Source: a virus. Taken from it: DNA of 42,064 nucleotides. Positions within the stretch are counted from its first letter, which is position 1; every line of letters begins with the position of its first letter. The position numbers and the translations under genes were made by a program. The DNA lies in the UHGV virus genome UHGV-0178365; one strand, given 5' to 3'. Shown piece by piece: positions 1 through 42,064 of the stretch. The notes beneath the pieces were generated by a model. It ran no database searches. It was not told where the DNA came from and saw only the letters and a list, made by a program, of their open reading frames with translations.

Positions 1-59
1 TTTCTGTATCGCGGAACCAACACAAACACGCACGTTGCATGGCTGGCCGTCCTCTAGCC

Positions 60-77
60 TAGCTTTCCGTATCCCAG
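60..77 (+). repeat. Copy 1 of the 17-bp repeat TAGCTTTCCGTATCCCA(g); its TAG is a stop codon
   Basis: Exact match to copies at 378-394 and, inverted, at 1013-1029. One-mismatch copy at 41873-41889. Confidence 0.8.
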
Positions 78-101
78 GCCGCTGTTGGCAACTGGGCCAC
101 A

Positions 102-380
102 TTGCAAACATACGGCAAAATTGCCGTGCTGGATGTCGAGCTGATCATCACCGGGACAATGCAGCCGTGGCAAACCCTCAAAAACAGTGAGCTGCCGACC
201 GGCATCGCTGCGGCTAAGACTGCGTTCGGCGTCGTGGCGGTCGAAAGCTACGGAGAGGCGACTCTTGACGTCACGGTCGAAGGATCCAGGGCTTTTCTGC
301 GAAACAGGGGCGCTTCCGCCATCACGATGTCGCAGAAGGGAGCCTATGCTCACGGCCAAGCCGTGTTTTTTTTGGCGTAG
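102..380 (+). CDS. Hypothetical small protein, cassette ORF A. Start uncertain: TTG at 102 or ATG at the MQPWQ motif. Opposite strand to the tail genes.
   Basis: Open frame ending in the TAG of repeat copy 2. No recognisable domain. GC lower than the phage average. Confidence 0.3.
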   Translation: MQTYGKIAVLDVELIITGTMQPWQTLKNSELPTGIAAAKTAFGVVAVESYGEATLDVTVEGSRAFLRNRGASAITMSQKGAYAHGQAVFFLA

Positions 381-395
381 CTTTCCGTATCCCAG
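378..395 (+). repeat. Copy 2 of the 17-bp repeat; its TAG is the stop of ORF A
   Basis: Identical to copy 1. Confidence 0.8.
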
Positions 396-425
396 CGCGA
401 GCTGATATGGTCGGGAGCGTTCTTC

Positions 426-758
426 ATGCGGGCTACGCAGTCGATTCAGATCCCGAAGGGCGTCAACGCGTACTCCACAGGAATCATGCTCGTTTGGTCG
501 GCGTATGCGGACGGGGTGGCGCAGGATTACAACTTCCACAGCTTCATTGTACCTAAGGAGGTCGTTTCCAGTCATAACGGCTTTGGCCACAATTTTTTCC
601 TAGCCACGCAGTGGTTCAGCAGCTTCGCGGACAAGTACGTTTACATCAACGAGAACAGCCTGGTCGGGCACGAGAGGAACGATGCCTCGGGGACCGGCGC
701 TTCGGGGGTGGTGTACGATAACAGAGCATTCGTTTTGCGCGAAGTATGGGGCGTATAG
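426..758 (+). CDS. Hypothetical protein, cassette ORF B
   Basis: ATG preceded by GGGAG. Ends in the TAG of a partial repeat copy (756-765, tagctttccg). Lower GC than neighbours. Confidence 0.4.
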   Translation: MRATQSIQIPKGVNAYSTGIMLVWSAYADGVAQDYNFHSFIVPKEVVSSHNGFGHNFFLATQWFSSFADKYVYINENSLVGHERNDASGTGASGVVYDNRAFVLREVWGV

Positions 759-765
759 CTTTCCG
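756..765 (+). repeat. Partial (10 of 17 bp) copy of the repeat
   Basis: tagctttccg, then divergence. Confidence 0.5.
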
Positions 766-771
766 CGCTCG

Positions 772-1008
772 TCACGGAACGGCGATCCATGCGACCCGAG
801 GGCCGCGAGGGCCTTGCGAGGCGTTGGCGACGCAGATATCGAAGCCGTCCGTCGCAACGTTGCACGCGCAGACCGTCACGGATCCGTACACGTACGTCAG
901 CTCCGCATCCAGCGACGCTACTACGGCTGGTTTTGATTTGTACGGCTCTCCGAACGCGACATGCGTCATGCTCGTCCCATTCGGCGGGGCCTCGTTCGCT
1001 TTCATCAC
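772..1008 (-). CDS. Hypothetical small Cys-containing protein, cassette ORF C, co-directional with and immediately downstream of the tail-fibre gene
   Basis: GTG/ATG start 4-8 nt after the inverted repeat copy. In frame with the tail-fibre stop. Confidence 0.3.
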   Translation of the reverse strand: MMKANEAPPNGTSMTHVAFGEPYKSKPAVVASLDAELTYVYGSVTVCACNVATDGFDICVANASQGPRGPRVAWIAVP

Positions 1009-1012
1009 GCCA

Positions 1013-1029
1013 TGGGATACGGAAAGCTA
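1013..1029 (-). repeat. Inverted copy of the 17-bp repeat, 3 nt after the tail-fibre stop codon
   Basis: The plus strand reads tgggatacggaaagcta. The minus strand reads TAG gca TAGCTTTCCGTATCCCA. Confidence 0.8.
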
Positions 1030-1032
1030 TGC

Positions 1033-1848
1033 CTATATCAGGTAGTACGAGAACGTGCTTATTAAACGCGTCAAAGTCTTTTCCGCCTCCATGCTCCATA
1101 CTTTCATCGTGCCGTCTGACGACACCTCTGCAGCCGCATTAACGCTGTCTCCGCTGATTGGCAGACGCTGCCAGCTTCGCGGCCTCGCTATCTCGGGTAT
1201 GACGCATAGCTTGGCTCCGGACGTTCCGATCGACGTGCCGGAGACGTTCGCGAAGCCGACGACGAGCGTCCCGTACCGGACGAACCGAACCTTTCCCGTG
1301 CCGGTAGCGGGTGCAGCTTCCGCTACCTGGGATACGGAATTCCAAGCGTCCTTCGCAGAGGTGAATTCTTTGAAAAGCTGCACCGGCGTGCCGACCGTGA
1401 TGCCGTTAAGAGGGATGCGCCACAGGGGCATGTCATTCGCCAACGCGTTGCCGTTGAGGATGTCTCCGCGCGTGTACGACGGGTCGGCCGGCGTGCCGGT
1501 CGTGGGCGTGCCCTTGATGACGACGAGGCTCACGGACTCGACGCCCGTGGATGCGTTCTTGGCGTAGCGGGCCACCACCAGGTCGTTGCGTTTCTGGCTC
1601 TGCGTGCCGGTCTGCACCGTCAGGTCGACTCCAGCCGCGTCGACCCAGAAATGGCGACCCTGCATCATGGCGTTGCCGGAGGAGATATGCACCTTGTTGG
1701 ACGATGCCATGGTGGCCTTGAGCTTGTCGTCCTTGACGCCTGCGAACACGTACTCTCCGGAGCCGAGCGCCCCCGCGTTGAACTTCGCCACGTCGAGGGA
1801 CGAGATATGCGCCTTGCCCGTGAAGCCGGTTACCAGCTCGATGCCCAT
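1033..1848 (-). CDS. Putative distal tail fibre / receptor-binding protein; the last structural gene
   Basis: Position after the tail-fibre paralogs. Gly/Thr/Ser-rich. Start ATG at 1848 with GGAAGGAG RBS, overlapping the upstream stop (TAATG). Confidence 0.45.
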   Translation of the reverse strand: MGIELVTGFTGKAHISSLDVAKFNAGALGSGEYVFAGVKDDKLKATMASSNKVHISSGNAMMQGRHFWVDAAGVDLTVQTGTQSQKRNDLVVARYAKNASTGVESVSLVVIKGTPTTGTPADPSYTRGDILNGNALANDMPLWRIPLNGITVGTPVQLFKEFTSAKDAWNSVSQVAEAAPATGTGKVRFVRYGTLVVGFANVSGTSIGTSGAKLCVIPEIARPRSWQRLPISGDSVNAAAEVSSDGTMKVWSMEAEKTLTRLISTFSYYLI

Positions 1849-2081
1849 TATTGCGCTCCTTCCAGGTACGAGTTCACGGCCTTGTCGTTGGCCTCGGCCA
1901 CGGCCTTGTAGCCGGGGTAGCAGTCGGGGCACAGCGTGATGGTCGCCTCCACGCCGTCGGCGGTCAGGCGCTTCACCGTCTTCCAGGATCCCGTGCGGGG
2001 ATCGTTGCCCTGCAGGTACTCGACCGTGTCGCACGTCTTGCGGTCGCACGCGAGCCTGCTGTATCCGTCCGTCTTGGCCAT
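1848..2081 (-). CDS. Small zinc-ribbon-like protein (CxxC...CxxC)
   Basis: Four Cys in two pairs. Sits between tail-fibre genes. Confidence 0.35.
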   Translation of the reverse strand: MAKTDGYSRLACDRKTCDTVEYLQGNDPRTGSWKTVKRLTADGVEATITLCPDCYPGYKAVAEANDKAVNSYLEGAQ

Positions 2082-2091
2082 GGGGCCTCCC

Positions 2092-2559
2092 TTACTTCGT
2101 GCGCTTCCATTTGTACGGCCCGAGGCTGGGCTCCTGCTGCCAGGTGCCGCCCCAGGCCGTGGGGTTGGTTCCGTCGGTCTCCATGTACGAGCCGACCCGG
2201 TGGGCTGCCAGGAACATGGCCTGGTCGGTCGGCGGGATCGCCTTCAGCACGCCGTCGCCGTCCACCGTGGTGGTCGTGCCGTCCGGCCTGACCGCCCCTA
2301 TCGCCGTGGAGGTCGCCTTGTCCATCGCCTGATTGGGATGCACGTGGTCCGCGTTGGCCACGATGCCGTTGGCCGTGCCGGCGGAGGCCGTCCCGTTCGC
2401 AGCCGCGGCCGACGACGAGAGCTTGACGTGCCCGTAGCTGCCGGACGAAGCCGCTCCGTACGAGGTGTCGGCCGACGCGTGGCTCTTGGGGGCTAGCGTC
2501 GATTTCAGCTTGGCGACCAGGTACCGGAGCCCGTCGGCGGTCAACGCTTTGAAGGCCAT
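2092..2559 (-). CDS. Tail-fibre-like protein; N-terminal 22 aa paralogous to the next gene
   Basis: N-terminus MAFKALTADGLRYLVAKLKSTL versus MAIKVTSEGGLLYFLQKLRQLF of 2569..3405. Confidence 0.45.
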   Translation of the reverse strand: MAFKALTADGLRYLVAKLKSTLAPKSHASADTSYGAASSGSYGHVKLSSSAAAANGTASAGTANGIVANADHVHPNQAMDKATSTAIGAVRPDGTTTTVDGDGVLKAIPPTDQAMFLAAHRVGSYMETDGTNPTAWGGTWQQEPSLGPYKWKRTK

Positions 2560-2568
2560 GGGGCGCCC

Positions 2569-3405
2569 CTAGAACATCGCGTCGATGTCGGCGTTGGTCA
2601 CGGTCGAGAGGTCTGCGCTCTTGAGGTAGGGCGACAGGTCGACCATGCCCGCCAGCACGTCCCACATGTACGTGGTTCCCGACGTGTTGACGCACACCAC
2701 GTTGGTGCCCTTAGGGTACGTTTGACCTGCTCCCTCGACGAATGACGCCGTCGTGGTGAACGCGTTGGTGACGTTGTAGACCTTGCCGAGGTTTGCCTTC
2801 GACGGCGCGGGGAGGCTCGCGAAGGCGATGGATCCGGCTGGTTTGTAGGTGGAGCTCACGGCGCTCTCGATGGCCGACTGCAGCTCGCTCTTCGCTGCCC
2901 CGACGGCGCCGTCCACCGAGGACTGCACGTCGGCGGACGTCTGGTATCCGGAGTCGTTCGTCAGCTCGGACACCTTCGCGGGGACGTGGATCGCGGCCGC
3001 CTTGTCGTCAGCGTACTTCTTCGCGCTCGCGAGCGTCGCCTTGTCCCCGGCCGCGATATCCTCGCCGACCGTCGTCGCGACCGCGAAGCCGCTGTCGTTC
3101 GCCAGCTGGGACACCCTCGTCGGCACGTCGGCGGCCGCCGCTATGCCGAGGTCGGCGAGCGACTGGGATCCCTCGAGCGTCCTGCCGTTTATCGACGGCT
3201 TCGCCGTCAAATCGGAGTAGGAGCCGCTGAACACGTGGCTGTCCGCGTTCTCGATCTTCGCGACGAGACCGTCGGTCAGGTTGTTGTCCGACAGCACCTT
3301 GTACTCGCTCGACGAGCCCGTGCGCAGCTCGCGCGGAACGAACAGCTGGCGCAGCTTCTGGAGAAAGTAGAGCAGCCCGCCTTCCGACGTCACCTTGATT
3401 GCCAT
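2569..3405 (-). CDS. Tail fibre protein
   Basis: Repeated VSQLANDSGF / VSELTNDSGYQT motifs typical of phage fibres. Shares the KPSINGRTLEG motif with the upstream gene. Confidence 0.55.
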   Translation of the reverse strand: MAIKVTSEGGLLYFLQKLRQLFVPRELRTGSSSEYKVLSDNNLTDGLVAKIENADSHVFSGSYSDLTAKPSINGRTLEGSQSLADLGIAAAADVPTRVSQLANDSGFAVATTVGEDIAAGDKATLASAKKYADDKAAAIHVPAKVSELTNDSGYQTSADVQSSVDGAVGAAKSELQSAIESAVSSTYKPAGSIAFASLPAPSKANLGKVYNVTNAFTTTASFVEGAGQTYPKGTNVVCVNTSGTTYMWDVLAGMVDLSPYLKSADLSTVTNADIDAMF

Positions 3406-3995
3406 AGTCCGGTCCTTTCGGCCATCTTCTCGTTGAACATCGACTCGATCTCGACGTTTCCCAGCTCGACGACTCCGATGTCCTCGAGCGCCATGTCCCC
3501 CTCGAGCGTCCTCCCGCCGATCGACGGCTTGCCGACCAGGGCGGCGTAGTCCTTGGCCCCTCCGTCGACGATCAGCTGCCGCATCTCGTCCATCAGCCCG
3601 TCGAGCTCGGGGCAGTACGAGCCCGACTCGCCCGCGCCCGCGCTCTCGATCGACGGCAGCACCTCGATCGCGAACGGGCCGGCCGAGTCGACCGCGCCGT
3701 CTCGGACCAGGCGGAAGCAGGCTCCCTCGATGAGGCCCTCGACGGCCGACACCTGCGGCGGGAGCACGTACTCAACCACGCCGCCGGGCTTCGCCGCCGC
3801 CTCCTCGCGCACCCACGTGCCGTCCGGCTTGACCGCCTCGAACCTCGCCTGGGCGTGCGATAGGTCGGCCGGCTCCCCGCCGTCGAGGATATGGGCGCGC
3901 ACGACCGTAGCGTCGGCGTCGCCCCGCATCACGCGCACGGGGGGCCTGTCCCAGTCGGGCTTGCGCAGGTCGAGCCTTATGTCGCATACGTGCAT
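3390..3995 (-). CDS. Baseplate / tail fibre-associated protein
   Basis: C-terminal KPSIGGRTLEGDMALEDIG motif shared with 2569..3405. Position in the tail module. Confidence 0.45.
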   Translation of the reverse strand: MHVCDIRLDLRKPDWDRPPVRVMRGDADATVVRAHILDGGEPADLSHAQARFEAVKPDGTWVREEAAAKPGGVVEYVLPPQVSAVEGLIEGACFRLVRDGAVDSAGPFAIEVLPSIESAGAGESGSYCPELDGLMDEMRQLIVDGGAKDYAALVGKPSIGGRTLEGDMALEDIGVVELGNVEIESMFNEKMAERTGLWQSR

Positions 3996-4016
3996 CCGTC
4001 GATCACCTCGCAGCCA

Positions 4017-5021
4017 TTAAAGCGCCCTTGTCACCCGGCGAGAGGACGCGCCTCCCGCCTCGCACGAGGACGTCACCCCGCGCCTGCCGATGGTCACGAC
4101 CTTGCGCGCTATGGTCGCCGTCACGAAGACCCCGAGACGGCTCTCGCGCCCTCCCACGACGTCGCCGACGTCGAAGTCCGCGTTCGGCAGCTCCGGCACG
4201 TCGCACGTGCTCGCGTCCTGCAGCTCCTTGAGGCGTTTGATCCCCTCCTGCTCGAGGTCGGCGTCCTCGGCCGAGCTGTAGTCGTAGGCGCGCTCCACCT
4301 CGTCGATGCCGAACATGCTCTGCGTCTTGGACACGTTGCCCGACTCGTCTGCGTACAGGTCGATCACGGTCCTCTGGGCGAGCTCGCCCTTGCCTAGGCA
4401 CACGAGGTGGTTGACCGGACGGCTCGCCTGCTTGATCTTGATCGGCGTGCGCCGGCCCTCGAACTCCTCGCGCGACCAGTCGCGGCGCGGCATGGCCGAG
4501 AGCACCACCTTGCCGCCGTCCCAGCGCATGGCGAGCTTCGCGCCGGCGGACGCGAGCATGGCGCGCAGGCCCGCGTAGCCGGCGACGTAGCGCGCGAACC
4601 GGTAGCCGACGCGGATCCCGCTGTCCGACGCGTCGACGGCGAACAGCTCGGCGAGTCCCATCCTGTGGACGAGCTGCAGCAGCACGGCGTTGGCCTCGCC
4701 GGAGACGGACAGGTAGTCCGCGCCCCGGTCCGGGCGCAGCACGCGGCCCTCCAGCACGCCGTGCCACGTGCGCCCTCCGTACACGGCCTTATGGATCCTG
4801 CCGGTGGTGTCCGAGCCGACGTCGTCGACGATCCCTCCGTACTCGGTGCCGTCGACGTAGACGAGCGAGCCGAACGTCAGGCCCTCGGGCGCCGACGCGA
4901 CCGGCATCCGCAGCTCGAACGTATTGGCGTCGCCGCCCCCGTCGCCGAACTCCATGTCCATGGTGCAGTCGTCGAGCGCTCGCAGGTCGCGGCGCGACGC
5001 ATCGGTGCATATCAGGAGCAT
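4017..5021 (-). CDS. Tail-associated protein (Tal-like position)
   Basis: Start MLLICTD with GGAGAGGG RBS. Follows Dit. The longer ORF in the track is an overextension. Confidence 0.45.
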   Translation of the reverse strand: MLLICTDASRRDLRALDDCTMDMEFGDGGGDANTFELRMPVASAPEGLTFGSLVYVDGTEYGGIVDDVGSDTTGRIHKAVYGGRTWHGVLEGRVLRPDRGADYLSVSGEANAVLLQLVHRMGLAELFAVDASDSGIRVGYRFARYVAGYAGLRAMLASAGAKLAMRWDGGKVVLSAMPRRDWSREEFEGRRTPIKIKQASRPVNHLVCLGKGELAQRTVIDLYADESGNVSKTQSMFGIDEVERAYDYSSAEDADLEQEGIKRLKELQDASTCDVPELPNADFDVGDVVGGRESRLGVFVTATIARKVVTIGRRGVTSSCEAGGASSRRVTRAL

Positions 5022-5857
5022 GGCGGCGTGTCCCTCTCCGCGTAGACGGTCAGATCCCAGCCGAAGGCGTTGGACCACGACACCGACGATATTCCGGGGC
5101 GGACGCGCTCCCACATGTACTCTCCGGATCCCTCCTTGCCGCGGATGCGCCCGGCGAACGCGTCGGCCTCGTTCCCGTCGACGTCGCGCACGGTTATCGA
5201 CCAGTCGCGCGAGTCGGCCACGAGGATCCCTCCGTCGGGCACCTCGGCCTCGACGGCGTAGCGGTTGCCGGCGACGACCACGTAGGGGTCGGTCGCGGGG
5301 CCGTACACCACGAGCCTCCACTCGCACGGGCCGTCCGCATCGACGTCGATGCTGCGCAGGGGAGGGTTCGGCGTGTAGTCGTACGGGAAGCCGTACGGGA
5401 AATCGAGCTGCGTGCCGACTACGGCGGGGGAGCGGTCGGGCACGAAGGAGAACTCCTGGGCGCGCGTCCAGACCGGCCTCTCGGCGAGGAGGCGCACCAG
5501 CACCTCGCAGTACGACTCGTCCATCCACCATCGGTCGCGCTCGACGGCCACGGGCACGACCGAGAGCCGCCAGCCGCCTATGCCGATTGAGCCGGGAACA
5601 CCCGTCGATGCGTCGGCTGCGAGCACCGAGCGCAGGCGCTCGCGGGCGGCGAGGCCGTCCTCCCCGTCGGAGCCCTGCACCATGATCGGCAGCTCCCGCT
5701 CGGCCGGATCCCGCGTGAGCGGGCCGACCGAGCCGTTCTCCACCTCGTAGGCCAGCTCGGCGTCGAACAGCGTGTGCTTGCCGTAGTGGTAGACCGACTC
5801 GGGGCCGAGCTCCAGCGTCTCGCCGAGGTGGTTGGCGTACTCGATCCTCATGTCCAT
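5012..5857 (-). CDS. Distal tail protein (Dit, siphovirus tail component)
   Basis: Size and position immediately after the tape measure. Confidence 0.55.
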   Translation of the reverse strand: MDMRIEYANHLGETLELGPESVYHYGKHTLFDAELAYEVENGSVGPLTRDPAERELPIMVQGSDGEDGLAARERLRSVLAADASTGVPGSIGIGGWRLSVVPVAVERDRWWMDESYCEVLVRLLAERPVWTRAQEFSFVPDRSPAVVGTQLDFPYGFPYDYTPNPPLRSIDVDADGPCEWRLVVYGPATDPYVVVAGNRYAVEAEVPDGGILVADSRDWSITVRDVDGNEADAFAGRIRGKEGSGEYMWERVRPGISSVSWSNAFGWDLTVYAERDTPPCS

Positions 5858-8731
5858 CTAGCCCACCCCCAATGCCCTTCTCGCGCCGCGCGCGTTGGAT
5901 ATCGTCACTTCGTCCGGCGAGTTGTCCGCGATCTTGCGCCCGAGGCCGCGATCGAGCCTGTCGACGCGTTCGGTGAGGCGCTCCACTGCGTCGACGATCC
6001 TGCCGGATTCGCCGCCGTCCTCCTTCGGCTTGCGTCCTCGAGGCGACGAGGGCGAGGATCCCGACCTGGCGAGCGCCGCGTCGAGCGCGAACGCGGCGGA
6101 CGACGGAGCGCCGATGCCCGGGAAGTCCGGCACGTCGAACTCCACAGGCACCTCCACGGCGGGCACGTCCATGTCCGCCGCATCGTACACGTCCTCGGCC
6201 ATGGAGCGCATCGCGTCGACGGCCTTGTAGGCTGCCTCGTCGATGCCTTTGGCAAGGCCCTCGTCTACGAACACGCCGATCTTGCGGAAGAGCTTCGACG
6301 GGCTTGCGATTCCCAGGAACGACAGCACCGCGTTGACGCCGCCCGACACAGCGTTCACCGCCGCGCTCACGACGGACCCGGCTGCGCGGCCTATGCCGTC
6401 CACCAGGCCCATGAGCATGTTGTAGCCGGCCGAGGCCAGGCTGCCGGCGAACGAGGCGACCGCGCCGGGCAGCTGGCCGAGCAGCGACCGGAGCGCGCCG
6501 AGCAGCGACCCCGCGATTCCGGGCACGGCCTGGACGATCATGCCGAACAGCTGGCCGGCCGCCGATCCCAGGCTGGGCATCCACGAGCCCACGGTGGAGA
6601 GCACCTGGCTGATCAGCTGGGGCAAAGACGAGATCAGCTGCGGCACCATCTGCAGGAAAGCCGAGACCAGAGCCTTGAACAGGGTGAACCCGGCTTTGAG
6701 CAGGGCCGGTGCGTTTTTGACCAGGATTCCTACCAATTTGCTCACTAAATCGGGCAGCAGAGGGGTCAGCTGGGGGACCATCTCGGCGAAGGCCTCGACC
6801 AGTGCGATGAAGAGCTGCAGCCCCGCGTCCAGGAGCTGCGGAGCCATGGCAACGAGCATGGTCGCGAGCGCCGTGACGAGCTGGACCACCCCGTCGATCA
6901 GCGCCGGCATGATCGTCGGCAAAATCCCGACGACCTGGAGAAACGCCTGCTGGATCGCGGAGAGGAAGGCGGGCAGGTTGTCCACCACCTGCGAGACCAG
7001 CGTGGGGAGGATCTGAGACGCCTGCTCAGCTAGAACCGGCAGATTGGCGGTGATCTGCTGCATGTTGGCAACGAAATCGTCCGCCATCTTCTTCAGGTCG
7101 GCCCCGCCGGCGGCGGCAGCCAGGCCTAGGCCGAGCAGCCCGGTCGCGGCCGCCCCGAGCACGCCGGTCGCCACGGCCGCGCCCTTGGCGAGCCCGCCGG
7201 CTGCCTGTCCGACCTTGCCGAGGGCGCCCTTCGCCTTCTCGGCCGGGCCCGACAGGTCGAGCTTGGCGGCGAACGTGTCCACGGCGTTCTTGGCAGACTC
7301 GCCGAGCACCGACGTCAAACCGCCGACCTTGTCCTTGATGGGGGCGAGCTTCGCTCCGACGGCATCCGAGATGCCCGAGAACTTGGACGCGATCTTGTCC
7401 TTGACCCCGCTGAAAGCCTCGGCGATGTCGTTCTTGGCGTCGCGGAACCCGTAGGCGAGATCCGTCGACAGCTGCTTGGCCGTATCGAACGCGGACTGCG
7501 GGATCAAGCCGTGCGCCAGGCTCCGAGTGAAGTCCTTCGCGGCCGGCAGCGCGGCTCCGAGGATCCCGGACGCGAACTCGCCCGCGCCCTTGGCGGCGGA
7601 TTTGAGCGTCCCTGCGGCGGATGCAACCCCGGACGCGAGCGCGCCGATGGGACCTATGGCGGTGCCGACGAGGGACACGGCCTTGCCAACAATCACGAGG
7701 CCGGGCCCTGCCGCCGCGAGCGCTACCAGCGCCTTAACGATGGCAGCGAATGTCGCGGGATCCATTTTCTCGATCCCACCCGCGATCTTCTCCAGGGCAT
7801 CGCCGACGGCTGAGGCCATGGGCTCGATCGACAAGCCCGCATCGCTCCATTTCTTTGATGCCGCGTCGATGATCGCTGTGGCCTGCTGCACGATGCGGGT
7901 GAGCGAACCGAGGAACTTCGACGATTCGGCATCGGTGGTGCCGTACTCGCCGATGACAGCCAGGCCGAAGTTTCGGATCGAGGACGTCATGGAGTCGCAG
8001 GCGCCCTTGAACGTGTTCTTCAACTCGCCCATCATGCCGCCCATACGAGCGGTTTGGCCGGCCATGCCGTCGGTGCCTTCCTCGATGCCCTCGGCCAGCG
8101 CCTGGATGGCCCATCCCGACTCCACCGCGCCGTCGCTGATGGCCTCCTTCATCTCGTCGATGGATCTGCCGGACTTGTTGGCCAGGATCTGCAGGGCCTG
8201 CACGCCGTTGTCGGACAGCGACCATATCTCCTCAAGGGACACCTGCCCCTGGGCCTGCATCTTGCCGAGGGCGGCGGTGATGGCGCCGAACCCCTCCTGG
8301 CCCTTGCCGGACGCGGCCGCCGCGTCGCCGACGGCGGTGAGGGTCGGTATCACGTTCTCGGCGGCCATGCCCATGGATATGAGCTGCTGGGCGCTCTGCA
8401 TCATGCCGTCGAACTTGAAAGGGGTCTTCTTCGCGAACGTGTAGAGGTCGCCGATCATCTTGGAGGCGGCCTCGCCGCTCCCGAGCATGGTGGTGAACGC
8501 GGTCTGGGCAGACTCGCGCAGGCTCAAAAAGCTCACGGCGGTGCCAACCGCCGCCGTGCCGATGCCGACGATGGGGGCCGTAACGGCCTTCGATATGCCC
8601 TTGCCGAGCGACTGCAGGCCGTTGCCGAGCGCGGCGACCTGCTTCTTGGTCGATTCGGTGATAGAGGAGACAGCCGCCCGGTAGCGCGACGCGTCGCCCG
8701 TTATGTCGATTACTACCTGGCCGTCAGACAT
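5858..8731 (-). CDS. Tail tape measure protein
   Basis: 957 aa, Ala/Gly-rich helical repeats, position between chaperones and Dit. Confidence 0.85.
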   Translation of the reverse strand: MSDGQVVIDITGDASRYRAAVSSITESTKKQVAALGNGLQSLGKGISKAVTAPIVGIGTAAVGTAVSFLSLRESAQTAFTTMLGSGEAASKMIGDLYTFAKKTPFKFDGMMQSAQQLISMGMAAENVIPTLTAVGDAAAASGKGQEGFGAITAALGKMQAQGQVSLEEIWSLSDNGVQALQILANKSGRSIDEMKEAISDGAVESGWAIQALAEGIEEGTDGMAGQTARMGGMMGELKNTFKGACDSMTSSIRNFGLAVIGEYGTTDAESSKFLGSLTRIVQQATAIIDAASKKWSDAGLSIEPMASAVGDALEKIAGGIEKMDPATFAAIVKALVALAAAGPGLVIVGKAVSLVGTAIGPIGALASGVASAAGTLKSAAKGAGEFASGILGAALPAAKDFTRSLAHGLIPQSAFDTAKQLSTDLAYGFRDAKNDIAEAFSGVKDKIASKFSGISDAVGAKLAPIKDKVGGLTSVLGESAKNAVDTFAAKLDLSGPAEKAKGALGKVGQAAGGLAKGAAVATGVLGAAATGLLGLGLAAAAGGADLKKMADDFVANMQQITANLPVLAEQASQILPTLVSQVVDNLPAFLSAIQQAFLQVVGILPTIMPALIDGVVQLVTALATMLVAMAPQLLDAGLQLFIALVEAFAEMVPQLTPLLPDLVSKLVGILVKNAPALLKAGFTLFKALVSAFLQMVPQLISSLPQLISQVLSTVGSWMPSLGSAAGQLFGMIVQAVPGIAGSLLGALRSLLGQLPGAVASFAGSLASAGYNMLMGLVDGIGRAAGSVVSAAVNAVSGGVNAVLSFLGIASPSKLFRKIGVFVDEGLAKGIDEAAYKAVDAMRSMAEDVYDAADMDVPAVEVPVEFDVPDFPGIGAPSSAAFALDAALARSGSSPSSPRGRKPKEDGGESGRIVDAVERLTERVDRLDRGLGRKIADNSPDEVTISNARGARRALGVG

Positions 8732-9353
8732 CCAATCCCCAGAGCAGGCTGGTGAGCCTCAGCCGCTCCTCTTCAGTCCTCGCAGGCAGCGCCAGCTCCC
8801 GCTGCCTCTCGACCAGCCGCCTTCTCGCGTCGCCCTCGTACTCGGACGGGTCCGCGCCCCTCGCGGCCATGGCCGTCATTGTGAGCGACGAGTCACCCAG
8901 GCCGCGGAACAGCGGCCAGAAGCGCCACCAGTGCATGTCGAGCGCCGGATCCGTGAGGTCGATGCCGTACTCGCGTTGGAAGTCCGCGATGACGCGCGGA
9001 GCGTCGTAGTCCCAGTCCCAGAGCCTCGCCCCCTTCGCGGCGGCCTTGCCGAGCATGCGCTTGGGCTTCTGCGGCTCGTTGAGGTTGAGGAACCCTAGCG
9101 CCGCCTGGAGGGCGCCCGGCGGGTCGGCGTTGACGGCGTCGGGCAGCTCGATCCTGCGCACTCCGTCGTGGACCGCCCCCCGGCCGAAGTAGATCAGCAG
9201 GATCGCCTGCGCGCGCCCCGTGTCTCCCAGGTCGGGATCGTCGGCGGCCTGCATGGCGCGGATCCCGGCGCGGAACGACGTGGCGATGGAGACGGGCGCG
9301 CCGCCCACCTTGACGGAGGACGGCGCGCGGCCAAGGACGATGTTGGGATCCAT
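8724..9353 (-). CDS. Tail assembly chaperone-like protein (gpT position)
   Basis: Directly upstream of the tape measure. No RBS. Frame offset by one from the preceding gene. Confidence 0.4.
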   Translation of the reverse strand: MDPNIVLGRAPSSVKVGGAPVSIATSFRAGIRAMQAADDPDLGDTGRAQAILLIYFGRGAVHDGVRRIELPDAVNADPPGALQAALGFLNLNEPQKPKRMLGKAAAKGARLWDWDYDAPRVIADFQREYGIDLTDPALDMHWWRFWPLFRGLGDSSLTMTAMAARGADPSEYEGDARRRLVERQRELALPARTEEERLRLTSLLWGLDV

Positions 9354-9357
9354 GCGC

Positions 9358-9744
9358 CTACTCGGACGCTTCGGCGGCGTCCCAGTCCACGTCGGGCAGG
9401 TACTTGGCCAGGTTGGCCCGGAAGCCCTCGTCGACGCGGCTCTTGGTCACCTCGGCGTAGAGGTAGGCGAAAAGCTCCAACCCGTCGATGAAGTCGAACT
9501 TGCGAGACTTGAAGATGTCGGCGAACTGCTCGTCTCCGAGCAGCGCCTTGAGATAGCCGCGCACGTCCTGCGCGAGCAGCGCCATGCGGCCGCTGTCGCC
9601 GGCCAGCTGAGCGTAGTCGACGCGACTCAGCTTCGCGCTCCACTTCTCCACCTTGTCCAGCACGTCCGCGTCGCCGAGGTTGATCTCGTACGCCTTGCCC
9701 TCGATCTCGACATCCACCGTGTGCTTGGAAAAAGTAAAACCCAT
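9358..9744 (-). CDS. Tail assembly chaperone (gpG-like)
   Basis: 128 aa, acidic C-terminus, between major tail and tape measure. Confidence 0.5.
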   Translation of the reverse strand: MGFTFSKHTVDVEIEGKAYEINLGDADVLDKVEKWSAKLSRVDYAQLAGDSGRMALLAQDVRGYLKALLGDEQFADIFKSRKFDFIDGLELFAYLYAEVTKSRVDEGFRANLAKYLPDVDWDAAEASE

Positions 9745-9780
9745 GTCTAACCCTCCTGATCTGGTCTCTGTCTATACGTA

Positions 9781-9819
9781 GGAGGGCGCGGTGAAAGGAG
9801 TAAGCCCGCGCCCTCCGGA
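9781..9819 (-). terminator. Stable hairpin (10-bp perfect stem GGAGGGCGCG / CGCGCCCTCC) after the major tail gene
   Basis: Inverted repeat seen in sequence. No clear U-tract. Confidence 0.4.
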
Positions 9820-9827
9820 ACGCCTTG

Positions 9828-10346
9828 CTATCCCTGCGGGCCCGCCTCGGGGACGGACGGCGCCTGCCCTGCGGGCGCGAACGCCTTGGCCGACGCGTCC
9901 CACGTGCCCTCGGTCCACGCCTCGTCGCTCATGTTGAACGTGCCGGCGCTGGTCACGGGCTGGCCTTGGTTGGAGTTGGAGTGCGGGTTCGCGGTGAATT
10001 TGAACGCCGCCTTGTCGGCGAGCGCCTTGCCGGACTCGTCGAGCTTCCAGGTGTACACCTTGGCGATCTCGCAGGGCACGTCGAGGTCGTTTCGATGCTT
10101 GAAGATCCACTCGTCGAGCTCGCCGTCGCGCACGGTGTCCTTCTCCATGTTGATGGAGCAGGATCGGCCGTAGGTGAGCGTCGGCGGGGTCTTCCGGTCG
10201 ATCCATGCCGGCTCGTATGTCTTCGACTCGCCGGACTGCTCCCAGCTGAGCAGCTCGGTCGCCTTGACCCATTTCGGGGCCTCGGGCGTGCCGATGTTGA
10301 TGTAATTCTCGAGCTCGTAGCCCCACGCGACGTCTTCGTTCGCCAT
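9828..10346 (-). CDS. Major tail protein
   Basis: 172 aa, position upstream of chaperones, followed by a hairpin. Confidence 0.55.
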   Translation of the reverse strand: MANEDVAWGYELENYINIGTPEAPKWVKATELLSWEQSGESKTYEPAWIDRKTPPTLTYGRSCSINMEKDTVRDGELDEWIFKHRNDLDVPCEIAKVYTWKLDESGKALADKAAFKFTANPHSNSNQGQPVTSAGTFNMSDEAWTEGTWDASAKAFAPAGQAPSVPEAGPQG

Positions 10347-10361
10347 GGACGAGCCTCCTTC

Positions 10362-10820
10362 CTATCGCTGCGTCTTGTATTTGACCACCAGCGTCACCCG
10401 GTAGTCGGTGGTTCCGGGCGCCGCCTGCACCCTCGCGGGCAGCGTCCCGGCCTCGATCTCGCGTAGGCGCGCTCCCGGCCCGAGGTCGAGCGAGTACCCT
10501 GCGGACGGATCCGCGAGGGATCGCACGGCGGCGCAGAGCGATCGCAGGATCTCCTGCGCGTCGAGCCGCTCGGCGGTGTCGTCCGCCGCCTGCCGCAGCA
10601 CGAGCGCGACGGGCAGCCGCCAGACCGTCCCGCCGTCGAGGTAGCGCCGCTCGATCGGATCGCCGTCGAGCACCTGCATCGACACGCACGGCAGCTCCGA
10701 GCGGTCGGTCGGCAGGTACTCGTACTCGCACCGCAGGCCGGCCGGTGAGGACAGCACGAGCGCCTCGACGGCCCCGTACAGCCGCTCCACCACGTCGGCC
10801 CGATCCACGTCACCTTCCAT
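10362..10820 (-). CDS. Tail terminator / neck protein
   Basis: Position between the connectors and the major tail. Confidence 0.35.
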   Translation of the reverse strand: MEGDVDRADVVERLYGAVEALVLSSPAGLRCEYEYLPTDRSELPCVSMQVLDGDPIERRYLDGGTVWRLPVALVLRQAADDTAERLDAQEILRSLCAAVRSLADPSAGYSLDLGPGARLREIEAGTLPARVQAAPGTTDYRVTLVVKYKTQR

Positions 10821-11175
10821 TTGCCACGCCTCCCGCCTGGGTCCCGGCTATCCTGATCCACTTGCTGATGTTGGCCGCCTTCGCCGGGTCGAACCATTGC
10901 ATGCACGTGCCCGGCCAGCGCTTGTTCGGCAGCCCGTAGTACTGCGCCCGCGCGTACGGCACCGACGCGTTGCCCCAGACGAGCAGCCCGTCCTCCGGCA
11001 CGCTCTCGGTCTCCGCCGTGCCCCTCAGGTGCCCGTCGAGGTACGGCACGTAGGGCTTGCAGTCCTCGCGGGCTGCGAGCGTCACCCCGGTCGTGACGGC
11101 CCGCTCCATGCCTTTGGCCTTCGCGATGGCGCGGGACAGGTCGCAGCTTCCGAGCTTCGCCGAAACCTTCATCGC
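10810..11175 (-). CDS. Neck / head-tail protein
   Basis: Real start MKVSAKL. The remainder of the track ORF is an Arg-rich artefact. Confidence 0.35.
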   Translation of the reverse strand, partial: AMKVSAKLGSCDLSRAIAKAKGMERAVTTGVTLAAREDCKPYVPYLDGHLRGTAETESVPEDGLLVWGNASVPYARAQYYGLPNKRWPGTCMQWFDPAKAANISKWIRIAGTQAGGVANGR

Positions 11176-11510
11176 GCCGTCGCCTCGTAGTGGTCGACCG
11201 CCCGCCCTCGGCGCACCGGCTCCACCGACTCGACGGCGAGCGCCTGCGGCTCTGGGCCGGGGGACGACGACGCGCCGAGCATGGCTCGGTCGCCCCTGCG
11301 CGGCTCCCACGACGTGCCGCATCCGCCCGTGCCGCGGGGGACGAGCAGGCGCGCCTCGTCCCTCGCGGAGTCCTCCATGCCGGAGCTCTTGGCCCTGGCC
11401 TCGATCCACCTGACCCCGCGCAGGACGCGCCTGGCCCACACGGCGCGGCGCTCGCCGTCCTCGCCGTCGCGGCGCCACACGGTGACGGTGTGCGGGTACG
11501 CGCGGCTCAC
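11169..11510 (-). CDS. Head-tail joining protein (GTG start overlapping the upstream stop as GTGA)
   Basis: YPHTVTVWRR...G motif region typical of head-tail joining proteins. Carved from the overextended ORF 11169..12482. Confidence 0.4.
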   Translation of the reverse strand: MSRAYPHTVTVWRRDGEDGERRAVWARRVLRGVRWIEARAKSSGMEDSARDEARLLVPRGTGGCGTSWEPRRGDRAMLGASSSPGPEPQALAVESVEPVRRGRAVDHYEATAR

Positions 11511-11848
11511 AGCCAGGCCCCGTAGAGGATCCGACCCGGCGCCTGCGCGAGCATGCGGTCGATAGCCCGGTCCACCGACATCGACGCGGCGTCCACGAGG
11601 CGCTCGGACACGCCGCCGGCGGTGTAGGACGATGCCGCCGGGTCGGCTAGCGCCTCGCAGGCGGCGCACACGGCGCGCTTGTACGCGTCGATCTCGCCGT
11701 CCGGCATCGCCGACAGGTCGCGGTGCGCGATCCTCTCGTCGACGCGCGCCTCGGCGTCGGGCAGGACGGCCTCGTATTCGTCCTGCCCGAGCCTGCCGGA
11801 TCCGCACTCCGCCGAGTACCATGCGTATGTCGGGGCGTGGCCGAGCAT
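11507..11848 (-). CDS. Head-tail connector (gp6-like)
   Basis: 113 aa directly after the major capsid. Confidence 0.4.
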   Translation of the reverse strand: MLGHAPTYAWYSAECGSGRLGQDEYEAVLPDAEARVDERIAHRDLSAMPDGEIDAYKRAVCAACEALADPAASSYTAGGVSERLVDAASMSVDRAIDRMLAQAPGRILYGAWL

Positions 11849-11851
11849 CGC

Positions 11852-12748
11852 CTAGCCTGCGGGGTTCTGCGCGGGCGTTGCCGACGGGGCCTCGATGGCG
11901 CACACCACGATGCCGTCCATGACCTCGGCGAACAGCTTGGAGCCGGTGAGCACGGTCGTCTTCGTGGTCAGGTCGTCGTAGTCTACGGTTCGATGCACGC
12001 CGATGAGGCCGGTCGCGTCGGTGACGAACTCGAACGCCTTGGCCACGTCCCCGTTCTTGGGGTTCGTGTAGTAGAGGATGATGTTGTCCTTGGCCGTCGT
12101 GATGACCTTGCCCTTCGGCACGCCGGTGTACACCAGCACGTCGTAGATGCCCAGGAACGCCTCGAGGTAGGTCATGCCGAACGCCGTCTGCACGGTGACG
12201 TCCTTCTTGGCCAGGTACTCGCCGATGTCCTCGGGGTTGACGAAGTAGAGGTAGCCGCTCGCGTCGGTGTCCTCCCACAGCACCTGGTTCTTGGTCCAGC
12301 AGGCGGCGAGCGCGCCCTGCAGGCCCTCGCCGGATGCCGCGCCCGTGCCGGTGGGCAGGAAGTCGAAGAAGTCCTTGCGGATGCCCTCCTGGACGTCGCG
12401 CAGCATCTTCGCGTCGGTGTCCTCGACCGCCTGCTCGTAGCCCTTGTCGTTGATGGCCTCGTAAGAGGTCTGCTTGCGCCACTTCTTGAGCTTGAGCTCG
12501 AAGATCTCGCCGACATCGGTCTTGTACTTGGACAGGGGGATGACCTCGCCCTCGGCGACGTTGCCGTCCTCAAGCTTGCCGGTCACCTTGTAGGTCTTCA
12601 CGACCTGGCCGGGCTTCTTCTCGATCCTGCGCGTGATGCCGAGCAGCTCGGCGAGCTGGTTGATGTTCGTCTCGAATCGCGCGGCGAAGTCGACGGCGCT
12701 CACCTTCGCGAAGTCCGCCGCCTTCTGCATGTTTGCGTCTGCAGGCAT
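11852..12748 (-). CDS. Major capsid protein
   Basis: 298 aa after the scaffold. HK97-like size and composition. Confidence 0.65.
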   Translation of the reverse strand: MPADANMQKAADFAKVSAVDFAARFETNINQLAELLGITRRIEKKPGQVVKTYKVTGKLEDGNVAEGEVIPLSKYKTDVGEIFELKLKKWRKQTSYEAINDKGYEQAVEDTDAKMLRDVQEGIRKDFFDFLPTGTGAASGEGLQGALAACWTKNQVLWEDTDASGYLYFVNPEDIGEYLAKKDVTVQTAFGMTYLEAFLGIYDVLVYTGVPKGKVITTAKDNIILYYTNPKNGDVAKAFEFVTDATGLIGVHRTVDYDDLTTKTTVLTGSKLFAEVMDGIVVCAIEAPSATPAQNPAG

Positions 12749-12760
12749 GTTTTTTTCTCC

Positions 12761-13357
12761 TTACTCGAAGAGATCCATGTGCTCGGCGATCTTCGCCCGG
12801 CGCTCGGCCGGGTCCTTGATCGCCATGATCTCGTCCTTGGTCATCTTCTTGACCGGGCCGCCGGGCGTCGCCGCCGAGCTGACCACGGTTTCCGCGTCGA
12901 ACAGGTGGGGGTAGGACTCCTTGACCTTGGCGACATCGAGGCCGGACACGTGCCCGTCCTTGGCCACGTCGATGCCGTCCATGTCCAGGTGGGCGATCGC
13001 GCCCACGGTGTCGCTGCATCCCGCGGCGATCAGCGCGTTCTCGACCACGAGGGACTTCTCGCGCTGCTTCCACGCGCTCTCGGCGGCGTCAGCCGCCTTC
13101 TTGGCCTCGCCTTGCGCCTCCTCGACGGCGGCCTTCACGTCGTCCTCGGTAAGGGCTTTGGCCAGGCTGTCGTTGAGGTCTTTGAGCTGGCCCTCGGCCT
13201 CCTCGGCGCGCTTCTTCCAATCGTCGCGCTCCTGGGTGAGGCGCGCGTTCTGCGCTTTGAGGTCGGGCTCGCCCTTGGCGCCGCCCTCGCCGCCCGGCTG
13301 CGGGGCGTTCTGCTGGTTAGCGCCCGCGGGGCCGGGCTCGGGATCCTGTTTTTCCAT
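12761..13357 (-). CDS. Scaffolding protein
   Basis: Acidic coiled-coil protein between the head morphogenesis genes and the capsid. AGGAGCAGG RBS. Confidence 0.7.
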   Translation of the reverse strand: MEKQDPEPGPAGANQQNAPQPGGEGGAKGEPDLKAQNARLTQERDDWKKRAEEAEGQLKDLNDSLAKALTEDDVKAAVEEAQGEAKKAADAAESAWKQREKSLVVENALIAAGCSDTVGAIAHLDMDGIDVAKDGHVSGLDVAKVKESYPHLFDAETVVSSAATPGGPVKKMTKDEIMAIKDPAERRAKIAEHMDLFE

Positions 13358-13491
13358 CCTGCTCCTATCGTCGTGTTTGGTACGCGCTTCCCTGCGCGCT
13401 TGACGCGCCCCTCTCCGCTCGGGGCCGGCGAACGATGCGCCTCTTCGCTCGGCGCTCGCGATGGCAGCATGATGGGGGAGGTGTCACCGCG

Positions 13492-13725
13492 TCACCCGTC
13501 CGGCTCGTACGTGCCGTGCTCGCCGCATCCGTCCTTCGGGTGCATGCGCGGCCGCAGCTGCAGCGCCGAGCCGTCGGCGAGCACGTAGACCTCGGGAGGG
13601 TACCGGCGGCACTCGACCAGGCCGTCCTCGTCGACCCGGCTGGCCCAGACGCAGCTGGCGCATGATATGTCCTCGGGGAGCGCGTTCGTCATGCCGGAGA
13701 TGATGGGAGATGCGTCACCGGGCAT
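13492..13725 (-). CDS. Small Cys-rich hypothetical protein
   Basis: 77 aa. Its start overlaps a copy of the junction motif. Confidence 0.3.
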   Translation of the reverse strand: MPGDASPIISGMTNALPEDISCASCVWASRVDEDGLVECRRYPPEVYVLADGSALQLRPRMHPKDGCGEHGTYEPDG

Positions 13726-13767
13726 GGAAAAGCCGCCCCGTAGGGCGGCTCATGCGGACGATTGCCG

Positions 13768-15039
13768 CTAGTTGGTTTTCTCGTTATCGACCGCTTTTCG
13801 CAGTGCCTCCTCGTACTCGGCCTCGCTCGTCGGTTCCAGCCCATGGGCTTCTAGCACAGGGTCGAACAGCTCCTGCTCGGCCTCGCGGCGAGCTTCAGCG
13901 GCATCGGCCAGCTCGTCGAACGTGCCGAGGTACTTGGTTCGCCCCTGGAACGTGATGGCGGCCTTGTACCTCCCGCTCTTCGTCCGGTAGACGCCCCGGA
14001 CGCCGGTCTTGTTGTCCGGCCTGAGCTTGCCGGACGCGATGGACGCGAGGTTGGTGCCGTCTACGTGGATCGCGTCCGATCGCGCCCGCATGTTCCTCGC
14101 CCGGTTCTCGTCGTTGCCGCACCCGCACGACGAGGTGTTTCCGTTGCGGAGCTCCTTGGTGCCGACGACGCAGGTTCTGCCGCATTCGCACAGGCAGCGC
14201 CAGAGCAGCCCGCCCGACCCGCTGCTGCCCTCCTCGCGCATCACGAGGAGCCTTCCGAACCGCTTTCCGGCAAGATCGGCCGCGTTCGACCGTCTCGGCC
14301 TGCCGTGGAGCCTCCCGCACGACGTCTCGGCTGTTGAGTAGTTCCGGAGGCTTCCGAACCCCCTCACCGCTTTCCTGCCGCAATCGCACTCGCACAGCAC
14401 GAGCCCGTTCCTGCCCCCGAACGTGCCGATCTCCGATACGACGGCCAGGTGCCCGAACTCCATCCCGACCCTCTGGTACTTGCGCTTCCCGGACGAAAGG
14501 CACCCGCACGACCGCGTCGCGCCCTTTTTCAAGTTCGCGACGGATGCGAAGGTTTCCCTTCCGCAGTCGCATACGCACTTCCACACGACGGAGCTGCCCG
14601 ATCTTCTCTCCGTCGGCTCGACGGCGACCAGCCTGCCGAACCGCTGGCCCCTCACGTCGGCTATTTTCCGGCCCAGGCAGCCGCAGGATGCGACCTTTCC
14701 CTGAACCAGGTCGCCGCTGCTCGCGAGCTTCTCGTTCCCGCAGTCGCACCTGCATCGCCACACGATGTTGCCGTTCGACCTCGTGTCCGTAGGCTCGAGC
14801 GCCACGAGCCGGCCGAACCGCTGGTTCGATATGTCCTTGCTCCTGAGACGGCTCAACGCCTCTTTGCCCAGGCAACCGCACGATTGCGAGTTCCCGCTCA
14901 GGAGGTTGCCCGCGGACACGATCCTCTCGTTGCCGCAGTCGCACCTGCACAGCCATCTCCTCGGCTTGGATTGAACGACCCTCACGGCCACGAGCCGGCC
15001 GAACCGCTGGCCGGCTAAGTCCTTCGGCTTCCCCCTCAT
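13768..15039 (-). CDS. Protein with five tandem ~45-aa Cys-rich repeats plus a C-terminal AP2 DNA-binding domain; possible HNH-associated / homing-type DNA-binding protein
   Basis: Repeat consensus QRFGRLxV...WxCxCDCGxExxV...LxxGxxxSCGCL five times. C-terminus GVRGVYRTKSGRYKAAITFQGRTKYLGTF fits AP2. Confidence 0.7.
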   Translation of the reverse strand: MRGKPKDLAGQRFGRLVAVRVVQSKPRRWLCRCDCGNERIVSAGNLLSGNSQSCGCLGKEALSRLRSKDISNQRFGRLVALEPTDTRSNGNIVWRCRCDCGNEKLASSGDLVQGKVASCGCLGRKIADVRGQRFGRLVAVEPTERRSGSSVVWKCVCDCGRETFASVANLKKGATRSCGCLSSGKRKYQRVGMEFGHLAVVSEIGTFGGRNGLVLCECDCGRKAVRGFGSLRNYSTAETSCGRLHGRPRRSNAADLAGKRFGRLLVMREEGSSGSGGLLWRCLCECGRTCVVGTKELRNGNTSSCGCGNDENRARNMRARSDAIHVDGTNLASIASGKLRPDNKTGVRGVYRTKSGRYKAAITFQGRTKYLGTFDELADAAEARREAEQELFDPVLEAHGLEPTSEAEYEEALRKAVDNEKTN

Positions 15040-15477
15040 CTACATCGCCTCTATCAGCTCTTCCACGATCCTCGAGCGCGTCTTGCCCGTGATCGACGCC
15101 TCGCGGTCGAGCTTCGCCCTCAGCTGCGAGTCGATGCTGAGCATCGTGGCGACCTTGGCGGGCTCCTCCTCGTCCGGGTCGCCGAACAGCGCCATGTACC
15201 TCTCGGCGGTCATGCTCCGCTCGGCCCATTCGCGCGCGTCATCGTAACCGACGACGCGGATGACCTCGCCGCCCGTCCAGTTCGTCCCGTCCGGGTCGAG
15301 TGGCTGGCCGCACCTCGAGTACGGGCCGCCCTCGGCGTGGACGAAGTACTCGCCCGTGCGCTTGCGGTAAAGCGTCTCGCGGTAGTAGCGCATATCGTCC
15401 GGATCGCCGTCGACCGCCTCGCCTATGCGCTCGGCCTTGTCGGTGTCGTACCGCTTGCCGCCGATGATCTTGTTCAC
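15040..15477 (-). CDS. Hypothetical protein with a C-terminal ribbon-helix-helix-like segment
   Basis: C-terminus ITGKTRSRIVEELIEAM resembles CopG/Arc RHH. Confidence 0.4.
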   Translation of the reverse strand: MNKIIGGKRYDTDKAERIGEAVDGDPDDMRYYRETLYRKRTGEYFVHAEGGPYSRCGQPLDPDGTNWTGGEVIRVVGYDDAREWAERSMTAERYMALFGDPDEEEPAKVATMLSIDSQLRAKLDREASITGKTRSRIVEELIEAM

Positions 15478-15486
15478 GATCCCTCC

Positions 15487-15828
15487 CTAGAAGATGTGGA
15501 CGCACACGGGATCGCTTATGACGACCTCACCCTCGTCCTCGCCAACCTCGTAGTCGTTGCCGCACACGATGGCGACGTGCTCGCCGAAGTAGAACCCGTG
15601 GATCGGGCTGTGGTCGTCGGCGTGCATGTCGATGCGCGCGCTCTTGACGGTGGTAGCCGACAGGCCGTCTATCTCTTCCTCGGTATCCTCGCCGTCGTTC
15701 CATACATGGGAGAGGTGGTCGATCTCGCCGAGCTCGAACGGCTCTTCCTGGGTGCGGATCGCGACTACGGCGTACTCGCCGATGTACTGCTTCGCTGCTT
15801 CCCTGATCTGCTCGATGCTCGGCTTCAT
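15487..15828 (-). CDS. Hypothetical acidic protein (start at MKPSIEQ)
   Basis: First gene after the AT-rich promoter island. The upstream ATG at 15864 sits inside a TATAAT box. Confidence 0.35.
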   Translation of the reverse strand: MKPSIEQIREAAKQYIGEYAVVAIRTQEEPFELGEIDHLSHVWNDGEDTEEEIDGLSATTVKSARIDMHADDHSPIHGFYFGEHVAIVCGNDYEVGEDEGEVVISDPVCVHIF

Positions 15829-15866
15829 CCTCTTGCCTTTCCTCGTCCCTTTCGATGCACTCATTA

Positions 15867-15900
15867 TAGCATACGTATATATAAACGTAAAGTGAAGTAG
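15867..15900 (-). promoter_or_regulatory. Sigma70-like promoter (TTTACG, 17 nt, TATAAT) in an AT-rich island
   Basis: The minus strand reads tttacgtttatatatacgtatgcTATAATg. The island is about 25% GC in a 65% GC genome. Confidence 0.45.
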
Positions 15901-15925
15901 AGTATATATATACGTATTTTTTTGG

Positions 15926-15952
15926 CGGCAAAAAAGCCCGCCGAAGCGGGCT
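15926..15952 (-). terminator. Rho-independent terminator: GCCCGC-cgaa-GCGGGC followed by a T-run on the minus strand
   Basis: Perfect 6-bp GC stem plus TTTTTT immediately downstream of gene 15956..16162. Confidence 0.7.
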
Positions 15953-15955
15953 CGC

Positions 15956-16162
15956 CTAGAACGCGTGCTCGGACCCTCGCCACCTCGTGCAGGCCGGCGG
16001 GTCGAACAGCTTGTGCGCCCTGATCTCGTCGCGCCCGAGCGAGACGGTGAACGTACCGCTCTCCATGGAGTAGCGGTACGATGCGCCGCATCCTTCCAGC
16101 GCGTCGATCTGCGCTTTCGTCCCTTCGAGCAGAACGTCGAATATGTCCTCGATCTTGTTCAT
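15956..16162 (-). CDS. Small hypothetical protein
   Basis: 68 aa, followed by the terminator. Confidence 0.3.
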   Translation of the reverse strand: MNKIEDIFDVLLEGTKAQIDALEGCGASYRYSMESGTFTVSLGRDEIRAHKLFDPPACTRWRGSEHAF

Positions 16163-17709
16163 GATATGCCCTTCATTCTAACATAGCGGTCGATGATCTT
16201 CTGGATGTACGCGTGCCTCTCGTCGTCTCCGGCGCTGTTCAGGCGCCAATAGCGCTCGCTTCCGTGCCTGTTGAGCCAGATGCGCGCCTCCAGCTCCTCG
16301 TGCAGGATCGTGTCGACGAGCTCGGCGTCCCCGGGCTTGGCCTGCTTGCCGATGTAGACCGGGCCGGCGTACTTCCGGCCGTCGCCGTCGTAACCGACCT
16401 TCGTCAGCCCCGGAGTCCGGATCCTGCCGTTGTACGTCGGCGGCGCCGAGAACCTGACGCCGGCGAGCGCGCCCGATGTCAGCGCGTCGATCCTCTCCTG
16501 GCTCGCCGGGTGCCTGTAGCGCCCCGCGGCCTTCGCCTTCGCCGCGGCTCTCAGCGCCCTGGGCTGCGCGCCCACGCCGTAGGCCTTCTCGCGCGGGTAG
16601 TTGCGCACGAGGCCGCTCTCCTCGCAGTGCTTCCGCAGCGCCTGCTGCTGGCGGCCGAGGAGCAGGCGCTTCTGCGCGTAGCGGGGCGTCTCCAGCCCGA
16701 TGCCGGCCTGCTCCATGGCCGCTATCTCCCGCTTCGTCCCGCGCACGCGCCGCTCCAGCTCGCGCTGGCGCTGCATGGCCTCGTAGCACTCCTCCGACGT
16801 CATCCCGAAATGGCCGGACTCGCGCGGGAACGACAGGTCGGGCAGATCGGTGACGCCGGGGTAGTACGGCCCTATGGAGTGGCGGCAGTTGACCCCTTTG
16901 AGGCCGCCCACGCCGCCGTACCCGGTGAGCTGGACGAGTCCGGGGTACTGGACCCCTCCGACGAGCTTGGGGCCGGAGACGCAGCACGGGCGGCCCTGCC
17001 ACTCGGCATGGGACGGGCGAGCGCCGTAGTGGGCGGACGTTATCACGAGATCGTGGCCGATCGCGGCCAGGCGGGCGAGCGTCATGCGCCCCCCGGCCTG
17101 GGACGCCTGGCTCACGACGTGGCGGCGCACGGCCACGTCGATCTGGCTCATGATCCCGCTCTTGTAATCGATCGTCTCGACGCCGTGCGCCGCGATCCTG
17201 CAGACGGCGCGCGCCAGGATCCGGTCCAGGGGCTCGACGCCCAGGTTGCGCGCTGCTATCGCGTCGCCGGCGACCTCGTACCACAGCCGCTCCGCGGCGC
17301 CGGCCATGGCGATGTTCTGCCGCGCCACGATCTCGGCGAGGCCCAGGGCGGTTTGGTGGGAGATCTCCGCCCACGCCGCGGACGCGCCGTCCATGGCCCG
17401 AGCGACCGCCGCCGCTCCGTAGTACGCCTCCAGGTCCGACACGTCGCGCGCGTCGGCGCGCTCCAAGGCGGCCAGCGTGCGCGAGCGCACCTCGCCGGAC
17501 ACCTTCGAGGCGTGCTCGGCCAGGATCTGGTCGAGCCTCGCGCGGTTGGCCCTGGCGAGCGCTTCGAGCGCTTCCGCCTGGGAGCCTCCGATGATCCCGT
17601 CCGCCAGGCCGTCCACCAGCGCTCGCGTCAGGTCGGCGACCAGGCGCTCCTCCGCGCCGTGCACGATCGCGTCGGCCAGCGCTCCGACGTCCTCGGGCTC
17701 GACCGCCAT
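16159..17709 (-). CDS. Head morphogenesis protein (Mu F-like / SPP1 gp7-like) with a ~150-aa C-terminal extension
   Basis: GVNCRHSIGPYYPG motif typical of the Phage_Mu_F domain. Position after the portal. Confidence 0.7.
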   Translation of the reverse strand: MAVEPEDVGALADAIVHGAEERLVADLTRALVDGLADGIIGGSQAEALEALARANRARLDQILAEHASKVSGEVRSRTLAALERADARDVSDLEAYYGAAAVARAMDGASAAWAEISHQTALGLAEIVARQNIAMAGAAERLWYEVAGDAIAARNLGVEPLDRILARAVCRIAAHGVETIDYKSGIMSQIDVAVRRHVVSQASQAGGRMTLARLAAIGHDLVITSAHYGARPSHAEWQGRPCCVSGPKLVGGVQYPGLVQLTGYGGVGGLKGVNCRHSIGPYYPGVTDLPDLSFPRESGHFGMTSEECYEAMQRQRELERRVRGTKREIAAMEQAGIGLETPRYAQKRLLLGRQQQALRKHCEESGLVRNYPREKAYGVGAQPRALRAAAKAKAAGRYRHPASQERIDALTSGALAGVRFSAPPTYNGRIRTPGLTKVGYDGDGRKYAGPVYIGKQAKPGDAELVDTILHEELEARIWLNRHGSERYWRLNSAGDDERHAYIQKIIDRYVRMKGIS

Positions 17710-17712
17710 GGC

Positions 17713-19173
17713 TTAGGCCTCGACGGGGAGCGCGGAGGACGCGTCCGCGAGCCCGCACTCCTCGCGTGCCTCGTCCTCGCTGTAGCCCTGCCAGCGCACC
17801 ATGTAGCGCCACGGTGCCAGCAGGCCCGCCGCCACGTCGGCGCGGTCGCGCTCGCGAAGGCTGTCGTCGTCCTGGATGATCGAGTCGCCCATCACGACGT
17901 TGACCGCGCCCTCGATATCGGGGATCGCCAGGCCGCCCAGGCTGCGGAACACGGACGCAGCTGCCGTGACGATGCCCTCGATGGCGGGGCGCACGATCTG
18001 CTCGTGCTTGTGCACGGTGCGCATCATCTCGGCGTTGTCGGAGGCCACCTGCTTGGCCGTGGCCACGCCGCCCGACTCGTCCAGGGCGTAGTACTTGGTG
18101 CCGAACCCGCAGCGCTTGCCCAGCACCTGCAGCGCGGTGGACAGCATCCTCACGTCCTCGTCGGCGCGCAGGCTCGGGTTGTACTCGGTGATCATGGACC
18201 GCCCGTCCGCGTACACCGTCGCGTCCTTGAGGGCGACGTAGAACTGCAGGCGCTCCTCCTGGGGCAGCATCATCCGGCCGGTCGCCTCGTCGCGGCGCAG
18301 CATCGCCTCGGGAATCATCACCATCTTGCGCCCCAGCACCAGCTCGTTGCCGATGTTGTCGAACGCCAGCTCGGTCGTCTCGATCGCTCCCAGGGCCGCG
18401 TCGAACAGCGCCACGCCGAACGGCGACCCCTCCCAGTACGGGTTGTCGAGGGCGAGCGTGACCAGCTCGAACGTCTTGCGCGGCTGCCGCGTGCTGATCG
18501 CGCCGCCCGAGTAGCCGTCCGGCACGACCGTCTCGCCGTCGTCGCGGAAGAACCGGGTCATGATCTCGTAGTCTCCGCGGTCGTTCGGCCGGTGGACCTC
18601 GACCTGGGTCAGCAGCTCGCCGCGCACGGCGACCTGCGAGACGAACGCGCAGGCCGTGCACTCCTCGCCGTCCCAGTCCAGCGGCGCGATGTGGCGCGCG
18701 TCGTAGCGCTGCGGCGACACGCCGAGGCCGGGCGATTTGCCGACGACCTGCACGCCCCGCAGGTGCAGGGCCCACGCCCCCGTGCCGGTGGCGCACATGC
18801 GCTGCACGAGCTGCGGCGCGCCGTCGTCGAACCTGGTGCGCGCGAGCCAGCCCGCGAGCCACTCGGCGGCCTGGCCGGCTTGGCCGTCTTCGGCCACGCT
18901 CACGCTCGCCCGCTCGTTGTAGATCAGCCCGGCCATGTCCTCGCACACCATGCGCGCCGGCGTGCAGCTGCGCACCTTGACGGTGTGCGGGGTACCGTTG
19001 ACGTCGCGCAGCTCGCTGACGTAGAAGTCGGCCTCGGACCTGTAGTAGCGCCACCACTCGTCCACGAACCCGCTCATGGGGGTCTCGATGCAGGCCGCCG
19101 GGTATCCGAGCCCCTGCAGCCACCTCTCGGCCGCGCCCCTCCAGCCGCCGCCCTCCGTCGCGATCTTTGCCAT
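17713..19173 (-). CDS. Portal protein
   Basis: 486 aa after the terminase. Start MAKIATEGG with TAAGGAGACAGG RBS. The longer ORF in the track is an overextension. Confidence 0.75.
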   Translation of the reverse strand: MAKIATEGGGWRGAAERWLQGLGYPAACIETPMSGFVDEWWRYYRSEADFYVSELRDVNGTPHTVKVRSCTPARMVCEDMAGLIYNERASVSVAEDGQAGQAAEWLAGWLARTRFDDGAPQLVQRMCATGTGAWALHLRGVQVVGKSPGLGVSPQRYDARHIAPLDWDGEECTACAFVSQVAVRGELLTQVEVHRPNDRGDYEIMTRFFRDDGETVVPDGYSGGAISTRQPRKTFELVTLALDNPYWEGSPFGVALFDAALGAIETTELAFDNIGNELVLGRKMVMIPEAMLRRDEATGRMMLPQEERLQFYVALKDATVYADGRSMITEYNPSLRADEDVRMLSTALQVLGKRCGFGTKYYALDESGGVATAKQVASDNAEMMRTVHKHEQIVRPAIEGIVTAAASVFRSLGGLAIPDIEGAVNVVMGDSIIQDDDSLRERDRADVAAGLLAPWRYMVRWQGYSEDEAREECGLADASSALPVEA

Positions 19174-19184
19174 TGCCTGTCTCC

Positions 19185-20873
19185 TTACGGTGTGTCGGGG
19201 TCTGCTATGAGGTCGAACACCGCGTAGCGCACGGCGTCGATAGCATGGTTGTCCTTGTCCGGGTAGCCGGCGAAACGGCCCTCCTTGTCGAGGAGGGCGC
19301 GGTAGCGGACGAACTCCTGGTAGGCGAGGGGCGCGCGGCGGCGGTCGATCGCGATGCGCGCGCGCCCCTTGAGCCACACGATGCCGTCCGCGACGGGGAC
19401 GCGCTTCGACGCGCCCACGGCGTTGATGCCGTAGGCGCGGTAGTCCGCGATGCTCTTGCGCTCCGCGATGTCGCAGCGCACCTCGTTGGCCGGCAGGTCG
19501 CGGCGGAACACGGGCTCGCCGTCCTCGTCTCGGATCGGCCGCCCGTCGGATCCCCGCTCCGCCAGGTGCTCCTTGACGACGGCCGCCGTGTCGGCGTTGA
19601 GCATGTGGTGGCGCCACTCCTCTCCGTAGATGACGAGCTCGCGCCGCTTGCGGTCGTAGGCCACGTCGAGGAGCACCCAGGGATCCGTCTCGTATCCCCA
19701 GTCCAGGCCGCGCCGGATCCAGCGGAACTCCGCGATCTCCTCGTCGGTGACGGTCCGCTCCTCGACGTTGCGGAAGACGCGGCCCTGGAGCTCTATGCAC
19801 TCGCCGTCCAGCTCGTTCCTCGCCGCCTCGGGGCTCTCGCGGTACATGCGCTCGGCGTTGGCGACGAAGCGCGCGCCCAGGAACTCCTCGGGCACGTCGC
19901 GCCAGGTGGAATGGTGCACGAGGACGGCGGGGTCGTCCGCCTTGTCGGCGGCCTCGCGATTGGCCCAGTGCTCCGAATCCGGGGGCGGGTTGAACAGCTT
20001 GAACTCCAGGCCGTAGTCGGCGCGCAGCACCGAGTACTCGACGTTGCGCACGTCGGCCGGGTCGAACTGGGAGTACTCCTCCCACGTCAGGATCTCGATC
20101 TTCTTGCGCGGGTCGTCGAACGTGATGGACTTGAGCTTCTCAGGATCGTCCAGGCCGCTGAACAGGATCTTCTGCCCGGTGGCGTTGTAGACGACCTCCA
20201 TGGGCGACACCGATGCCGTGAAATCCGCGTCCTCGCCGGAGCGCCCGATCGTCATGCCGCGCTTTCGGATCGCCCACAGCACGTTGGCGAAGCAGCTTCG
20301 GCGCAGCGTGTTGGCGTAGCGGCGCATGCACAGCCACATGGAGTCGGGGCGCGAGAGGAACACGTCGAGCTGCTTTTGATACGCGTAGCTGGACTTGGCC
20401 GAGCCGCGCCCGCCTTTGAGGACGACCTCCTGGATGCCGGCCTCGACGGCGCGGGAGACCGCGCAGAACGTCGGGGCGATGGCGGCGGACAGGTCGAACG
20501 GGGGAGCCTGGCGGGCCGCGGGATCCGCGTCCTCCCGCTCAGCCTGCCGGTCGGAGTCGAGCAGCGCCATGTTCTTCGACAGCGCCTCGTAGGCCTTGAC
20601 GTCGCCCTCGGCGGCGCGCATCACCATCGTGGCGGTGACGGCGGCGGCGTTGGTGCGCTCGTCGGGATCCAGCCCCATCAGCTCCATCGCCTTGTTGTGC
20701 TTCGGCGACGCCGAGTCCATCGACAGGATCAGCCGCGCGGCCTCCTTGAGGCTCGCCAGCTCGCGCCTGCGCGCGCCCGAGCGCAGCCCGCCGGCGCGCC
20801 CCTTCTCCCGCGCTTCGCTCGTGCTTCGGATCTTGTGGGGCTCTATGTTCTCGGGATTCGCCATGCCGGGCAT
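19185..20873 (-). CDS. Terminase large subunit with a ~140-aa N-terminal extension (possibly a small-subunit-like domain)
   Basis: Walker A VLKGGRGSAKSS and nuclease motif DKDNHAIDAVRYA. Start codon uncertain: 20873, 20864, or further upstream. Confidence 0.8.
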   Translation of the reverse strand: MPGMANPENIEPHKIRSTSEAREKGRAGGLRSGARRRELASLKEAARLILSMDSASPKHNKAMELMGLDPDERTNAAAVTATMVMRAAEGDVKAYEALSKNMALLDSDRQAEREDADPAARQAPPFDLSAAIAPTFCAVSRAVEAGIQEVVLKGGRGSAKSSYAYQKQLDVFLSRPDSMWLCMRRYANTLRRSCFANVLWAIRKRGMTIGRSGEDADFTASVSPMEVVYNATGQKILFSGLDDPEKLKSITFDDPRKKIEILTWEEYSQFDPADVRNVEYSVLRADYGLEFKLFNPPPDSEHWANREAADKADDPAVLVHHSTWRDVPEEFLGARFVANAERMYRESPEAARNELDGECIELQGRVFRNVEERTVTDEEIAEFRWIRRGLDWGYETDPWVLLDVAYDRKRRELVIYGEEWRHHMLNADTAAVVKEHLAERGSDGRPIRDEDGEPVFRRDLPANEVRCDIAERKSIADYRAYGINAVGASKRVPVADGIVWLKGRARIAIDRRRAPLAYQEFVRYRALLDKEGRFAGYPDKDNHAIDAVRYAVFDLIADPDTP

Positions 20874-20977
20874 CTTGCCAGGCGCGTCACACGGATGCGC
20901 CCCGCCGGAGGGGGACGGCGGGGCGCGAAGAGGAGGGTGCCGACACGTCGTCGGCACGTTGCATGATGGGGGAGATG

Positions 20978-21883
20978 TCACCCCAGCGAGCGCACGAGAG
21001 CCCGCTCCCTGTCGGACAGCTCCCATCTGCACGCCGATGCGCGCTCTGCTGCGGCGCGCTCTGCTGCGGCGCGCTCTGCTGCGGCGCGCTCTGCTGCGGC
21101 GCGCTCTGCTGCGGCGCGCTCTGCGCGCTCATGGTGCCCCGCCGCCTCGTCCGACAGCAGCAGCCCTCCTCCGTAGATCCTCTTCCCGGCTTCGCGCTGG
21201 GCGTCCAGGGCGCTCACGCGCGCGCAGTCTCCCGGCTTGACCTCCAGGCGCACGCCGTACTTGGCGTACTTCCCGAGCATGGCCGCCGTCAGCACGTGGC
21301 TCGGATACGAGTACTTCGGGAGCCGCTGCCTCTCCTTCGACCGCCTCTCGTCCTGGACGCGCTTCACGGCGCGGAATAGGTCCGGCGCTGTCTCCGCCAC
21401 GTTGTCGCCGAACGACGTGACGAACGAGGTGCGCACGACTGCGCCGTTGTGGTACTCGATGTCGCAATCGGCGAACACGTGGTTCGTGCGCATGCACGTC
21501 TTCGCGCCGCTGAGCGCCGTCAAGGCCGGGGCGAACAGGAAGAAGCCGATCCCGCGGTCCAGGTAGAACTCGCATATCTTGGACAGGATCGAGAACGGCG
21601 GGTTGTCGAGCACCGTGCAGCCCTCCGGATAGTCGAACGACTCGTAGTCGCCTCCTGGCCAGAACGGGCGCACGATGCCGCTCGGATCGATACCGAACCG
21701 CTCGCACGCCCAATCACTCACGCAGTCGTAGACGTCGGGAGGGGTGTAGCAGTCGTCGGTGGTCTTCTTCGGCTTGAACTTCTCCACGAACCCGTCGTAG
21801 TCCTCGAACAGGTGCTTCTGCTTGCTTGTCGACGCCATGGCCCTCCTATCGCCTCGCTTCGTACGGCGGCGATTGTCCGCCAC
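20978..21883 (-). CDS. Phage Dam-like DNA N6-adenine methyltransferase carrying a C-terminal (ERAAA)x5 repeat
   Basis: TVLDNPPFS (motif IV, N/DPPF/Y). Upstream segment CYTPPDVYDCVSDW. The repeat is encoded by the 15-bp tandem array. Confidence 0.6.
   Translation of the reverse strand: MADNRRRTKRGDRRAMASTSKQKHLFEDYDGFVEKFKPKKTTDDCYTPPDVYDCVSDWACERFGIDPSGIVRPFWPGGDYESFDYPEGCTVLDNPPFSILSKICEFYLDRGIGFFLFAPALTALSGAKTCMRTNHVFADCDIEYHNGAVVRTSFVTSFGDNVAETAPDLFRAVKRVQDERRSKERQRLPKYSYPSHVLTAAMLGKYAKYGVRLEVKPGDCARVSALDAQREAGKRIYGGGLLLSDEAAGHHERAERAAAERAAAERAAAERAAAERAAAERASACRWELSDRERALVRSLG
21041..21130 (-). repeat. Tandem repeat: GCGCTCTGCTGCGGC in 5 perfect copies plus 1 partial; 15-bp, in-frame
   Basis: Seen directly in sequence. 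Encodes ERAAA repeats in the MTase frame and QQSAP in another frame. Confidence 0.9.
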
Positions 21884-21886
21884 AGG

Positions 21887-22183
21887 TCACCCGGTCCATC
21901 GGGACAGCTCCTGCACGTCCATGTCGAGCCGCATCGCCAGCAGGTACTCGGTCTGCGCGCCGCGGCTCCCCCTCCATCCGGGCAGCAGGCACACGCCGTC
22001 GCATTCGGCCAGCAGCGCGACGCAGCGCCTCATGGCGACGTGCCATTCCGCCTGGGCGGGGACGTGCCGGTGCGGCACGACCGGGACGTGGCCGGCCTGC
22101 ACGAGCTGCTTCGCCGCATGCTCGAACATCGCCAGGTTGCGCCTCGGCCTGCCTGTCACGGGACCCGCCACGTACACCCTCAT
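21887..22183 (-). CDS. DUF4406 / nucleoside 2-deoxyribosyltransferase-like protein
   Basis: MRVYVAGPVTG N-terminus. ATGA overlap with the upstream gene. Confidence 0.4.
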   Translation of the reverse strand: MRVYVAGPVTGRPRRNLAMFEHAAKQLVQAGHVPVVPHRHVPAQAEWHVAMRRCVALLAECDGVCLLPGWRGSRGAQTEYLLAMRLDMDVQELSRWTG

Positions 22184-22572
22184 AGCTCCTCCATCCTCAC
22201 GTAGATGCCGGCCGGGTCGCTCCACAGCTTGGAAGTCGAATGCAGCGCGACGCGGCTGTCGTTCTCGAAGTAGCCGAGCTTGGCCATGATGTCGAACACG
22301 GTCTTCTCCACGTTGTCCGCGTCGGGCTTGACGGCGTGCCACGATCCCTGGGCGTGCTTGCCGCCCGTCGGCCAGCAGATGCGCATCTCCACCGCCACGG
22401 GGCCGTCAAACGGCTTCTGCGGGGCATGTTTTGCAAGATGCGCCTCCCACTTCGCCTCGGCCGCTTCCAGCGCCCCAGATTTGCCGAGAACCGCCTTTCC
22501 GGCGATCCTGTGGATCTCCATGTCGTTGTGCGTCGCGGTCGGCGGCACCATCGGCTCGAAGAACTCGATCAT
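22180..22572 (-). CDS. rusA: RusA-like Holliday junction resolvase
   Basis: VKPDADNVEKTVFDIMAKLGYFENDSRV matches the RusA D-x-DN...D...DD motif. 130 aa. Confidence 0.6.
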   Translation of the reverse strand: MIEFFEPMVPPTATHNDMEIHRIAGKAVLGKSGALEAAEAKWEAHLAKHAPQKPFDGPVAVEMRICWPTGGKHAQGSWHAVKPDADNVEKTVFDIMAKLGYFENDSRVALHSTSKLWSDPAGIYVRMEEL

Positions 22573-22988
22573 CGCTCCACCTTCCTCGCCTCCGCCCAGA
22601 ACCCGCACGTCGCCTGCGCGCCCTGGATCTCGTTGTCGCGCATCAGGGCCTCGTACTTGGCCTCTCCGTAGCGCTTCTTGCGGCGCTCCCGGTCGCGCAG
22701 CACGTTGGCCACGAGCACGTCCGCCTCGTCGATCGGGTAGTAGTGCCGCGGGCACCTGCCGTCGTGGTCGTGCCAGCGCTTTTTGATCCACGGGCCGATG
22801 TTGTAGCGGTAGGCGAGGTGCTTCTTGCCGCGATGGTCGCTGATCCTGATCGAGTTGCACATGCCGCAGTCGAGCTTGAGGTAGACGCTGGACGTGCTGT
22901 AGGCGTCGTAGCGGTGCACGGTGAAGCCCTCGGCCAGGAACCGATCGGACAGGCTGTCCGCGAGCGCCTTGAAGTCGCAGCCGCTCAT
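22569..22988 (-). CDS. Hypothetical protein
   Basis: Start MSGCDF with ATGA coupling. The Arg-rich upstream part of the track ORF is discarded. Confidence 0.35.
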   Translation of the reverse strand: MSGCDFKALADSLSDRFLAEGFTVHRYDAYSTSSVYLKLDCGMCNSIRISDHRGKKHLAYRYNIGPWIKKRWHDHDGRCPRHYYPIDEADVLVANVLRDRERRKKRYGEAKYEALMRDNEIQGAQATCGFWAEARKVER

Positions 22989-23374
22989 GCCCCGTCCACC
23001 TCCTCGATCACGGCGGCGCAGTAACCGTACGACGCATCGCCTCCGGACAGCCGTACGGCGCACCTCTCGCACGCGCAGCTTCCGAAGTGCTCGATCCTGC
23101 TGCAAACGAGCTGCAGCGCCTTGGCCCGGTACCTGTCCCGCTCGTCCTGCGCGCGGAGCATCGCGCGCCGGTGGCGCGCCGACAGCATCCTGACCCGCTC
23201 GAACAGCCTCTGCTTGGATTCGGCGGCGCGCCTCCATTCGTCCCGCTCGGCCTCCGCCATGCGCAGCATGTCGCAGCTGCACCAAGCGGCTGGCACCCTG
23301 TCGGCGCAGTGCGTCACGTCGGCGTGCCCGCACGCCTGCTCGTGGCCGCATCCCGGGCAAACGCTCTTCATCAT
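22985..23374 (-). CDS. Cys-rich hypothetical protein
   Basis: CPGCGHEQACGH...C..C cluster. Confidence 0.3.
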   Translation of the reverse strand: MMKSVCPGCGHEQACGHADVTHCADRVPAAWCSCDMLRMAEAERDEWRRAAESKQRLFERVRMLSARHRRAMLRAQDERDRYRAKALQLVCSRIEHFGSCACERCAVRLSGGDASYGYCAAVIEEVDGA

Positions 23375-23668
23375 CGGTCGTCGTCCTTCCTCTTCGCTTC
23401 CCATTCGTCTCTCAAAAGCCCGTACACCCCGACGAGCACCCATGCGCAGAACGCTGCGAGCGGGGCCGTCGATGCGAGCAGCAACCACGCCGATGTCATG
23501 ACGCATCGCCCCCGTCCAGCTCGCGCAGCACTTCCTCGGCCAGCTCCCGCGCGTCCTCGCCCGCGTCCTCGTAGTCGAGCACGACCCGGCAAAGCGCGAC
23601 CACGCCGTCCGTCCGCTCCTTGAGGCACGCGAGCAGCGACGAGAGATCCCATCCGTCGTAGAGCGCGC

Positions 23669-24109
23669 TCATGACGCATCGCCTCCCTTCCCAGGGCGCT
23701 TGTAGCGGTAGTCGCGGCCGCATCCGGCGCAGCGCAGCGCCTCGTACCCTTCGGCGTCCGCCGACGCGAGGCGCCAGTACCCGTCGTAGAGGCATGTCGG
23801 GCAGTACGGCACGTCGCTCACCTGCTTCGGGACGTCCCCGTCCTCGACGGCCTCCCGGATGCGCCCGGCGGTCTCGGCCTGCCACGACCCGTAGTCCGCG
23901 TCCTCCTCGAGCTTCGCCGCGATCCTCAGCAGCGCCGCGACGTCCACTCCCTGCCTGAGGTAGCCGCGCTCGGCGGCGATCCGGTCGAACAGCTCGGCGT
24001 CGATCTTGCCCGCCATGTCGCGGATGGCCTCCTCGTCGAACCGCATGGTGGCGAGGACGCCGCCCTCGTCCGCCACTATGTCCGTCCTCACGATCCTGTC
24101 GAAATGCAT
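23669..24109 (-). CDS. Hypothetical protein (ends GGDAS within a junction motif)
   Basis: 146 aa, first gene after the putative origin. Confidence 0.35.
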   Translation of the reverse strand: MHFDRIVRTDIVADEGGVLATMRFDEEAIRDMAGKIDAELFDRIAAERGYLRQGVDVAALLRIAAKLEEDADYGSWQAETAGRIREAVEDGDVPKQVSDVPYCPTCLYDGYWRLASADAEGYEALRCAGCGRDYRYKRPGKGGDAS

Positions 24110-24421
24110 AATTGCTACCTTCTTCCTGTCAATTTGTTCGAATCTCGCCGCTTGTCAAGGGCAGGGGAAGGGAGGACGGCGGGCGCAGCTTTAGCCCGCC
24201 TTCCTTCACCCCTTGACCCCAGGGAAAGGGAATCTATACCCCCCGTAGGGGGGTACTTTTTCCTTCCCTCGGAAAAAAGCCGGATTGCCCGCTTTTTTCC
24301 CTCGCAGGGAAAAGAAGGAAAATCCCCGCTTCGCGTCTTTTTTGACGGAAGGAAAAAAGCGTCGCTTCGCGTCTGAAAAGCCGTCGGGAAGGGAAAGAAA
24401 AAACCCGCTTTTTTCCTTCCG
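24110..24421. repeat. AT-rich, repeat-dense intergenic region: GGAAGGAAAAAAGC-type iterons, inverted repeats and CGCTTCGCGTCT x2; putative replication origin
   Basis: About 310 bp non-coding between the primase-helicase and the next gene. Multiple direct and inverted copies seen in sequence. Confidence 0.45.
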
Positions 24422-26665
24422 TCATGCCTGCGCCTTCCGACCGACGGAGGCCCCGTCGATCCAGAACCCGCCGTGCTCCTTGATGCGGTTGCGCACCGTC
24501 TTCTCGGTCACGCCCATGAACTCGGACACGTCCTTGACGGTCACGCCGCCGCCCATGTCGCACGCCGAGAACGCCTCCTCGAGCGCCGCCCTGCGCTCCT
24601 TCTTGCGTTCCTCGGGGCTCTTGGTTCGCCGGTCCCTGCCGGCCTTCCCGGCCCACCTGTTGCCCTCGCCCTCCGGCTCCACGTCCGACAGCGCGCCCGT
24701 CGAGTCGGGGCGGTGCACCGGGTAGTCGAACCACAGGTTCAGCGGATCGAAGCGCGGGAACTCGCGCAGCGTGCCCTCGATGCGCCACGCCGTGCGGGCC
24801 TTGGCCGCCTCGCGGGCCGCGTGAACGGCCTCCAGCATGGCGGCCTCGCCCTGCCGGTCGAGCAGCGCCCGCGCGCCCTCTAGGAAGCGCTTGGCCGTGA
24901 GCCGGTCGTCGTCGCCGATCACGTCCCGCCATCCGTCCGGCCCGACGTCGGCCATGACGCGCTCCAGCGCCGCGCACGCGGCCGCGTCCTCCTGCTGCTG
25001 GCGCAGCGCGTCGGTCTGCTCGAGCTCGATCATGTCGAGCAGCGCGTCGGGGTCGCGGGCGAACACGCCGGACCCGCTCACGCGGTCCATGGAGCGCTTG
25101 GAGCCCTGGCTGCCCTTGGAGTGGTGGTGGCAGTACACGACGGCGCAGCCCAGCTCCGTGGCCACGCGGTCGAACTGGTTGCAGAACGCGGCCATCTGGT
25201 CGGCCGAGTTCTCGTCGCCGGTGATCACCTTGTAGATGGGATCGATCACCACCGCGATGGGCCGCGTCTTGAGCGCGCGCCGGATGAGCGACGGCGCCAG
25301 CTGGTCCATGGGCTTGCTCTTCCCGCGCAGGTTCCACACGTCGATGCTGGCCAGGTTCGACGGCTCGACGCCCATGGCCCCGTACACGTCGCGGAAGCGG
25401 TGCAGGCAGCTCGCCCTGTCCAGCTCCAGGTTGACGTAGAGCACCCGCCCCTTGGCGCAGCCGAAGCCGAGCCACGGCACGCCCTCGGCGATGCTCACGC
25501 ACAGCTCGATGAGCGCGAACGACTTTCCGGCCTTGCTGGGGCCGCCCAGCATCATCTTGTGGCCCTGGCGCAGCACCCCCTCGATCAGGGGAGGGGACAG
25601 CTCCGGCAGCGCGTCCCAGCAGTCGGCCAGGCTCTCGGGGTCGGGCAGGTCGTCGTTCTGCTCGTCGATCCACTCGCGCCATTCGGCCCACGACGCCTTG
25701 CCCGCGTCCACGGCAACGAGCCACTGCTTGCGGCCGGCGCGCGTCACGCCCGGCATCCTGGACAGGCGGCTCGGGTTCTTGTTCTGGACGTCGACCTTCA
25801 GCCCGTTCTCTCGGCACGTCGAGTAGAGCAGGTCGACGCGCTTGCGGTACTCGTCGTAGTCCTTGGCGTCCACGTGCACGACGGCGTGCACGCTCTTGCC
25901 GCCGCTGTGCACGATGGCCGCCGCTGGCAGCTCCAGCTCCCGCATGATGGCGAGCTGGCGGCCAACCGACATGTCGTCGCTCTCGACGAGCGCGTAGCGG
26001 TACTCCGCCACGTTGTCGTTGCGCACGCCGTTGCCGTCGAGCGGGTTGAACCGGATCCACGCGCCGCCGTCCTCGTCGTTCCAGCCGATGGACGAGGCCA
26101 GGTCGTCGTCGTACTTCCGCACGCGCTCGATGATCTCGCCCGCCGTCTCGGTGTGCGGCCCCTTGCCCGACGGCATGCGCCTGCCCTCGTTGTCCCACGA
26201 CTCGACCACGTAGCCCACGACCTCGCCGGGGTCGAACAGGGCCTCCAGGTAGGCTATCAGGTCGTCCGACCCCCGCCATTCCTCGCCCGGCTCCGCGAGC
26301 TCGGCGCTCTCCACCCACGTCGGGTCGACGATGCGCCCCGGCGCGGACGCCCCGCCCTGGACCTCGGTCACGTCCCAGCCGAAGGCCTCTCCCTTGTCCC
26401 AGGCGGGCGACCATCCCGCGTCGCGCGCCATCTGCACGAGCGTGCCGCCCTTGACCTCGTCCGCCCCGCGGCCGAAGCCCCTCCACTTCCGCGCGCACTC
26501 GCCGTCCTTGTAGCGGGCCGCGTCGCGCCGGCTCCAGTCGTCCCAGAGCGCCAGCGGCATCCCCTCGGCGTGCAGGGCCATGCCCGCGTGCAGCCACTCC
26601 TCGTAGCTGCACGCGGCGGGGTCGACCGCCGCAAGGCACTCCTCCAGATCGTATCCTTCGGTCAT
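24422..26665 (-). CDS. Bifunctional primase-polymerase with a C-terminal RepA/DnaB-like ATPase (AAA_25)
   Basis: N-terminal prim-pol region. Walker A GGPSKAGKS and Walker B VVIDPI. 747 aa. Confidence 0.75.
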   Translation of the reverse strand: MTEGYDLEECLAAVDPAACSYEEWLHAGMALHAEGMPLALWDDWSRRDAARYKDGECARKWRGFGRGADEVKGGTLVQMARDAGWSPAWDKGEAFGWDVTEVQGGASAPGRIVDPTWVESAELAEPGEEWRGSDDLIAYLEALFDPGEVVGYVVESWDNEGRRMPSGKGPHTETAGEIIERVRKYDDDLASSIGWNDEDGGAWIRFNPLDGNGVRNDNVAEYRYALVESDDMSVGRQLAIMRELELPAAAIVHSGGKSVHAVVHVDAKDYDEYRKRVDLLYSTCRENGLKVDVQNKNPSRLSRMPGVTRAGRKQWLVAVDAGKASWAEWREWIDEQNDDLPDPESLADCWDALPELSPPLIEGVLRQGHKMMLGGPSKAGKSFALIELCVSIAEGVPWLGFGCAKGRVLYVNLELDRASCLHRFRDVYGAMGVEPSNLASIDVWNLRGKSKPMDQLAPSLIRRALKTRPIAVVIDPIYKVITGDENSADQMAAFCNQFDRVATELGCAVVYCHHHSKGSQGSKRSMDRVSGSGVFARDPDALLDMIELEQTDALRQQQEDAAACAALERVMADVGPDGWRDVIGDDDRLTAKRFLEGARALLDRQGEAAMLEAVHAAREAAKARTAWRIEGTLREFPRFDPLNLWFDYPVHRPDSTGALSDVEPEGEGNRWAGKAGRDRRTKSPEERKKERRAALEEAFSACDMGGGVTVKDVSEFMGVTEKTVRNRIKEHGGFWIDGASVGRKAQA

Positions 26666-26677
26666 CCGTCCTCCTCT

Positions 26678-28324
26678 TTAGGCTCCGAGCCGGAGCGTCG
26701 GGACGCGCGCCGCGCGCGCTTCCCGGCTCGGCTCGTACGTCGCCGGGTCGATGCTCGCCGGAGTGCGCCATCCGTTGGCGGCGATGCGGCTGATGAGCGC
26801 CGACGCCTGGTCCATCGTCCACTCGCCGACGCGGCGGAACCCGCGTCCCTCCAGCTGCCTGATCTGCTTCGGGGTCGCCAGGCCCTCCGCCCGGCGCTTG
26901 GCTATCTTGTCCATCAAAAGCGACGCCTTGCCTGCGCACCCGATCTCGTCGGGGCAGATGCCGGCCTTCTCCAGCGCCTCCTTCTGCGCGTCGCTCGCCG
27001 GTGCCATCTCCCAGGCGAACTGCGGGACGTAGCCGGTGAGGTCCTCGGACGCTATCGACATCTCGAACTGCAGCGGGTCGACGAGTTTGCGCTTGCGCTT
27101 CCGCATGGACTCCAGCTGCTCGGCGAGCGCCCGCTCGCGCTCCTCCACGACGTCCTTGGCCGCCTCGCGCTCGACCTCCTCCAGGTCCTCGGGGCAGCCG
27201 GCCTGCTCCAGGCGCTCGGTCATGGCGCGGGCCACGTCCTCGCTTTCGGCGATCAGGTGCGCCGGCCGGCACAGCTCGTGGCGCTCGACGTGCCAGAGGA
27301 AGTCGAGCAGCAGCAGCTCCGTCTTGCCCGTCTCGGGGCTCAGGCGCGTGCCGCGCCCGACCATCTGGCAGTACAGCGAGCGCACCTTGGTCGGCCGCAG
27401 CACCACCACGCAGTCAACGCTCGGGCAGTCCCAGCCCTCGGTGAGCAGCATCGAGTTGCAGAGCACGGCGCCGCCGCCGGCCTCGTCGAACGCCGCGAGC
27501 GTCTCGGCCCGGTCGGCGCTCTCGCCGTTGACCTCCATTGCGCGGAAGCCCTTGGCCTCCAGGATCCCGCGGAACTTCTGCGACGTCTTGACGAGCGGGA
27601 GGAAGACCACCGTCTTGCGCTCCGCACACCCAGCCGCCAGCATCTCGTCGGCGATGCGCTCCAGGTACGGGTCGAGCGCCGTGCCGAGGTCGCCGGCCGA
27701 GTAGTCGCCCGACTGCGTGCGCACTGCGGCCAGGTCGATGGCCAGCGGCACCGTCTGCGCCTTGATGGGGCAGAGGTAGCCCTCCTTGATGGCGCGCGGA
27801 AGCGTGTACTCGTAGGCGATCGAGTCGAAGTAGGCGCCCAGGTCCCGGCGGTCTCCCCGGTCGGGCGTGGCGGTCACGCCGAGCACGTCCGCCCCGTCGA
27901 ACCAGTCCAGCACCGCCTGGTAGCTGGCCGACAGCGCGTGGTGCGCCTCGTCGACGATGATCGCGTCGAACCAGTCATGCGGGAACCGCTCGAGGCGCGA
28001 CGGCCGCATCATCGTCTGCACGCTGCCGACGGTCACGCGGAACCACTCGCCGACGCTCGTGCGCTCGGCCTTCTCCACGCTGCAGCCGAGGCCCGTCGCC
28101 TTGCCGATCTTGTCGGCCGCCTGGTCGAGCAGCTCGCCCCGGTGGGCGAGGACGAGCACGCGCCCGCCCCCGTCCACCACGTCCTTGGCCACCATCGCGA
28201 ACACGATGGTCTTGCCGCACCCGGTGGGGAGGACGAGGAGCGTCTTGGCGCGCCCCTCGTCCCACTCGCGCTCTACCGCCCTGCGCGCCTCCTCCTGGTA
28301 CGGCCTCAGATCGACCGCGCCCAT
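26678..28324 (-). CDS. SF2 DEAD/DEAH-box helicase
   Basis: LVLPTGCGKT (motif I), IIVDEAHH (motif II), GVTATP (motif III). Start MGAVDL overlaps the upstream stop. Confidence 0.8.
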   Translation of the reverse strand: MGAVDLRPYQEEARRAVEREWDEGRAKTLLVLPTGCGKTIVFAMVAKDVVDGGGRVLVLAHRGELLDQAADKIGKATGLGCSVEKAERTSVGEWFRVTVGSVQTMMRPSRLERFPHDWFDAIIVDEAHHALSASYQAVLDWFDGADVLGVTATPDRGDRRDLGAYFDSIAYEYTLPRAIKEGYLCPIKAQTVPLAIDLAAVRTQSGDYSAGDLGTALDPYLERIADEMLAAGCAERKTVVFLPLVKTSQKFRGILEAKGFRAMEVNGESADRAETLAAFDEAGGGAVLCNSMLLTEGWDCPSVDCVVVLRPTKVRSLYCQMVGRGTRLSPETGKTELLLLDFLWHVERHELCRPAHLIAESEDVARAMTERLEQAGCPEDLEEVEREAAKDVVEERERALAEQLESMRKRKRKLVDPLQFEMSIASEDLTGYVPQFAWEMAPASDAQKEALEKAGICPDEIGCAGKASLLMDKIAKRRAEGLATPKQIRQLEGRGFRRVGEWTMDQASALISRIAANGWRTPASIDPATYEPSREARAARVPTLRLGA

Positions 28325-28851
28325 CACATCTCGTAGGACGAGTGCGGGCGCGGAGCCGCTTGCTGCGGGGCGACCGGCAGGCTCGTCTGCTCGGGCGCGG
28401 CGGCCTGCTGCTCCGTCGGCCATTCGCACGGCTTGAGGTACGCGTCGATGTCGTTGGCCTGCCGGGTCTCGCCGTTGGACTGGTAGTCGCGCACCTTGAT
28501 CTTGACGTATCCCTGCTTGCCGACGGCCGCGTTCCAGTCGACCCGCACGCCGCCGGTCTGGGGGTCGCGGCCGAAGCCCAGCCCTTCGAAGAAGCGGGCG
28601 ATCCGCCATGCCATCTTGGTGTTGAGCATGAGACGGTCGACGACGGGCGCCCACCCCTGGCTCGTCCACACGTTGAGGGTCACCTTCGCGCGGGGGCACG
28701 CCTCCATCTTGTCGGAGCCCTCGAAGCGCTCGCGCTCGATCTTGGCCACCTCGAAGGCGTACGTTCCGGCGGGGAGCAGCGTGAACCCTCCGTCGTCCAC
28801 GACCTCGGTCACGTCCCAGTCGAGCGCCTGGCCCTTGTCGTTATCTGCCAT
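28324..28851 (-). CDS. DUF669-like phage protein (often paired with Sak4)
   Basis: Position and size. Gln/Pro-rich C-terminal tail. Confidence 0.4.
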   Translation of the reverse strand: MADNDKGQALDWDVTEVVDDGGFTLLPAGTYAFEVAKIERERFEGSDKMEACPRAKVTLNVWTSQGWAPVVDRLMLNTKMAWRIARFFEGLGFGRDPQTGGVRVDWNAAVGKQGYVKIKVRDYQSNGETRQANDIDAYLKPCEWPTEQQAAAPEQTSLPVAPQQAAPRPHSSYEM

Positions 28852-28865
28852 GTTTCAATCCTCTC

Positions 28866-30068
28866 TTAGATCTTTGTCATGTCCGGAGCGCCGAACGGTA
28901 CGGGCTCCGCTTCCTCGCGAATCGCTTTGATGTTGGCCACGCACTTGTCCCACTGCGCGACGATGCCGCCGAGCACGTAGTCCTCCGGATAGTTCTCGAC
29001 CGGGGTGTCCGGCGTGAAATGCCTCCTGTAGACTGCGTTCGCAACGATGTCGTCCAGGGTCACGCCGTCGCGCTCCATCAGCTGCAGCGCGGGAGCCCAG
29101 AAGTCGGGCAGGCCGGCCGCCTTGGATTTCGCCGTGTCGCTCACGACGCTGCCGTCGTCCGCGAACACGATGCTCTGCACCGGCTTCGGCGCAGCCGGCG
29201 CCGCCGGGGCAGGTGCCGCGGCTGCGGGGGCCGTCGGCGCGGCGGGGGCGGTCTTCGCGGGCGGCGCTGCCGGGGCAGCCGGGCGTGCGGGGACGGAGGC
29301 GCTCGCCGCCCGGACCCTGGACGCGGCCGGAGCCGCCGGCACGAACGCGGCGATCTGCGCGAAGTCGAGCGGCACCTGGGGCGGCAGGTCCCAGCGGTTC
29401 TTCGCGTCCCAGCAGGCGTGGTGCTGGGCGTGCAGCACCCGCTTCTGCCCGCCGCGCGCCTTGCCCTTAGAGCCCTTGCCCTCGCCGACGACCTCGACGA
29501 TCGTCTCGTAGTTGGCGAACAGCACGGCGTCGGCCCACTCCTTGGCCTTCGCGGCGTTGGACATCTTGGCCGCGTCGATGAGCGCGAGAGCCCACCGGTT
29601 GTAGCTCGCGGCCTCGTCCGGCTGGTCGAACTTGCGGACCGCGGCATGCGCCGTGAGCACCACGTTGACTCCGGCCTCGGCCACGTCGGAGAGCAGGTTG
29701 AGGAGCTTGCCGAACTCCTCCACGACGAACGTGTAGCCCTTGCCGTAGCCGGGATCCTCGATGCTCTTCCAGCTCTTCTCGTCGCATACGTGGCGGATCG
29801 CCAGCTGCTCGGCCCAGTCGGCCGTGTCGATCACGAGGGTCGCGCAGGGCCTGGTCTCCTTGACCTCCCGCACCTGGTCCAGAAGCATAGGCCAGCTCCG
29901 CGGCGTCTCGGTGCGGGCGACGTCGTAATGCTCGGTCGATCCCTCCGTGTCGATGAAGAGCGGGTCGGGGAACTTCGCCGCGAAGGACGTCTTGCCCACG
30001 CCCTCCGGCCCGTACACGATCACCTTCTGGGCCTTCGGCACGGCGCCGCGCGTGATGTTGAGCGCCAT
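28866..30068 (-). CDS. Sak4-like AAA_24 recombination ATPase with a Pro/Ala-rich linker
   Basis: VIVYGPEGVGKTSFAAKFPDPLFIDTEG N-terminus is characteristic of AAA_24. Confidence 0.65.
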   Translation of the reverse strand: MALNITRGAVPKAQKVIVYGPEGVGKTSFAAKFPDPLFIDTEGSTEHYDVARTETPRSWPMLLDQVREVKETRPCATLVIDTADWAEQLAIRHVCDEKSWKSIEDPGYGKGYTFVVEEFGKLLNLLSDVAEAGVNVVLTAHAAVRKFDQPDEAASYNRWALALIDAAKMSNAAKAKEWADAVLFANYETIVEVVGEGKGSKGKARGGQKRVLHAQHHACWDAKNRWDLPPQVPLDFAQIAAFVPAAPAASRVRAASASVPARPAAPAAPPAKTAPAAPTAPAAAAPAPAAPAAPKPVQSIVFADDGSVVSDTAKSKAAGLPDFWAPALQLMERDGVTLDDIVANAVYRRHFTPDTPVENYPEDYVLGGIVAQWDKCVANIKAIREEAEPVPFGAPDMTKI

Positions 30069-31448
30069 CTACATCACCCACTTGTCGGCTGGGAGGAGGA
30101 TCGGGACGCGCGCCGGCTCGTTCGCGTCCGTCCGGACGGTCGGGGCGTCGGCGAACTCGGGAGCGCGCTCGGCCGCCTGTCCGAGTTCCGCGCCGCCGTA
30201 TCCGTCCTCGATGACGATGGAGCATTCGCCGCCGGTGGACACGCGGGTGGCGATCACCTGCAGGCCCTCGCCCTCTGCCCACTCGCCGAACTCGCGCATG
30301 GTCTCGGCGTCCATCTGCTCCAGCTTGTCCACCAGCACGAACCCGCACTCCGGCTTGAGCTTGCGCACGATGGCGGTGGCGACGCGCAGCTGCTCGGACC
30401 CGCTCATGCAGTCCCACCTGCGGCCCTGGTAGGCCAGCAGCCCGTTCTCCACGGCGAGTCCCGGCAGAGGCAGGTCGGCCCCGTCGAGCAGCGCCATCTT
30501 GGACGCGCGCACGGCCTCGATCCGCTCGGTCATGTCGTCGTACTGCTCGGCCAGCTCCTCGGCCTCGCGCTCGGCGTCCGCGCGGCGCTGGTTGTCGCGC
30601 ACCTTGGCGTTGACCGCCTCGATCCGCTCGAGCTGCGCCTCGATCTCGGCTGTGGATTCGTCGTGCAGCTGCTCGGCGGTCTTGCTCGCGACGCCGAAGT
30701 CCTCGACCGACTTGAGGTACTCGACGTTGAGCGCGGCGCGCTCCGACTTGAGCTCGTCGATACGGCGCGTCAGGTCGGCGAGCTTGTCGCGCATCTGATC
30801 GCACCGGGCCTCGATGTTGCGCGCCTCCTCGCGCTTGCGCTGGTTCTCGCCGTTCCTCGCGAGGATCTCCTGCTGCGCCTGGATCAGCTCCATGGCGCTC
30901 ACGGGCTCGGTTGGGGCGTCCGGGTGCATGGGCATGTCGGCCGCCGCGCCCTTCTTCTGGTCGCGCATCTGGCCGACGCCGGTGCGCCGGTTGTAGAGCG
31001 CCTGCTCCTCGGCCTCCAGGCGCGCGAGCTCCTCGCCCACGCCGATGATGCCGAGCAGCGTCTTGGCCTTGTCCTTATCGCTCATCGCCAGGAACTTGGG
31101 AAGGTCGAGGGCGAGCGACTCGACGAACGAGTCCAGCAGCTGCTGGCCGCCCTTGCGCCCCTCGGGGTCGGTCACCTTGAGGGAGCCGGCCTTGCCCCTG
31201 CGCTCCACCACGATGCCGTTCGACAGCTGCACCTTGAGGTGAGGGTCGGTCGCGCTGCCCGCGCGCTTGGCCTCGCTCGGGCGCTTGCGGTCGCCGCCGA
31301 GCGCCCAGGCGATGGCGTCGAGCACGCTGGTCTTGCCCTGGCCGTTGCGCCCGCCGATGACGGTGAGCCCGCTCTCGGCCGGCTCCAGCGCCACCGCCTT
31401 GACGCGCTTGACGTTCTCGACCTCCAGGCTGTTGATCTTCACGGTCAT
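30069..31448 (-). CDS. SMC/SbcC/RecF-like AAA ATPase
   Basis: Walker A GRNGQGKTS, central coiled coil, signature-like MSGSEQ, Walker B VLVDKLEQMD. Confidence 0.6.
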   Translation of the reverse strand: MTVKINSLEVENVKRVKAVALEPAESGLTVIGGRNGQGKTSVLDAIAWALGGDRKRPSEAKRAGSATDPHLKVQLSNGIVVERRGKAGSLKVTDPEGRKGGQQLLDSFVESLALDLPKFLAMSDKDKAKTLLGIIGVGEELARLEAEEQALYNRRTGVGQMRDQKKGAAADMPMHPDAPTEPVSAMELIQAQQEILARNGENQRKREEARNIEARCDQMRDKLADLTRRIDELKSERAALNVEYLKSVEDFGVASKTAEQLHDESTAEIEAQLERIEAVNAKVRDNQRRADAEREAEELAEQYDDMTERIEAVRASKMALLDGADLPLPGLAVENGLLAYQGRRWDCMSGSEQLRVATAIVRKLKPECGFVLVDKLEQMDAETMREFGEWAEGEGLQVIATRVSTGGECSIVIEDGYGGAELGQAAERAPEFADAPTVRTDANEPARVPILLPADKWVM

Positions 31449-31449
31449 G

Positions 31450-32730
31450 CTACTCCTCCTCGTCTTCGTCGTGCGCCAGCGCGGACTCGCACAGGCTCTT
31501 CAGATCTATGTCTGCCGCGGTCGGCTCGTATCCGTCGGCTGCCAAGGCGGCGAGCCAGCCGAGGAAGCGCTCGACGTTCGACGCGTAGCATGGGCACCTG
31601 CCGTCCACGAGGGCATCGGAGATCCACGGATACAGCTCAGCATTGCCGGCGGCCATCATGTAGCCGTAGGCTGCCAGCCGGGGGCAGAACATGCCGTCGA
31701 CCTCGGTGCCGGTCGCACTCTCGAACTTGCTCACCTTCTCGCCGATGCCGCCGTATCCGGACAGCGCCGCGTCCTCGACCACCTCCATGACGCAGGGCAT
31801 GGACCCGAGGTCTTCGATGCGCGCGTGGAACCAGGCCAGGTGCGCGGCCTTCGCGGCTTCGATCGACTCCTTGACCTCGTCGACGCGGCGCTTCCGCTCC
31901 ACTTGCTCCGGATCGACCCTCTCCTCGTCGGCGGAGACGGGCTTGCAGATCTCGATCGCAGGTCCCGTTCCGGATTCGAGGATGTACGCGGCGCAGCCGT
32001 CGATCCCGGCGACCGCCTGCGCGAGGGCGTCGGGATCCTTCACGTCCTCGCACCACGACCACCCATCCTGGCTGTACAGGCGCTTCTCCGAGATCGCGAC
32101 TCCCGCGTCCTCGCATGCGCGGACGAGCGCGGCGCGGCGCTCGTCGCGCTGCATCCGCTGCCGCTCGGCTTTCGCGACGTCGCGCCATTCCTCCTCGCGG
32201 CAGCTCGTCAGCTTCTCGACGGCGGCGCCATCGCCGAGCTCCTCGAACTCGGCGATGGCCAGCATGCGGTCGAGGGTCATGTCGTCGCCGGCGTCGTCCA
32301 CGGCGGCGCGGGCGCGGCGCAGCTTGGCGGCGGCGCCCTTCGGCATGCGCCCGGCGCGCTCCACGCGCTCGGGATCCACGCCGAGCAGCAGCATCTGCTG
32401 CACGCCCCGGCTTCGCTCCACGTCGGTCAGAGGGCGCTTGTCGTCCGTGGCCACCATGGCGACCATCGCGTTCGCCTCGTCCATGTCGTCGCATACGACG
32501 GCATGGCAGCGGGCGAGCTTGTTCTTGCACATGGCCTTGTAGCGGCGCTCGCCGTCGACGATGCGGTAGATCCCGCCGTCCTCGACGACCACGATGGGGT
32601 TCACCGGCTCGCCGGGGTTGAGCGCGTTGAGCATGCAGCTCTCCGCGAGCGCGGCGATGTCGCCGAAGTCCTTGCGCGGATTCTTCTCGTCGGGGTACAC
32701 GTCGTCTATGCCGATCTCGCGTAATTCCAT
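31450..32730 (-). CDS. ParB-like nuclease domain protein
   Basis: N-terminal IVDGERRYKA (ParB/Srx GERR motif). Confidence 0.55.
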   Translation of the reverse strand: MELREIGIDDVYPDEKNPRKDFGDIAALAESCMLNALNPGEPVNPIVVVEDGGIYRIVDGERRYKAMCKNKLARCHAVVCDDMDEANAMVAMVATDDKRPLTDVERSRGVQQMLLLGVDPERVERAGRMPKGAAAKLRRARAAVDDAGDDMTLDRMLAIAEFEELGDGAAVEKLTSCREEEWRDVAKAERQRMQRDERRAALVRACEDAGVAISEKRLYSQDGWSWCEDVKDPDALAQAVAGIDGCAAYILESGTGPAIEICKPVSADEERVDPEQVERKRRVDEVKESIEAAKAAHLAWFHARIEDLGSMPCVMEVVEDAALSGYGGIGEKVSKFESATGTEVDGMFCPRLAAYGYMMAAGNAELYPWISDALVDGRCPCYASNVERFLGWLAALAADGYEPTAADIDLKSLCESALAHDEDEEE

Positions 32731-32770
32731 ATATCCTCCTCTGACTAGGTAAAACGTTGAAAAGTAACAC

Positions 32771-33331
32771 TCATTTCGATTTTCTGGGATTGGTGCCCAA
32801 GACCTCTCTCATCCGTTTGAGCCTGGTCTTCGCCGCGTTGTAGGGCAGCAGCAGCCTGCGGTGCTCCCACTCCTCCAGGGCGAGCAGGTAGGCCGTCTCG
32901 GCCTTGTCCCGCTCGTAGCGGCTCACGGGGCAGCTCTCACGCCTCTTCGGCCTGGGACCGAGGGACGAGGGGCGCGTGCCGCGCTTGGCCTCCTGGTCGT
33001 CGTAGGCGGCCCTTTGCCGAGGGGTCATCGATGCGTACACCTCGACGCACGCCGCCTCGCGGCCTGCGAGCTGCTCGCGCATCCGGCAGACGCGGCATCG
33101 GCCGTCCTTGTCGACGGCGGAGCGCCATCCGGCACACTCGTCGCACCATACGAGCCGGGTGCGGCAGCACCTCAGAGACAGGCCCAGGCGCTTGGCGGCC
33201 ATCTTGACGGCTCCGCTCGAGCGCTTGAGCTCGCGGCAGATGTCGCGGCGCGGGAGTCTGCCGGCCATGTCGCGCAGCCGGTCGATCTCGTCGGTCGTCC
33301 ACGGCCTCTGGGCCGAGCCCTTGCGCGTCAT
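32771..33331 (-). CDS. GcrA-like HTH DNA-binding protein with a Cys cluster
   Basis: WTTDEIDRLRDMAGRLPRRDICRELKRSSGAVKMAAKRLGL resembles the GcrA N-terminal domain. Start at M63 of the track ORF. Confidence 0.4.
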   Translation of the reverse strand: MTRKGSAQRPWTTDEIDRLRDMAGRLPRRDICRELKRSSGAVKMAAKRLGLSLRCCRTRLVWCDECAGWRSAVDKDGRCRVCRMREQLAGREAACVEVYASMTPRQRAAYDDQEAKRGTRPSSLGPRPKRRESCPVSRYERDKAETAYLLALEEWEHRRLLLPYNAAKTRLKRMREVLGTNPRKSK

Positions 33332-33714
33332 CGCGCGACCGCGCCCTTCGCGTGCCGCCAGCTGCGCGCCTCGGGGCGGCGCCCCGTGATGTCGGCGAAC
33401 ATGATCTGCAGCCATGCGGTGCCCGCCTGGCTGTCGAGCGCCTCGACGTACTGCGGGTGGATGCGCCATGCCAGGGACGGCTCGTCCATGACGAGCATGC
33501 GGCTCAGGCACGCCCAATGCGCCATGGCCATGGGCACGGAGATCATCGTGACCACGGGGGTTCCGGCGTCGGTCGTGCGGGCGATGCGCTGCACGTCGAG
33601 CTTGAGCGCGTCGTAGTTGGTGACGGCGGGGTTGACCATGGACGGCCTCTTGGCCCAGGCGACGGCCTCCTCGGCGGCCTGCACGGCGGGATTGCGCTCC
33701 ACGCCTACCACCAC
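33328..33714 (-). CDS. Hypothetical early protein
   Basis: ATGA coupling to the downstream gene. Confidence 0.3.
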   Translation of the reverse strand: MVVGVERNPAVQAAEEAVAWAKRPSMVNPAVTNYDALKLDVQRIARTTDAGTPVVTMISVPMAMAHWACLSRMLVMDEPSLAWRIHPQYVEALDSQAGTAWLQIMFADITGRRPEARSWRHAKGAVAR

Positions 33715-33814
33715 CCCTGGACGAGGCCCTGGGCGGCGACGACGATGATCGCGTACACGGCGGTGATCGCGGCGCCCAGGAACAGGAGCTCCGCGCGCGT
33801 CTTATCGTCCAGCC

Positions 33815-34135
33815 TCATGCGATCCCCGCCTTGCGCAGCAGCCATCCGGGCAGCTCGCTGACGATCACGCGGTACACGCTCTTGCCAGTCTTGAAACCCG
33901 GAAGGCGCTCGCTCGGGTTGGCGATCTTGCTCTGGCCGTGCAGGTAATCGTACGACAATCCGGTAAGATCGGCGGCTTCCTGCAGCGAGCAGGTCAGACG
34001 AGGGGACGCGGTTTCTGGCGGCGCATTCTTGATATCGTTGCCAGGTTTGGCTTCGATGGCTTGCATGTGGTATCCTTCCTCTTCGATGGCGGGCGTTCCT
34101 GCCAGGGATTGCCGCCCGCGATTGTCTGCGGCCAT
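33815..34135 (-). CDS. HTH_17 / excisionase-like DNA-binding protein
   Basis: LTCSLQEAADLTGLSYDYL...GKSVYRVIVSEL. Start may be the internal MQAIEA. Confidence 0.45.
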   Translation of the reverse strand: MAADNRGRQSLAGTPAIEEEGYHMQAIEAKPGNDIKNAPPETASPRLTCSLQEAADLTGLSYDYLHGQSKIANPSERLPGFKTGKSVYRVIVSELPGWLLRKAGIA

Positions 34136-34139
34136 GGCT

Positions 34140-34496
34140 TTACGCCGTGGCCTTTTTCGTCACCACGTAGCCCGGCAGGCGCATGTCCACGGCGGTGACG
34201 GAGCTCCCGTCCGCGCACGCGGCGTGCAGGGTGGCCTTGCAGGATCCGGTCGCCTTGCGCAGGACGATCTCGCGAACCTCGCGGCCGGCGCCGCCCTCCA
34301 GCGTGCCGATCTCGTCGCCCACCGCGACGGGCGTCCCGTACGCGTCGACGATCCCGATGCGCTCGCACGCCTCGACGGCGTCGACTATCACGGACGACCT
34401 CTCGGGCTTGCTGGACAGCCGCGCCTCGATGCGCGCAACGGCCTCTTTGAGATCCTCGAACTCGGCGAGGGTCGGGTATTTCCTCGGTGTCGTCAT
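34140..34496 (-). CDS. Hypothetical early protein
   Basis: First ORF of the early leftward operon. Confidence 0.35.
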   Translation of the reverse strand: MTTPRKYPTLAEFEDLKEAVARIEARLSSKPERSSVIVDAVEACERIGIVDAYGTPVAVGDEIGTLEGGAGREVREIVLRKATGSCKATLHAACADGSSVTAVDMRLPGYVVTKKATA

Positions 34497-34598
34497 GATT
34501 CACCTCCTTTCGCTGATCGGCGAACTTCGCGTTTCGAATAACCCGGAGGACGGCAGCGTGGTACGATGCGGCTTGGCTTGCGAGAGGGGGTGATTTTG

Positions 34599-34835
34599 AT
34601 GGAGAGCTTTCAATCGTTTCTCGATCATATCGACATCGATCAGCTGAGCGATTCGGTTATGAACGACAGCGAGGCTGCTGTTCGCCTTTCTCAAATTGCT
34701 CTGGGAGGCGAGCGGCCTGAATCATCTTCGCTGCAAGATGCACGGATGGCTTCAGCTTTTGCGACCCCGACGGTTCTGGGGATACTGGGGCTGTACCATG
34801 AGTGGCTTTGCGTTCAGCTGGAGCAACGGGGGTAG
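34599..34835 (+). CDS. Small hypothetical protein (MESFQSF...)
   Basis: Strong RBS GAGAGGGGGTGATTTTG before the ATG. Convergent with the cro-like gene; a hairpin lies between them. Confidence 0.35.
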   Translation: MESFQSFLDHIDIDQLSDSVMNDSEAAVRLSQIALGGERPESSSLQDARMASAFATPTVLGILGLYHEWLCVQLEQRG

Positions 34836-34965
34836 GGATTGTACGCGGGTGCTCGATGCCACGCTTGCCCGCGCGAATCCTCTCTATTGATCCCATGGCG
34901 GCTCCTTTCGGCTGCCGCCTTCCGGGCTATTCGATTCTCAAAGTTCATTACGTTAAAAGTAATTT

Positions 34966-35190
34966 CTAGTGCAAAAAAATATCGTTGACAGCTTCCAAAA
35001 GAATCGGTTTAGCAACATCGGACATTTCTCGATAGAGCAAATCCAATTCCCCAAGGCGCCAGGTAGAAGGATTTCGCTCTCTTTCTAGATAGGTTGGCTT
35101 TGCAATATGGCAGATAGTAGCAGCTTCTTCCGATGATAGTCCCGATGCCTTTCGCGCTGCCTCGAACTTTCCAATGACGGGCATGACCAC
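34966..35190 (-). CDS. Cro-like HTH (XRE family) regulator
   Basis: 74 aa, divergent from the cI-like gene, in an AT-rich regulatory region. Confidence 0.5.
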   Translation of the reverse strand: MVMPVIGKFEAARKASGLSSEEAATICHIAKPTYLERERNPSTWRLGELDLLYREMSDVAKPILLEAVNDIFLH

Positions 35191-35298
35191 CTCCTTTCAA
35201 CGAAAGCAGCTTATCATTACAATACGTTAAACGCAATATAAAATTATTTAAATGTATCTAACGCATGGTAAAATGCATTTAACGAAAGGTGGTATGAA
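35191..35298. promoter_or_regulatory. Divergent cI/cro promoter-operator region
   Basis: AT-rich. Palindrome AAATGCATTT. Repeated ACGTTAAA motifs here and at 34958. Confidence 0.45.
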
Positions 35299-35973
35299 AT
35301 GGGTGTTGCTGAGAACATAGACGCCTTGCTTGTAAAGTTCGACATTACAGCTGAAAGCCTCGCGAGAATTGCAGGTGTCCAGCCTCCTACTGTATCTCGA
35401 TGGCGTCATGGAGCGATGCCGCGCGAGGAGCCAATCAATAGAATGGTTGAGTATTTTGGTTTAGAACGTGACGATATTGTTTCGGATGCTTTTGGACTCG
35501 CCGCAAAGGAACATGGGCGTGTCGGCATACCAACCATTAAGCCTGCTTACTCGTACCACGTTGTCCCGATGCTGGGTAATGCTGCAGCAGGAGAGTGGCG
35601 AGAGGTGTACGAGCAGCACGGCGAGGCGGTTACCATCCCCGACGAGTTCGCGGAGAGCCACCCTCGCGCTTTCGGAGTCAAGCCGGCGGGGTCGAGCATG
35701 GATCTTGTATTTCGCGACGACGAGATCGCGATTTGCGATCCCGATATGGAGGTGCGCGACGGGAGCGTGGCGTTGGTCGGCGTCAACGGGGACGAGGCGA
35801 CGATAAAGCGCGTATTCTTCGCCGGCAACACTATCGTCTTGCATGCTGAGAGCACCATGGCCGACGAGTACCCGGACATAGCCATCAACACAAAGGATCC
35901 GGCTTCGCCGCCCGTGCACCTCATCGGCGAGATTTTTTGGAAGACGCTTCCGGCGAGGCCGATTAAGTTCTAG
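35299..35973 (+). CDS. CI-like repressor: N-terminal HTH plus C-terminal S24 LexA-like peptidase domain
   Basis: QPPTVSRWRHG HTH. GSSMDL (Ser) and TIKRV (Lys) catalytic dyad spacing. AAGEW cleavage-site-like region. Confidence 0.8.
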   Translation: MGVAENIDALLVKFDITAESLARIAGVQPPTVSRWRHGAMPREEPINRMVEYFGLERDDIVSDAFGLAAKEHGRVGIPTIKPAYSYHVVPMLGNAAAGEWREVYEQHGEAVTIPDEFAESHPRAFGVKPAGSSMDLVFRDDEIAICDPDMEVRDGSVALVGVNGDEATIKRVFFAGNTIVLHAESTMADEYPDIAINTKDPASPPVHLIGEIFWKTLPARPIKF

Positions 35974-35989
35974 GCGAAAGGAGAGGGTT

Positions 35990-36823
35990 GTGAAGAAATC
36001 AATTGCATCCATAGCGGGGTTTTTGCTCGCCGCTTCACTGTTGGGATGTGCTCAGAGCGACATCGATGTCCCGGATGTTGTCGGGCAAAAGGCCGACGAT
36101 GCAAAGGATGTCCTGATGGATTCCGGGTTTTATAACGTGGACATGGTTGAGGAGGACGGCGATGCCGCGTATGTGGCCGCTGCTTACACCGTTGTCGGCC
36201 AAAGCCCCCAAGCTGGGGACAAGTGCACTGCGTCCGATACCGTCACATTGACGGTGCGAAACGATGCGGAAGCCAAGGCTGCGGAGAAAAAGCAGGCTGA
36301 CGCCGCTGCCGAGGCGATGCTCGACGAAATGGAGGGGAGCCCCGCTGCCGAAGCGTACGATGCGCTAACTTCGGATGGCTATTCCGTCGAGGTGCTTCAT
36401 GCCGTTTCGAAGCAGGATTATTCCAGCGAGATCAATACTGGTGAAACCGAATGGCTCGTCTCTGGGTACGACGGGCTCAACGCCGATAAGAAGAGAGTGA
36501 CGATCCTTGTTGACACGCGGGATGGCATCGACCAGAGGGCTGCCAACGCCGCCGTCCGGGAAGTCCTTGACGGGAAGTTGCCGGTCTCCAATGCATGGAC
36601 GGCCGTCAAGAGCTACGGCAAGCAGCAGTATCCATACGGGTTCAAGCTGCACGACATCATGGGCGTTCTGGCCGAAACGGCCCAGGACGAGAACACGTGG
36701 TTTTTGAAGGCCACGTGCGACGTGACGAACGAATACGGAGCCAAGGCGAAAGATCTTGTGTGTGAGGCTGAGGTTGCCGGCACTAAAGATAGCCCCGAAG
36801 TGATTTCGTTCACGGTGTACTAG
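35990..36823 (+). CDS. Lipoprotein with a PASTA domain (lysogeny-expressed moron; superinfection-exclusion candidate)
   Basis: Signal peptide plus lipobox LLGC. PASTA: VPDVVGQKADDAKDVLMDSGF...VVGQSPQAGDKCTASDTVTLTV. GTG start with AGGAGAGGG RBS, 17 nt after the cI stop. Confidence 0.6.
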   Translation: MKKSIASIAGFLLAASLLGCAQSDIDVPDVVGQKADDAKDVLMDSGFYNVDMVEEDGDAAYVAAAYTVVGQSPQAGDKCTASDTVTLTVRNDAEAKAAEKKQADAAAEAMLDEMEGSPAAEAYDALTSDGYSVEVLHAVSKQDYSSEINTGETEWLVSGYDGLNADKKRVTILVDTRDGIDQRAANAAVREVLDGKLPVSNAWTAVKSYGKQQYPYGFKLHDIMGVLAETAQDENTWFLKATCDVTNEYGAKAKDLVCEAEVAGTKDSPEVISFTVY

Positions 36824-36825
36824 GC

Positions 36826-37089
36826 TTGTTCCGAATCACGAAGATGGGAAATGAAATGTGCGAATACTGCGAAGACGGCAGAAGGCTGATCGATAAAGAC
36901 AAGGCAGGATCAGGCGCTGAGGTGTGGATCGAGGCAGGGCGCTTGGTGGTGCGCAGCGAATGCGAATGCGGATCGAGCTCCACGGTCATGTCGAACCAGA
37001 TCAAGGTTTGCCCGATATGCAAGCGGGATCTGTCCGACGATCATCTTTGGCGCGAGTTCGACCCGTACGCCTGGCCTGGATTGAAGTAA
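36826..37089 (+). CDS. Small zinc-ribbon protein
   Basis: CEYCEDG...CEC...CPICK. Confidence 0.3.
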   Translation: MFRITKMGNEMCEYCEDGRRLIDKDKAGSGAEVWIEAGRLVVRSECECGSSSTVMSNQIKVCPICKRDLSDDHLWREFDPYAWPGLK

Positions 37090-37159
37090 GGCCGGTAAAT
37101 AGCGCAGCCCCGACTATCTTGGCGGACGGCGGGGCTGCAGCCTAACCTGACGGAAAGGC

Positions 37160-38473
37160 ATGGTGAAGTATACCATGAAGCGCAAGAGGTACCAGCTGGA
37201 GCCGCTCGACGATGGCCCAAGGGAGAAATGCCGGCATTGGGGGATCCGCGTGTCGTGCGGCCACGATCCGGCGACGGGGAAGCGCCTGAGACCTTACGAG
37301 ACGTTCGAGGGCACGGAATACGAGGCCGATCTTCGAGCCATGGCCATAAAGGTCGAGCACGGAATCGTCGAGACCACGTCCATGACCGTGGCCGAGTACT
37401 TCGTCGGCATGTACCTGCCGTGGGCGAAGAGCCGCGTCAGAACTAAATCGTACGAAGGCGGGCCGCGCGACAAGAGTCTGATAACTCGCGAGACCTATCG
37501 GGGGTACGAGCAGACCGCCAGGCTCCACATCATCCCTCTATTCGGCCATATCGGCTTGTCCGACCTCAAGCCATACTACGTCGAGCAGAAGCTGGCCGAG
37601 ATCCCAAGCCTCGGCTCCCGCCGCAACGCCTACAAGCTGTTGAGGCAGGGGTACCGCAGGGCGGTCAAATGGCAGCTCCTGCAGTTCGTCGTCACGGACG
37701 CGGTAGAGGAGCCGACGGCCGATCCTGTCGACAAGCCCACCGTCAAGTCGGCAGAAATGTGGGATTACATAGACGCGTTCGACGAGCCCGGAGACGAGGA
37801 CGTGCGCATGGCCGTTGCCATCGGGTTCGGCATCGGGCTCAGAAGGTCGGAGATCGCTGCCATCGACAAGGAGGAGATCGACTGGACCGTCGACACCGAG
37901 GACTTCCTCGGCGCAGTGAGGATATGGCGCTCGTACCATTTTCGTAAGGGAGAGGGGTGGTTTGAGCCGCCGAAATCGTTCACCTCGGCGAGAACGGCTT
38001 ATTTCCCGCGATGGCTCGGCGAGCTGTTGCAGCCTCACGCCGAAGGGTCGGGGCCTCTGCTCGAGCACAAGGGCGAGCGCACGAAGCCGGATCGCATCAC
38101 CGACCGGTGGAAGGACGTGGTAGCGAAGAAGGGGCTCCCGGTGGTCATGCCTTTCAAGAACACGCGGCATTCTTGCGGCACGATCCTCGTGCGCGAGGAC
38201 GGTCTGCCGATCACCGACGTGCAGCAGCTCCTCGGCCACAGCACGCCGGTGATCACGTCGACGTTCTACGTCCAGCGCGGCACCGAGTCGACGGAGCGCG
38301 CCGCCGCCGCGATGAACAAGAGGGCGAAACCCGTTGTCCCAGATTGTCCGAAACCCCCCGAAAACGCCGGATCGCAGCCGGATGATAATTATGGCGATAA
38401 AACGAAAAAGAGCGTTTCACCTGGTAGTTTCAAGATCATCAGACCTGATTTCAAACGTGCTTCGAACGGGTAG
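37160..38473 (+). CDS. int: Tyrosine integrase (phage integrase family)
   Basis: 437 aa. R...HxxR (RHSCGTIL)...Y (TFYVQ) catalytic region. Adjacent attP-like site. Confidence 0.85.
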   Translation: MVKYTMKRKRYQLEPLDDGPREKCRHWGIRVSCGHDPATGKRLRPYETFEGTEYEADLRAMAIKVEHGIVETTSMTVAEYFVGMYLPWAKSRVRTKSYEGGPRDKSLITRETYRGYEQTARLHIIPLFGHIGLSDLKPYYVEQKLAEIPSLGSRRNAYKLLRQGYRRAVKWQLLQFVVTDAVEEPTADPVDKPTVKSAEMWDYIDAFDEPGDEDVRMAVAIGFGIGLRRSEIAAIDKEEIDWTVDTEDFLGAVRIWRSYHFRKGEGWFEPPKSFTSARTAYFPRWLGELLQPHAEGSGPLLEHKGERTKPDRITDRWKDVVAKKGLPVVMPFKNTRHSCGTILVREDGLPITDVQQLLGHSTPVITSTFYVQRGTESTERAAAAMNKRAKPVVPDCPKPPENAGSQPDDNYGDKTKKSVSPGSFKIIRPDFKRASNG

Positions 38474-38489
38474 GGCAAACTTAAAATCT

Positions 38490-38532
38490 TCCGGCTTCGG
38501 CCTTGCGGGTTCGAGTCCCGCCGCCCCTACCA
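38490..38532 (+). other. attP-like core: 3' fragment of a tRNA/tmRNA (T-arm GCGGG-TTCGAGT-CCCGC, acceptor 3' strand, CCA)
   Basis: gcgggttcgagtcccgccgcccctacca. No matching 5' acceptor strand upstream, so not a full tRNA. Confidence 0.5.
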
Positions 38533-38541
38533 AGAACGATG

Positions 38542-38585
38542 AACAGGGGAAACGTTAAGGATATCAAAACGTTTCCCCTGTTGTT
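38542..38585. terminator. Perfect 15-bp stem hairpin (AACAGGGGAAACGTT / AACGTTTCCCCTGTT, 11-nt loop) followed by TTGTT
   Basis: Seen in sequence, immediately after the att core. Confidence 0.6.
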
Positions 38586-38596
38586 CAAGACGGCCT

Positions 38597-38645
38597 ATTG
38601 TCCGAAATTGTCCGAAGTGCGCGTAAATTGTCGCCAATTGTCGGG
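38597..38645 (+). promoter_or_regulatory. Four direct repeats of ATTGTC(C/G)G; candidate integrase arm-type binding sites
   Basis: attgtccgaa, attgtccgaa, aattgtcgcc, aattgtcggg. Confidence 0.4.
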
Positions 38646-38648
38646 AAA

Positions 38649-39032
38649 TTACGCTAAAAACTCGCTGCGCACCCACCCTTCCGCTCTGTACAAAACGCGG
38701 CACCATTCCCCGTCGCGCTCGAGCACGTCGCATTCTGCGCCGCGGGGCAGGACGTGGATCACGTTGCCGTTCTGCTCGTCGCGCATGTTCAGGCCGTGCG
38801 CCGCCGATACGACGGCTCGGTCGTGACCGATCTCCTCGGACTGCTCGCCATCGTCGGAACCGTCCCAGGCTTGCGGAGAGTCGTTCTCGGCTGCCGTTTC
38901 GGCCTTGTCGGCATGCGTCTGCGATTCGGTCGCATGCGAGGCGTACAGCGTCTCCAGCTCGGCCAATTTCGCATCCTTGCCGTACTCCACGCCCATCTCG
39001 TCCAGGATCCGCTTGATCTCGTCTTTGGTCAT
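38649..39032 (-). CDS. Hypothetical protein with a C-terminal SH3-like / cell-wall-binding region
   Basis: Acidic N-terminus. Ends GWVRSEFLA. Downstream of the endolysin. Confidence 0.35.
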   Translation of the reverse strand: MTKDEIKRILDEMGVEYGKDAKLAELETLYASHATESQTHADKAETAAENDSPQAWDGSDDGEQSEEIGHDRAVVSAAHGLNMRDEQNGNVIHVLPRGAECDVLERDGEWCRVLYRAEGWVRSEFLA

Positions 39033-39041
39033 GCCAGCTCC

Positions 39042-40034
39042 TTACAGTCTAACCAGCCGGGCGCGGAACGCCGACACCATGCCGCCGTTGCCAGCGTAGT
39101 CGTCCCCGCATCCGCTCGTGTCGTCGAGGTCGATCATGTCGGCCAGGAAGCCCTCTCCGACGTTAGCCACCGAGTACTCGATGCCGAGCCACCCGGTCGC
39201 GTCGGGATCCTGCGTCTCGTAATAGCAGCGCACCGCCGTGATCGGTGAGCCGTCGCCGGCACAGCCGTCCTCCAGGTCGTTGATGTCGTACTTGTTGACG
39301 CGCGGCAGCCAGCCTTGACGCTGCGTGCGCACTTGGTACCACCCCGGCATATCGATGGCGAGATACAGGATCGGCGATCCGTCGCCCGCGTAATCGTCTC
39401 CGGAACCGCCCGTGTCGGTGTGGTCGACCATCTCCGGCAGCACCCCGTTGGCGGTGCGGACGCGGTAGCGCAGATCGGGGATGCCGACGGACGGGGCGGG
39501 GGAAGGGGCGGGAGAAGGAGCCGCGCCGCCGCCCATCTCGTCGTACCAAGCCTGGGCGCGGGCCATGTACTCCGCGTTCTGGCTGCGCTGAAGCTCGCCG
39601 GGGCAGTCGGTCGCCGACCAGTGGGAGTGAGGGAACACGTTCACCAGCCACTCCGGACGGCCAAGGCCGTACTTGCGGCAGATCGCCGCCACGAGGTGCG
39701 CGCCCTGGTCGAGCACGGTGTCGTTGACCGTCCACGGCCCGAACTGGTTGTTGGCGTGCTCGATGCTGATGGTGTTGCTGTTCGCCCACGCGTTGGCGCA
39801 CGCCCAGGCGGTGTCCCAGTCGTTGACCAGCTGGCCGATGGTGCCGTCCGCCTGCACCGCGTAGTGGGCGGACGCCTCGCGCGTCTGCCACGTGCTGTAG
39901 CAGCCGTCGATGCTCAGGTTGCCGCCCATGTGGTGGATGGTCACGGCCTTGATGGAGCCGTTGCGACCCGGCGTGTAGTGCTTGGTTAGGATGCGTTCGA
40001 CATCCGCGTTGAGGCCGATCCAGTCCATGGTCAC
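39042..40034 (-). CDS. Endolysin: N-acetylmuramoyl-L-alanine amidase (Amidase_2/PGRP) plus three C-terminal GDDYAG cell-wall-binding repeats
   Basis: N-terminal amidase_2-like region (AVTIHHMGG, SIEH). Triple repeat TGGSGDDYAGDG / CAGDGSP / SGCGDDYAGNG. Confidence 0.7.
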   Translation of the reverse strand: MTMDWIGLNADVERILTKHYTPGRNGSIKAVTIHHMGGNLSIDGCYSTWQTREASAHYAVQADGTIGQLVNDWDTAWACANAWANSNTISIEHANNQFGPWTVNDTVLDQGAHLVAAICRKYGLGRPEWLVNVFPHSHWSATDCPGELQRSQNAEYMARAQAWYDEMGGGAAPSPAPSPAPSVGIPDLRYRVRTANGVLPEMVDHTDTGGSGDDYAGDGSPILYLAIDMPGWYQVRTQRQGWLPRVNKYDINDLEDGCAGDGSPITAVRCYYETQDPDATGWLGIEYSVANVGEGFLADMIDLDDTSGCGDDYAGNGGMVSAFRARLVRL

Positions 40035-40297
40035 TCCTCCCGCTCTTCCGCCGTGCGCATCTTGTGATAGCCTTCAAGCTCCCATACCTTGTCTCGGACG
40101 CGTCCCATGCAGATTTTCGCGCCTAGATCGCGGTCGTAGTTCTCTGGGTCGATGCACGCCGAAGTCTCGGTGACGATGAAGCCGCACGGAAGCTTCGCAT
40201 GAACCACGGTCATGCAGCCGAAACGATCTTCGACCGTGATCTCGGCTGCTGCCAGGATCGAGTCGACCTGCTCAGGGAACACCCGGTTGTCATTCAT
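40031..40297 (-). CDS. Hypothetical protein in the lysis cassette
   Basis: 88 aa between the holin and the endolysin. Confidence 0.3.
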   Translation of the reverse strand: MNDNRVFPEQVDSILAAAEITVEDRFGCMTVVHAKLPCGFIVTETSACIDPENYDRDLGAKICMGRVRDKVWELEGYHKMRTAEEREE

Positions 40298-40299
40298 GT

Positions 40300-40530
40300 C
40301 TACTCCTTGTCTTTGAGGCTATCCAGCACCTTCTGCGCGTCCTGGGCGGCCTCGGTCATGTTGTTGTTGCGCCACCAGGCGACGACGGTCGTGCCGATGG
40401 CAAGCACCGCCGCCACGGCCCCTGTGAGCGCGTCGGGGTCGATCGCGCCGAAGGTGATGGCGAACACGAGGCCCAGCGCGCCCAGCGCCACCGCCAGGGT
40501 GCCGATAGCCTTGATCTGCTCCTTGTTCAT
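40300..40530 (-). CDS. Holin (two transmembrane segments)
   Basis: Start MNKEQIKAIGTLAVALGALGLVF. Two hydrophobic helices. The upstream part of the track ORF is discarded. Confidence 0.55.
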   Translation of the reverse strand: MNKEQIKAIGTLAVALGALGLVFAITFGAIDPDALTGAVAAVLAIGTTVVAWWRNNNMTEAAQDAQKVLDSLKDKE

Positions 40531-40544
40531 TCCTGCTCCGATCT

Positions 40545-40883
40545 CTAGATGTTTATGCCGAGATGAGTTGCCACGATCCCGACCACGAACGCCAGGACCG
40601 CCGTGAGGGCGTAGTTGACGACGCTGTCCCATCTCTTCGCGGGCGCGGCCTCCAGAGCCGCTATGCGCTCCTCGGCGGCCGTCTGCCAGGCTGTGTTGGC
40701 CTCTTGTATCGCGGTGAGCCTGACAACGCACTCGCGCAGCTCGTCGATCTCCCCGCCGTGCGCCTCGAGGCGCTTGTCGTGCAGCGCGATGGCCCGCTCA
40801 TGGGCCGAATGCTCGAGGCACTGGTCCAACCGGATCACCTCCTGTCGTGTACGCCGCTTTCCGTCTGCGCCATAGTCCCGCAC
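40545..40883 (-). CDS. XhlA-like lysis-associated membrane protein (coiled coil plus C-terminal TM)
   Basis: C-terminal hydrophobic VVNYALTAVLAFVVGIVATHL. Confidence 0.4.
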   Translation of the reverse strand: MRDYGADGKRRTRQEVIRLDQCLEHSAHERAIALHDKRLEAHGGEIDELRECVVRLTAIQEANTAWQTAAEERIAALEAAPAKRWDSVVNYALTAVLAFVVGIVATHLGINI

Positions 40884-40976
40884 GAGTCACCTGATCCCGG
40901 AAAATCCCAAGCGCGCTTATGATTGGAAACGCGCGAAAAGCGCCTGGGATTTTTGAGTCGAAAAGGAGCCGAGCCA

Positions 40977-41875
40977 TGAACATCGCGGAGATCTACGAGA
41001 GCCACTACCTGCCGGAGAAGTCGAAGAAGCGCCGCCCCTCGACCGTGGCGGGATACGACAGCTCGGTGCGCCTCCACGTGCTGCCGAGGTGGGGTTCGTG
41101 CGAGATCGAGGACATCGATCCCGACGACCTGCAGGAGTGGGTGGACGGGTTCGATCGTGCCGGCGCCGCCGAGAAAGCCTACAAGTGCCTGCGCCAGATC
41201 GTGCGGTGGTGGATTAGGGCAAAGCGCCTGCATATCCCCGATCCGACCCTCTACGTCGAGCTGCCGGCGAAGGAGCCGTACCGTCCCGACGTGCTGGACG
41301 CGGAAGGCGTCACGGCCATGCTGCGCGGCATGTGGGGCCATGCCATGGAGGCCGTTGCCATCTGCTCCGTGACGATGGGGCTCCGGAGGGGCGAGGCGTG
41401 CGCGCTCACGTGGGGGGACATCAATCTCAAAACAGGCGAGGTTCGCGTGAGCAAGTCGCGGCAGTGCGTGGGCGGAGAGGTCGTGACCGAGGGCACGAAA
41501 ACCGACAAGTCAACGAGGTCATGCTACCTTCCCAGGTTCGCCATCAACCGCTTGCGCCAGATCAGGGGCAAGGGCCTCATCACCGGAGACGTGTCGCCCG
41601 ACAAGGTTGCGCGCTCGATCAAGTCGTGGTGCAAACGCATGCGCCTGCCGCACGTCAGCATGACCAATCTGCGCCATACCTGGGCGACGCTCGCTATAGA
41701 GGCCGGCATCGGCATCGAGACGGTCGCCATGATGCTAGGGCACACCGACATATCGACGGCGTACGACCACTACATAGTCCCGCGCCGCGCTATCTGCGTC
41801 GCCGCTCAGGACGCCGTGGAGACTCTGCTGGTCAAGAGCGCGGGCAAGCCAAGGAAGATGCTGCTGGCCGCATAG
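40977..41875 (+). CDS. Small tyrosine recombinase (XerC/D- or Rci-like, 299 aa). Its TAG stop is the first 3 nt of a repeat copy.
   Basis: LRHTWATLA (HxxR) and LGHTDISTAYDHY (catalytic Tyr). Has the N-terminal core-binding domain but no phage-integrase arm-binding N-terminus. Confidence 0.8.
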
Positions 41876-41889
41876 TTTTCCGTATCCCA
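41873..41889 (+). repeat. Copy 5 of the 17-bp repeat (TAGTTTTCCGTATCCCA, one mismatch)
   Basis: Match to copies at 60, 378 and 1013. TAG is the recombinase stop. Confidence 0.7.
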
Positions 41890-41908
41890 TATACAATCCG
41901 GCAGGCTG

Positions 41909-42064
41909 ATGGTCATGTCGAGCGCTAAAGCTGTAGTCGAGAAACGCGTCGATTTCAAAACGCCTTTTTCCGATGTACCCGTTGTGGTCGTCAACGCAAA
42001 CTCGGCAACGCCAAACGACGTTGACGTCAACGCAGGGAGCGTGGACGCAAACGGATTTAGTGTG
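41909..42064 (+). CDS. 5' part of an ORF running off the window end (possible fourth cassette ORF)
   Basis: ATG at 41909. The open frame reaches the last base of the window. Confidence 0.2.
   Translation, partial: MVMSSAKAVVEKRVDFKTPFSDVPVVVVNANSATPNDVDVNAGSVDANGFSV

Follow-up and report, generated by a model that had tools for sequence, protein, structure and literature searches.

The 42,064-nucleotide virus genome UHGV-0178365, the whole stretch of DNA that was analysed (hereafter the window), very probably carries a multiple-inversion system (shufflon) of the Rin type, that of a temperate phage like those of Eggerthella lenta clade 1. We describe the anatomy and reading frames of this locus, the family of its recombinase, breakpoints within its repeat cores, several natural arrangements, five fusions to a constant N-terminus and the fold of its receptor-binding protein (RBP). 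The original prediction, made from the sequence alone, had proposed shufflon-like switching driven by a recombinase, which our data support, and had not recognised the arrangement as a known one. The system and its repeat are, however, already published, and the locus is no new kind of element. Rin shufflons were reported in the dnaJ2-integrated prophages of Bifidobacterium breve/longum (PMC6109161; Mavrich et al., 2018) and in E. lenta clade-1 prophages, where the repeat is 5'-ttccgtat-3' (PMC8778435; Buttimer et al., 2022). With the clade-1 phages the window shares a size of ~41-42 kb, a GC content of 67% and a tRNA-Leu attP (PMC8778435). The attP string published for the clade-1 prophage 1001095IJ_161003_H5phi1 was found in the window, and CP089331.1, from the E. 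lenta clade-1 lysogen APC055-529-1D, encodes an identical Rin protein. The two ends of the window join inside one of the cassettes described below (D), the sequence being circularly permuted. The locus of a near-identical phage, L001, is contiguous over window positions 78..41870 at 99.3% identity, and no terminal redundancy that would explain circularisation of the window was found. A nucleotide search with positions 1-4000 against GenBank phages returned nothing matching the shufflon. Its sole match, 158 bp at 71-72% to Faecalibacterium phages, lies in the neighbouring gene.

Repeat sites of the locus

A 12-bp core, TTCCGTATCCCA, occurs in five exact copies, all inside 41878..1339 across the window junction. 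All cassettes begin with this core, which is read in frame as S-V-S-Q/H (TCC GTA TCC CAG/CAT). The 8-bp core TTCCGTAT is likewise confined to this one locus, with five copies in the 42-kb window against 0.40 expected, a count reached in none of 100 shuffles. The first of the rix sites, at 41873..41889 (plus strand; core 41878-41889), consists of TAGTT and the core, lies beside the recombinase gene rin and starts cassette D. The sites at 60..76 (plus; core 65-76) and 378..394 (plus; core 383-394) both read TAGCT followed by the core; the former marks the 5' end of cassette A, whereas the latter supplies with its TAG the stop codon of A and starts cassette B. Each of these three sites is a breakpoint relative to L001. 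A fourth site, again TAGCT plus core, is found at 1013..1029 (minus; core 1024-1013), 8 nt past the stop codon of the expressed gene (1035-1033). The remaining core lies within the tail gene at 1328..1339 (minus), at the constant/variable junction after codon 170, where the frame reads TGG AAT TCC GTA TCC CAG (W N S V S Q), and is a breakpoint relative to L001-L004. The tail-gene copy of the repeat spans 1328-1340 (minus) and reads ATTCCGTATCCCA.

The original prediction had described a 17-bp repeat, TAGCTTTCCGTATCCCA, which proved real and non-random: exact copies are present at 60-76 (plus), 378-394 (plus) and 1013-1029 (minus), and the first ten bases, TAGCTTTCCG, recur at 756-765 (plus). 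Three repeat-linked elements had been missed, namely the copy at 1328-1340 (minus), the copy at 41877-41889 (plus) by the recombinase, and the fifth cassette, D. The partial copy at 756..765, comprising the left arm and the initial 5 nt of the core, separates cassettes B and C, which are convergent, and is probably a decayed rix site. No breakpoint falls in it, B and C being arranged tail-to-tail in 11/11 comparable loci. The proposed coincidence of the repeat's TAG with the ends of open reading frames also holds, TAG 378-380 being the stop of ORF A, TAG 756-758 that of ORF B, and TAG 1029-1027 sitting 3 nt beyond the tail-gene stop at 1035-1033. The repeats had been placed at ORF 3' ends and not at a constant/variable junction. 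Instead, each copy forms the in-frame 5' end of the next cassette, and the junction is at 1328-1339. The left arm of the silent sites is TAGYT, giving a conserved unit of 17 bp; it contains an in-frame TAG, in place of which the constant part of the tail gene (Rc) has TGG. The TAG ends the cassette before it and prevents read-through; conserved as it is, it may be a designed insulator.

The position of the repeat after stop codons, and a terminator-like hairpin close by at 351-373, could be read as signs of a generic terminator, a REP-like element or an integron attC-like element. Against this reading, the five sites fold no better than shuffled sequence (z -1.3 to +0.9), and terminator-like sites are not enriched (2 vs 2.2 expected). 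Moreover, a scan of 2.9 million viral contigs for the 17-mer yielded 18 stretches, with multiple copies in shufflon loci only, and we give a generic element of this kind next to no probability. Half of these stretches (9/18) adjoin homologues of Rc or Rin; outside the locus, copies of the repeat are rare in both the window and the viral contigs scanned. An obvious dyad symmetry was not seen in the rix site.

The receptor-binding protein and its stored heads

The tail gene (1848..1033, minus strand) is a single RBP gene composed of the constant Rc and a swappable C-terminal head. Rc, the N-terminal 170 codons (1339..1848, minus) of the whole gene (1033-1848), is supported by PHROG matches, public proteins and fold. 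The PHROG matches to the RBP cover residues 1-178 only, and in public proteins N-termini that are at least 95% identical bear at least 12 different C-termini. In the AlphaFold model, the Rc domain is confident (pLDDT ~90, residues 20-165), a low-confidence linker (171-187) falls at the core-encoded residues, and the head adopts a beta-sandwich of moderate confidence (pLDDT 50-79). A Foldseek search with the RBP model retrieved the RBPs of p2 (E 1.6e-8) and 1358 (1.5e-4), and the head matched the RBP heads of TP901-1 (E ~0.02-0.04, probability 0.99) as well as those of p2. In the model, the expressed protein resembles lactococcal RBPs of the p2/1358/TP901-1 type. The suggestion that the cassettes provide alternative receptor-binding tips is supported. 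A search of the full RBP sequence against PDB chains gave no match, the fold search alone being informative, and Pfam assigned no family to Rc-V, A or B. Matches to Flavi_NS2B and Cry1Ac_dom-VII, weak and below the cut-off, were disregarded.

Five heads are stored in the locus: V, which is expressed, and C, B, A and D. Cassette V (1033..1338, minus; SVSQVAEAAP...SYYLI-stop) is inverted and silent in L001. Silent cassette C (772..1023, minus; 83 aa, SVSHGVMKAN...WIAVP-stop) is in frame with its core and has the orientation of the tail gene. On the plus strand follow the silent cassettes B (384..758; 124 aa, SVSQRELIWS...VWGV-stop), supported by an Rc-B fusion, and A (66..380; 104 aa, SVSQAAVGNW...FFLA-stop), in frame with its core. 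Silent cassette D, also on the plus strand, begins at 41879..42064, leaves the window end in frame and by translation continues at 1..57 with 18 codons and the stop TAG 55-57. Its H-type lectin domain was matched at 27.4 bits (cut-off 24), and cassette C gave a weak match to the same domain. Pairwise identity among A, B, C and D and with V is 12-25%. The lower GC content previously attributed to the cassettes was borne out (0.575 vs 0.665 for the whole window). A shared G[TI]M..W[SQ] motif was recovered in A, in B and in the C-terminus of the tail protein, and nowhere else in the six frames, but ORF C, which had been said to carry it, lacks it.

The original prediction pictured the cassettes as independent small genes, encoding chaperones or tips, with the repeats at their 3' ends; inversion would orient whole ORFs with the late transcript, and ORF C alone would be expressed. 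Indeed, an ORF finder assigns each cassette a start codon of its own (TTG 102, ATG 426, GTG 1008), and the TAG of the repeat provides the stops of A and B. However, the cassettes are all open from the core up to the first start codon, in the phase used in Rc, so that five cassettes and Rc share one common phase through the core, and a junction copy of the repeat lies inside the tail gene. Furthermore, each of the five cassettes is known fused to Rc in a full-length protein, and no arrangement that was observed calls for free-standing genes. Public data contain Rc-V as P0002, Rc-A as P0003 (274 aa, 154 member sequences) and Rc-B as P0006 (294 aa, 193 member sequences). Rc-A is also present in L089, L090, L091, L093, L096 and L097, Rc-B in L001 at 100% identity, and Rc-D fusions are represented by P0012, P0001, L002 and L095. 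Cassette C, presumed to be the expressed one, is silent in the window; Rc-C fusions occur in P0008 (253 aa) and L092. Independent genes are highly improbable given these data. Rather than flipping whole ORFs behind the late transcript, inversion fuses the 170-aa N-terminus to a new C-terminus. Besides the five stored heads, at least seven others are found on Rc at least 90% identical (most at least 95%).

Arrangements in related phages and the role of Rin

In eleven loci from near-identical phages, whose parts are 97-100% identical, one set of five cassettes is arranged in 10 different orders. The scored set comprises the window, L001 and nine of the ten further loci with an identical Rin; the tenth, L089, was left unscored on account of an extra A cassette. 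All 10 orders fall among the 48 of 384 signed arrangements that can be reached by inversion between inverted sites, and the observed orders are 1-4 inversion steps away from that of the window. Blocks shared with L001 at 99-100% identity end at 1327-1339, 383-394, 57-78 and 41870-41889, all in cores, and every breakpoint mapped at base level lies within the 12-bp core. The sequences on either side of the core are exactly reassorted among the window and L001-L004. The switching by inversion between inverted repeat copies that had been predicted is thus reflected in these orders and in-core breakpoints.

A fossil array that no longer recombines, its differing database orders being assembly errors at the repeats, might be suspected from the several contigs that stop in or near the locus and from a scaffold gap in L003 at the locus. 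A repeat of 12-17 bp is, however, shorter than reads and assembly k-mers, and should not mislead an assembler. The 10 orders, all compatible with inversion, come from long contigs (0.24-3.5 Mb) of both isolates and MAGs. In addition, rin is intact and 100% conserved across 4221 index blocks, and variants within a culture have been described for the Bifidobacterium system (PMC6109161). A dead array is accordingly exceedingly unlikely. One junction outside rix, in L003 (552 joined to 41722), was rejected, the scaffold gap there being a single N.

We propose that Rin recombines two inverted cores, whereby the intervening DNA would flip. If the core inside Rc is involved, Rc would become joined in frame to another head, and the receptor specificity of the virion would change. 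Inversions between silent sites would reshuffle the store, such that all heads could become accessible. The convergent B/C pair acts as a pivot, hence 48 states, 10 of which were seen. The arrangements differ between assemblies; within one lineage, switching may reach an appreciable frequency.

The gene rin (40976..41875, plus strand) encodes a 299-aa XerD-like tyrosine recombinase, with a predicted catalytic Tyr at about residue 263, and ends with a TAG at 41873-41875, 2 nt before the rix core. The protein matches Pfam Phage_integrase (2.2e-15), Phage_int_SAM_3 (1.8e-8, from residue 10) and the PHROG integrase, and its closest solved relatives are XerD and XerC-like. It has no N-terminal arm-binding extension; the phage's own 437-aa integrase, to which Rin is 29% identical, has ~74 extra N-terminal residues. 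Rin is 41% identical to the gene at the rin position of Bifidobacterium phage PMBT6.

That Rin is the catalyst is suggested by its position next to the sites and by relatives in which Rin homologues and repeated cores are found together. Alternatively, the inversions could be real and have another enzyme as their catalyst, be it a Gin/Cin/Min-type serine invertase, the phage's own integrase or a recombinase that the host supplies in trans; the role of the adjacent recombinase would in that case be a different one. A second tyrosine recombinase is indeed encoded in the window (37160-38473), and gut bacteria are known to have invertases that act in trans, one such bifidophage locus being discussed in PMC6109161. 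That second recombinase is the integrase adjoining attP, the placement expected for a role in integration, and a serine-recombinase catalytic motif (Y-x-R-V-S-x-x-x-Q-like) is absent from all open frames of the window. The outermost site lies directly beside rin in the window, L001, L004 and 9/10 further loci with identical Rin, the exception being L089, where an exact core beside rin was not found. Of 69 loci that contain Rc homologues, those with a clearly repeated junction core (at least 5 copies) are mainly loci that have a Rin homologue no more than 4 kb away; cores were counted here as exact 9-mers, and in some loci with Rin homologues the core is too degenerate for this count. This search was anchored at the Rc junction and replaced a de-novo counting of 10-mers, which was swamped by the collagen-like repeats of an upstream gene. 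Taken together, a catalyst other than Rin is very unlikely.

Relation to known systems and to host range

The closest counterpart is the Rin shufflon of E. lenta clade-1 prophages, which is the same system and shows no difference in kind (PMC8778435). There, too, Rin precedes small Rv genes, of which some encode an H-type lectin domain, and the larger Rc, and ttccgtat adjoins each Rv, lies inverted past the Rc stop and recurs within Rc. To that description, our analysis adds the 12-bp core in a fixed phase, the in-core crossover, the B/C pivot with its 48 states, and at least 12 head types per Rc. The Bifidobacterium system (PMC6109161) likewise combines an Rc of ~168-170 aa with Rv of ~80-125 aa, one rix within the gene, another right after the stop and the rest upstream of silent Rv, and a XerD-like tyrosine invertase at the far end; its RBP also resembles those of the lactococcal phages 1358 and TP901-1. 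As the Rin-shufflon layout requires, the in-gene and post-stop cores of the window are both on the minus strand, that is, in direct orientation. The Rv heads are 6-30% identical to one another in Bifidobacterium (PMC6109161) and 12-29% here, and the rix cores, TTCCCTAACCC in Bifidobacterium (PMC6109161) and TTCCGTATCCC here, agree at 9/11 positions. Rin is ~40% identical to the Bifidobacterium type (B. saguini prophage, B. thermophilum phage PMBT6), and the host class differs (Coriobacteriia vs Bifidobacteriales).

More distant systems resemble the locus in part. The Min (p15B), Gin (Mu), Cin (P1) and Pin (e14) systems also exchange tail-fibre C-termini by inversion at a constant/variable junction, but they employ serine invertases, crossover sites of ~26 bp and a Fis-dependent enhancer, whereas the recombinase here is of the tyrosine family. 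We rejected a serine-invertase tail-fibre switch for the family of the adjacent recombinase and the lack of a serine motif in the open frames of the window. In the shufflon of plasmid R64, the tyrosine recombinase Rci acts on 19-bp sfx sites to exchange the C-termini of pilV through multiple inversions; the sites are short and asymmetric, only inverted pairs recombine, and a constant adhesin N-terminus is combined with alternative C-termini. The likeness to R64 is one of mechanism only, in the tyrosine recombinase, the short asymmetric sites that recombine as inverted pairs, and the constant N-terminus with exchangeable C-termini. R64 differs in being plasmid-borne and in targeting the tip of a conjugative pilus instead of a phage RBP, and its sfx sites are not known to be related in sequence. 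An integron, which has an IntI-type integrase, an attI site and complete genes as cassettes that end in hairpin-forming attC sites, was also rejected: the sites here show no better-than-shuffled folding, and what the cassettes encode are C-terminal fragments that are joined in frame to Rc.

It is conceivable, though we consider it rather doubtful, that Rin/rix also swap cassettes between co-resident phage genomes, beyond flips within one genome. Several observations hint at such exchange: Rc at least 90% identical (most at least 95%) bears no fewer than 12 types of head, whose mutual identity is 12-29%; L004 has Rc and Rin 98% and 99.7% identical, respectively, yet another set of cassettes within the same cores; the A cassette is duplicated in L089; and the GC content of the cassettes is 9 points below that of the phage. 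If this were the case, the locus would in part be a cassette-capture system fed by a large shared pool.

As a discovery the locus adds little, since system and repeat are already in the literature. Its use lies in the exact definition of the site, a 12-bp core in constant codon phase, and in the 48-arrangement state model with the convergent B/C pair as pivot. Annotators should be aware that the small 'genes' of such loci are silent gene segments and that assemblies tend to break or differ here. For the phage, one gene gives access to five receptor-binding heads, and at the population level to a dozen or more. The heads may differ in receptor specificity, which would make the locus relevant to the host range of E. 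lenta phages and to the phage-host dynamics of a drug-metabolising gut bacterium.

Repeat sites and cassette boundaries

The exact 17-mer TAGCTTTCCGTATCCCA was found at 60-76 (+), 378-394 (+) and, inverted, at 1013-1029 (-), and its first ten bases form a half site (TAGCT + TTCCG) at 756-765 (+), where cassettes B and C converge. All of these copies had been listed in the original prediction, which overlooked two further copies of the 12-bp core, one within the tail gene (ATTCCGTATCCCA, 1340-1328 (-)) and one close to the far end of the window (TTTCCGTATCCCA, 41877-41889 (+)). The 8-mer TTCCGTAT occurs five times against 0.40 copies expected in 42,064 bases, a count reached in 0 of 100 shuffles, and window-wide counting confined all five copies to one locus. 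In the proposed search of other phage genomes, covering 2.9 million viral contigs, the 17-mer TAGCTTTCCGTATCCCA is rare, half of its matches adjoin homologues of Rc (the constant part of the receptor-binding protein, RBP) or of the recombinase Rin, and it is multi-copy in shufflon loci only. Regarding other roles for the repeat, a hairpin-forming site was rejected because the sites fold no better than shuffled sequences (z -1.3 to +0.9), and a terminator because terminator-like sites show no enrichment.

In every copy, the core keeps the same phase relative to the downstream ORF (x-TT TCC GTA TCC CAG/CAT, encoding S-V-S-Q or S-V-S-H). Because the reading frame of each cassette is open from its core on, the repeat marks their 5' end and not, as had been proposed, the 3' end of the ORFs. 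The remark on stop codons was accurate, with TAG 378-380 ending ORF A, TAG 756-758 ending ORF B, and TAG 1029-1027 lying 3 nt past the tail-gene stop at 1035-1033; silent sites have this TAG in their left arm, which reads TAGCT or TAGTT, and the cassette downstream is in frame with it. Contrary to the earlier view that no copy sits at a constant/variable junction, the tail (RBP) gene (1848..1033, minus strand, 271 aa) has precisely such a junction at the core following codon 170 (TGG AAT TCC GTA TCC CAG).

In tail-gene orientation, the order is Rc > V > C > < B < A < D < rin, where V is the head now expressed. Cassette D (41879-42064 + 1-57) starts at the core 41878-41889, crosses the window end without a change of frame, resumes at position 1 and has its stop at 55-57. 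Related contigs, including L001, are contiguous across the window ends, indicating that the window is a circularly permuted genome; it has no terminal redundancy of 10-100 bases. The locus is flanked by tail genes (BppU_N protein, 3390-3995) on one side and the lysis module (endolysin, 39042-40034) on the other. The GC content of the cassettes is 0.575 vs 0.665 for the window, the lower value that had been claimed. At 351-373 (+), within the last codons of cassette A, a hairpin (CACGGCCAAGCCGTG) and a stretch of eight T together resemble a terminator, which would lie at the late transcript's end only with A as the expressed head; the regional count of such sites is not above chance. In the neighbouring 278-aa tail gene (2569-3405, minus), the 3' part (2633-2790) shares 71-72% nucleotide identity with the Faecalibacterium phages Roos and FP_Taranis, whose hosts belong to another phylum.

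Cassette order in related loci

Viral contigs were searched with the constant part Rc. The related locus L001 is 99-100% identical to the window, yet its order is Rc > B < C < V < D < A < rin. The blocks shared by the two end at window 1327-1339, 383-394, 57-78 and 41870-41889, placing every breakpoint in a core. A comparison of the window with L001-L004 shows exact reassortment of the 14-base flanks left and right of the core, which locates the crossover inside TTCCGTATCCCA. The exact Rin protein sequence was looked up and matched in ten long contigs, from isolates as well as metagenomes, among them CP089331.1 from Eggerthella lenta APC055-529-1D. We scored 11 loci, namely nine of these ten contigs, the window and L001, leaving out L089 with its extra A cassette, and found the same five cassettes in 10 different orders. 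In a model that permits inversion between any two sites of opposite orientation, 48 signed orders can arise out of 384 conceivable ones; the observed orders fall within these 48 without exception (10/10), 1-4 inversions away from the window. Cassettes from Rc to the convergent B/C pair point in the Rc direction, and those from the pair to rin in the opposite one. B and C are always tail to tail, indicating that the half site at 756-765, never a breakpoint in the 11 loci, is not used; it is probably a decayed rix, as the repeat sites are termed.

The locus disturbs assembly, as seen from several other contigs that end within the shufflon. Assembly error is unlikely to account for the differing cassette orders, given that the repeat is only 12-17 bp long and that the orders follow the inversion rule. 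An apparent junction of cassette B with the rin 3' end (L003 5248-5250) was rejected as a scaffold gap (single N) in an isolate assembly. The originally proposed recombinase-driven cassette switch holds, with its geometry misread.

Exchangeable heads of the receptor-binding protein

A protein search with Rc (at least 95% identical) retrieved full-length proteins exactly matching all five predicted fusions: Rc-V (271 aa, P0002), Rc-A (274 aa, P0003), Rc-B (294 aa, P0006), Rc-C (253 aa, P0008) and Rc-D (250 aa, P0012). At least seven more head types occur on the same Rc, giving a pool of at least 12 heads that are 12-29% identical to one another, except for the allele pair P0010/P0011 (83%). The locus L004 (1560-3354), with an Rc 98% and a Rin 99.7% identical to those of the window, carries six cassettes, of which only V and A are in common; the other four match heads fused to Rc elsewhere (P0005, P0010 and P0013 types). 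In L004, cassette turnover has thus taken place with the same cores as its limits. In L089 (5400-7755; E. lenta assembly GCA_046992205.1), cassette A has two copies, one silent and the other joined to Rc; either an artefact of assembly or unequal recombination between molecules at rix could explain this. Such turnover in near-identical phages hints at intermolecular exchange.

Sequence methods were of limited use: Pfam assigned no family to Rc-V and placed cassette D above the H-type lectin threshold. In an AlphaFold model of the expressed RBP, built on 71 homologues, the N-terminal domain is confident (pLDDT about 90, residues 20-165), the low-confidence linker 171-187 coincides exactly with the core-encoded residues, and the C-terminal head is a beta-sandwich. 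By Foldseek, the model resembles two lactococcal phage RBPs, that of p2 (E 1.6e-8) and that of 1358 (1.5e-4), as well as the TP901-1 head, which was matched with probability 0.99. Based on these matches, the exchangeable part of the modelled protein would be the counterpart of the receptor-specificity head domain of those phages, in line with the suggestion of alternative receptor-binding tips. A six-frame translation of the entire window contains three matches to the peptide motif G[TI]M..W[SQ], all in heads (A, 153-173 (+); B, 480-500 (+); V, about 1113-1093 (-); residues about 30, 33 and 77, respectively), against a chance expectation estimated well under one. The motif had been ascribed to all three ORFs and the tail C-terminus; the same translation confirmed it for A, B and the current tail C-terminus, and ORF C lacks it.

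Recombinases and relation to known shufflons

The ORF at 40976-41875 (+) encodes Rin, a tyrosine recombinase (Pfam Phage_integrase, 2.2e-15; SAM-like core-binding domain from residue 10) whose nearest solved proteins are XerD and XerC-like. The rin stop codon precedes the core 41878-41889 by 2 nt, and Rin is the predicted catalyst of inversion. The phage's own integrase (37160-38473 (+), 437 aa, lambda-type tyrosine integrase) is 29% identical to Rin and adjoins attP at 38508-38532, an attP-type 3' fragment of tRNA-Leu; the attP published for E. lenta prophage 1001095IJ_161003_H5phi1 has the identical sequence, and ARAGORN found no complete tRNA gene. No serine-recombinase motif was detected in the window. 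The 69 loci that encode an Rc homologue show clearly repeated cores at the junction mainly where a Rin homologue lies within 4 kb; these cores are TTCCGTATC, AATCCGTAT in Slackia, ATTCTGTAT in Collinsella, and of TTCCCTA(A/G)CCC type in others. About 2200-3330 upstream of the Rc homologues in L009-L064, many Collinsella-type phages carry collagen-like GXY repeats, with a repeated 10-mer CCTGCGGGCC, in the gene that precedes the RBP gene. Rin and a repeated junction core are both absent from most of these loci, which leaves their RBP fixed.

The arrangement, originally regarded as undescribed, is a Rin shufflon and already known. In the system described from Bifidobacterium prophages (Mavrich et al. 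2018, PMC6109161), Rc has 168 residues and the Rv cassettes have 95-100. The rix spans 11 bp (TTCCCTAACCC) and is found before every Rv, once within the gene and once directly behind its stop; the invertase is XerD-like, of the tyrosine type. A Rin shufflon with H-type lectin domains in the Rv genes was also reported for E. lenta clade-1 prophages (Buttimer et al. 2022, PMC8778435); the window agrees with these phages in size, GC and attP, and its Rin is identical to that of one strain in that paper. The R64 Rci/sfx shufflon and the Min/Gin/Cin switches work alike, but the present system is a member of neither family, as recombinase type or target differs. To the known Rin shufflons, our analysis adds a 12-bp core in fixed phase, the in-frame TAG in the arms of the silent sites, the B/C pivot, a 48-state model with 10 states seen, and a pool of at least 12 heads.

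Follow-up and report, generated by a model that had tools for sequence, protein, structure and literature searches.

A 42-kb Eggerthella lenta phage genome whose sequence record opens inside the Rin tail-fibre shufflon

Gene content of the window

The window, by which we mean the whole stretch of DNA that was analysed, is 42,064 bp long with a GC content of 66.5%. Modules for lysogeny, replication, packaging, head, tail, tail fibre with shufflon and invertase, and lysis are all present in it. The main features outside the shufflon are as follows.

5858-8731, minus strand: tape measure protein
11852-12748, minus strand: major capsid protein
17713-19173, minus strand: portal protein
19185-21032, minus strand: terminase large subunit TerL (Terminase_3)
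34966-35190, minus strand: possible cro-like HTH protein (weak; HTH_3 below the Pfam cutoff)
35299-35973, plus strand: cI-like repressor (HTH and Peptidase_S24)
37160-38473, plus strand: phage integrase, a 437-aa tyrosine recombinase (Pfam Phage_integrase)
38479-38532, plus strand: attP core of 54 bp, equal to the 3' part of the host tRNA-Leu(TAA), defined by comparison of attL, attR and attP
38649-39032, minus strand: SH3_3-domain protein, the last gene before attP
39042-40034, minus strand: Amidase_2 endolysin
40031-40297, minus strand: gp49/gp66-family small protein
40300-40530, minus strand: holin (phrog_263; Holin_SPP1 on the identical gene)
40545-40838, minus strand: XhlA-like 'hemolysin' membrane protein (phrog_937)

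The late operon lies on the minus strand and comprises TerL, portal, major capsid, tape measure, minor tail protein and tail-fibre genes, in agreement with the first-pass annotation, which had described a course from terminase through head and tail to a tail fibre ending at 1033. That annotation had also noted an absence of lysis genes at the start of the window; none was found between 1 and 1033, and the holin/XhlA/amidase-endolysin cassette that it placed at the opposite end on the minus strand was located at 38649-40838, where the XhlA-like protein gave no Pfam match and was recognised through PHROGs only. A proposed int-cI-cro order stood for the integrase and the cI-like repressor, both of which were identified, whereas the HTH_3 match (E = 0.009) only weakly suggests cro. 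An exact-protein look-up with TerL gave no match, probably because gene callers had picked a different start, and the portal protein was used instead.

A tail-fibre shufflon with its invertase

The two ends of the window are occupied by a shufflon, the features of which are given here in the order obtained when base 42064 is followed by base 1.

40976-41875, plus strand: rin, a 299-aa tyrosine-family DNA invertase (Phage_int_SAM_3 and Phage_integrase)
41873-41889, plus strand: rix site 5, overlapping the rin stop codon
41890-42064, plus strand: Rv cassette A, 5' part (H-type lectin C-terminus), cut off by the end of the window
1-57, plus strand: Rv cassette A, 3' part, with stop TAG at 55-57
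60-76, plus strand: rix site 1
77-380, plus strand: Rv cassette B, closed by a stop codon (TAG) that belongs to the next rix site
378-394, plus strand: rix site 2
395-758, plus strand: Rv cassette C, with a degenerate site beyond it (756-772) that appears inactive
772-1012, minus strand: Rv cassette D (weak H-lectin match), on the same invertible segment as C
1013-1029, minus strand: rix site 3, just past the stop codon of the current tail-fibre gene
1033-1848, minus strand: current full-length tail-fibre/receptor-binding gene (271 aa), made up of Rc (1345-1848) and cassette E (1033-1327)
1328-1344, minus strand: rix site 4, inside the tail-fibre gene, at the point of C-terminus fusion

The rin product has SAM_3 and catalytic domains only and is distinct from the 437-aa integrase (about 29% identity); its length and domain matches suggest that it lacks an arm-binding N-terminal domain. 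An identical protein is listed for 4221 of the collection's blocks. The repeat TAGCTTTCCGTATCCCA occurs at 60, 378 and 41873 and, on the minus strand, at 1013-1029 and 1328-1344, giving 5 matches against 0.03 expected by chance, and the 12-nt rix core TTCCGTATCCCA has five copies in the window, all within the shufflon locus and all in frame. For the tail-fibre gene, ATG at 1848 is better placed as the start than GTG at 2049. The Pfam H_lectin profile matched cassette A above the cutoff and cassette D weakly, and BLASTP of cassette A against cassette D gave no alignment, the cassettes being too diverged for such a test.

The cassettes are differently arranged among related loci, and L094 seems to have cassette B in duplicate. 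Among 13 arrangements (12 complete loci and the window) there are 11 different cassette orders, the window's order A B C D E being one isoform among many. Cassettes C and D were never separated (12 loci), all five cassettes were found next to Rc across the loci, and the predicted full-length fusions of 250, 253, 271 and 274 aa match gene calls. As judged from these sequences, inversion at the rix sites yields alternative full-length alleles of the receptor-binding protein. From the anatomy of the locus and the natural isoforms, we infer that the Rin invertase would recombine the 12-bp cores, so that the constant N-terminal part of the receptor-binding protein could be joined to any one of five alternative C-terminal cassettes. 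In annotation, the invertase should be assigned to the tail-fibre shufflon and not treated as a stray second integrase.

A join of window position 41722 to 552 in locus L083 was considered as a non-rix rearrangement and rejected, since it is a scaffold gap with a single N at L083 position 544. Many short-read MAG contigs end just past rin, near the first rix site (e.g. L001, L004 and L005); in L001 the end lies 3 nt beyond rix site 5. The present result explains such breaks in short-read assemblies of a prophage that is common in the gut.

The two ends of the window are adjacent

The last and first bases of the window are adjacent in nature. A 60-mer spanning 42064|1 was found exactly in 13 of 13 independent loci carrying the element, and a 30-mer spanning the same point was exact in 3 IMG/VR contigs. 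On a 240-kb host contig with an integrated prophage (L094), window positions 38479-42064 correspond to 7504-11089 and positions 1-1339 to 11090-12428, the two window ends abutting at 11089|11090 with neither gap nor overlap. Inside the window, no terminal direct repeat or overlap of at least 8 nt was found between the ends, the only shared 12-mers being rix cores, and the window by itself does not reveal circularity, since it lacks a terminal overlap. Of the signs of circularity that the first-pass annotation had proposed to look for, terminal overlap was absent from the window; end adjacency was seen in other assemblies. The joined junction region (3.3 kb) had no blastn match in the GenBank phage collection.

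Joining the ends also completes a gene. An ORF on the plus strand from 41909 had been said to stay open to the last base and to terminate at TAG 55-57 if the ends are contiguous; it does run through base 42064 and, once joined, encodes 70 aa, a product called as a gene in other genomes (e.g. L094 10934-11146). Pfam H_lectin matches the joined ORF with 27.9 bits (cutoff 24) over profile positions 2-67 of 67, and this full-length coverage of cassette A is seen only with the ends joined. The predicted Rc-A fusion of 250 aa is the tail-fibre gene called in CP089331, where cassette A (A-) adjoins Rc, and E. lenta APC055-529-1D expresses cassette A as the C-terminus. Repeat copy 5 (41873), expected about 250 bp from copy 1 (60), lies 251 bp from it on joining, corresponding to a 17-nt site and a 234-nt cassette, as in other genomes. 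Likewise, the gene order predicted on joining (tail fibre, cassettes, recombinase, lysis, att) is that of integrated prophages.

The habit of MAG contigs to end just after rin could suggest that the window is a linear contig of an integrated prophage broken at the shufflon, with ends that only seem matched and sequence possibly missing between them. We consider this extremely improbable: the break falls inside cassette A, with 175 nt to the rix site before it and 59 nt to the one after, and 13 other loci carry cassette A (234 nt) without interruption and at 100% identity. Moreover, the window has all five cassettes found elsewhere, it carries attP instead of attL or attR, and it contains no host DNA.

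Intact attP and completeness of the unit

In the window the integrase is followed by the 54-bp core and then by the lysis genes, so the att-like site and integrase that the first-pass annotation had seen beside the lysis cassette are indeed there. The core is common to attP, attL and attR, and is identical to the attP core published for 1001095IJ_161003_H5phi1 (Table 3 in PMC8778435). In integrated copies, host genes follow the integrase, and host genes with a complete tRNA-Leu(TAA) precede the lysis genes, host DNA replacing one attP arm at each end. The host flanks comprise a FeoB/Ppx side and a polyprenyl-synthase side. The intact attP sets the window apart from this integrated prophage form. 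Integrated copies match 100% of the window at at least 95% identity, and the matches stop at 38479 and 38532; with full coverage and matches that stop at the core, the window is therefore exactly one excised unit with no host DNA. Host genes flanking the window ends, which had been proposed as something to look for, flank only the integrated copies, beyond the core. The attL-to-attR distances of integrated relatives are 40,826-41,375 bp, 0.7-1.2 kb shorter than the window, which would fit the variable regions seen (HNH gene and endolysin module).

By blastn against the GenBank phage collection, the right-hand 4 kb of the window showed partial endolysin matches to Eggerthella and Propionibacterium phages only, together with a tRNA-Leu match that pointed to attP. 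ARAGORN on the window and Rfam on 38300-38800 called no tRNA, as is to be expected of a 3' tRNA fragment. A 30-mer of the integrase end and core had no match in a scan of IMG/VR, and both the source contig and this integrase type are therefore absent from that collection.

Relatives of this phage are mosaic, the integrase/att module (L001 versus window 37178-38658) and the endolysin module being swapped between strains, and the assembler might have fused two related phages into a chimera at common sequence. There is next to no chance of this, as the single integrated copies L094, L106 and L085 match at 98-99.9% over long stretches to the left and right of both the junction and attP, and no breakpoint signature was seen.

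A somewhat better but still quite unlikely alternative is that the window was cut from two tandem prophages (a double lysogen) or from a replication or packaging concatemer. Neither attP nor the 42064|1 adjacency would then look any different, sequence alone being unable to tell a monomeric circle from a head-to-tail repeat; TerL is of the Terminase_3 type, and packaging in phages proceeds from concatemers. However, the window is exactly one unit without overlap or gap, as circular closure trimmed to unit length gives, and 20 integrated copies among the matches listed have host genes beyond the integrase or the lysis genes. Genome content and order would be the same for a tandem or concatemer as for a monomeric circle.

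Identity and nature of the phage

We conclude that the window is very probably one complete 42,064-bp unit of a temperate siphovirus-like E. lenta phage, excised and circularly closed. The first-pass view of a circular permutation of a complete genome of about 42 kb is borne out by the end adjacency in 13 loci, the intact attP and the coverage of the whole window, where circular permutation refers to the way the sequence record was opened. The opening point is arbitrary, lying inside Rv cassette A of the Rin shufflon, and is not a biological end; it was probably set by the assembler. The circle may have arisen when the integrase excised the prophage from tRNA-Leu(TAA) by attL x attR recombination; alternatively, the DNA could have come from replicating or packaged phage. 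In the literature on clade 1 prophages, circularisation was shown by attP PCR for 14Aphi1 (PMC8778435).

The phage falls among the E. lenta prophages published as clade 1, whose members have a shufflon with the tyrosine recombinase Rin. These prophages are 41,092-42,159 bp long with a GC content of 66-67% and integrate at tRNA-Leu (PMC8778435), and the window agrees with them in size, GC and tRNA-Leu site; its length, earlier called typical of a siphovirus genome, falls within this range of published relatives. The window adds no new biology to the published descriptions of clade 1 prophages and the Rin shufflon. For annotators, a closed circle means a complete genome whose fifth tail-fibre cassette, split across the record ends, needs an annotation that spans the origin.

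On a broader reading, to which we give even chances, a Rin system that shares the rix core (A)TTCCGTATCCC and has rin proteins of 57-75% identity is placed between lysis and tail-fibre genes in prophages of Collinsella aerofaciens, Olsenella uli and Enteroscipio rubneri. It would then switch host range in phages across the class Coriobacteriia, and the window would also record an excised E. lenta phage in its source sample. If true, a Rin switch with a conserved crossover site would occur in more genera than the two from which it has been reported.

Comparison with known systems

The closest known systems are the E. lenta clade 1 prophages 1001095IJ_161003_H5phi1, MR1_12phi1 and APC055-529-1Dphi1 (PMC8778435, Microorganisms 2022), which share with the window their size, GC and tRNA-Leu integration, and likewise have a Rin shufflon beside a tyrosine recombinase, ttccgtat repeats and H-lectin Rv genes. 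In CP089331 (APC055-529-1Dphi1; L100) and JADMOT010000003 (L101), rin is 100% identical to that of the window and the cassettes are 97-100% identical. The window is the excised circular form whereas theirs are integrated, and it shows one particular mosaic variant in its endolysin and HNH regions.

The Rin shufflon of the Bifidobacterium prophages Bb423phi1, Bl157phi1 and Bl30698phi1 (PMC6109161, Sci Rep 2018) resembles that of the window in having a tyrosine-family invertase flanking tandem Rv cassettes, a short asymmetric rix before each cassette, one rix inside the receptor-binding protein gene and one right after its stop codon. For both systems, comparison of genomes shows inversions, and every possible full-length allele has been observed. 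The two differ in the rix core, TTCCGTATCCCA in the window versus TTCCCTAACCC in Bifidobacterium prophages, in the cassette folds, H-type lectin versus TP901-1-like receptor-binding protein heads, and in host class (PMC6109161).

In the Min (p15B), Gin (Mu) and Cin (P1) systems, too, a phage tail-fibre gene has its C-terminal part exchanged by site-specific inversion, and Min is multi-segment like the system of the window. Gin, Cin and Min are serine invertases, whereas the recombinase adjacent to the window's cassettes belongs to the tyrosine family. In the shufflon of plasmid R64 (Rci, sfx sites, pilV), a tyrosine recombinase acts on multiple invertible segments, as in the window system, and some of those segments have two opposed C-terminal cassettes like the C/D segment of the window. 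The R64 shufflon differs in that it is plasmid-borne, targets a pilus adhesin and not a phage tail fibre, and has an unrelated site sequence.

Gene order and adjacency of the window ends

Placement of genes with PHROGs and Pfam bore out the first-pass description, in which the late operon leads to the tail fibre and its cassettes at window position 1, while the lysis genes, an attP-like site and the integrase lie at the opposite end, the attP-like site being confirmed by comparison of the host-phage junctions attL and attR.

Gene layout of the window (late genes by PHROGs and Pfam)
19185-21032 (-), TerL
17713-19173 (-), portal
between portal and major capsid in listed order (-), minor head protein and scaffold
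11852-12748 (-), major capsid
5858-8731 (-), tape measure
listed after the tape measure (-), minor tail proteins
1033-1848 (-), tail-fibre gene
middle of the window, replication genes (primase/helicase, helicase, Sak4-like, SMC-like, ParB-like)
35299-35973 (+), cI-like S24/HTH repressor
35990-36823 (+), PASTA-domain protein of 277 aa, between repressor and integrase
37160-38473 (+), integrase
38649-39032 (-), SH3 protein
39042-40034 (-), Amidase_2 endolysin
lysis end, listed between holin and endolysin (-), gp49-family protein
40300-40530 (-), holin
40545-40838 (-), XhlA-like protein
40976-41875 (+), second, shorter tyrosine recombinase (rin)

The start of the tail fibre was placed at ATG 1848, which has a ribosome-binding site (GGAAGGAG), in preference to GTG 2049. 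TerL is of the Terminase_3 type, which was not taken as decisive for fixed versus circularly permuted virion DNA ends. The PASTA-domain gene was kept in all integrated copies seen and may be a lysogeny-expressed moron.

Direct proof that the two ends are adjacent in nature came from independent loci. A 30-mer over the join of the last and first base (42064|1) matched three IMG/VR contigs exactly, and a 60-mer over the same join was present in all 13 fetched loci carrying the window's rin. In L094 (GCA_046992205.1), an integrated copy on a host contig of 240 kb, window 38479-42064 corresponds to 7504-11089 and window 1-1339 to 11090-12428; the two aligned stretches directly abut, with the cassettes ordered as in the window. 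The plus-strand ORF from 41909 is open through the last base and, as predicted, stops at TAG 55-57 once the ends are joined. The resulting 70-aa ORF is identical to a called gene of L094 (10934-11146) and matches Pfam H_lectin over profile positions 2-67 of 67 with 27.9 bits (cutoff 24), a match that depends on 18 residues from window 1-54.

Excised form with an intact attP

In the assembly collection, 2241 blocks list the exact integrase protein, and at the 10 places shown on long host contigs the genes after it are host genes, polyprenyl synthase and aconitase among them. For the exact recombinase the count is 4221 blocks, and here the long host contigs (10 places shown) carry host genes and a complete tRNA-Leu ahead of the SH3 and endolysin genes. 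Comparison of attL (L094) and attR (L085, a further integrated copy) with the window defined a 54-bp core at 38479-38532, which is the 3' part of tRNA-Leu(TAA), and the window holds P arm, core and P' arm, that is, attP. By megablast, integrated copies matched 100% of the window at at least 95% identity (L094, window 38479-42064 and 1-9492; L106, 7713-29173 in a single 99.4% alignment; L085, 27159-38532), and the matches ended exactly at the att core. A chimeric assembly is unsupported by these alignments.

The attL-attR distances in three host records were 41,375, 40,826 and 40,984 bp; the window's surplus of 0.7-1.2 kb qualitatively fits the variable regions observed (HNH gene, endolysin modules). 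The junctions and alignments are proof that the window is the excised form and one whole unit. The circle would have formed through integrase-mediated excision from tRNA-Leu(TAA). Comparison of the window's own ends revealed no terminal overlap. A tandem double lysogen or concatemer would give an identical sequence; we consider it very improbable, since a length of exactly one unit favours trimmed circular closure. With 42064|1 adjacent in independent loci and attP intact, the window is a complete phage genome given as a circularly permuted record, and the first-pass annotation was right in both observation and interpretation, though the result is an ordinary one.

Tail-fibre shufflon and its natural isoforms

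The 17-nt repeat TAGCTTTCCGTATCCCA has five matches in the window against a chance expectation of 0.03, and its perfect 12-nt core TTCCGTATCCCA, which exceeds the 8-bp repeat given in the literature, occurs exactly five times, always at the shufflon locus. One repeat (1328-1344, minus strand) lies inside the tail-fibre gene and another directly past its stop codon; the remaining repeats each sit upstream of one cassette, whose stop codon is usually the TAG of the following repeat. These repeats (rix sites) form the in-frame crossover sites of a shufflon for the tail fibre, in which five cassettes offer alternative C-termini to the constant N-terminal part (1345-1848).

Cassettes, with the predicted length of their fusion to the constant part
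41890-42064 plus 1-57, cassette A, split by the window break, 250 aa
77-380, cassette B, 274 aa
395-758, cassette C, 294 aa
772-1012, cassette D, opposite strand to C, 253 aa
1033-1327, cassette E, the C-terminus expressed at present, 271 aa

Called tail-fibre genes in ten integrated prophages measure 250, 253, 271 or 274 aa, in agreement, genome by genome, with the cassette adjoining the constant part; in E. lenta APC055-529-1D (CP089331), cassette A is the expressed C-terminus. Across 13 arrangements (12 complete loci drawn from L081-L083 and L094-L103, plus window region 41873-42064 and 1-1344), four invertible segments (A, B, C together with D, and E) occurred in 11 different orders and orientations, and every joint between segments fell at a 17-nt site. 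Between loci the cassettes were 97-100% identical in sequence, nearly all 99.7-100%, and each of the five occurred somewhere as the expressed C-terminus. C and D stayed together in every arrangement, in keeping with the degenerate site at 756. The 299-aa tyrosine recombinase Rin would catalyse inversion between oppositely oriented cores; at the tail-fibre internal site this would exchange the receptor-binding C-terminus, and at other sites it would reorder silent cassettes.

In L094 the window order A B C D E is kept, and an additional, inverted cassette B (12434-12734) adjoins the constant part, making six cassettes in total; the extra copy may be a true duplication or a short-read assembly artefact of mixed isoforms. 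A seeming non-rix join in an IMG/VR provirus (L083 position 544, window 41722 beside 552) proved to be a gap in the scaffold, marked by a single N, with one of the pieces inverted, and is not biological.

Many short-read MAG contigs stop about 20 nt past rin, near the first rix site (L001, L004, L005), and L001 ends 3 nt beyond rix site 5, indicating that shufflon heterogeneity fragments assemblies there. The window's own break lies within cassette A, away from any rix site. The alternative of a linear contig that broke at the shufflon and lost sequence was excluded, because the break falls within an invariant cassette and none of the five cassettes is missing. Across 3.2 kb, L001 shares 99.9% identity with the window, yet its bin is labelled 'uncultured Collinsella sp.', perhaps through an error in binning.

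Mosaicism, relatives and published systems

The integrase and attP module (window 37178-38658 versus L001 253-1707, L097 and L100-L102) is exchanged en bloc among otherwise near-identical phages, targeting either tRNA-Leu(TAA), as in the window, or tRNA-Leu(CAG) with other host flanks (TraX, Rce1-like). The endolysin module is likewise mosaic: window 39042-40297 encodes Amidase_2 and the gp49-family gene, and the same slot in L095, L096, L099 and L103 (8321-9322) encodes Amidase_3 with choline-binding repeats. An HNH endonuclease gene within the head module (423 aa, 13768-15039) was found in L106 and L107, with other small genes in its place in L104, L105 and L081; it resembles a mobile or homing insertion and accounts for part of the length differences among strains.

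Homologues of rin with 57-75% identity were found in Collinsella aerofaciens ATCC 25986 (L028 10865-12044), Olsenella uli (L034 10846-11669) and Enteroscipio rubneri (L002 8146-9046), followed by direct and inverted copies of a near-same core, ATTCCGTATCCC, and by an opposite-strand tail-fibre homologue. Judged from these sequences, conservation of the Rin system, crossover site included, seems to extend to Coriobacteriia genera outside Eggerthella.

The element has already been described and is nothing new in kind. E. lenta "clade 1" prophages (41,092-42,159 bp, 66-67% GC) use either of two tRNA-Leu genes as their integration site. Downstream of a tyrosine recombinase they carry a "Rin shufflon", which has ttccgtat repeats and small Rv genes of the H-lectin type, and for one clade 1 prophage attP PCR demonstrated circularisation (PMC8778435). 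Two of our loci are named members (L100, CP089331; L101, JADMOT010000003), and the attP core published for prophage 1001095IJ_161003_H5phi1 has exactly the sequence of the 54-bp core in the window (PMC8778435). The Rin system was first reported from Bifidobacterium prophages, where its anatomy is the same as that of the window's shufflon (PMC6109161).

What the first reader, a model, noticed from the sequence alone, without database searches (positions are those of the whole stretch)
40977..41889. Second tyrosine recombinase whose stop codon is embedded in the same 17-bp repeat
The phage already has an integrase (37160-38473) beside an attP-like tRNA fragment. The 299-aa recombinase at 40977-41875 is XerC/D- or Rci-sized and lacks an arm-binding N-terminus. 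It ends ...LLAA-TAG TTTTCCGTATCCCA, the same element that bounds the tail-fibre cassettes about 41 kb away in this linear window, or a few hundred bp away if the genome is circular.

A dedicated small tyrosine recombinase abutting its own recombination-site repeat is the architecture of shufflon (Rci) and integron (IntI/attI) systems. This recombinase is the prime candidate for the enzyme acting on the cassette array.
Basis: partly seen in the sequence, partly recalled or inferred. Interest (0 to 1): 0.8.

Follow-up and report, generated by a model that had tools for sequence, protein, structure and literature searches.

The report
Known Rin shufflon of Eggerthella prophage
This small second recombinase is the invertase of a Rin shufflon, which flips five alternative tips onto the phage's receptor-binding protein; the system has already been published for exactly this group of Eggerthella lenta prophages.

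Summary
Its TAG stop is the first triplet of a 17-bp repeat, TAG[C/T]TTTCCGTATCCCA. The repeat has five copies, three on + and two on −, against 0.02 expected by chance.

The window is a circular permutation. When its ends are joined, the recombinase sits directly beside five cassettes (A-E). Each cassette is headed by a repeat copy, and a fifth-type copy lies inside a receptor-binding protein (RBP) gene after codon 168. All five cassettes fuse in frame.

Near-identical public contigs carry the same cassettes in at least five different signed orders. Every breakpoint falls inside a repeat. All five predicted fusion proteins exist in public data.

The interpretation (a dedicated invertase driving a shufflon) is supported. 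The integron analogy is not supported.

The system is already published. It is the Rin shufflon of Bifidobacterium prophages (Mavrich 2018) and of E. lenta clade-1 prophages (Buttimer 2022; rix core ttccgtat). The window carries that clade's published attP exactly.

New but incremental findings are a 17-bp site model, Rin modules in low-GC ~130-kb phages, and a conserved pair of rix-like half-sites upstream of rin.

The parts
40976..41875 (+). rin: 299-aa armless tyrosine recombinase (the RBP-locus invertase). Catalytic residues are R137, K175, R233, H256 and Y263, with Thr230 in place of the first His.
41873..41889 (+). rix s1 (TAGTTTTCCGTATCCCA). Its first triplet is the rin stop codon, and it heads cassette A.
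41890..42064 (+). Cassette Rv-A, first part. The ORF continues across the window end. It contains an H-type lectin domain.
   Evidence: contiguity across the junction in L001.
1..57 (+). Cassette Rv-A, second part (stop TAG at 55-57).
60..76 (+). rix s2 (TAGCTTTCCGTATCCCA), heading cassette B.
63..380 (+). Cassette Rv-B (105 aa). Its stop TAG at 378-380 is the first triplet of s3.
   Evidence: Rc::B exists as P0125.
378..394 (+). rix s3, heading cassette C.
381..758 (+). Cassette Rv-C (125 aa; stop TAG at 756-758).
   Evidence: Rc::C in L001 and P0128.
756..765 (+). Degenerate left half of a rix (TAGCTTTCCG) at the C/D tail-to-tail junction. No complete site is present here, and C and D stay linked in every arrangement.
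772..1026 (-). Cassette Rv-D (84 aa plus stop). H-type lectin-like, with a C-terminus resembling that of cassette A.
   Evidence: Rc::D in L076 and L077 and P0130.
1013..1029 (-). rix s4, heading cassette D.
1033..1327 (-). Cassette Rv-E, the one currently expressed as the C-terminal head of the RBP (stop TAG at 1033-1035).
1328..1344 (-). rix s5 (TGGAATTCCGTATCCCA), the Rc-internal site. It encodes W-N-S-V-S-Q and is the most palindromic copy.
1345..1848 (-). Rc: the constant 168-aa N-terminal (shoulder) part of the receptor-binding protein. ATG at 1848, RBS GGAAGGAG.
40894..40953 (.). Conserved pair of everted rix-like half-sites (AAAATCCCA at 40901-40909; TGGGATTTT at 40945-40953), plus an extra ATCCC at 40894-40898. 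It lies in the divergent intergenic region between the lysis cassette and rin. It is a candidate Rin-binding operator or accessory element, and it can also fold as a hairpin.
37160..38473 (+). Context only, not part of the shufflon: the true phage integrase, with an N-terminal extension.
38505..38532 (+). Context only: attP core, an exact match to the published clade-1 attP (tRNA-Leu 3' end).

Best explanation
The locus is a Rin-type multiple-inversion system (shufflon) of an Eggerthella lenta clade-1 temperate siphovirus.

The receptor-binding protein gene consists of a constant 168-codon part (Rc, 1848->1345, - strand) joined through a 17-bp rix site to one of five C-terminal head cassettes (A-E). 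Each cassette is headed by a rix. Three rix point one way and two the other. The armless tyrosine recombinase Rin (40976-41875) lies immediately outside the array, and its stop codon sits inside the first rix.

Rin is inferred to synapse two inverted rix sites and exchange strands within the identical core TTCCGTATCCC, inverting the DNA between them. An inversion that uses the Rc-internal site puts a new head on the RBP. Inversions between cassette sites reshuffle the order for later switches. The result is a phage population with five alternative host-recognition tips.

Shown here: the anatomy, the in-frame fusions, the natural inversion variants with joints in rix, the existence of all five fusion proteins, the strict Rin-rix co-occurrence, and the RBP fold.

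Inferred: that Rin is the catalyst, where it cleaves, that recombination gives inversion only, and that host range changes.
For: - Site statistics: 5 copies against 0.02 expected, and none elsewhere in the window.
- Every cassette starts [L/F/N]SVS[Q/H] at a site. All five fuse in frame to the 168-aa Rc, giving proteins of 250-294 aa with no internal stops.
- Contigs 97-100% identical to the window carry the same five cassettes in different signed orders. Window: A>B>C><D<E (Rc::E). L001: B>A>E>D><C (Rc::C). L074: A>D><C<B<E, which is one s2 x s4 inversion away from the window. L077: E>B>A>C><D (Rc::D). L071: Rc::A.
- Every joint lies in a 17-bp site, and hybrid sites combine the left flank of one parent with the right flank of another.
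- Protein clusters P0133, P0125, P0128, P0130 and P0121 are Rc::A, B, C, D and E.
- Rin has PF00589 and PF14659, and R137, K175, R233, H256 and Y263 are invariant in 12 homologues.
- Rin homologues at 56-100% identity have a rix at or overlapping their 3' end in 69 of 70 loci. Homologues at about 41% identity (Bifidobacterium type) do so in 156 of 159 loci.
- The central pentamer differs between systems (TCCGT, TCCAT, TCTGT) but is uniform within nearly every locus, while the arms stay constant.
- The Rc::E model matches the lactococcal p2, 1358 and TP901-1 RBPs, BppU_N lies upstream, and cassettes A and D carry an H-lectin domain.
- Published descriptions of the same system: PMC6109161 and PMC8778435. 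The published attP is present exactly.
Against: - No experiment or read-level data from a single population was available. The inversions are inferred from comparisons between assemblies.
- Catalysis by Rin is circumstantial.
- Rin has Thr230 where most tyrosine recombinases have the first His of the H-x-x-R motif. It is invariant in the family, but its effect on activity is unknown.
- One related contig (L025/L072) shows an arrangement that rix x rix inversion cannot explain: rin is split at nt 747 and cassette C at nt 158.
- The inversion-only rule rests on four complete variants.
Confidence: 0.9

Rival explanations
1. The small recombinase has another job, such as Xer-like dimer resolution, a second integration function or excision control. 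Under this view the cassette inversions are made by a different enzyme: the phage Int or a host invertase acting in trans.
For: The best curated-model similarities are to XerA, XerD and XerC, and the best solved relatives are XerD and XerA. Mavrich et al. describe a second bifidophage inversion locus that has no adjacent recombinase.
Against: All Xer and IntI model scores are far below their cutoffs (for example 54.7 against 329.6). Rin and rix arrays co-occur in 69/70 and 156/159 loci, with the first rix at the rin stop. The rix centre changes together with the Rin lineage. Two loci whose rin carries in-frame stops have only 2-3 sites. Int has its own attP at 38505-38532.
Confidence: 0.04
2. 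The rearrangements arise by general (RecA-type) homologous recombination between the short repeats, not by site-specific recombination.
For: The repeats are identical over 12-17 bp, and the variants compared come from different samples, so rare events could accumulate.
Against: A 12-17 bp repeat is far below efficient RecA substrate length (established knowledge). All 15 observed hybrid joints lie in the sites, although longer similarities exist between cassettes, such as the A and D C-termini. The dedicated recombinase and the site architecture are conserved from 41% to 100% Rin identity.
Confidence: 0.03
3. The locus is an integron-like cassette platform, in which the recombinase captures and excises cassettes at the repeats rather than inverting them.
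For: The recombinase abuts an array of promoterless cassettes bounded by repeats. Sister strains carry different cassette repertoires (L003, L075, L073; P0126, P0129, P0134, P0135).
Against: The integron-integrase models score 32.7 against a cutoff of 265 and 18.1 against 435. The sites are 17-bp duplex-type sites, not attC hairpins of 57-141 nt. Sites occur in both orientations. All four complete variants keep the same five cassettes and differ only by inversion.
Confidence: 0.02

Closest known systems
Rin shufflon of Eggerthella lenta clade-1 prophages (Buttimer et al. 2022, Microorganisms 10:195, PMC8778435)
   Same: It is the same system. The prophages are 41-42 kb, 67% GC and integrate at tRNA-Leu. 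A tyrosine recombinase (Rin) sits next to small tandem Rv genes, some with H-type lectin domains, and the repeat ttccgtat flanks each Rv and lies inside and after Rc. A separate integrase lies at the other end of the prophage. The window carries the published attP of prophage 1001095IJ_161003_H5phi1 exactly.
   Different: There is no difference of kind. The paper defines only an 8-bp repeat. This analysis extends the site to 17 bp with a TGG/TAG first triplet, documents five natural arrangements and all five fusion proteins, and reports the conserved element upstream of rin.
Rin shufflon of Bifidobacterium dnaJ2-integrated prophages (Mavrich et al. 2018, Sci Rep 8:12772, PMC6109161)
   Same: The architecture is the same: rin, several Rv cassettes, then Rc. 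Rc is 168 aa and the variable C-termini are about 95-100 aa. Rin is armless and XerD-like in organisation. Rc resembles the phage 1358 RBP and Rv resembles the TP901-1 RBP head. Inversions are observed at rix. Rc is homologous (B. longum P0165, 51% identity), and the site lies at the same codon position: W-D-S-L-T-Q there, W-N-S-V-S-Q here.
   Different: The rix sequence differs: TTCCCTAACCC or TTCCGTAACCC there, TTCCGTATCCC here. Rin is only about 41% identical to the Bifidobacterium-phage homologues. The host class also differs (Coriobacteriia against Bifidobacteriales).
R64 / IncI1 shufflon (Rci, sfx sites, pilV)
   Same: It works the same way. A tyrosine recombinase drives multiple inversions among asymmetric sites in which one arm is conserved and the other is not. 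The inversions swap the C-terminal segments of an adhesin, and the recombinase gene sits at the edge of the array.
   Different: Rci is 384 aa and shares only 23% identity over 136 aa with Rin (E = 7e-5). The sites are unrelated in sequence. The target is a conjugative-pilus tip adhesin on a plasmid, not a phage RBP.
Gin (Mu), Cin (P1) and Min (p15B) tail-fibre inversion systems
   Same: The biological outcome is the same: the phage switches host range by inverting C-terminal tail-fibre segments. Min is also a multi-segment shufflon.
   Different: Those systems use serine invertases with an enhancer and Fis. Rin is a tyrosine recombinase (PF00589).
Integron IntI / attI / attC
   Same: A tyrosine recombinase lies next to an array of promoterless cassettes bounded by repeats.
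   Different: The IntI-specific models are not matched. The cassette sites are short duplex-type sites rather than attC hairpins, they occur in both orientations, and the variants differ by inversion rather than by cassette excision or insertion.

Membership tests
Rin shufflon (Mavrich 2018; Buttimer 2022) | A tyrosine recombinase that lacks the arm-type N-terminal domain, is distinct from the prophage integrase, and flanks the cassette array. | tested here: met
   PF14659 begins at residue 10 and PF00589 follows; the protein is 299 aa. Int is 437 aa with about 75 extra N-terminal residues, and the two are 29% identical. rin directly abuts cassette A.
Rin shufflon (Mavrich 2018; Buttimer 2022) | A constant RBP N-terminus gene (Rc) with an internal rix and a second rix just after its 3' end, plus several Rv cassettes each preceded by a rix, some in inverted orientation. 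| tested here: met
   Rc is 168 aa. s5 lies inside the gene and s4 lies 4 nt after its stop. There are five cassettes, three rix on + and two on -.
Rin shufflon (Mavrich 2018; Buttimer 2022) | The rix repeat is ttccgtat (E. lenta) or TTCCCTAACCC (Bifidobacterium) and is rare elsewhere in the phage. | tested here: met
   All five sites contain TTCCGTAT. There are no hits in the other 38.9 kb.
Rin shufflon (Mavrich 2018; Buttimer 2022) | Rc and Rin are homologous to those of described Rin-carrying phages. | tested here: met
   Rc is 51% identical to B. longum CECT 7347 protein P0165, with the junction at the same position. Rin is 41-42% identical to the Bifidobacterium phage PMBT6 and ctl617 recombinases, which sit in rix arrays. 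The Bb423phi1 sequence itself was not available for comparison.
Rin shufflon (Mavrich 2018; Buttimer 2022) | Sequence inversions between related genomes occur at the rix sites. | tested here: met
   Five signed arrangements were found among contigs 97-100% identical, with all joints in rix. All five fusion proteins are on record.
Rin shufflon (Mavrich 2018; Buttimer 2022) | Rin catalyses the inversion, and the switch changes host specificity. | not testable with these tools
   This needs recombination and adsorption assays. To my knowledge it has not been shown experimentally in the literature either.
E. lenta clade-1 prophage (Buttimer 2022) | About 41-42 kb, 67% GC, with a tRNA-Leu attP next to a tyrosine integrase. 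| tested here: met
   The window is 42,064 bp at 66.5% GC. The published attP is present exactly at 38505-38532, after int. P0123 is named Eggerthella lenta by its source.
R64-type shufflon (Rci/sfx) | A recombinase orthologous to Rci (384 aa with a C-terminal extension). | tested here: not met
   23% identity over 136 aa, E = 7e-5. Rin is 299 aa.
R64-type shufflon (Rci/sfx) | The target is the pilV adhesin of a type IV conjugative pilus. | tested here: not met
   The target is a siphovirus RBP.
R64-type shufflon (Rci/sfx) | Inversion without deletion between directly repeated sites. | tested here: inconclusive
   All four complete variants keep five cassettes, but the sample is small and selection could hide deletions.
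Integron (IntI/attI/attC) | An IntI-type integrase that reaches the curated model cutoffs. | tested here: not met
   TIGR02249 scores 32.7 against 265. NF011946 scores 18.1 against 435.
Integron (IntI/attI/attC) | Cassettes are bounded by attC hairpin sites, and variation arises by excision and insertion. | tested here: not met
   The sites are 17-bp, occur in both orientations, and the variants differ by inversion only.
XerC/XerD chromosome-dimer resolvases | Reaches the equivalog model cutoffs. | tested here: not met
   XerD scores 54.7 against 329.6. XerC scores 51.5 against 335.
Serine invertases (Gin/Cin/Min/Hin) | A serine-recombinase catalytic domain. | tested here: not met
   Only tyrosine-recombinase domains were found.

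The most novel reading that the evidence does not exclude
The conserved element 22-80 bp upstream of rin (window 40894-40953) is a Rin-binding site. It consists of two everted rix half-sites, TGGGATT(T), held 35-37 bp apart. Through it the invertase would autoregulate its own (and perhaps the divergent lysis-cassette) promoter, or assemble an accessory complex that biases recombination toward inversion. Mavrich et al. explicitly left open how an armless invertase achieves that directionality.

Support:
- The element is present in 63 of 70 and 155 of 158 loci, against backgrounds of 0.011 and 0.0007.
- Its length is fixed.
- Its arms are always drawn from the arm repertoire of the same system's rix. 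This includes a non-complementary AACCCA...TGGGAT class (54 loci, 27 unique versions) that a pure hairpin would not favour.
- It is absent from the two loci whose rin carries stop codons.
Probability: 0.45. Interest if true: 0.4.

Novelty: already known. Interest (0 to 1): 0.25.

Why it matters
Rin shufflons let temperate gut phages of Actinobacteria carry several receptor-binding tips and switch between them. This affects phage host range, strain-level dynamics of Eggerthella, Collinsella and Bifidobacterium in the gut, and the design of phage-based tools.

For genome annotation, the practical points are these:
- The second "integrase" is an invertase.
- The small ORFs next to it are RBP head cassettes rather than independent genes.
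- Assemblies often break or vary at this locus.

This analysis adds three things to the literature:
- A sharper 17-bp site model, which can be used to predict crossover positions.
- Direct comparative proof that all five heads are used in nature.
- A candidate Rin-binding regulatory element.

These additions are useful to the few groups working on such systems. They do not change what is known about how the system works.

Tried and rejected
- Integron reading: rejected. The IntI models score far below their cutoffs, sites occur in both orientations, and the variants differ only by inversion.
- Rci orthology: rejected. Identity is 23% over 136 aa. AP005147 was not in the collection, so NC_005014 was used.
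- XerC/D membership: rejected on the curated cutoffs.
- tRNA scan: 0 genes. The attP is only a 3' tRNA fragment and was found by pattern search. The other published clade-1 attP is absent.
- Rfam on 40700-41100: no family at E <= 1.
- Consensus promoter/terminator scan of 40500-42064: no promoter, and the upstream hairpin is not called as a terminator.
- Hairpin covariation: each version folds well (z = -3 to -8). RNAalifold, however, finds only 11 consensus pairs, 8 of them invariant, with one pair changed on both sides. Structure alone is therefore not demonstrated. The non-complementary arm class argues against a pure hairpin.
- PDB sequence search with Rc::E: nothing at E <= 1. The fold search was needed to identify it.
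- Rc homologue in the low-GC contigs: none by tblastn.

Full report
**1. The observation**

The ORF is real, but it starts at 40976, not 40977. It encodes 299 aa ending ...LLAA. Its TAG stop (41873-41875) is the first triplet of TAGTTTTCCGTATCCCA (41873-41889).

With up to three mismatches the 17-mer occurs five times:
- + strand: 60-76, 378-394 and 41873-41889.
- - strand: 1013-1029 and 1328-1344.

The expectation from shuffles is 0.02. A relaxed core pattern has no hit in the remaining 38.9 kb.

The protein has a SAM-like core-binding domain starting at residue 10 and a tyrosine-recombinase catalytic domain. The other integrase (37160-38473) carries about 75-100 extra N-terminal residues.

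**2. Anatomy**

Joining the window ends gives one compact locus. Read from rin, the order is rin> s1 A> s2 B> s3 C> <D s4 <E s5 <Rc.

- Rc begins at ATG 1848 (RBS GGAAGGAG) on the - strand. It runs 168 codons to s5, which is read TGG AAT TCC GTA TCC CAG (W N S V S Q).
- Every cassette site is read TAG CTT TCC GTA TCC CA., which is stop, then L S V S Q/H.
- A single base (TGG against TAG) therefore separates the in-gene site from the cassette sites.
- The TAG doubles as the stop codon of rin, of cassette B and of cassette C.
- All five cassettes fuse in frame to Rc, giving proteins of 250, 253, 271, 274 and 294 aa with no internal stops.
- Cassette A spans the window junction.
- C and D meet tail to tail, with only a degenerate half-site between them (756-765).

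**3. Evidence that the sites recombine**

Public contigs 97-100% identical to the window carry the same five cassettes in other signed orders:

| Source | Order from rin to Rc | Fusion |
|---|---|---|
| window | A>B>C><D<E | Rc::E |
| L001 | B>A>E>D><C | Rc::C |
| L074 | A>D><C<B<E | Rc::E |
| L077 | E>B>A>C><D | Rc::D |
| L076 | partial contig | Rc::D |
| L071 | partial contig | Rc::A |

- L074 differs from the window by exactly one s2 x s4 inversion.
- Every breakpoint lies in a 17-bp site.
- Hybrid sites join the left flank of one parent to the right flank of another. Fifteen of the 25 possible combinations are seen.
- Positions 1-5 always stay with the left flank, so exchange occurs within T6-C16.
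- Contigs L002 and L026 end right at s1, as expected if assemblers meet a branch there.
- Protein clusters P0133, P0125, P0128, P0130 and P0121 are Rc::A, B, C, D and E, with 46-193 member sequences each.
- Sister strains carry additional cassettes (P0126, P0129, P0134, P0135; L003, L073, L075).

**4. The recombinase**

- R137, K175, R233, H256 and Y263 are invariant among 12 homologues. Thr230 invariably replaces the first His of the H-x-x-R motif.
- The Xer and IntI curated models are hit far below their cutoffs.
- Rin is 29% identical to the phage's own Int (E = 4e-19) and 23% identical over 136 aa to R64 Rci.
- The family is large: 571 clusters at 90% identity, nearly all about 290-300 aa.
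- In species-representative genomes it is found in Collinsella, Olsenella, Enteroscipio and other Eggerthellaceae.

**5. Co-occurrence and site anatomy**

- A rix lies at or overlapping the rin 3' end in 69 of 70 loci with Rin 55-100% identical. The exception is a contig that ends inside rin.
- Over 207 unique sites, cassette sites read TAG-C-A-TTC-Y-R-TATCCC, with TAG in 95%.
- Rc-internal sites read GGGGA-TTC-Y-R-TATCCC, a near-perfect dyad GGGAT-N5-ATCCC.
- The central pentamer is TCCGT, TCCAT or TCTGT depending on lineage. It is uniform within nearly every locus (L029 and L066 each carry one extra site with another centre), while the arms stay fixed.
- This is the pattern expected of a crossover region flanked by binding arms, with a degenerate left arm in the cassette sites. 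The asymmetry resembles that of sfx sites. This last point is inference.
- Homologues at about 41% identity in Bifidobacterium phage PMBT6 and siphovirus ctl617 use TGGGAT-TCCGT-AACCC. In ctl617 the rin stop TAG is again embedded in the first site.
- 156 of 159 further loci of that type carry sites.

**6. The target**

- The genes upstream on the - strand include a BppU_N baseplate protein.
- Cassettes A and D have an H-type lectin domain (A scores 27.4 bits against a cutoff of 24).
- An AlphaFold model of Rc::E has mean pLDDT 79.6, dipping at residues 160-180, which is the rix hinge.
- The model matches the lactococcal phage p2 RBP (E = 1.7e-9), the phage 1358 RBP (about 1e-4) and TP901-1 RBP heads (about 105 residues at 3.6-4 A).

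**7. What is already known**

Mavrich et al. 2018 (PMC6109161) described and named the Rin shufflon in Bifidobacterium prophages. They defined rin, Rc (168 residues), the Rv cassettes and an 11-bp rix (TTCCCTAACCC), reported inversions at rix in prophage and virion reads, and noted the same 1358 and TP901-1 RBP similarities.

Buttimer et al. 2022 (PMC8778435) described it in E. lenta clade-1 prophages with the repeat ttccgtat. The window has that clade's size and GC content and carries its published attP exactly. B. longum Rc (P0165) is 51% identical, with the site at the same codon position. The finding is therefore a correct rediscovery.

**8. Mechanism**

Shown here:
- the architecture
- the in-frame fusions
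- inversion variants with joints in rix
- use of all five heads in nature
- strict Rin-rix linkage
- the RBP fold

Inferred:
- Rin is the catalyst
- strand exchange occurs in a 6-8 bp overlap around TCCGT
- recombination gives inversion without deletion (all four complete variants keep five cassettes)
- switching heads changes host range

**9. The element upstream of rin**

The 92-bp divergent region between the lysis cassette (XhlA-like, holin, endolysin) and rin contains AAAATCCCA...TGGGATTTT (40901-40953).

- The same outer arms, with a fixed overall length, occur upstream of rin in 63 of 70 loci, against a background of 0.011. This includes the 40%-GC phages.
- In the Bifidobacterium-type set it occurs in 155 of 158 loci, against a background of 0.0007.
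- Each version can fold as a hairpin (z = -3 to -8), but consensus covariation is weak, and no Rfam family matches.
- In systems whose rix arms are GGGAT and AACCC, the arms of the element are ATCCCA/TGGGAT, AACCCA/TGGGTT, or the non-complementary AACCCA/TGGGAT (54 loci, 27 unique versions).
- They are thus drawn from the rix arm repertoire even when pairing is lost.
- The element is missing from L006 and L023, whose rin carries in-frame stops.

I read it as a probable Rin-binding operator or accessory site (about 45%). A structural hairpin is the main alternative.

**10. Verdict**

The integron analogy is rejected. The system is already known for this exact prophage clade. The additions made here are incremental.

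Noticed in passing
window 40894-40953; also L004, L005, L007, L009-L022, L027, L029, L030-L070 and L078-L237, upstream of rin: A conserved pair of everted rix-like half-sites (AAATCCCA...35-37 nt...TGGGATTT) lies 20-40 bp before the rin start. It is present in 63/70 and 155/158 loci. Its arms are drawn from the rix arm types of the same system, including a non-complementary class. The passages I read in the two Rin papers do not mention it.
   Followed up: partly
L004, L005, L007 (IMG/VR contigs of ~130 kb, locus GC 0.39-0.42); L006 and L023 (78-89 kb): Rin homologues 70-72% identical to the window's occur in large low-GC phage contigs. They are closer to the window's Rin than the Collinsella ones are. 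Their codon GC3 is native (0.40). Two contigs have up to 10 rix sites (centre TCCAT). The target is not an Rc homologue but a 137-aa ORF (L007 9720-10133, junction ...SAW-DSIS-H) that follows long tail-fibre genes. The Rin/rix module appears portable beyond Actinobacteria-type RBPs.
   Followed up: partly
L025 = L072 (IMGVR_UViG_2891321278_000001): This contig has an arrangement that rix recombination cannot explain: Rc::A, B, C(1-158), then rin(747-897), then E and D, all in one orientation. It fits an illegitimate inversion with breakpoints inside cassette C (window ~552) and rin (window ~41722), which would split rin and freeze the shufflon. An assembly chimera is the alternative.
   Followed up: partly
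L006 and L023 (rin at 6001-6897): The rin gene carries two in-frame stop codons. These loci have only 2-3 rix sites with the family core (plus one stray pattern hit each) and lack the upstream half-site element. They look like decaying systems.
   Followed up: no
L002 749-2403: A 1.66-kb IS110-family insertion (406-aa transposase with PF01548 and PF02371) sits at the start of the XhlA-like lysis gene, about 130 bp upstream of rin, in an otherwise identical phage contig.
   Followed up: yes
window 41663-41665 (Rin Thr230): Thr replaces the first His of the conserved H-x-x-R motif of tyrosine recombinases in all 12 aligned Rin homologues. The ctl617 homologue has Arg at this position, and the phage's own Int also lacks His there.
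   Followed up: partly
window 756-774: Cassettes C and D meet tail to tail, with only the left half of a rix (TAGCTTTCCG) between them. They remain adjacent in every arrangement seen, so they move as one unit.
   Followed up: yes
L002, L026, L030, L032, L041, L043, L044 and others: Many contigs end within a few bases of the first rix, just after rin. This is consistent with assembly-graph branching caused by within-sample inversion heterogeneity.
   Followed up: partly
window 38652-40883 (- strand): A lysis module (XhlA-like 40548-40883, holin-like 40303-40731, endolysin 39045-40034) and an Arc-like repressor ORF (38652-39032) lie between rin and attP. Late transcription from the tail genes would have to cross the shufflon and rin in antisense to reach the lysis genes.
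   Followed up: no
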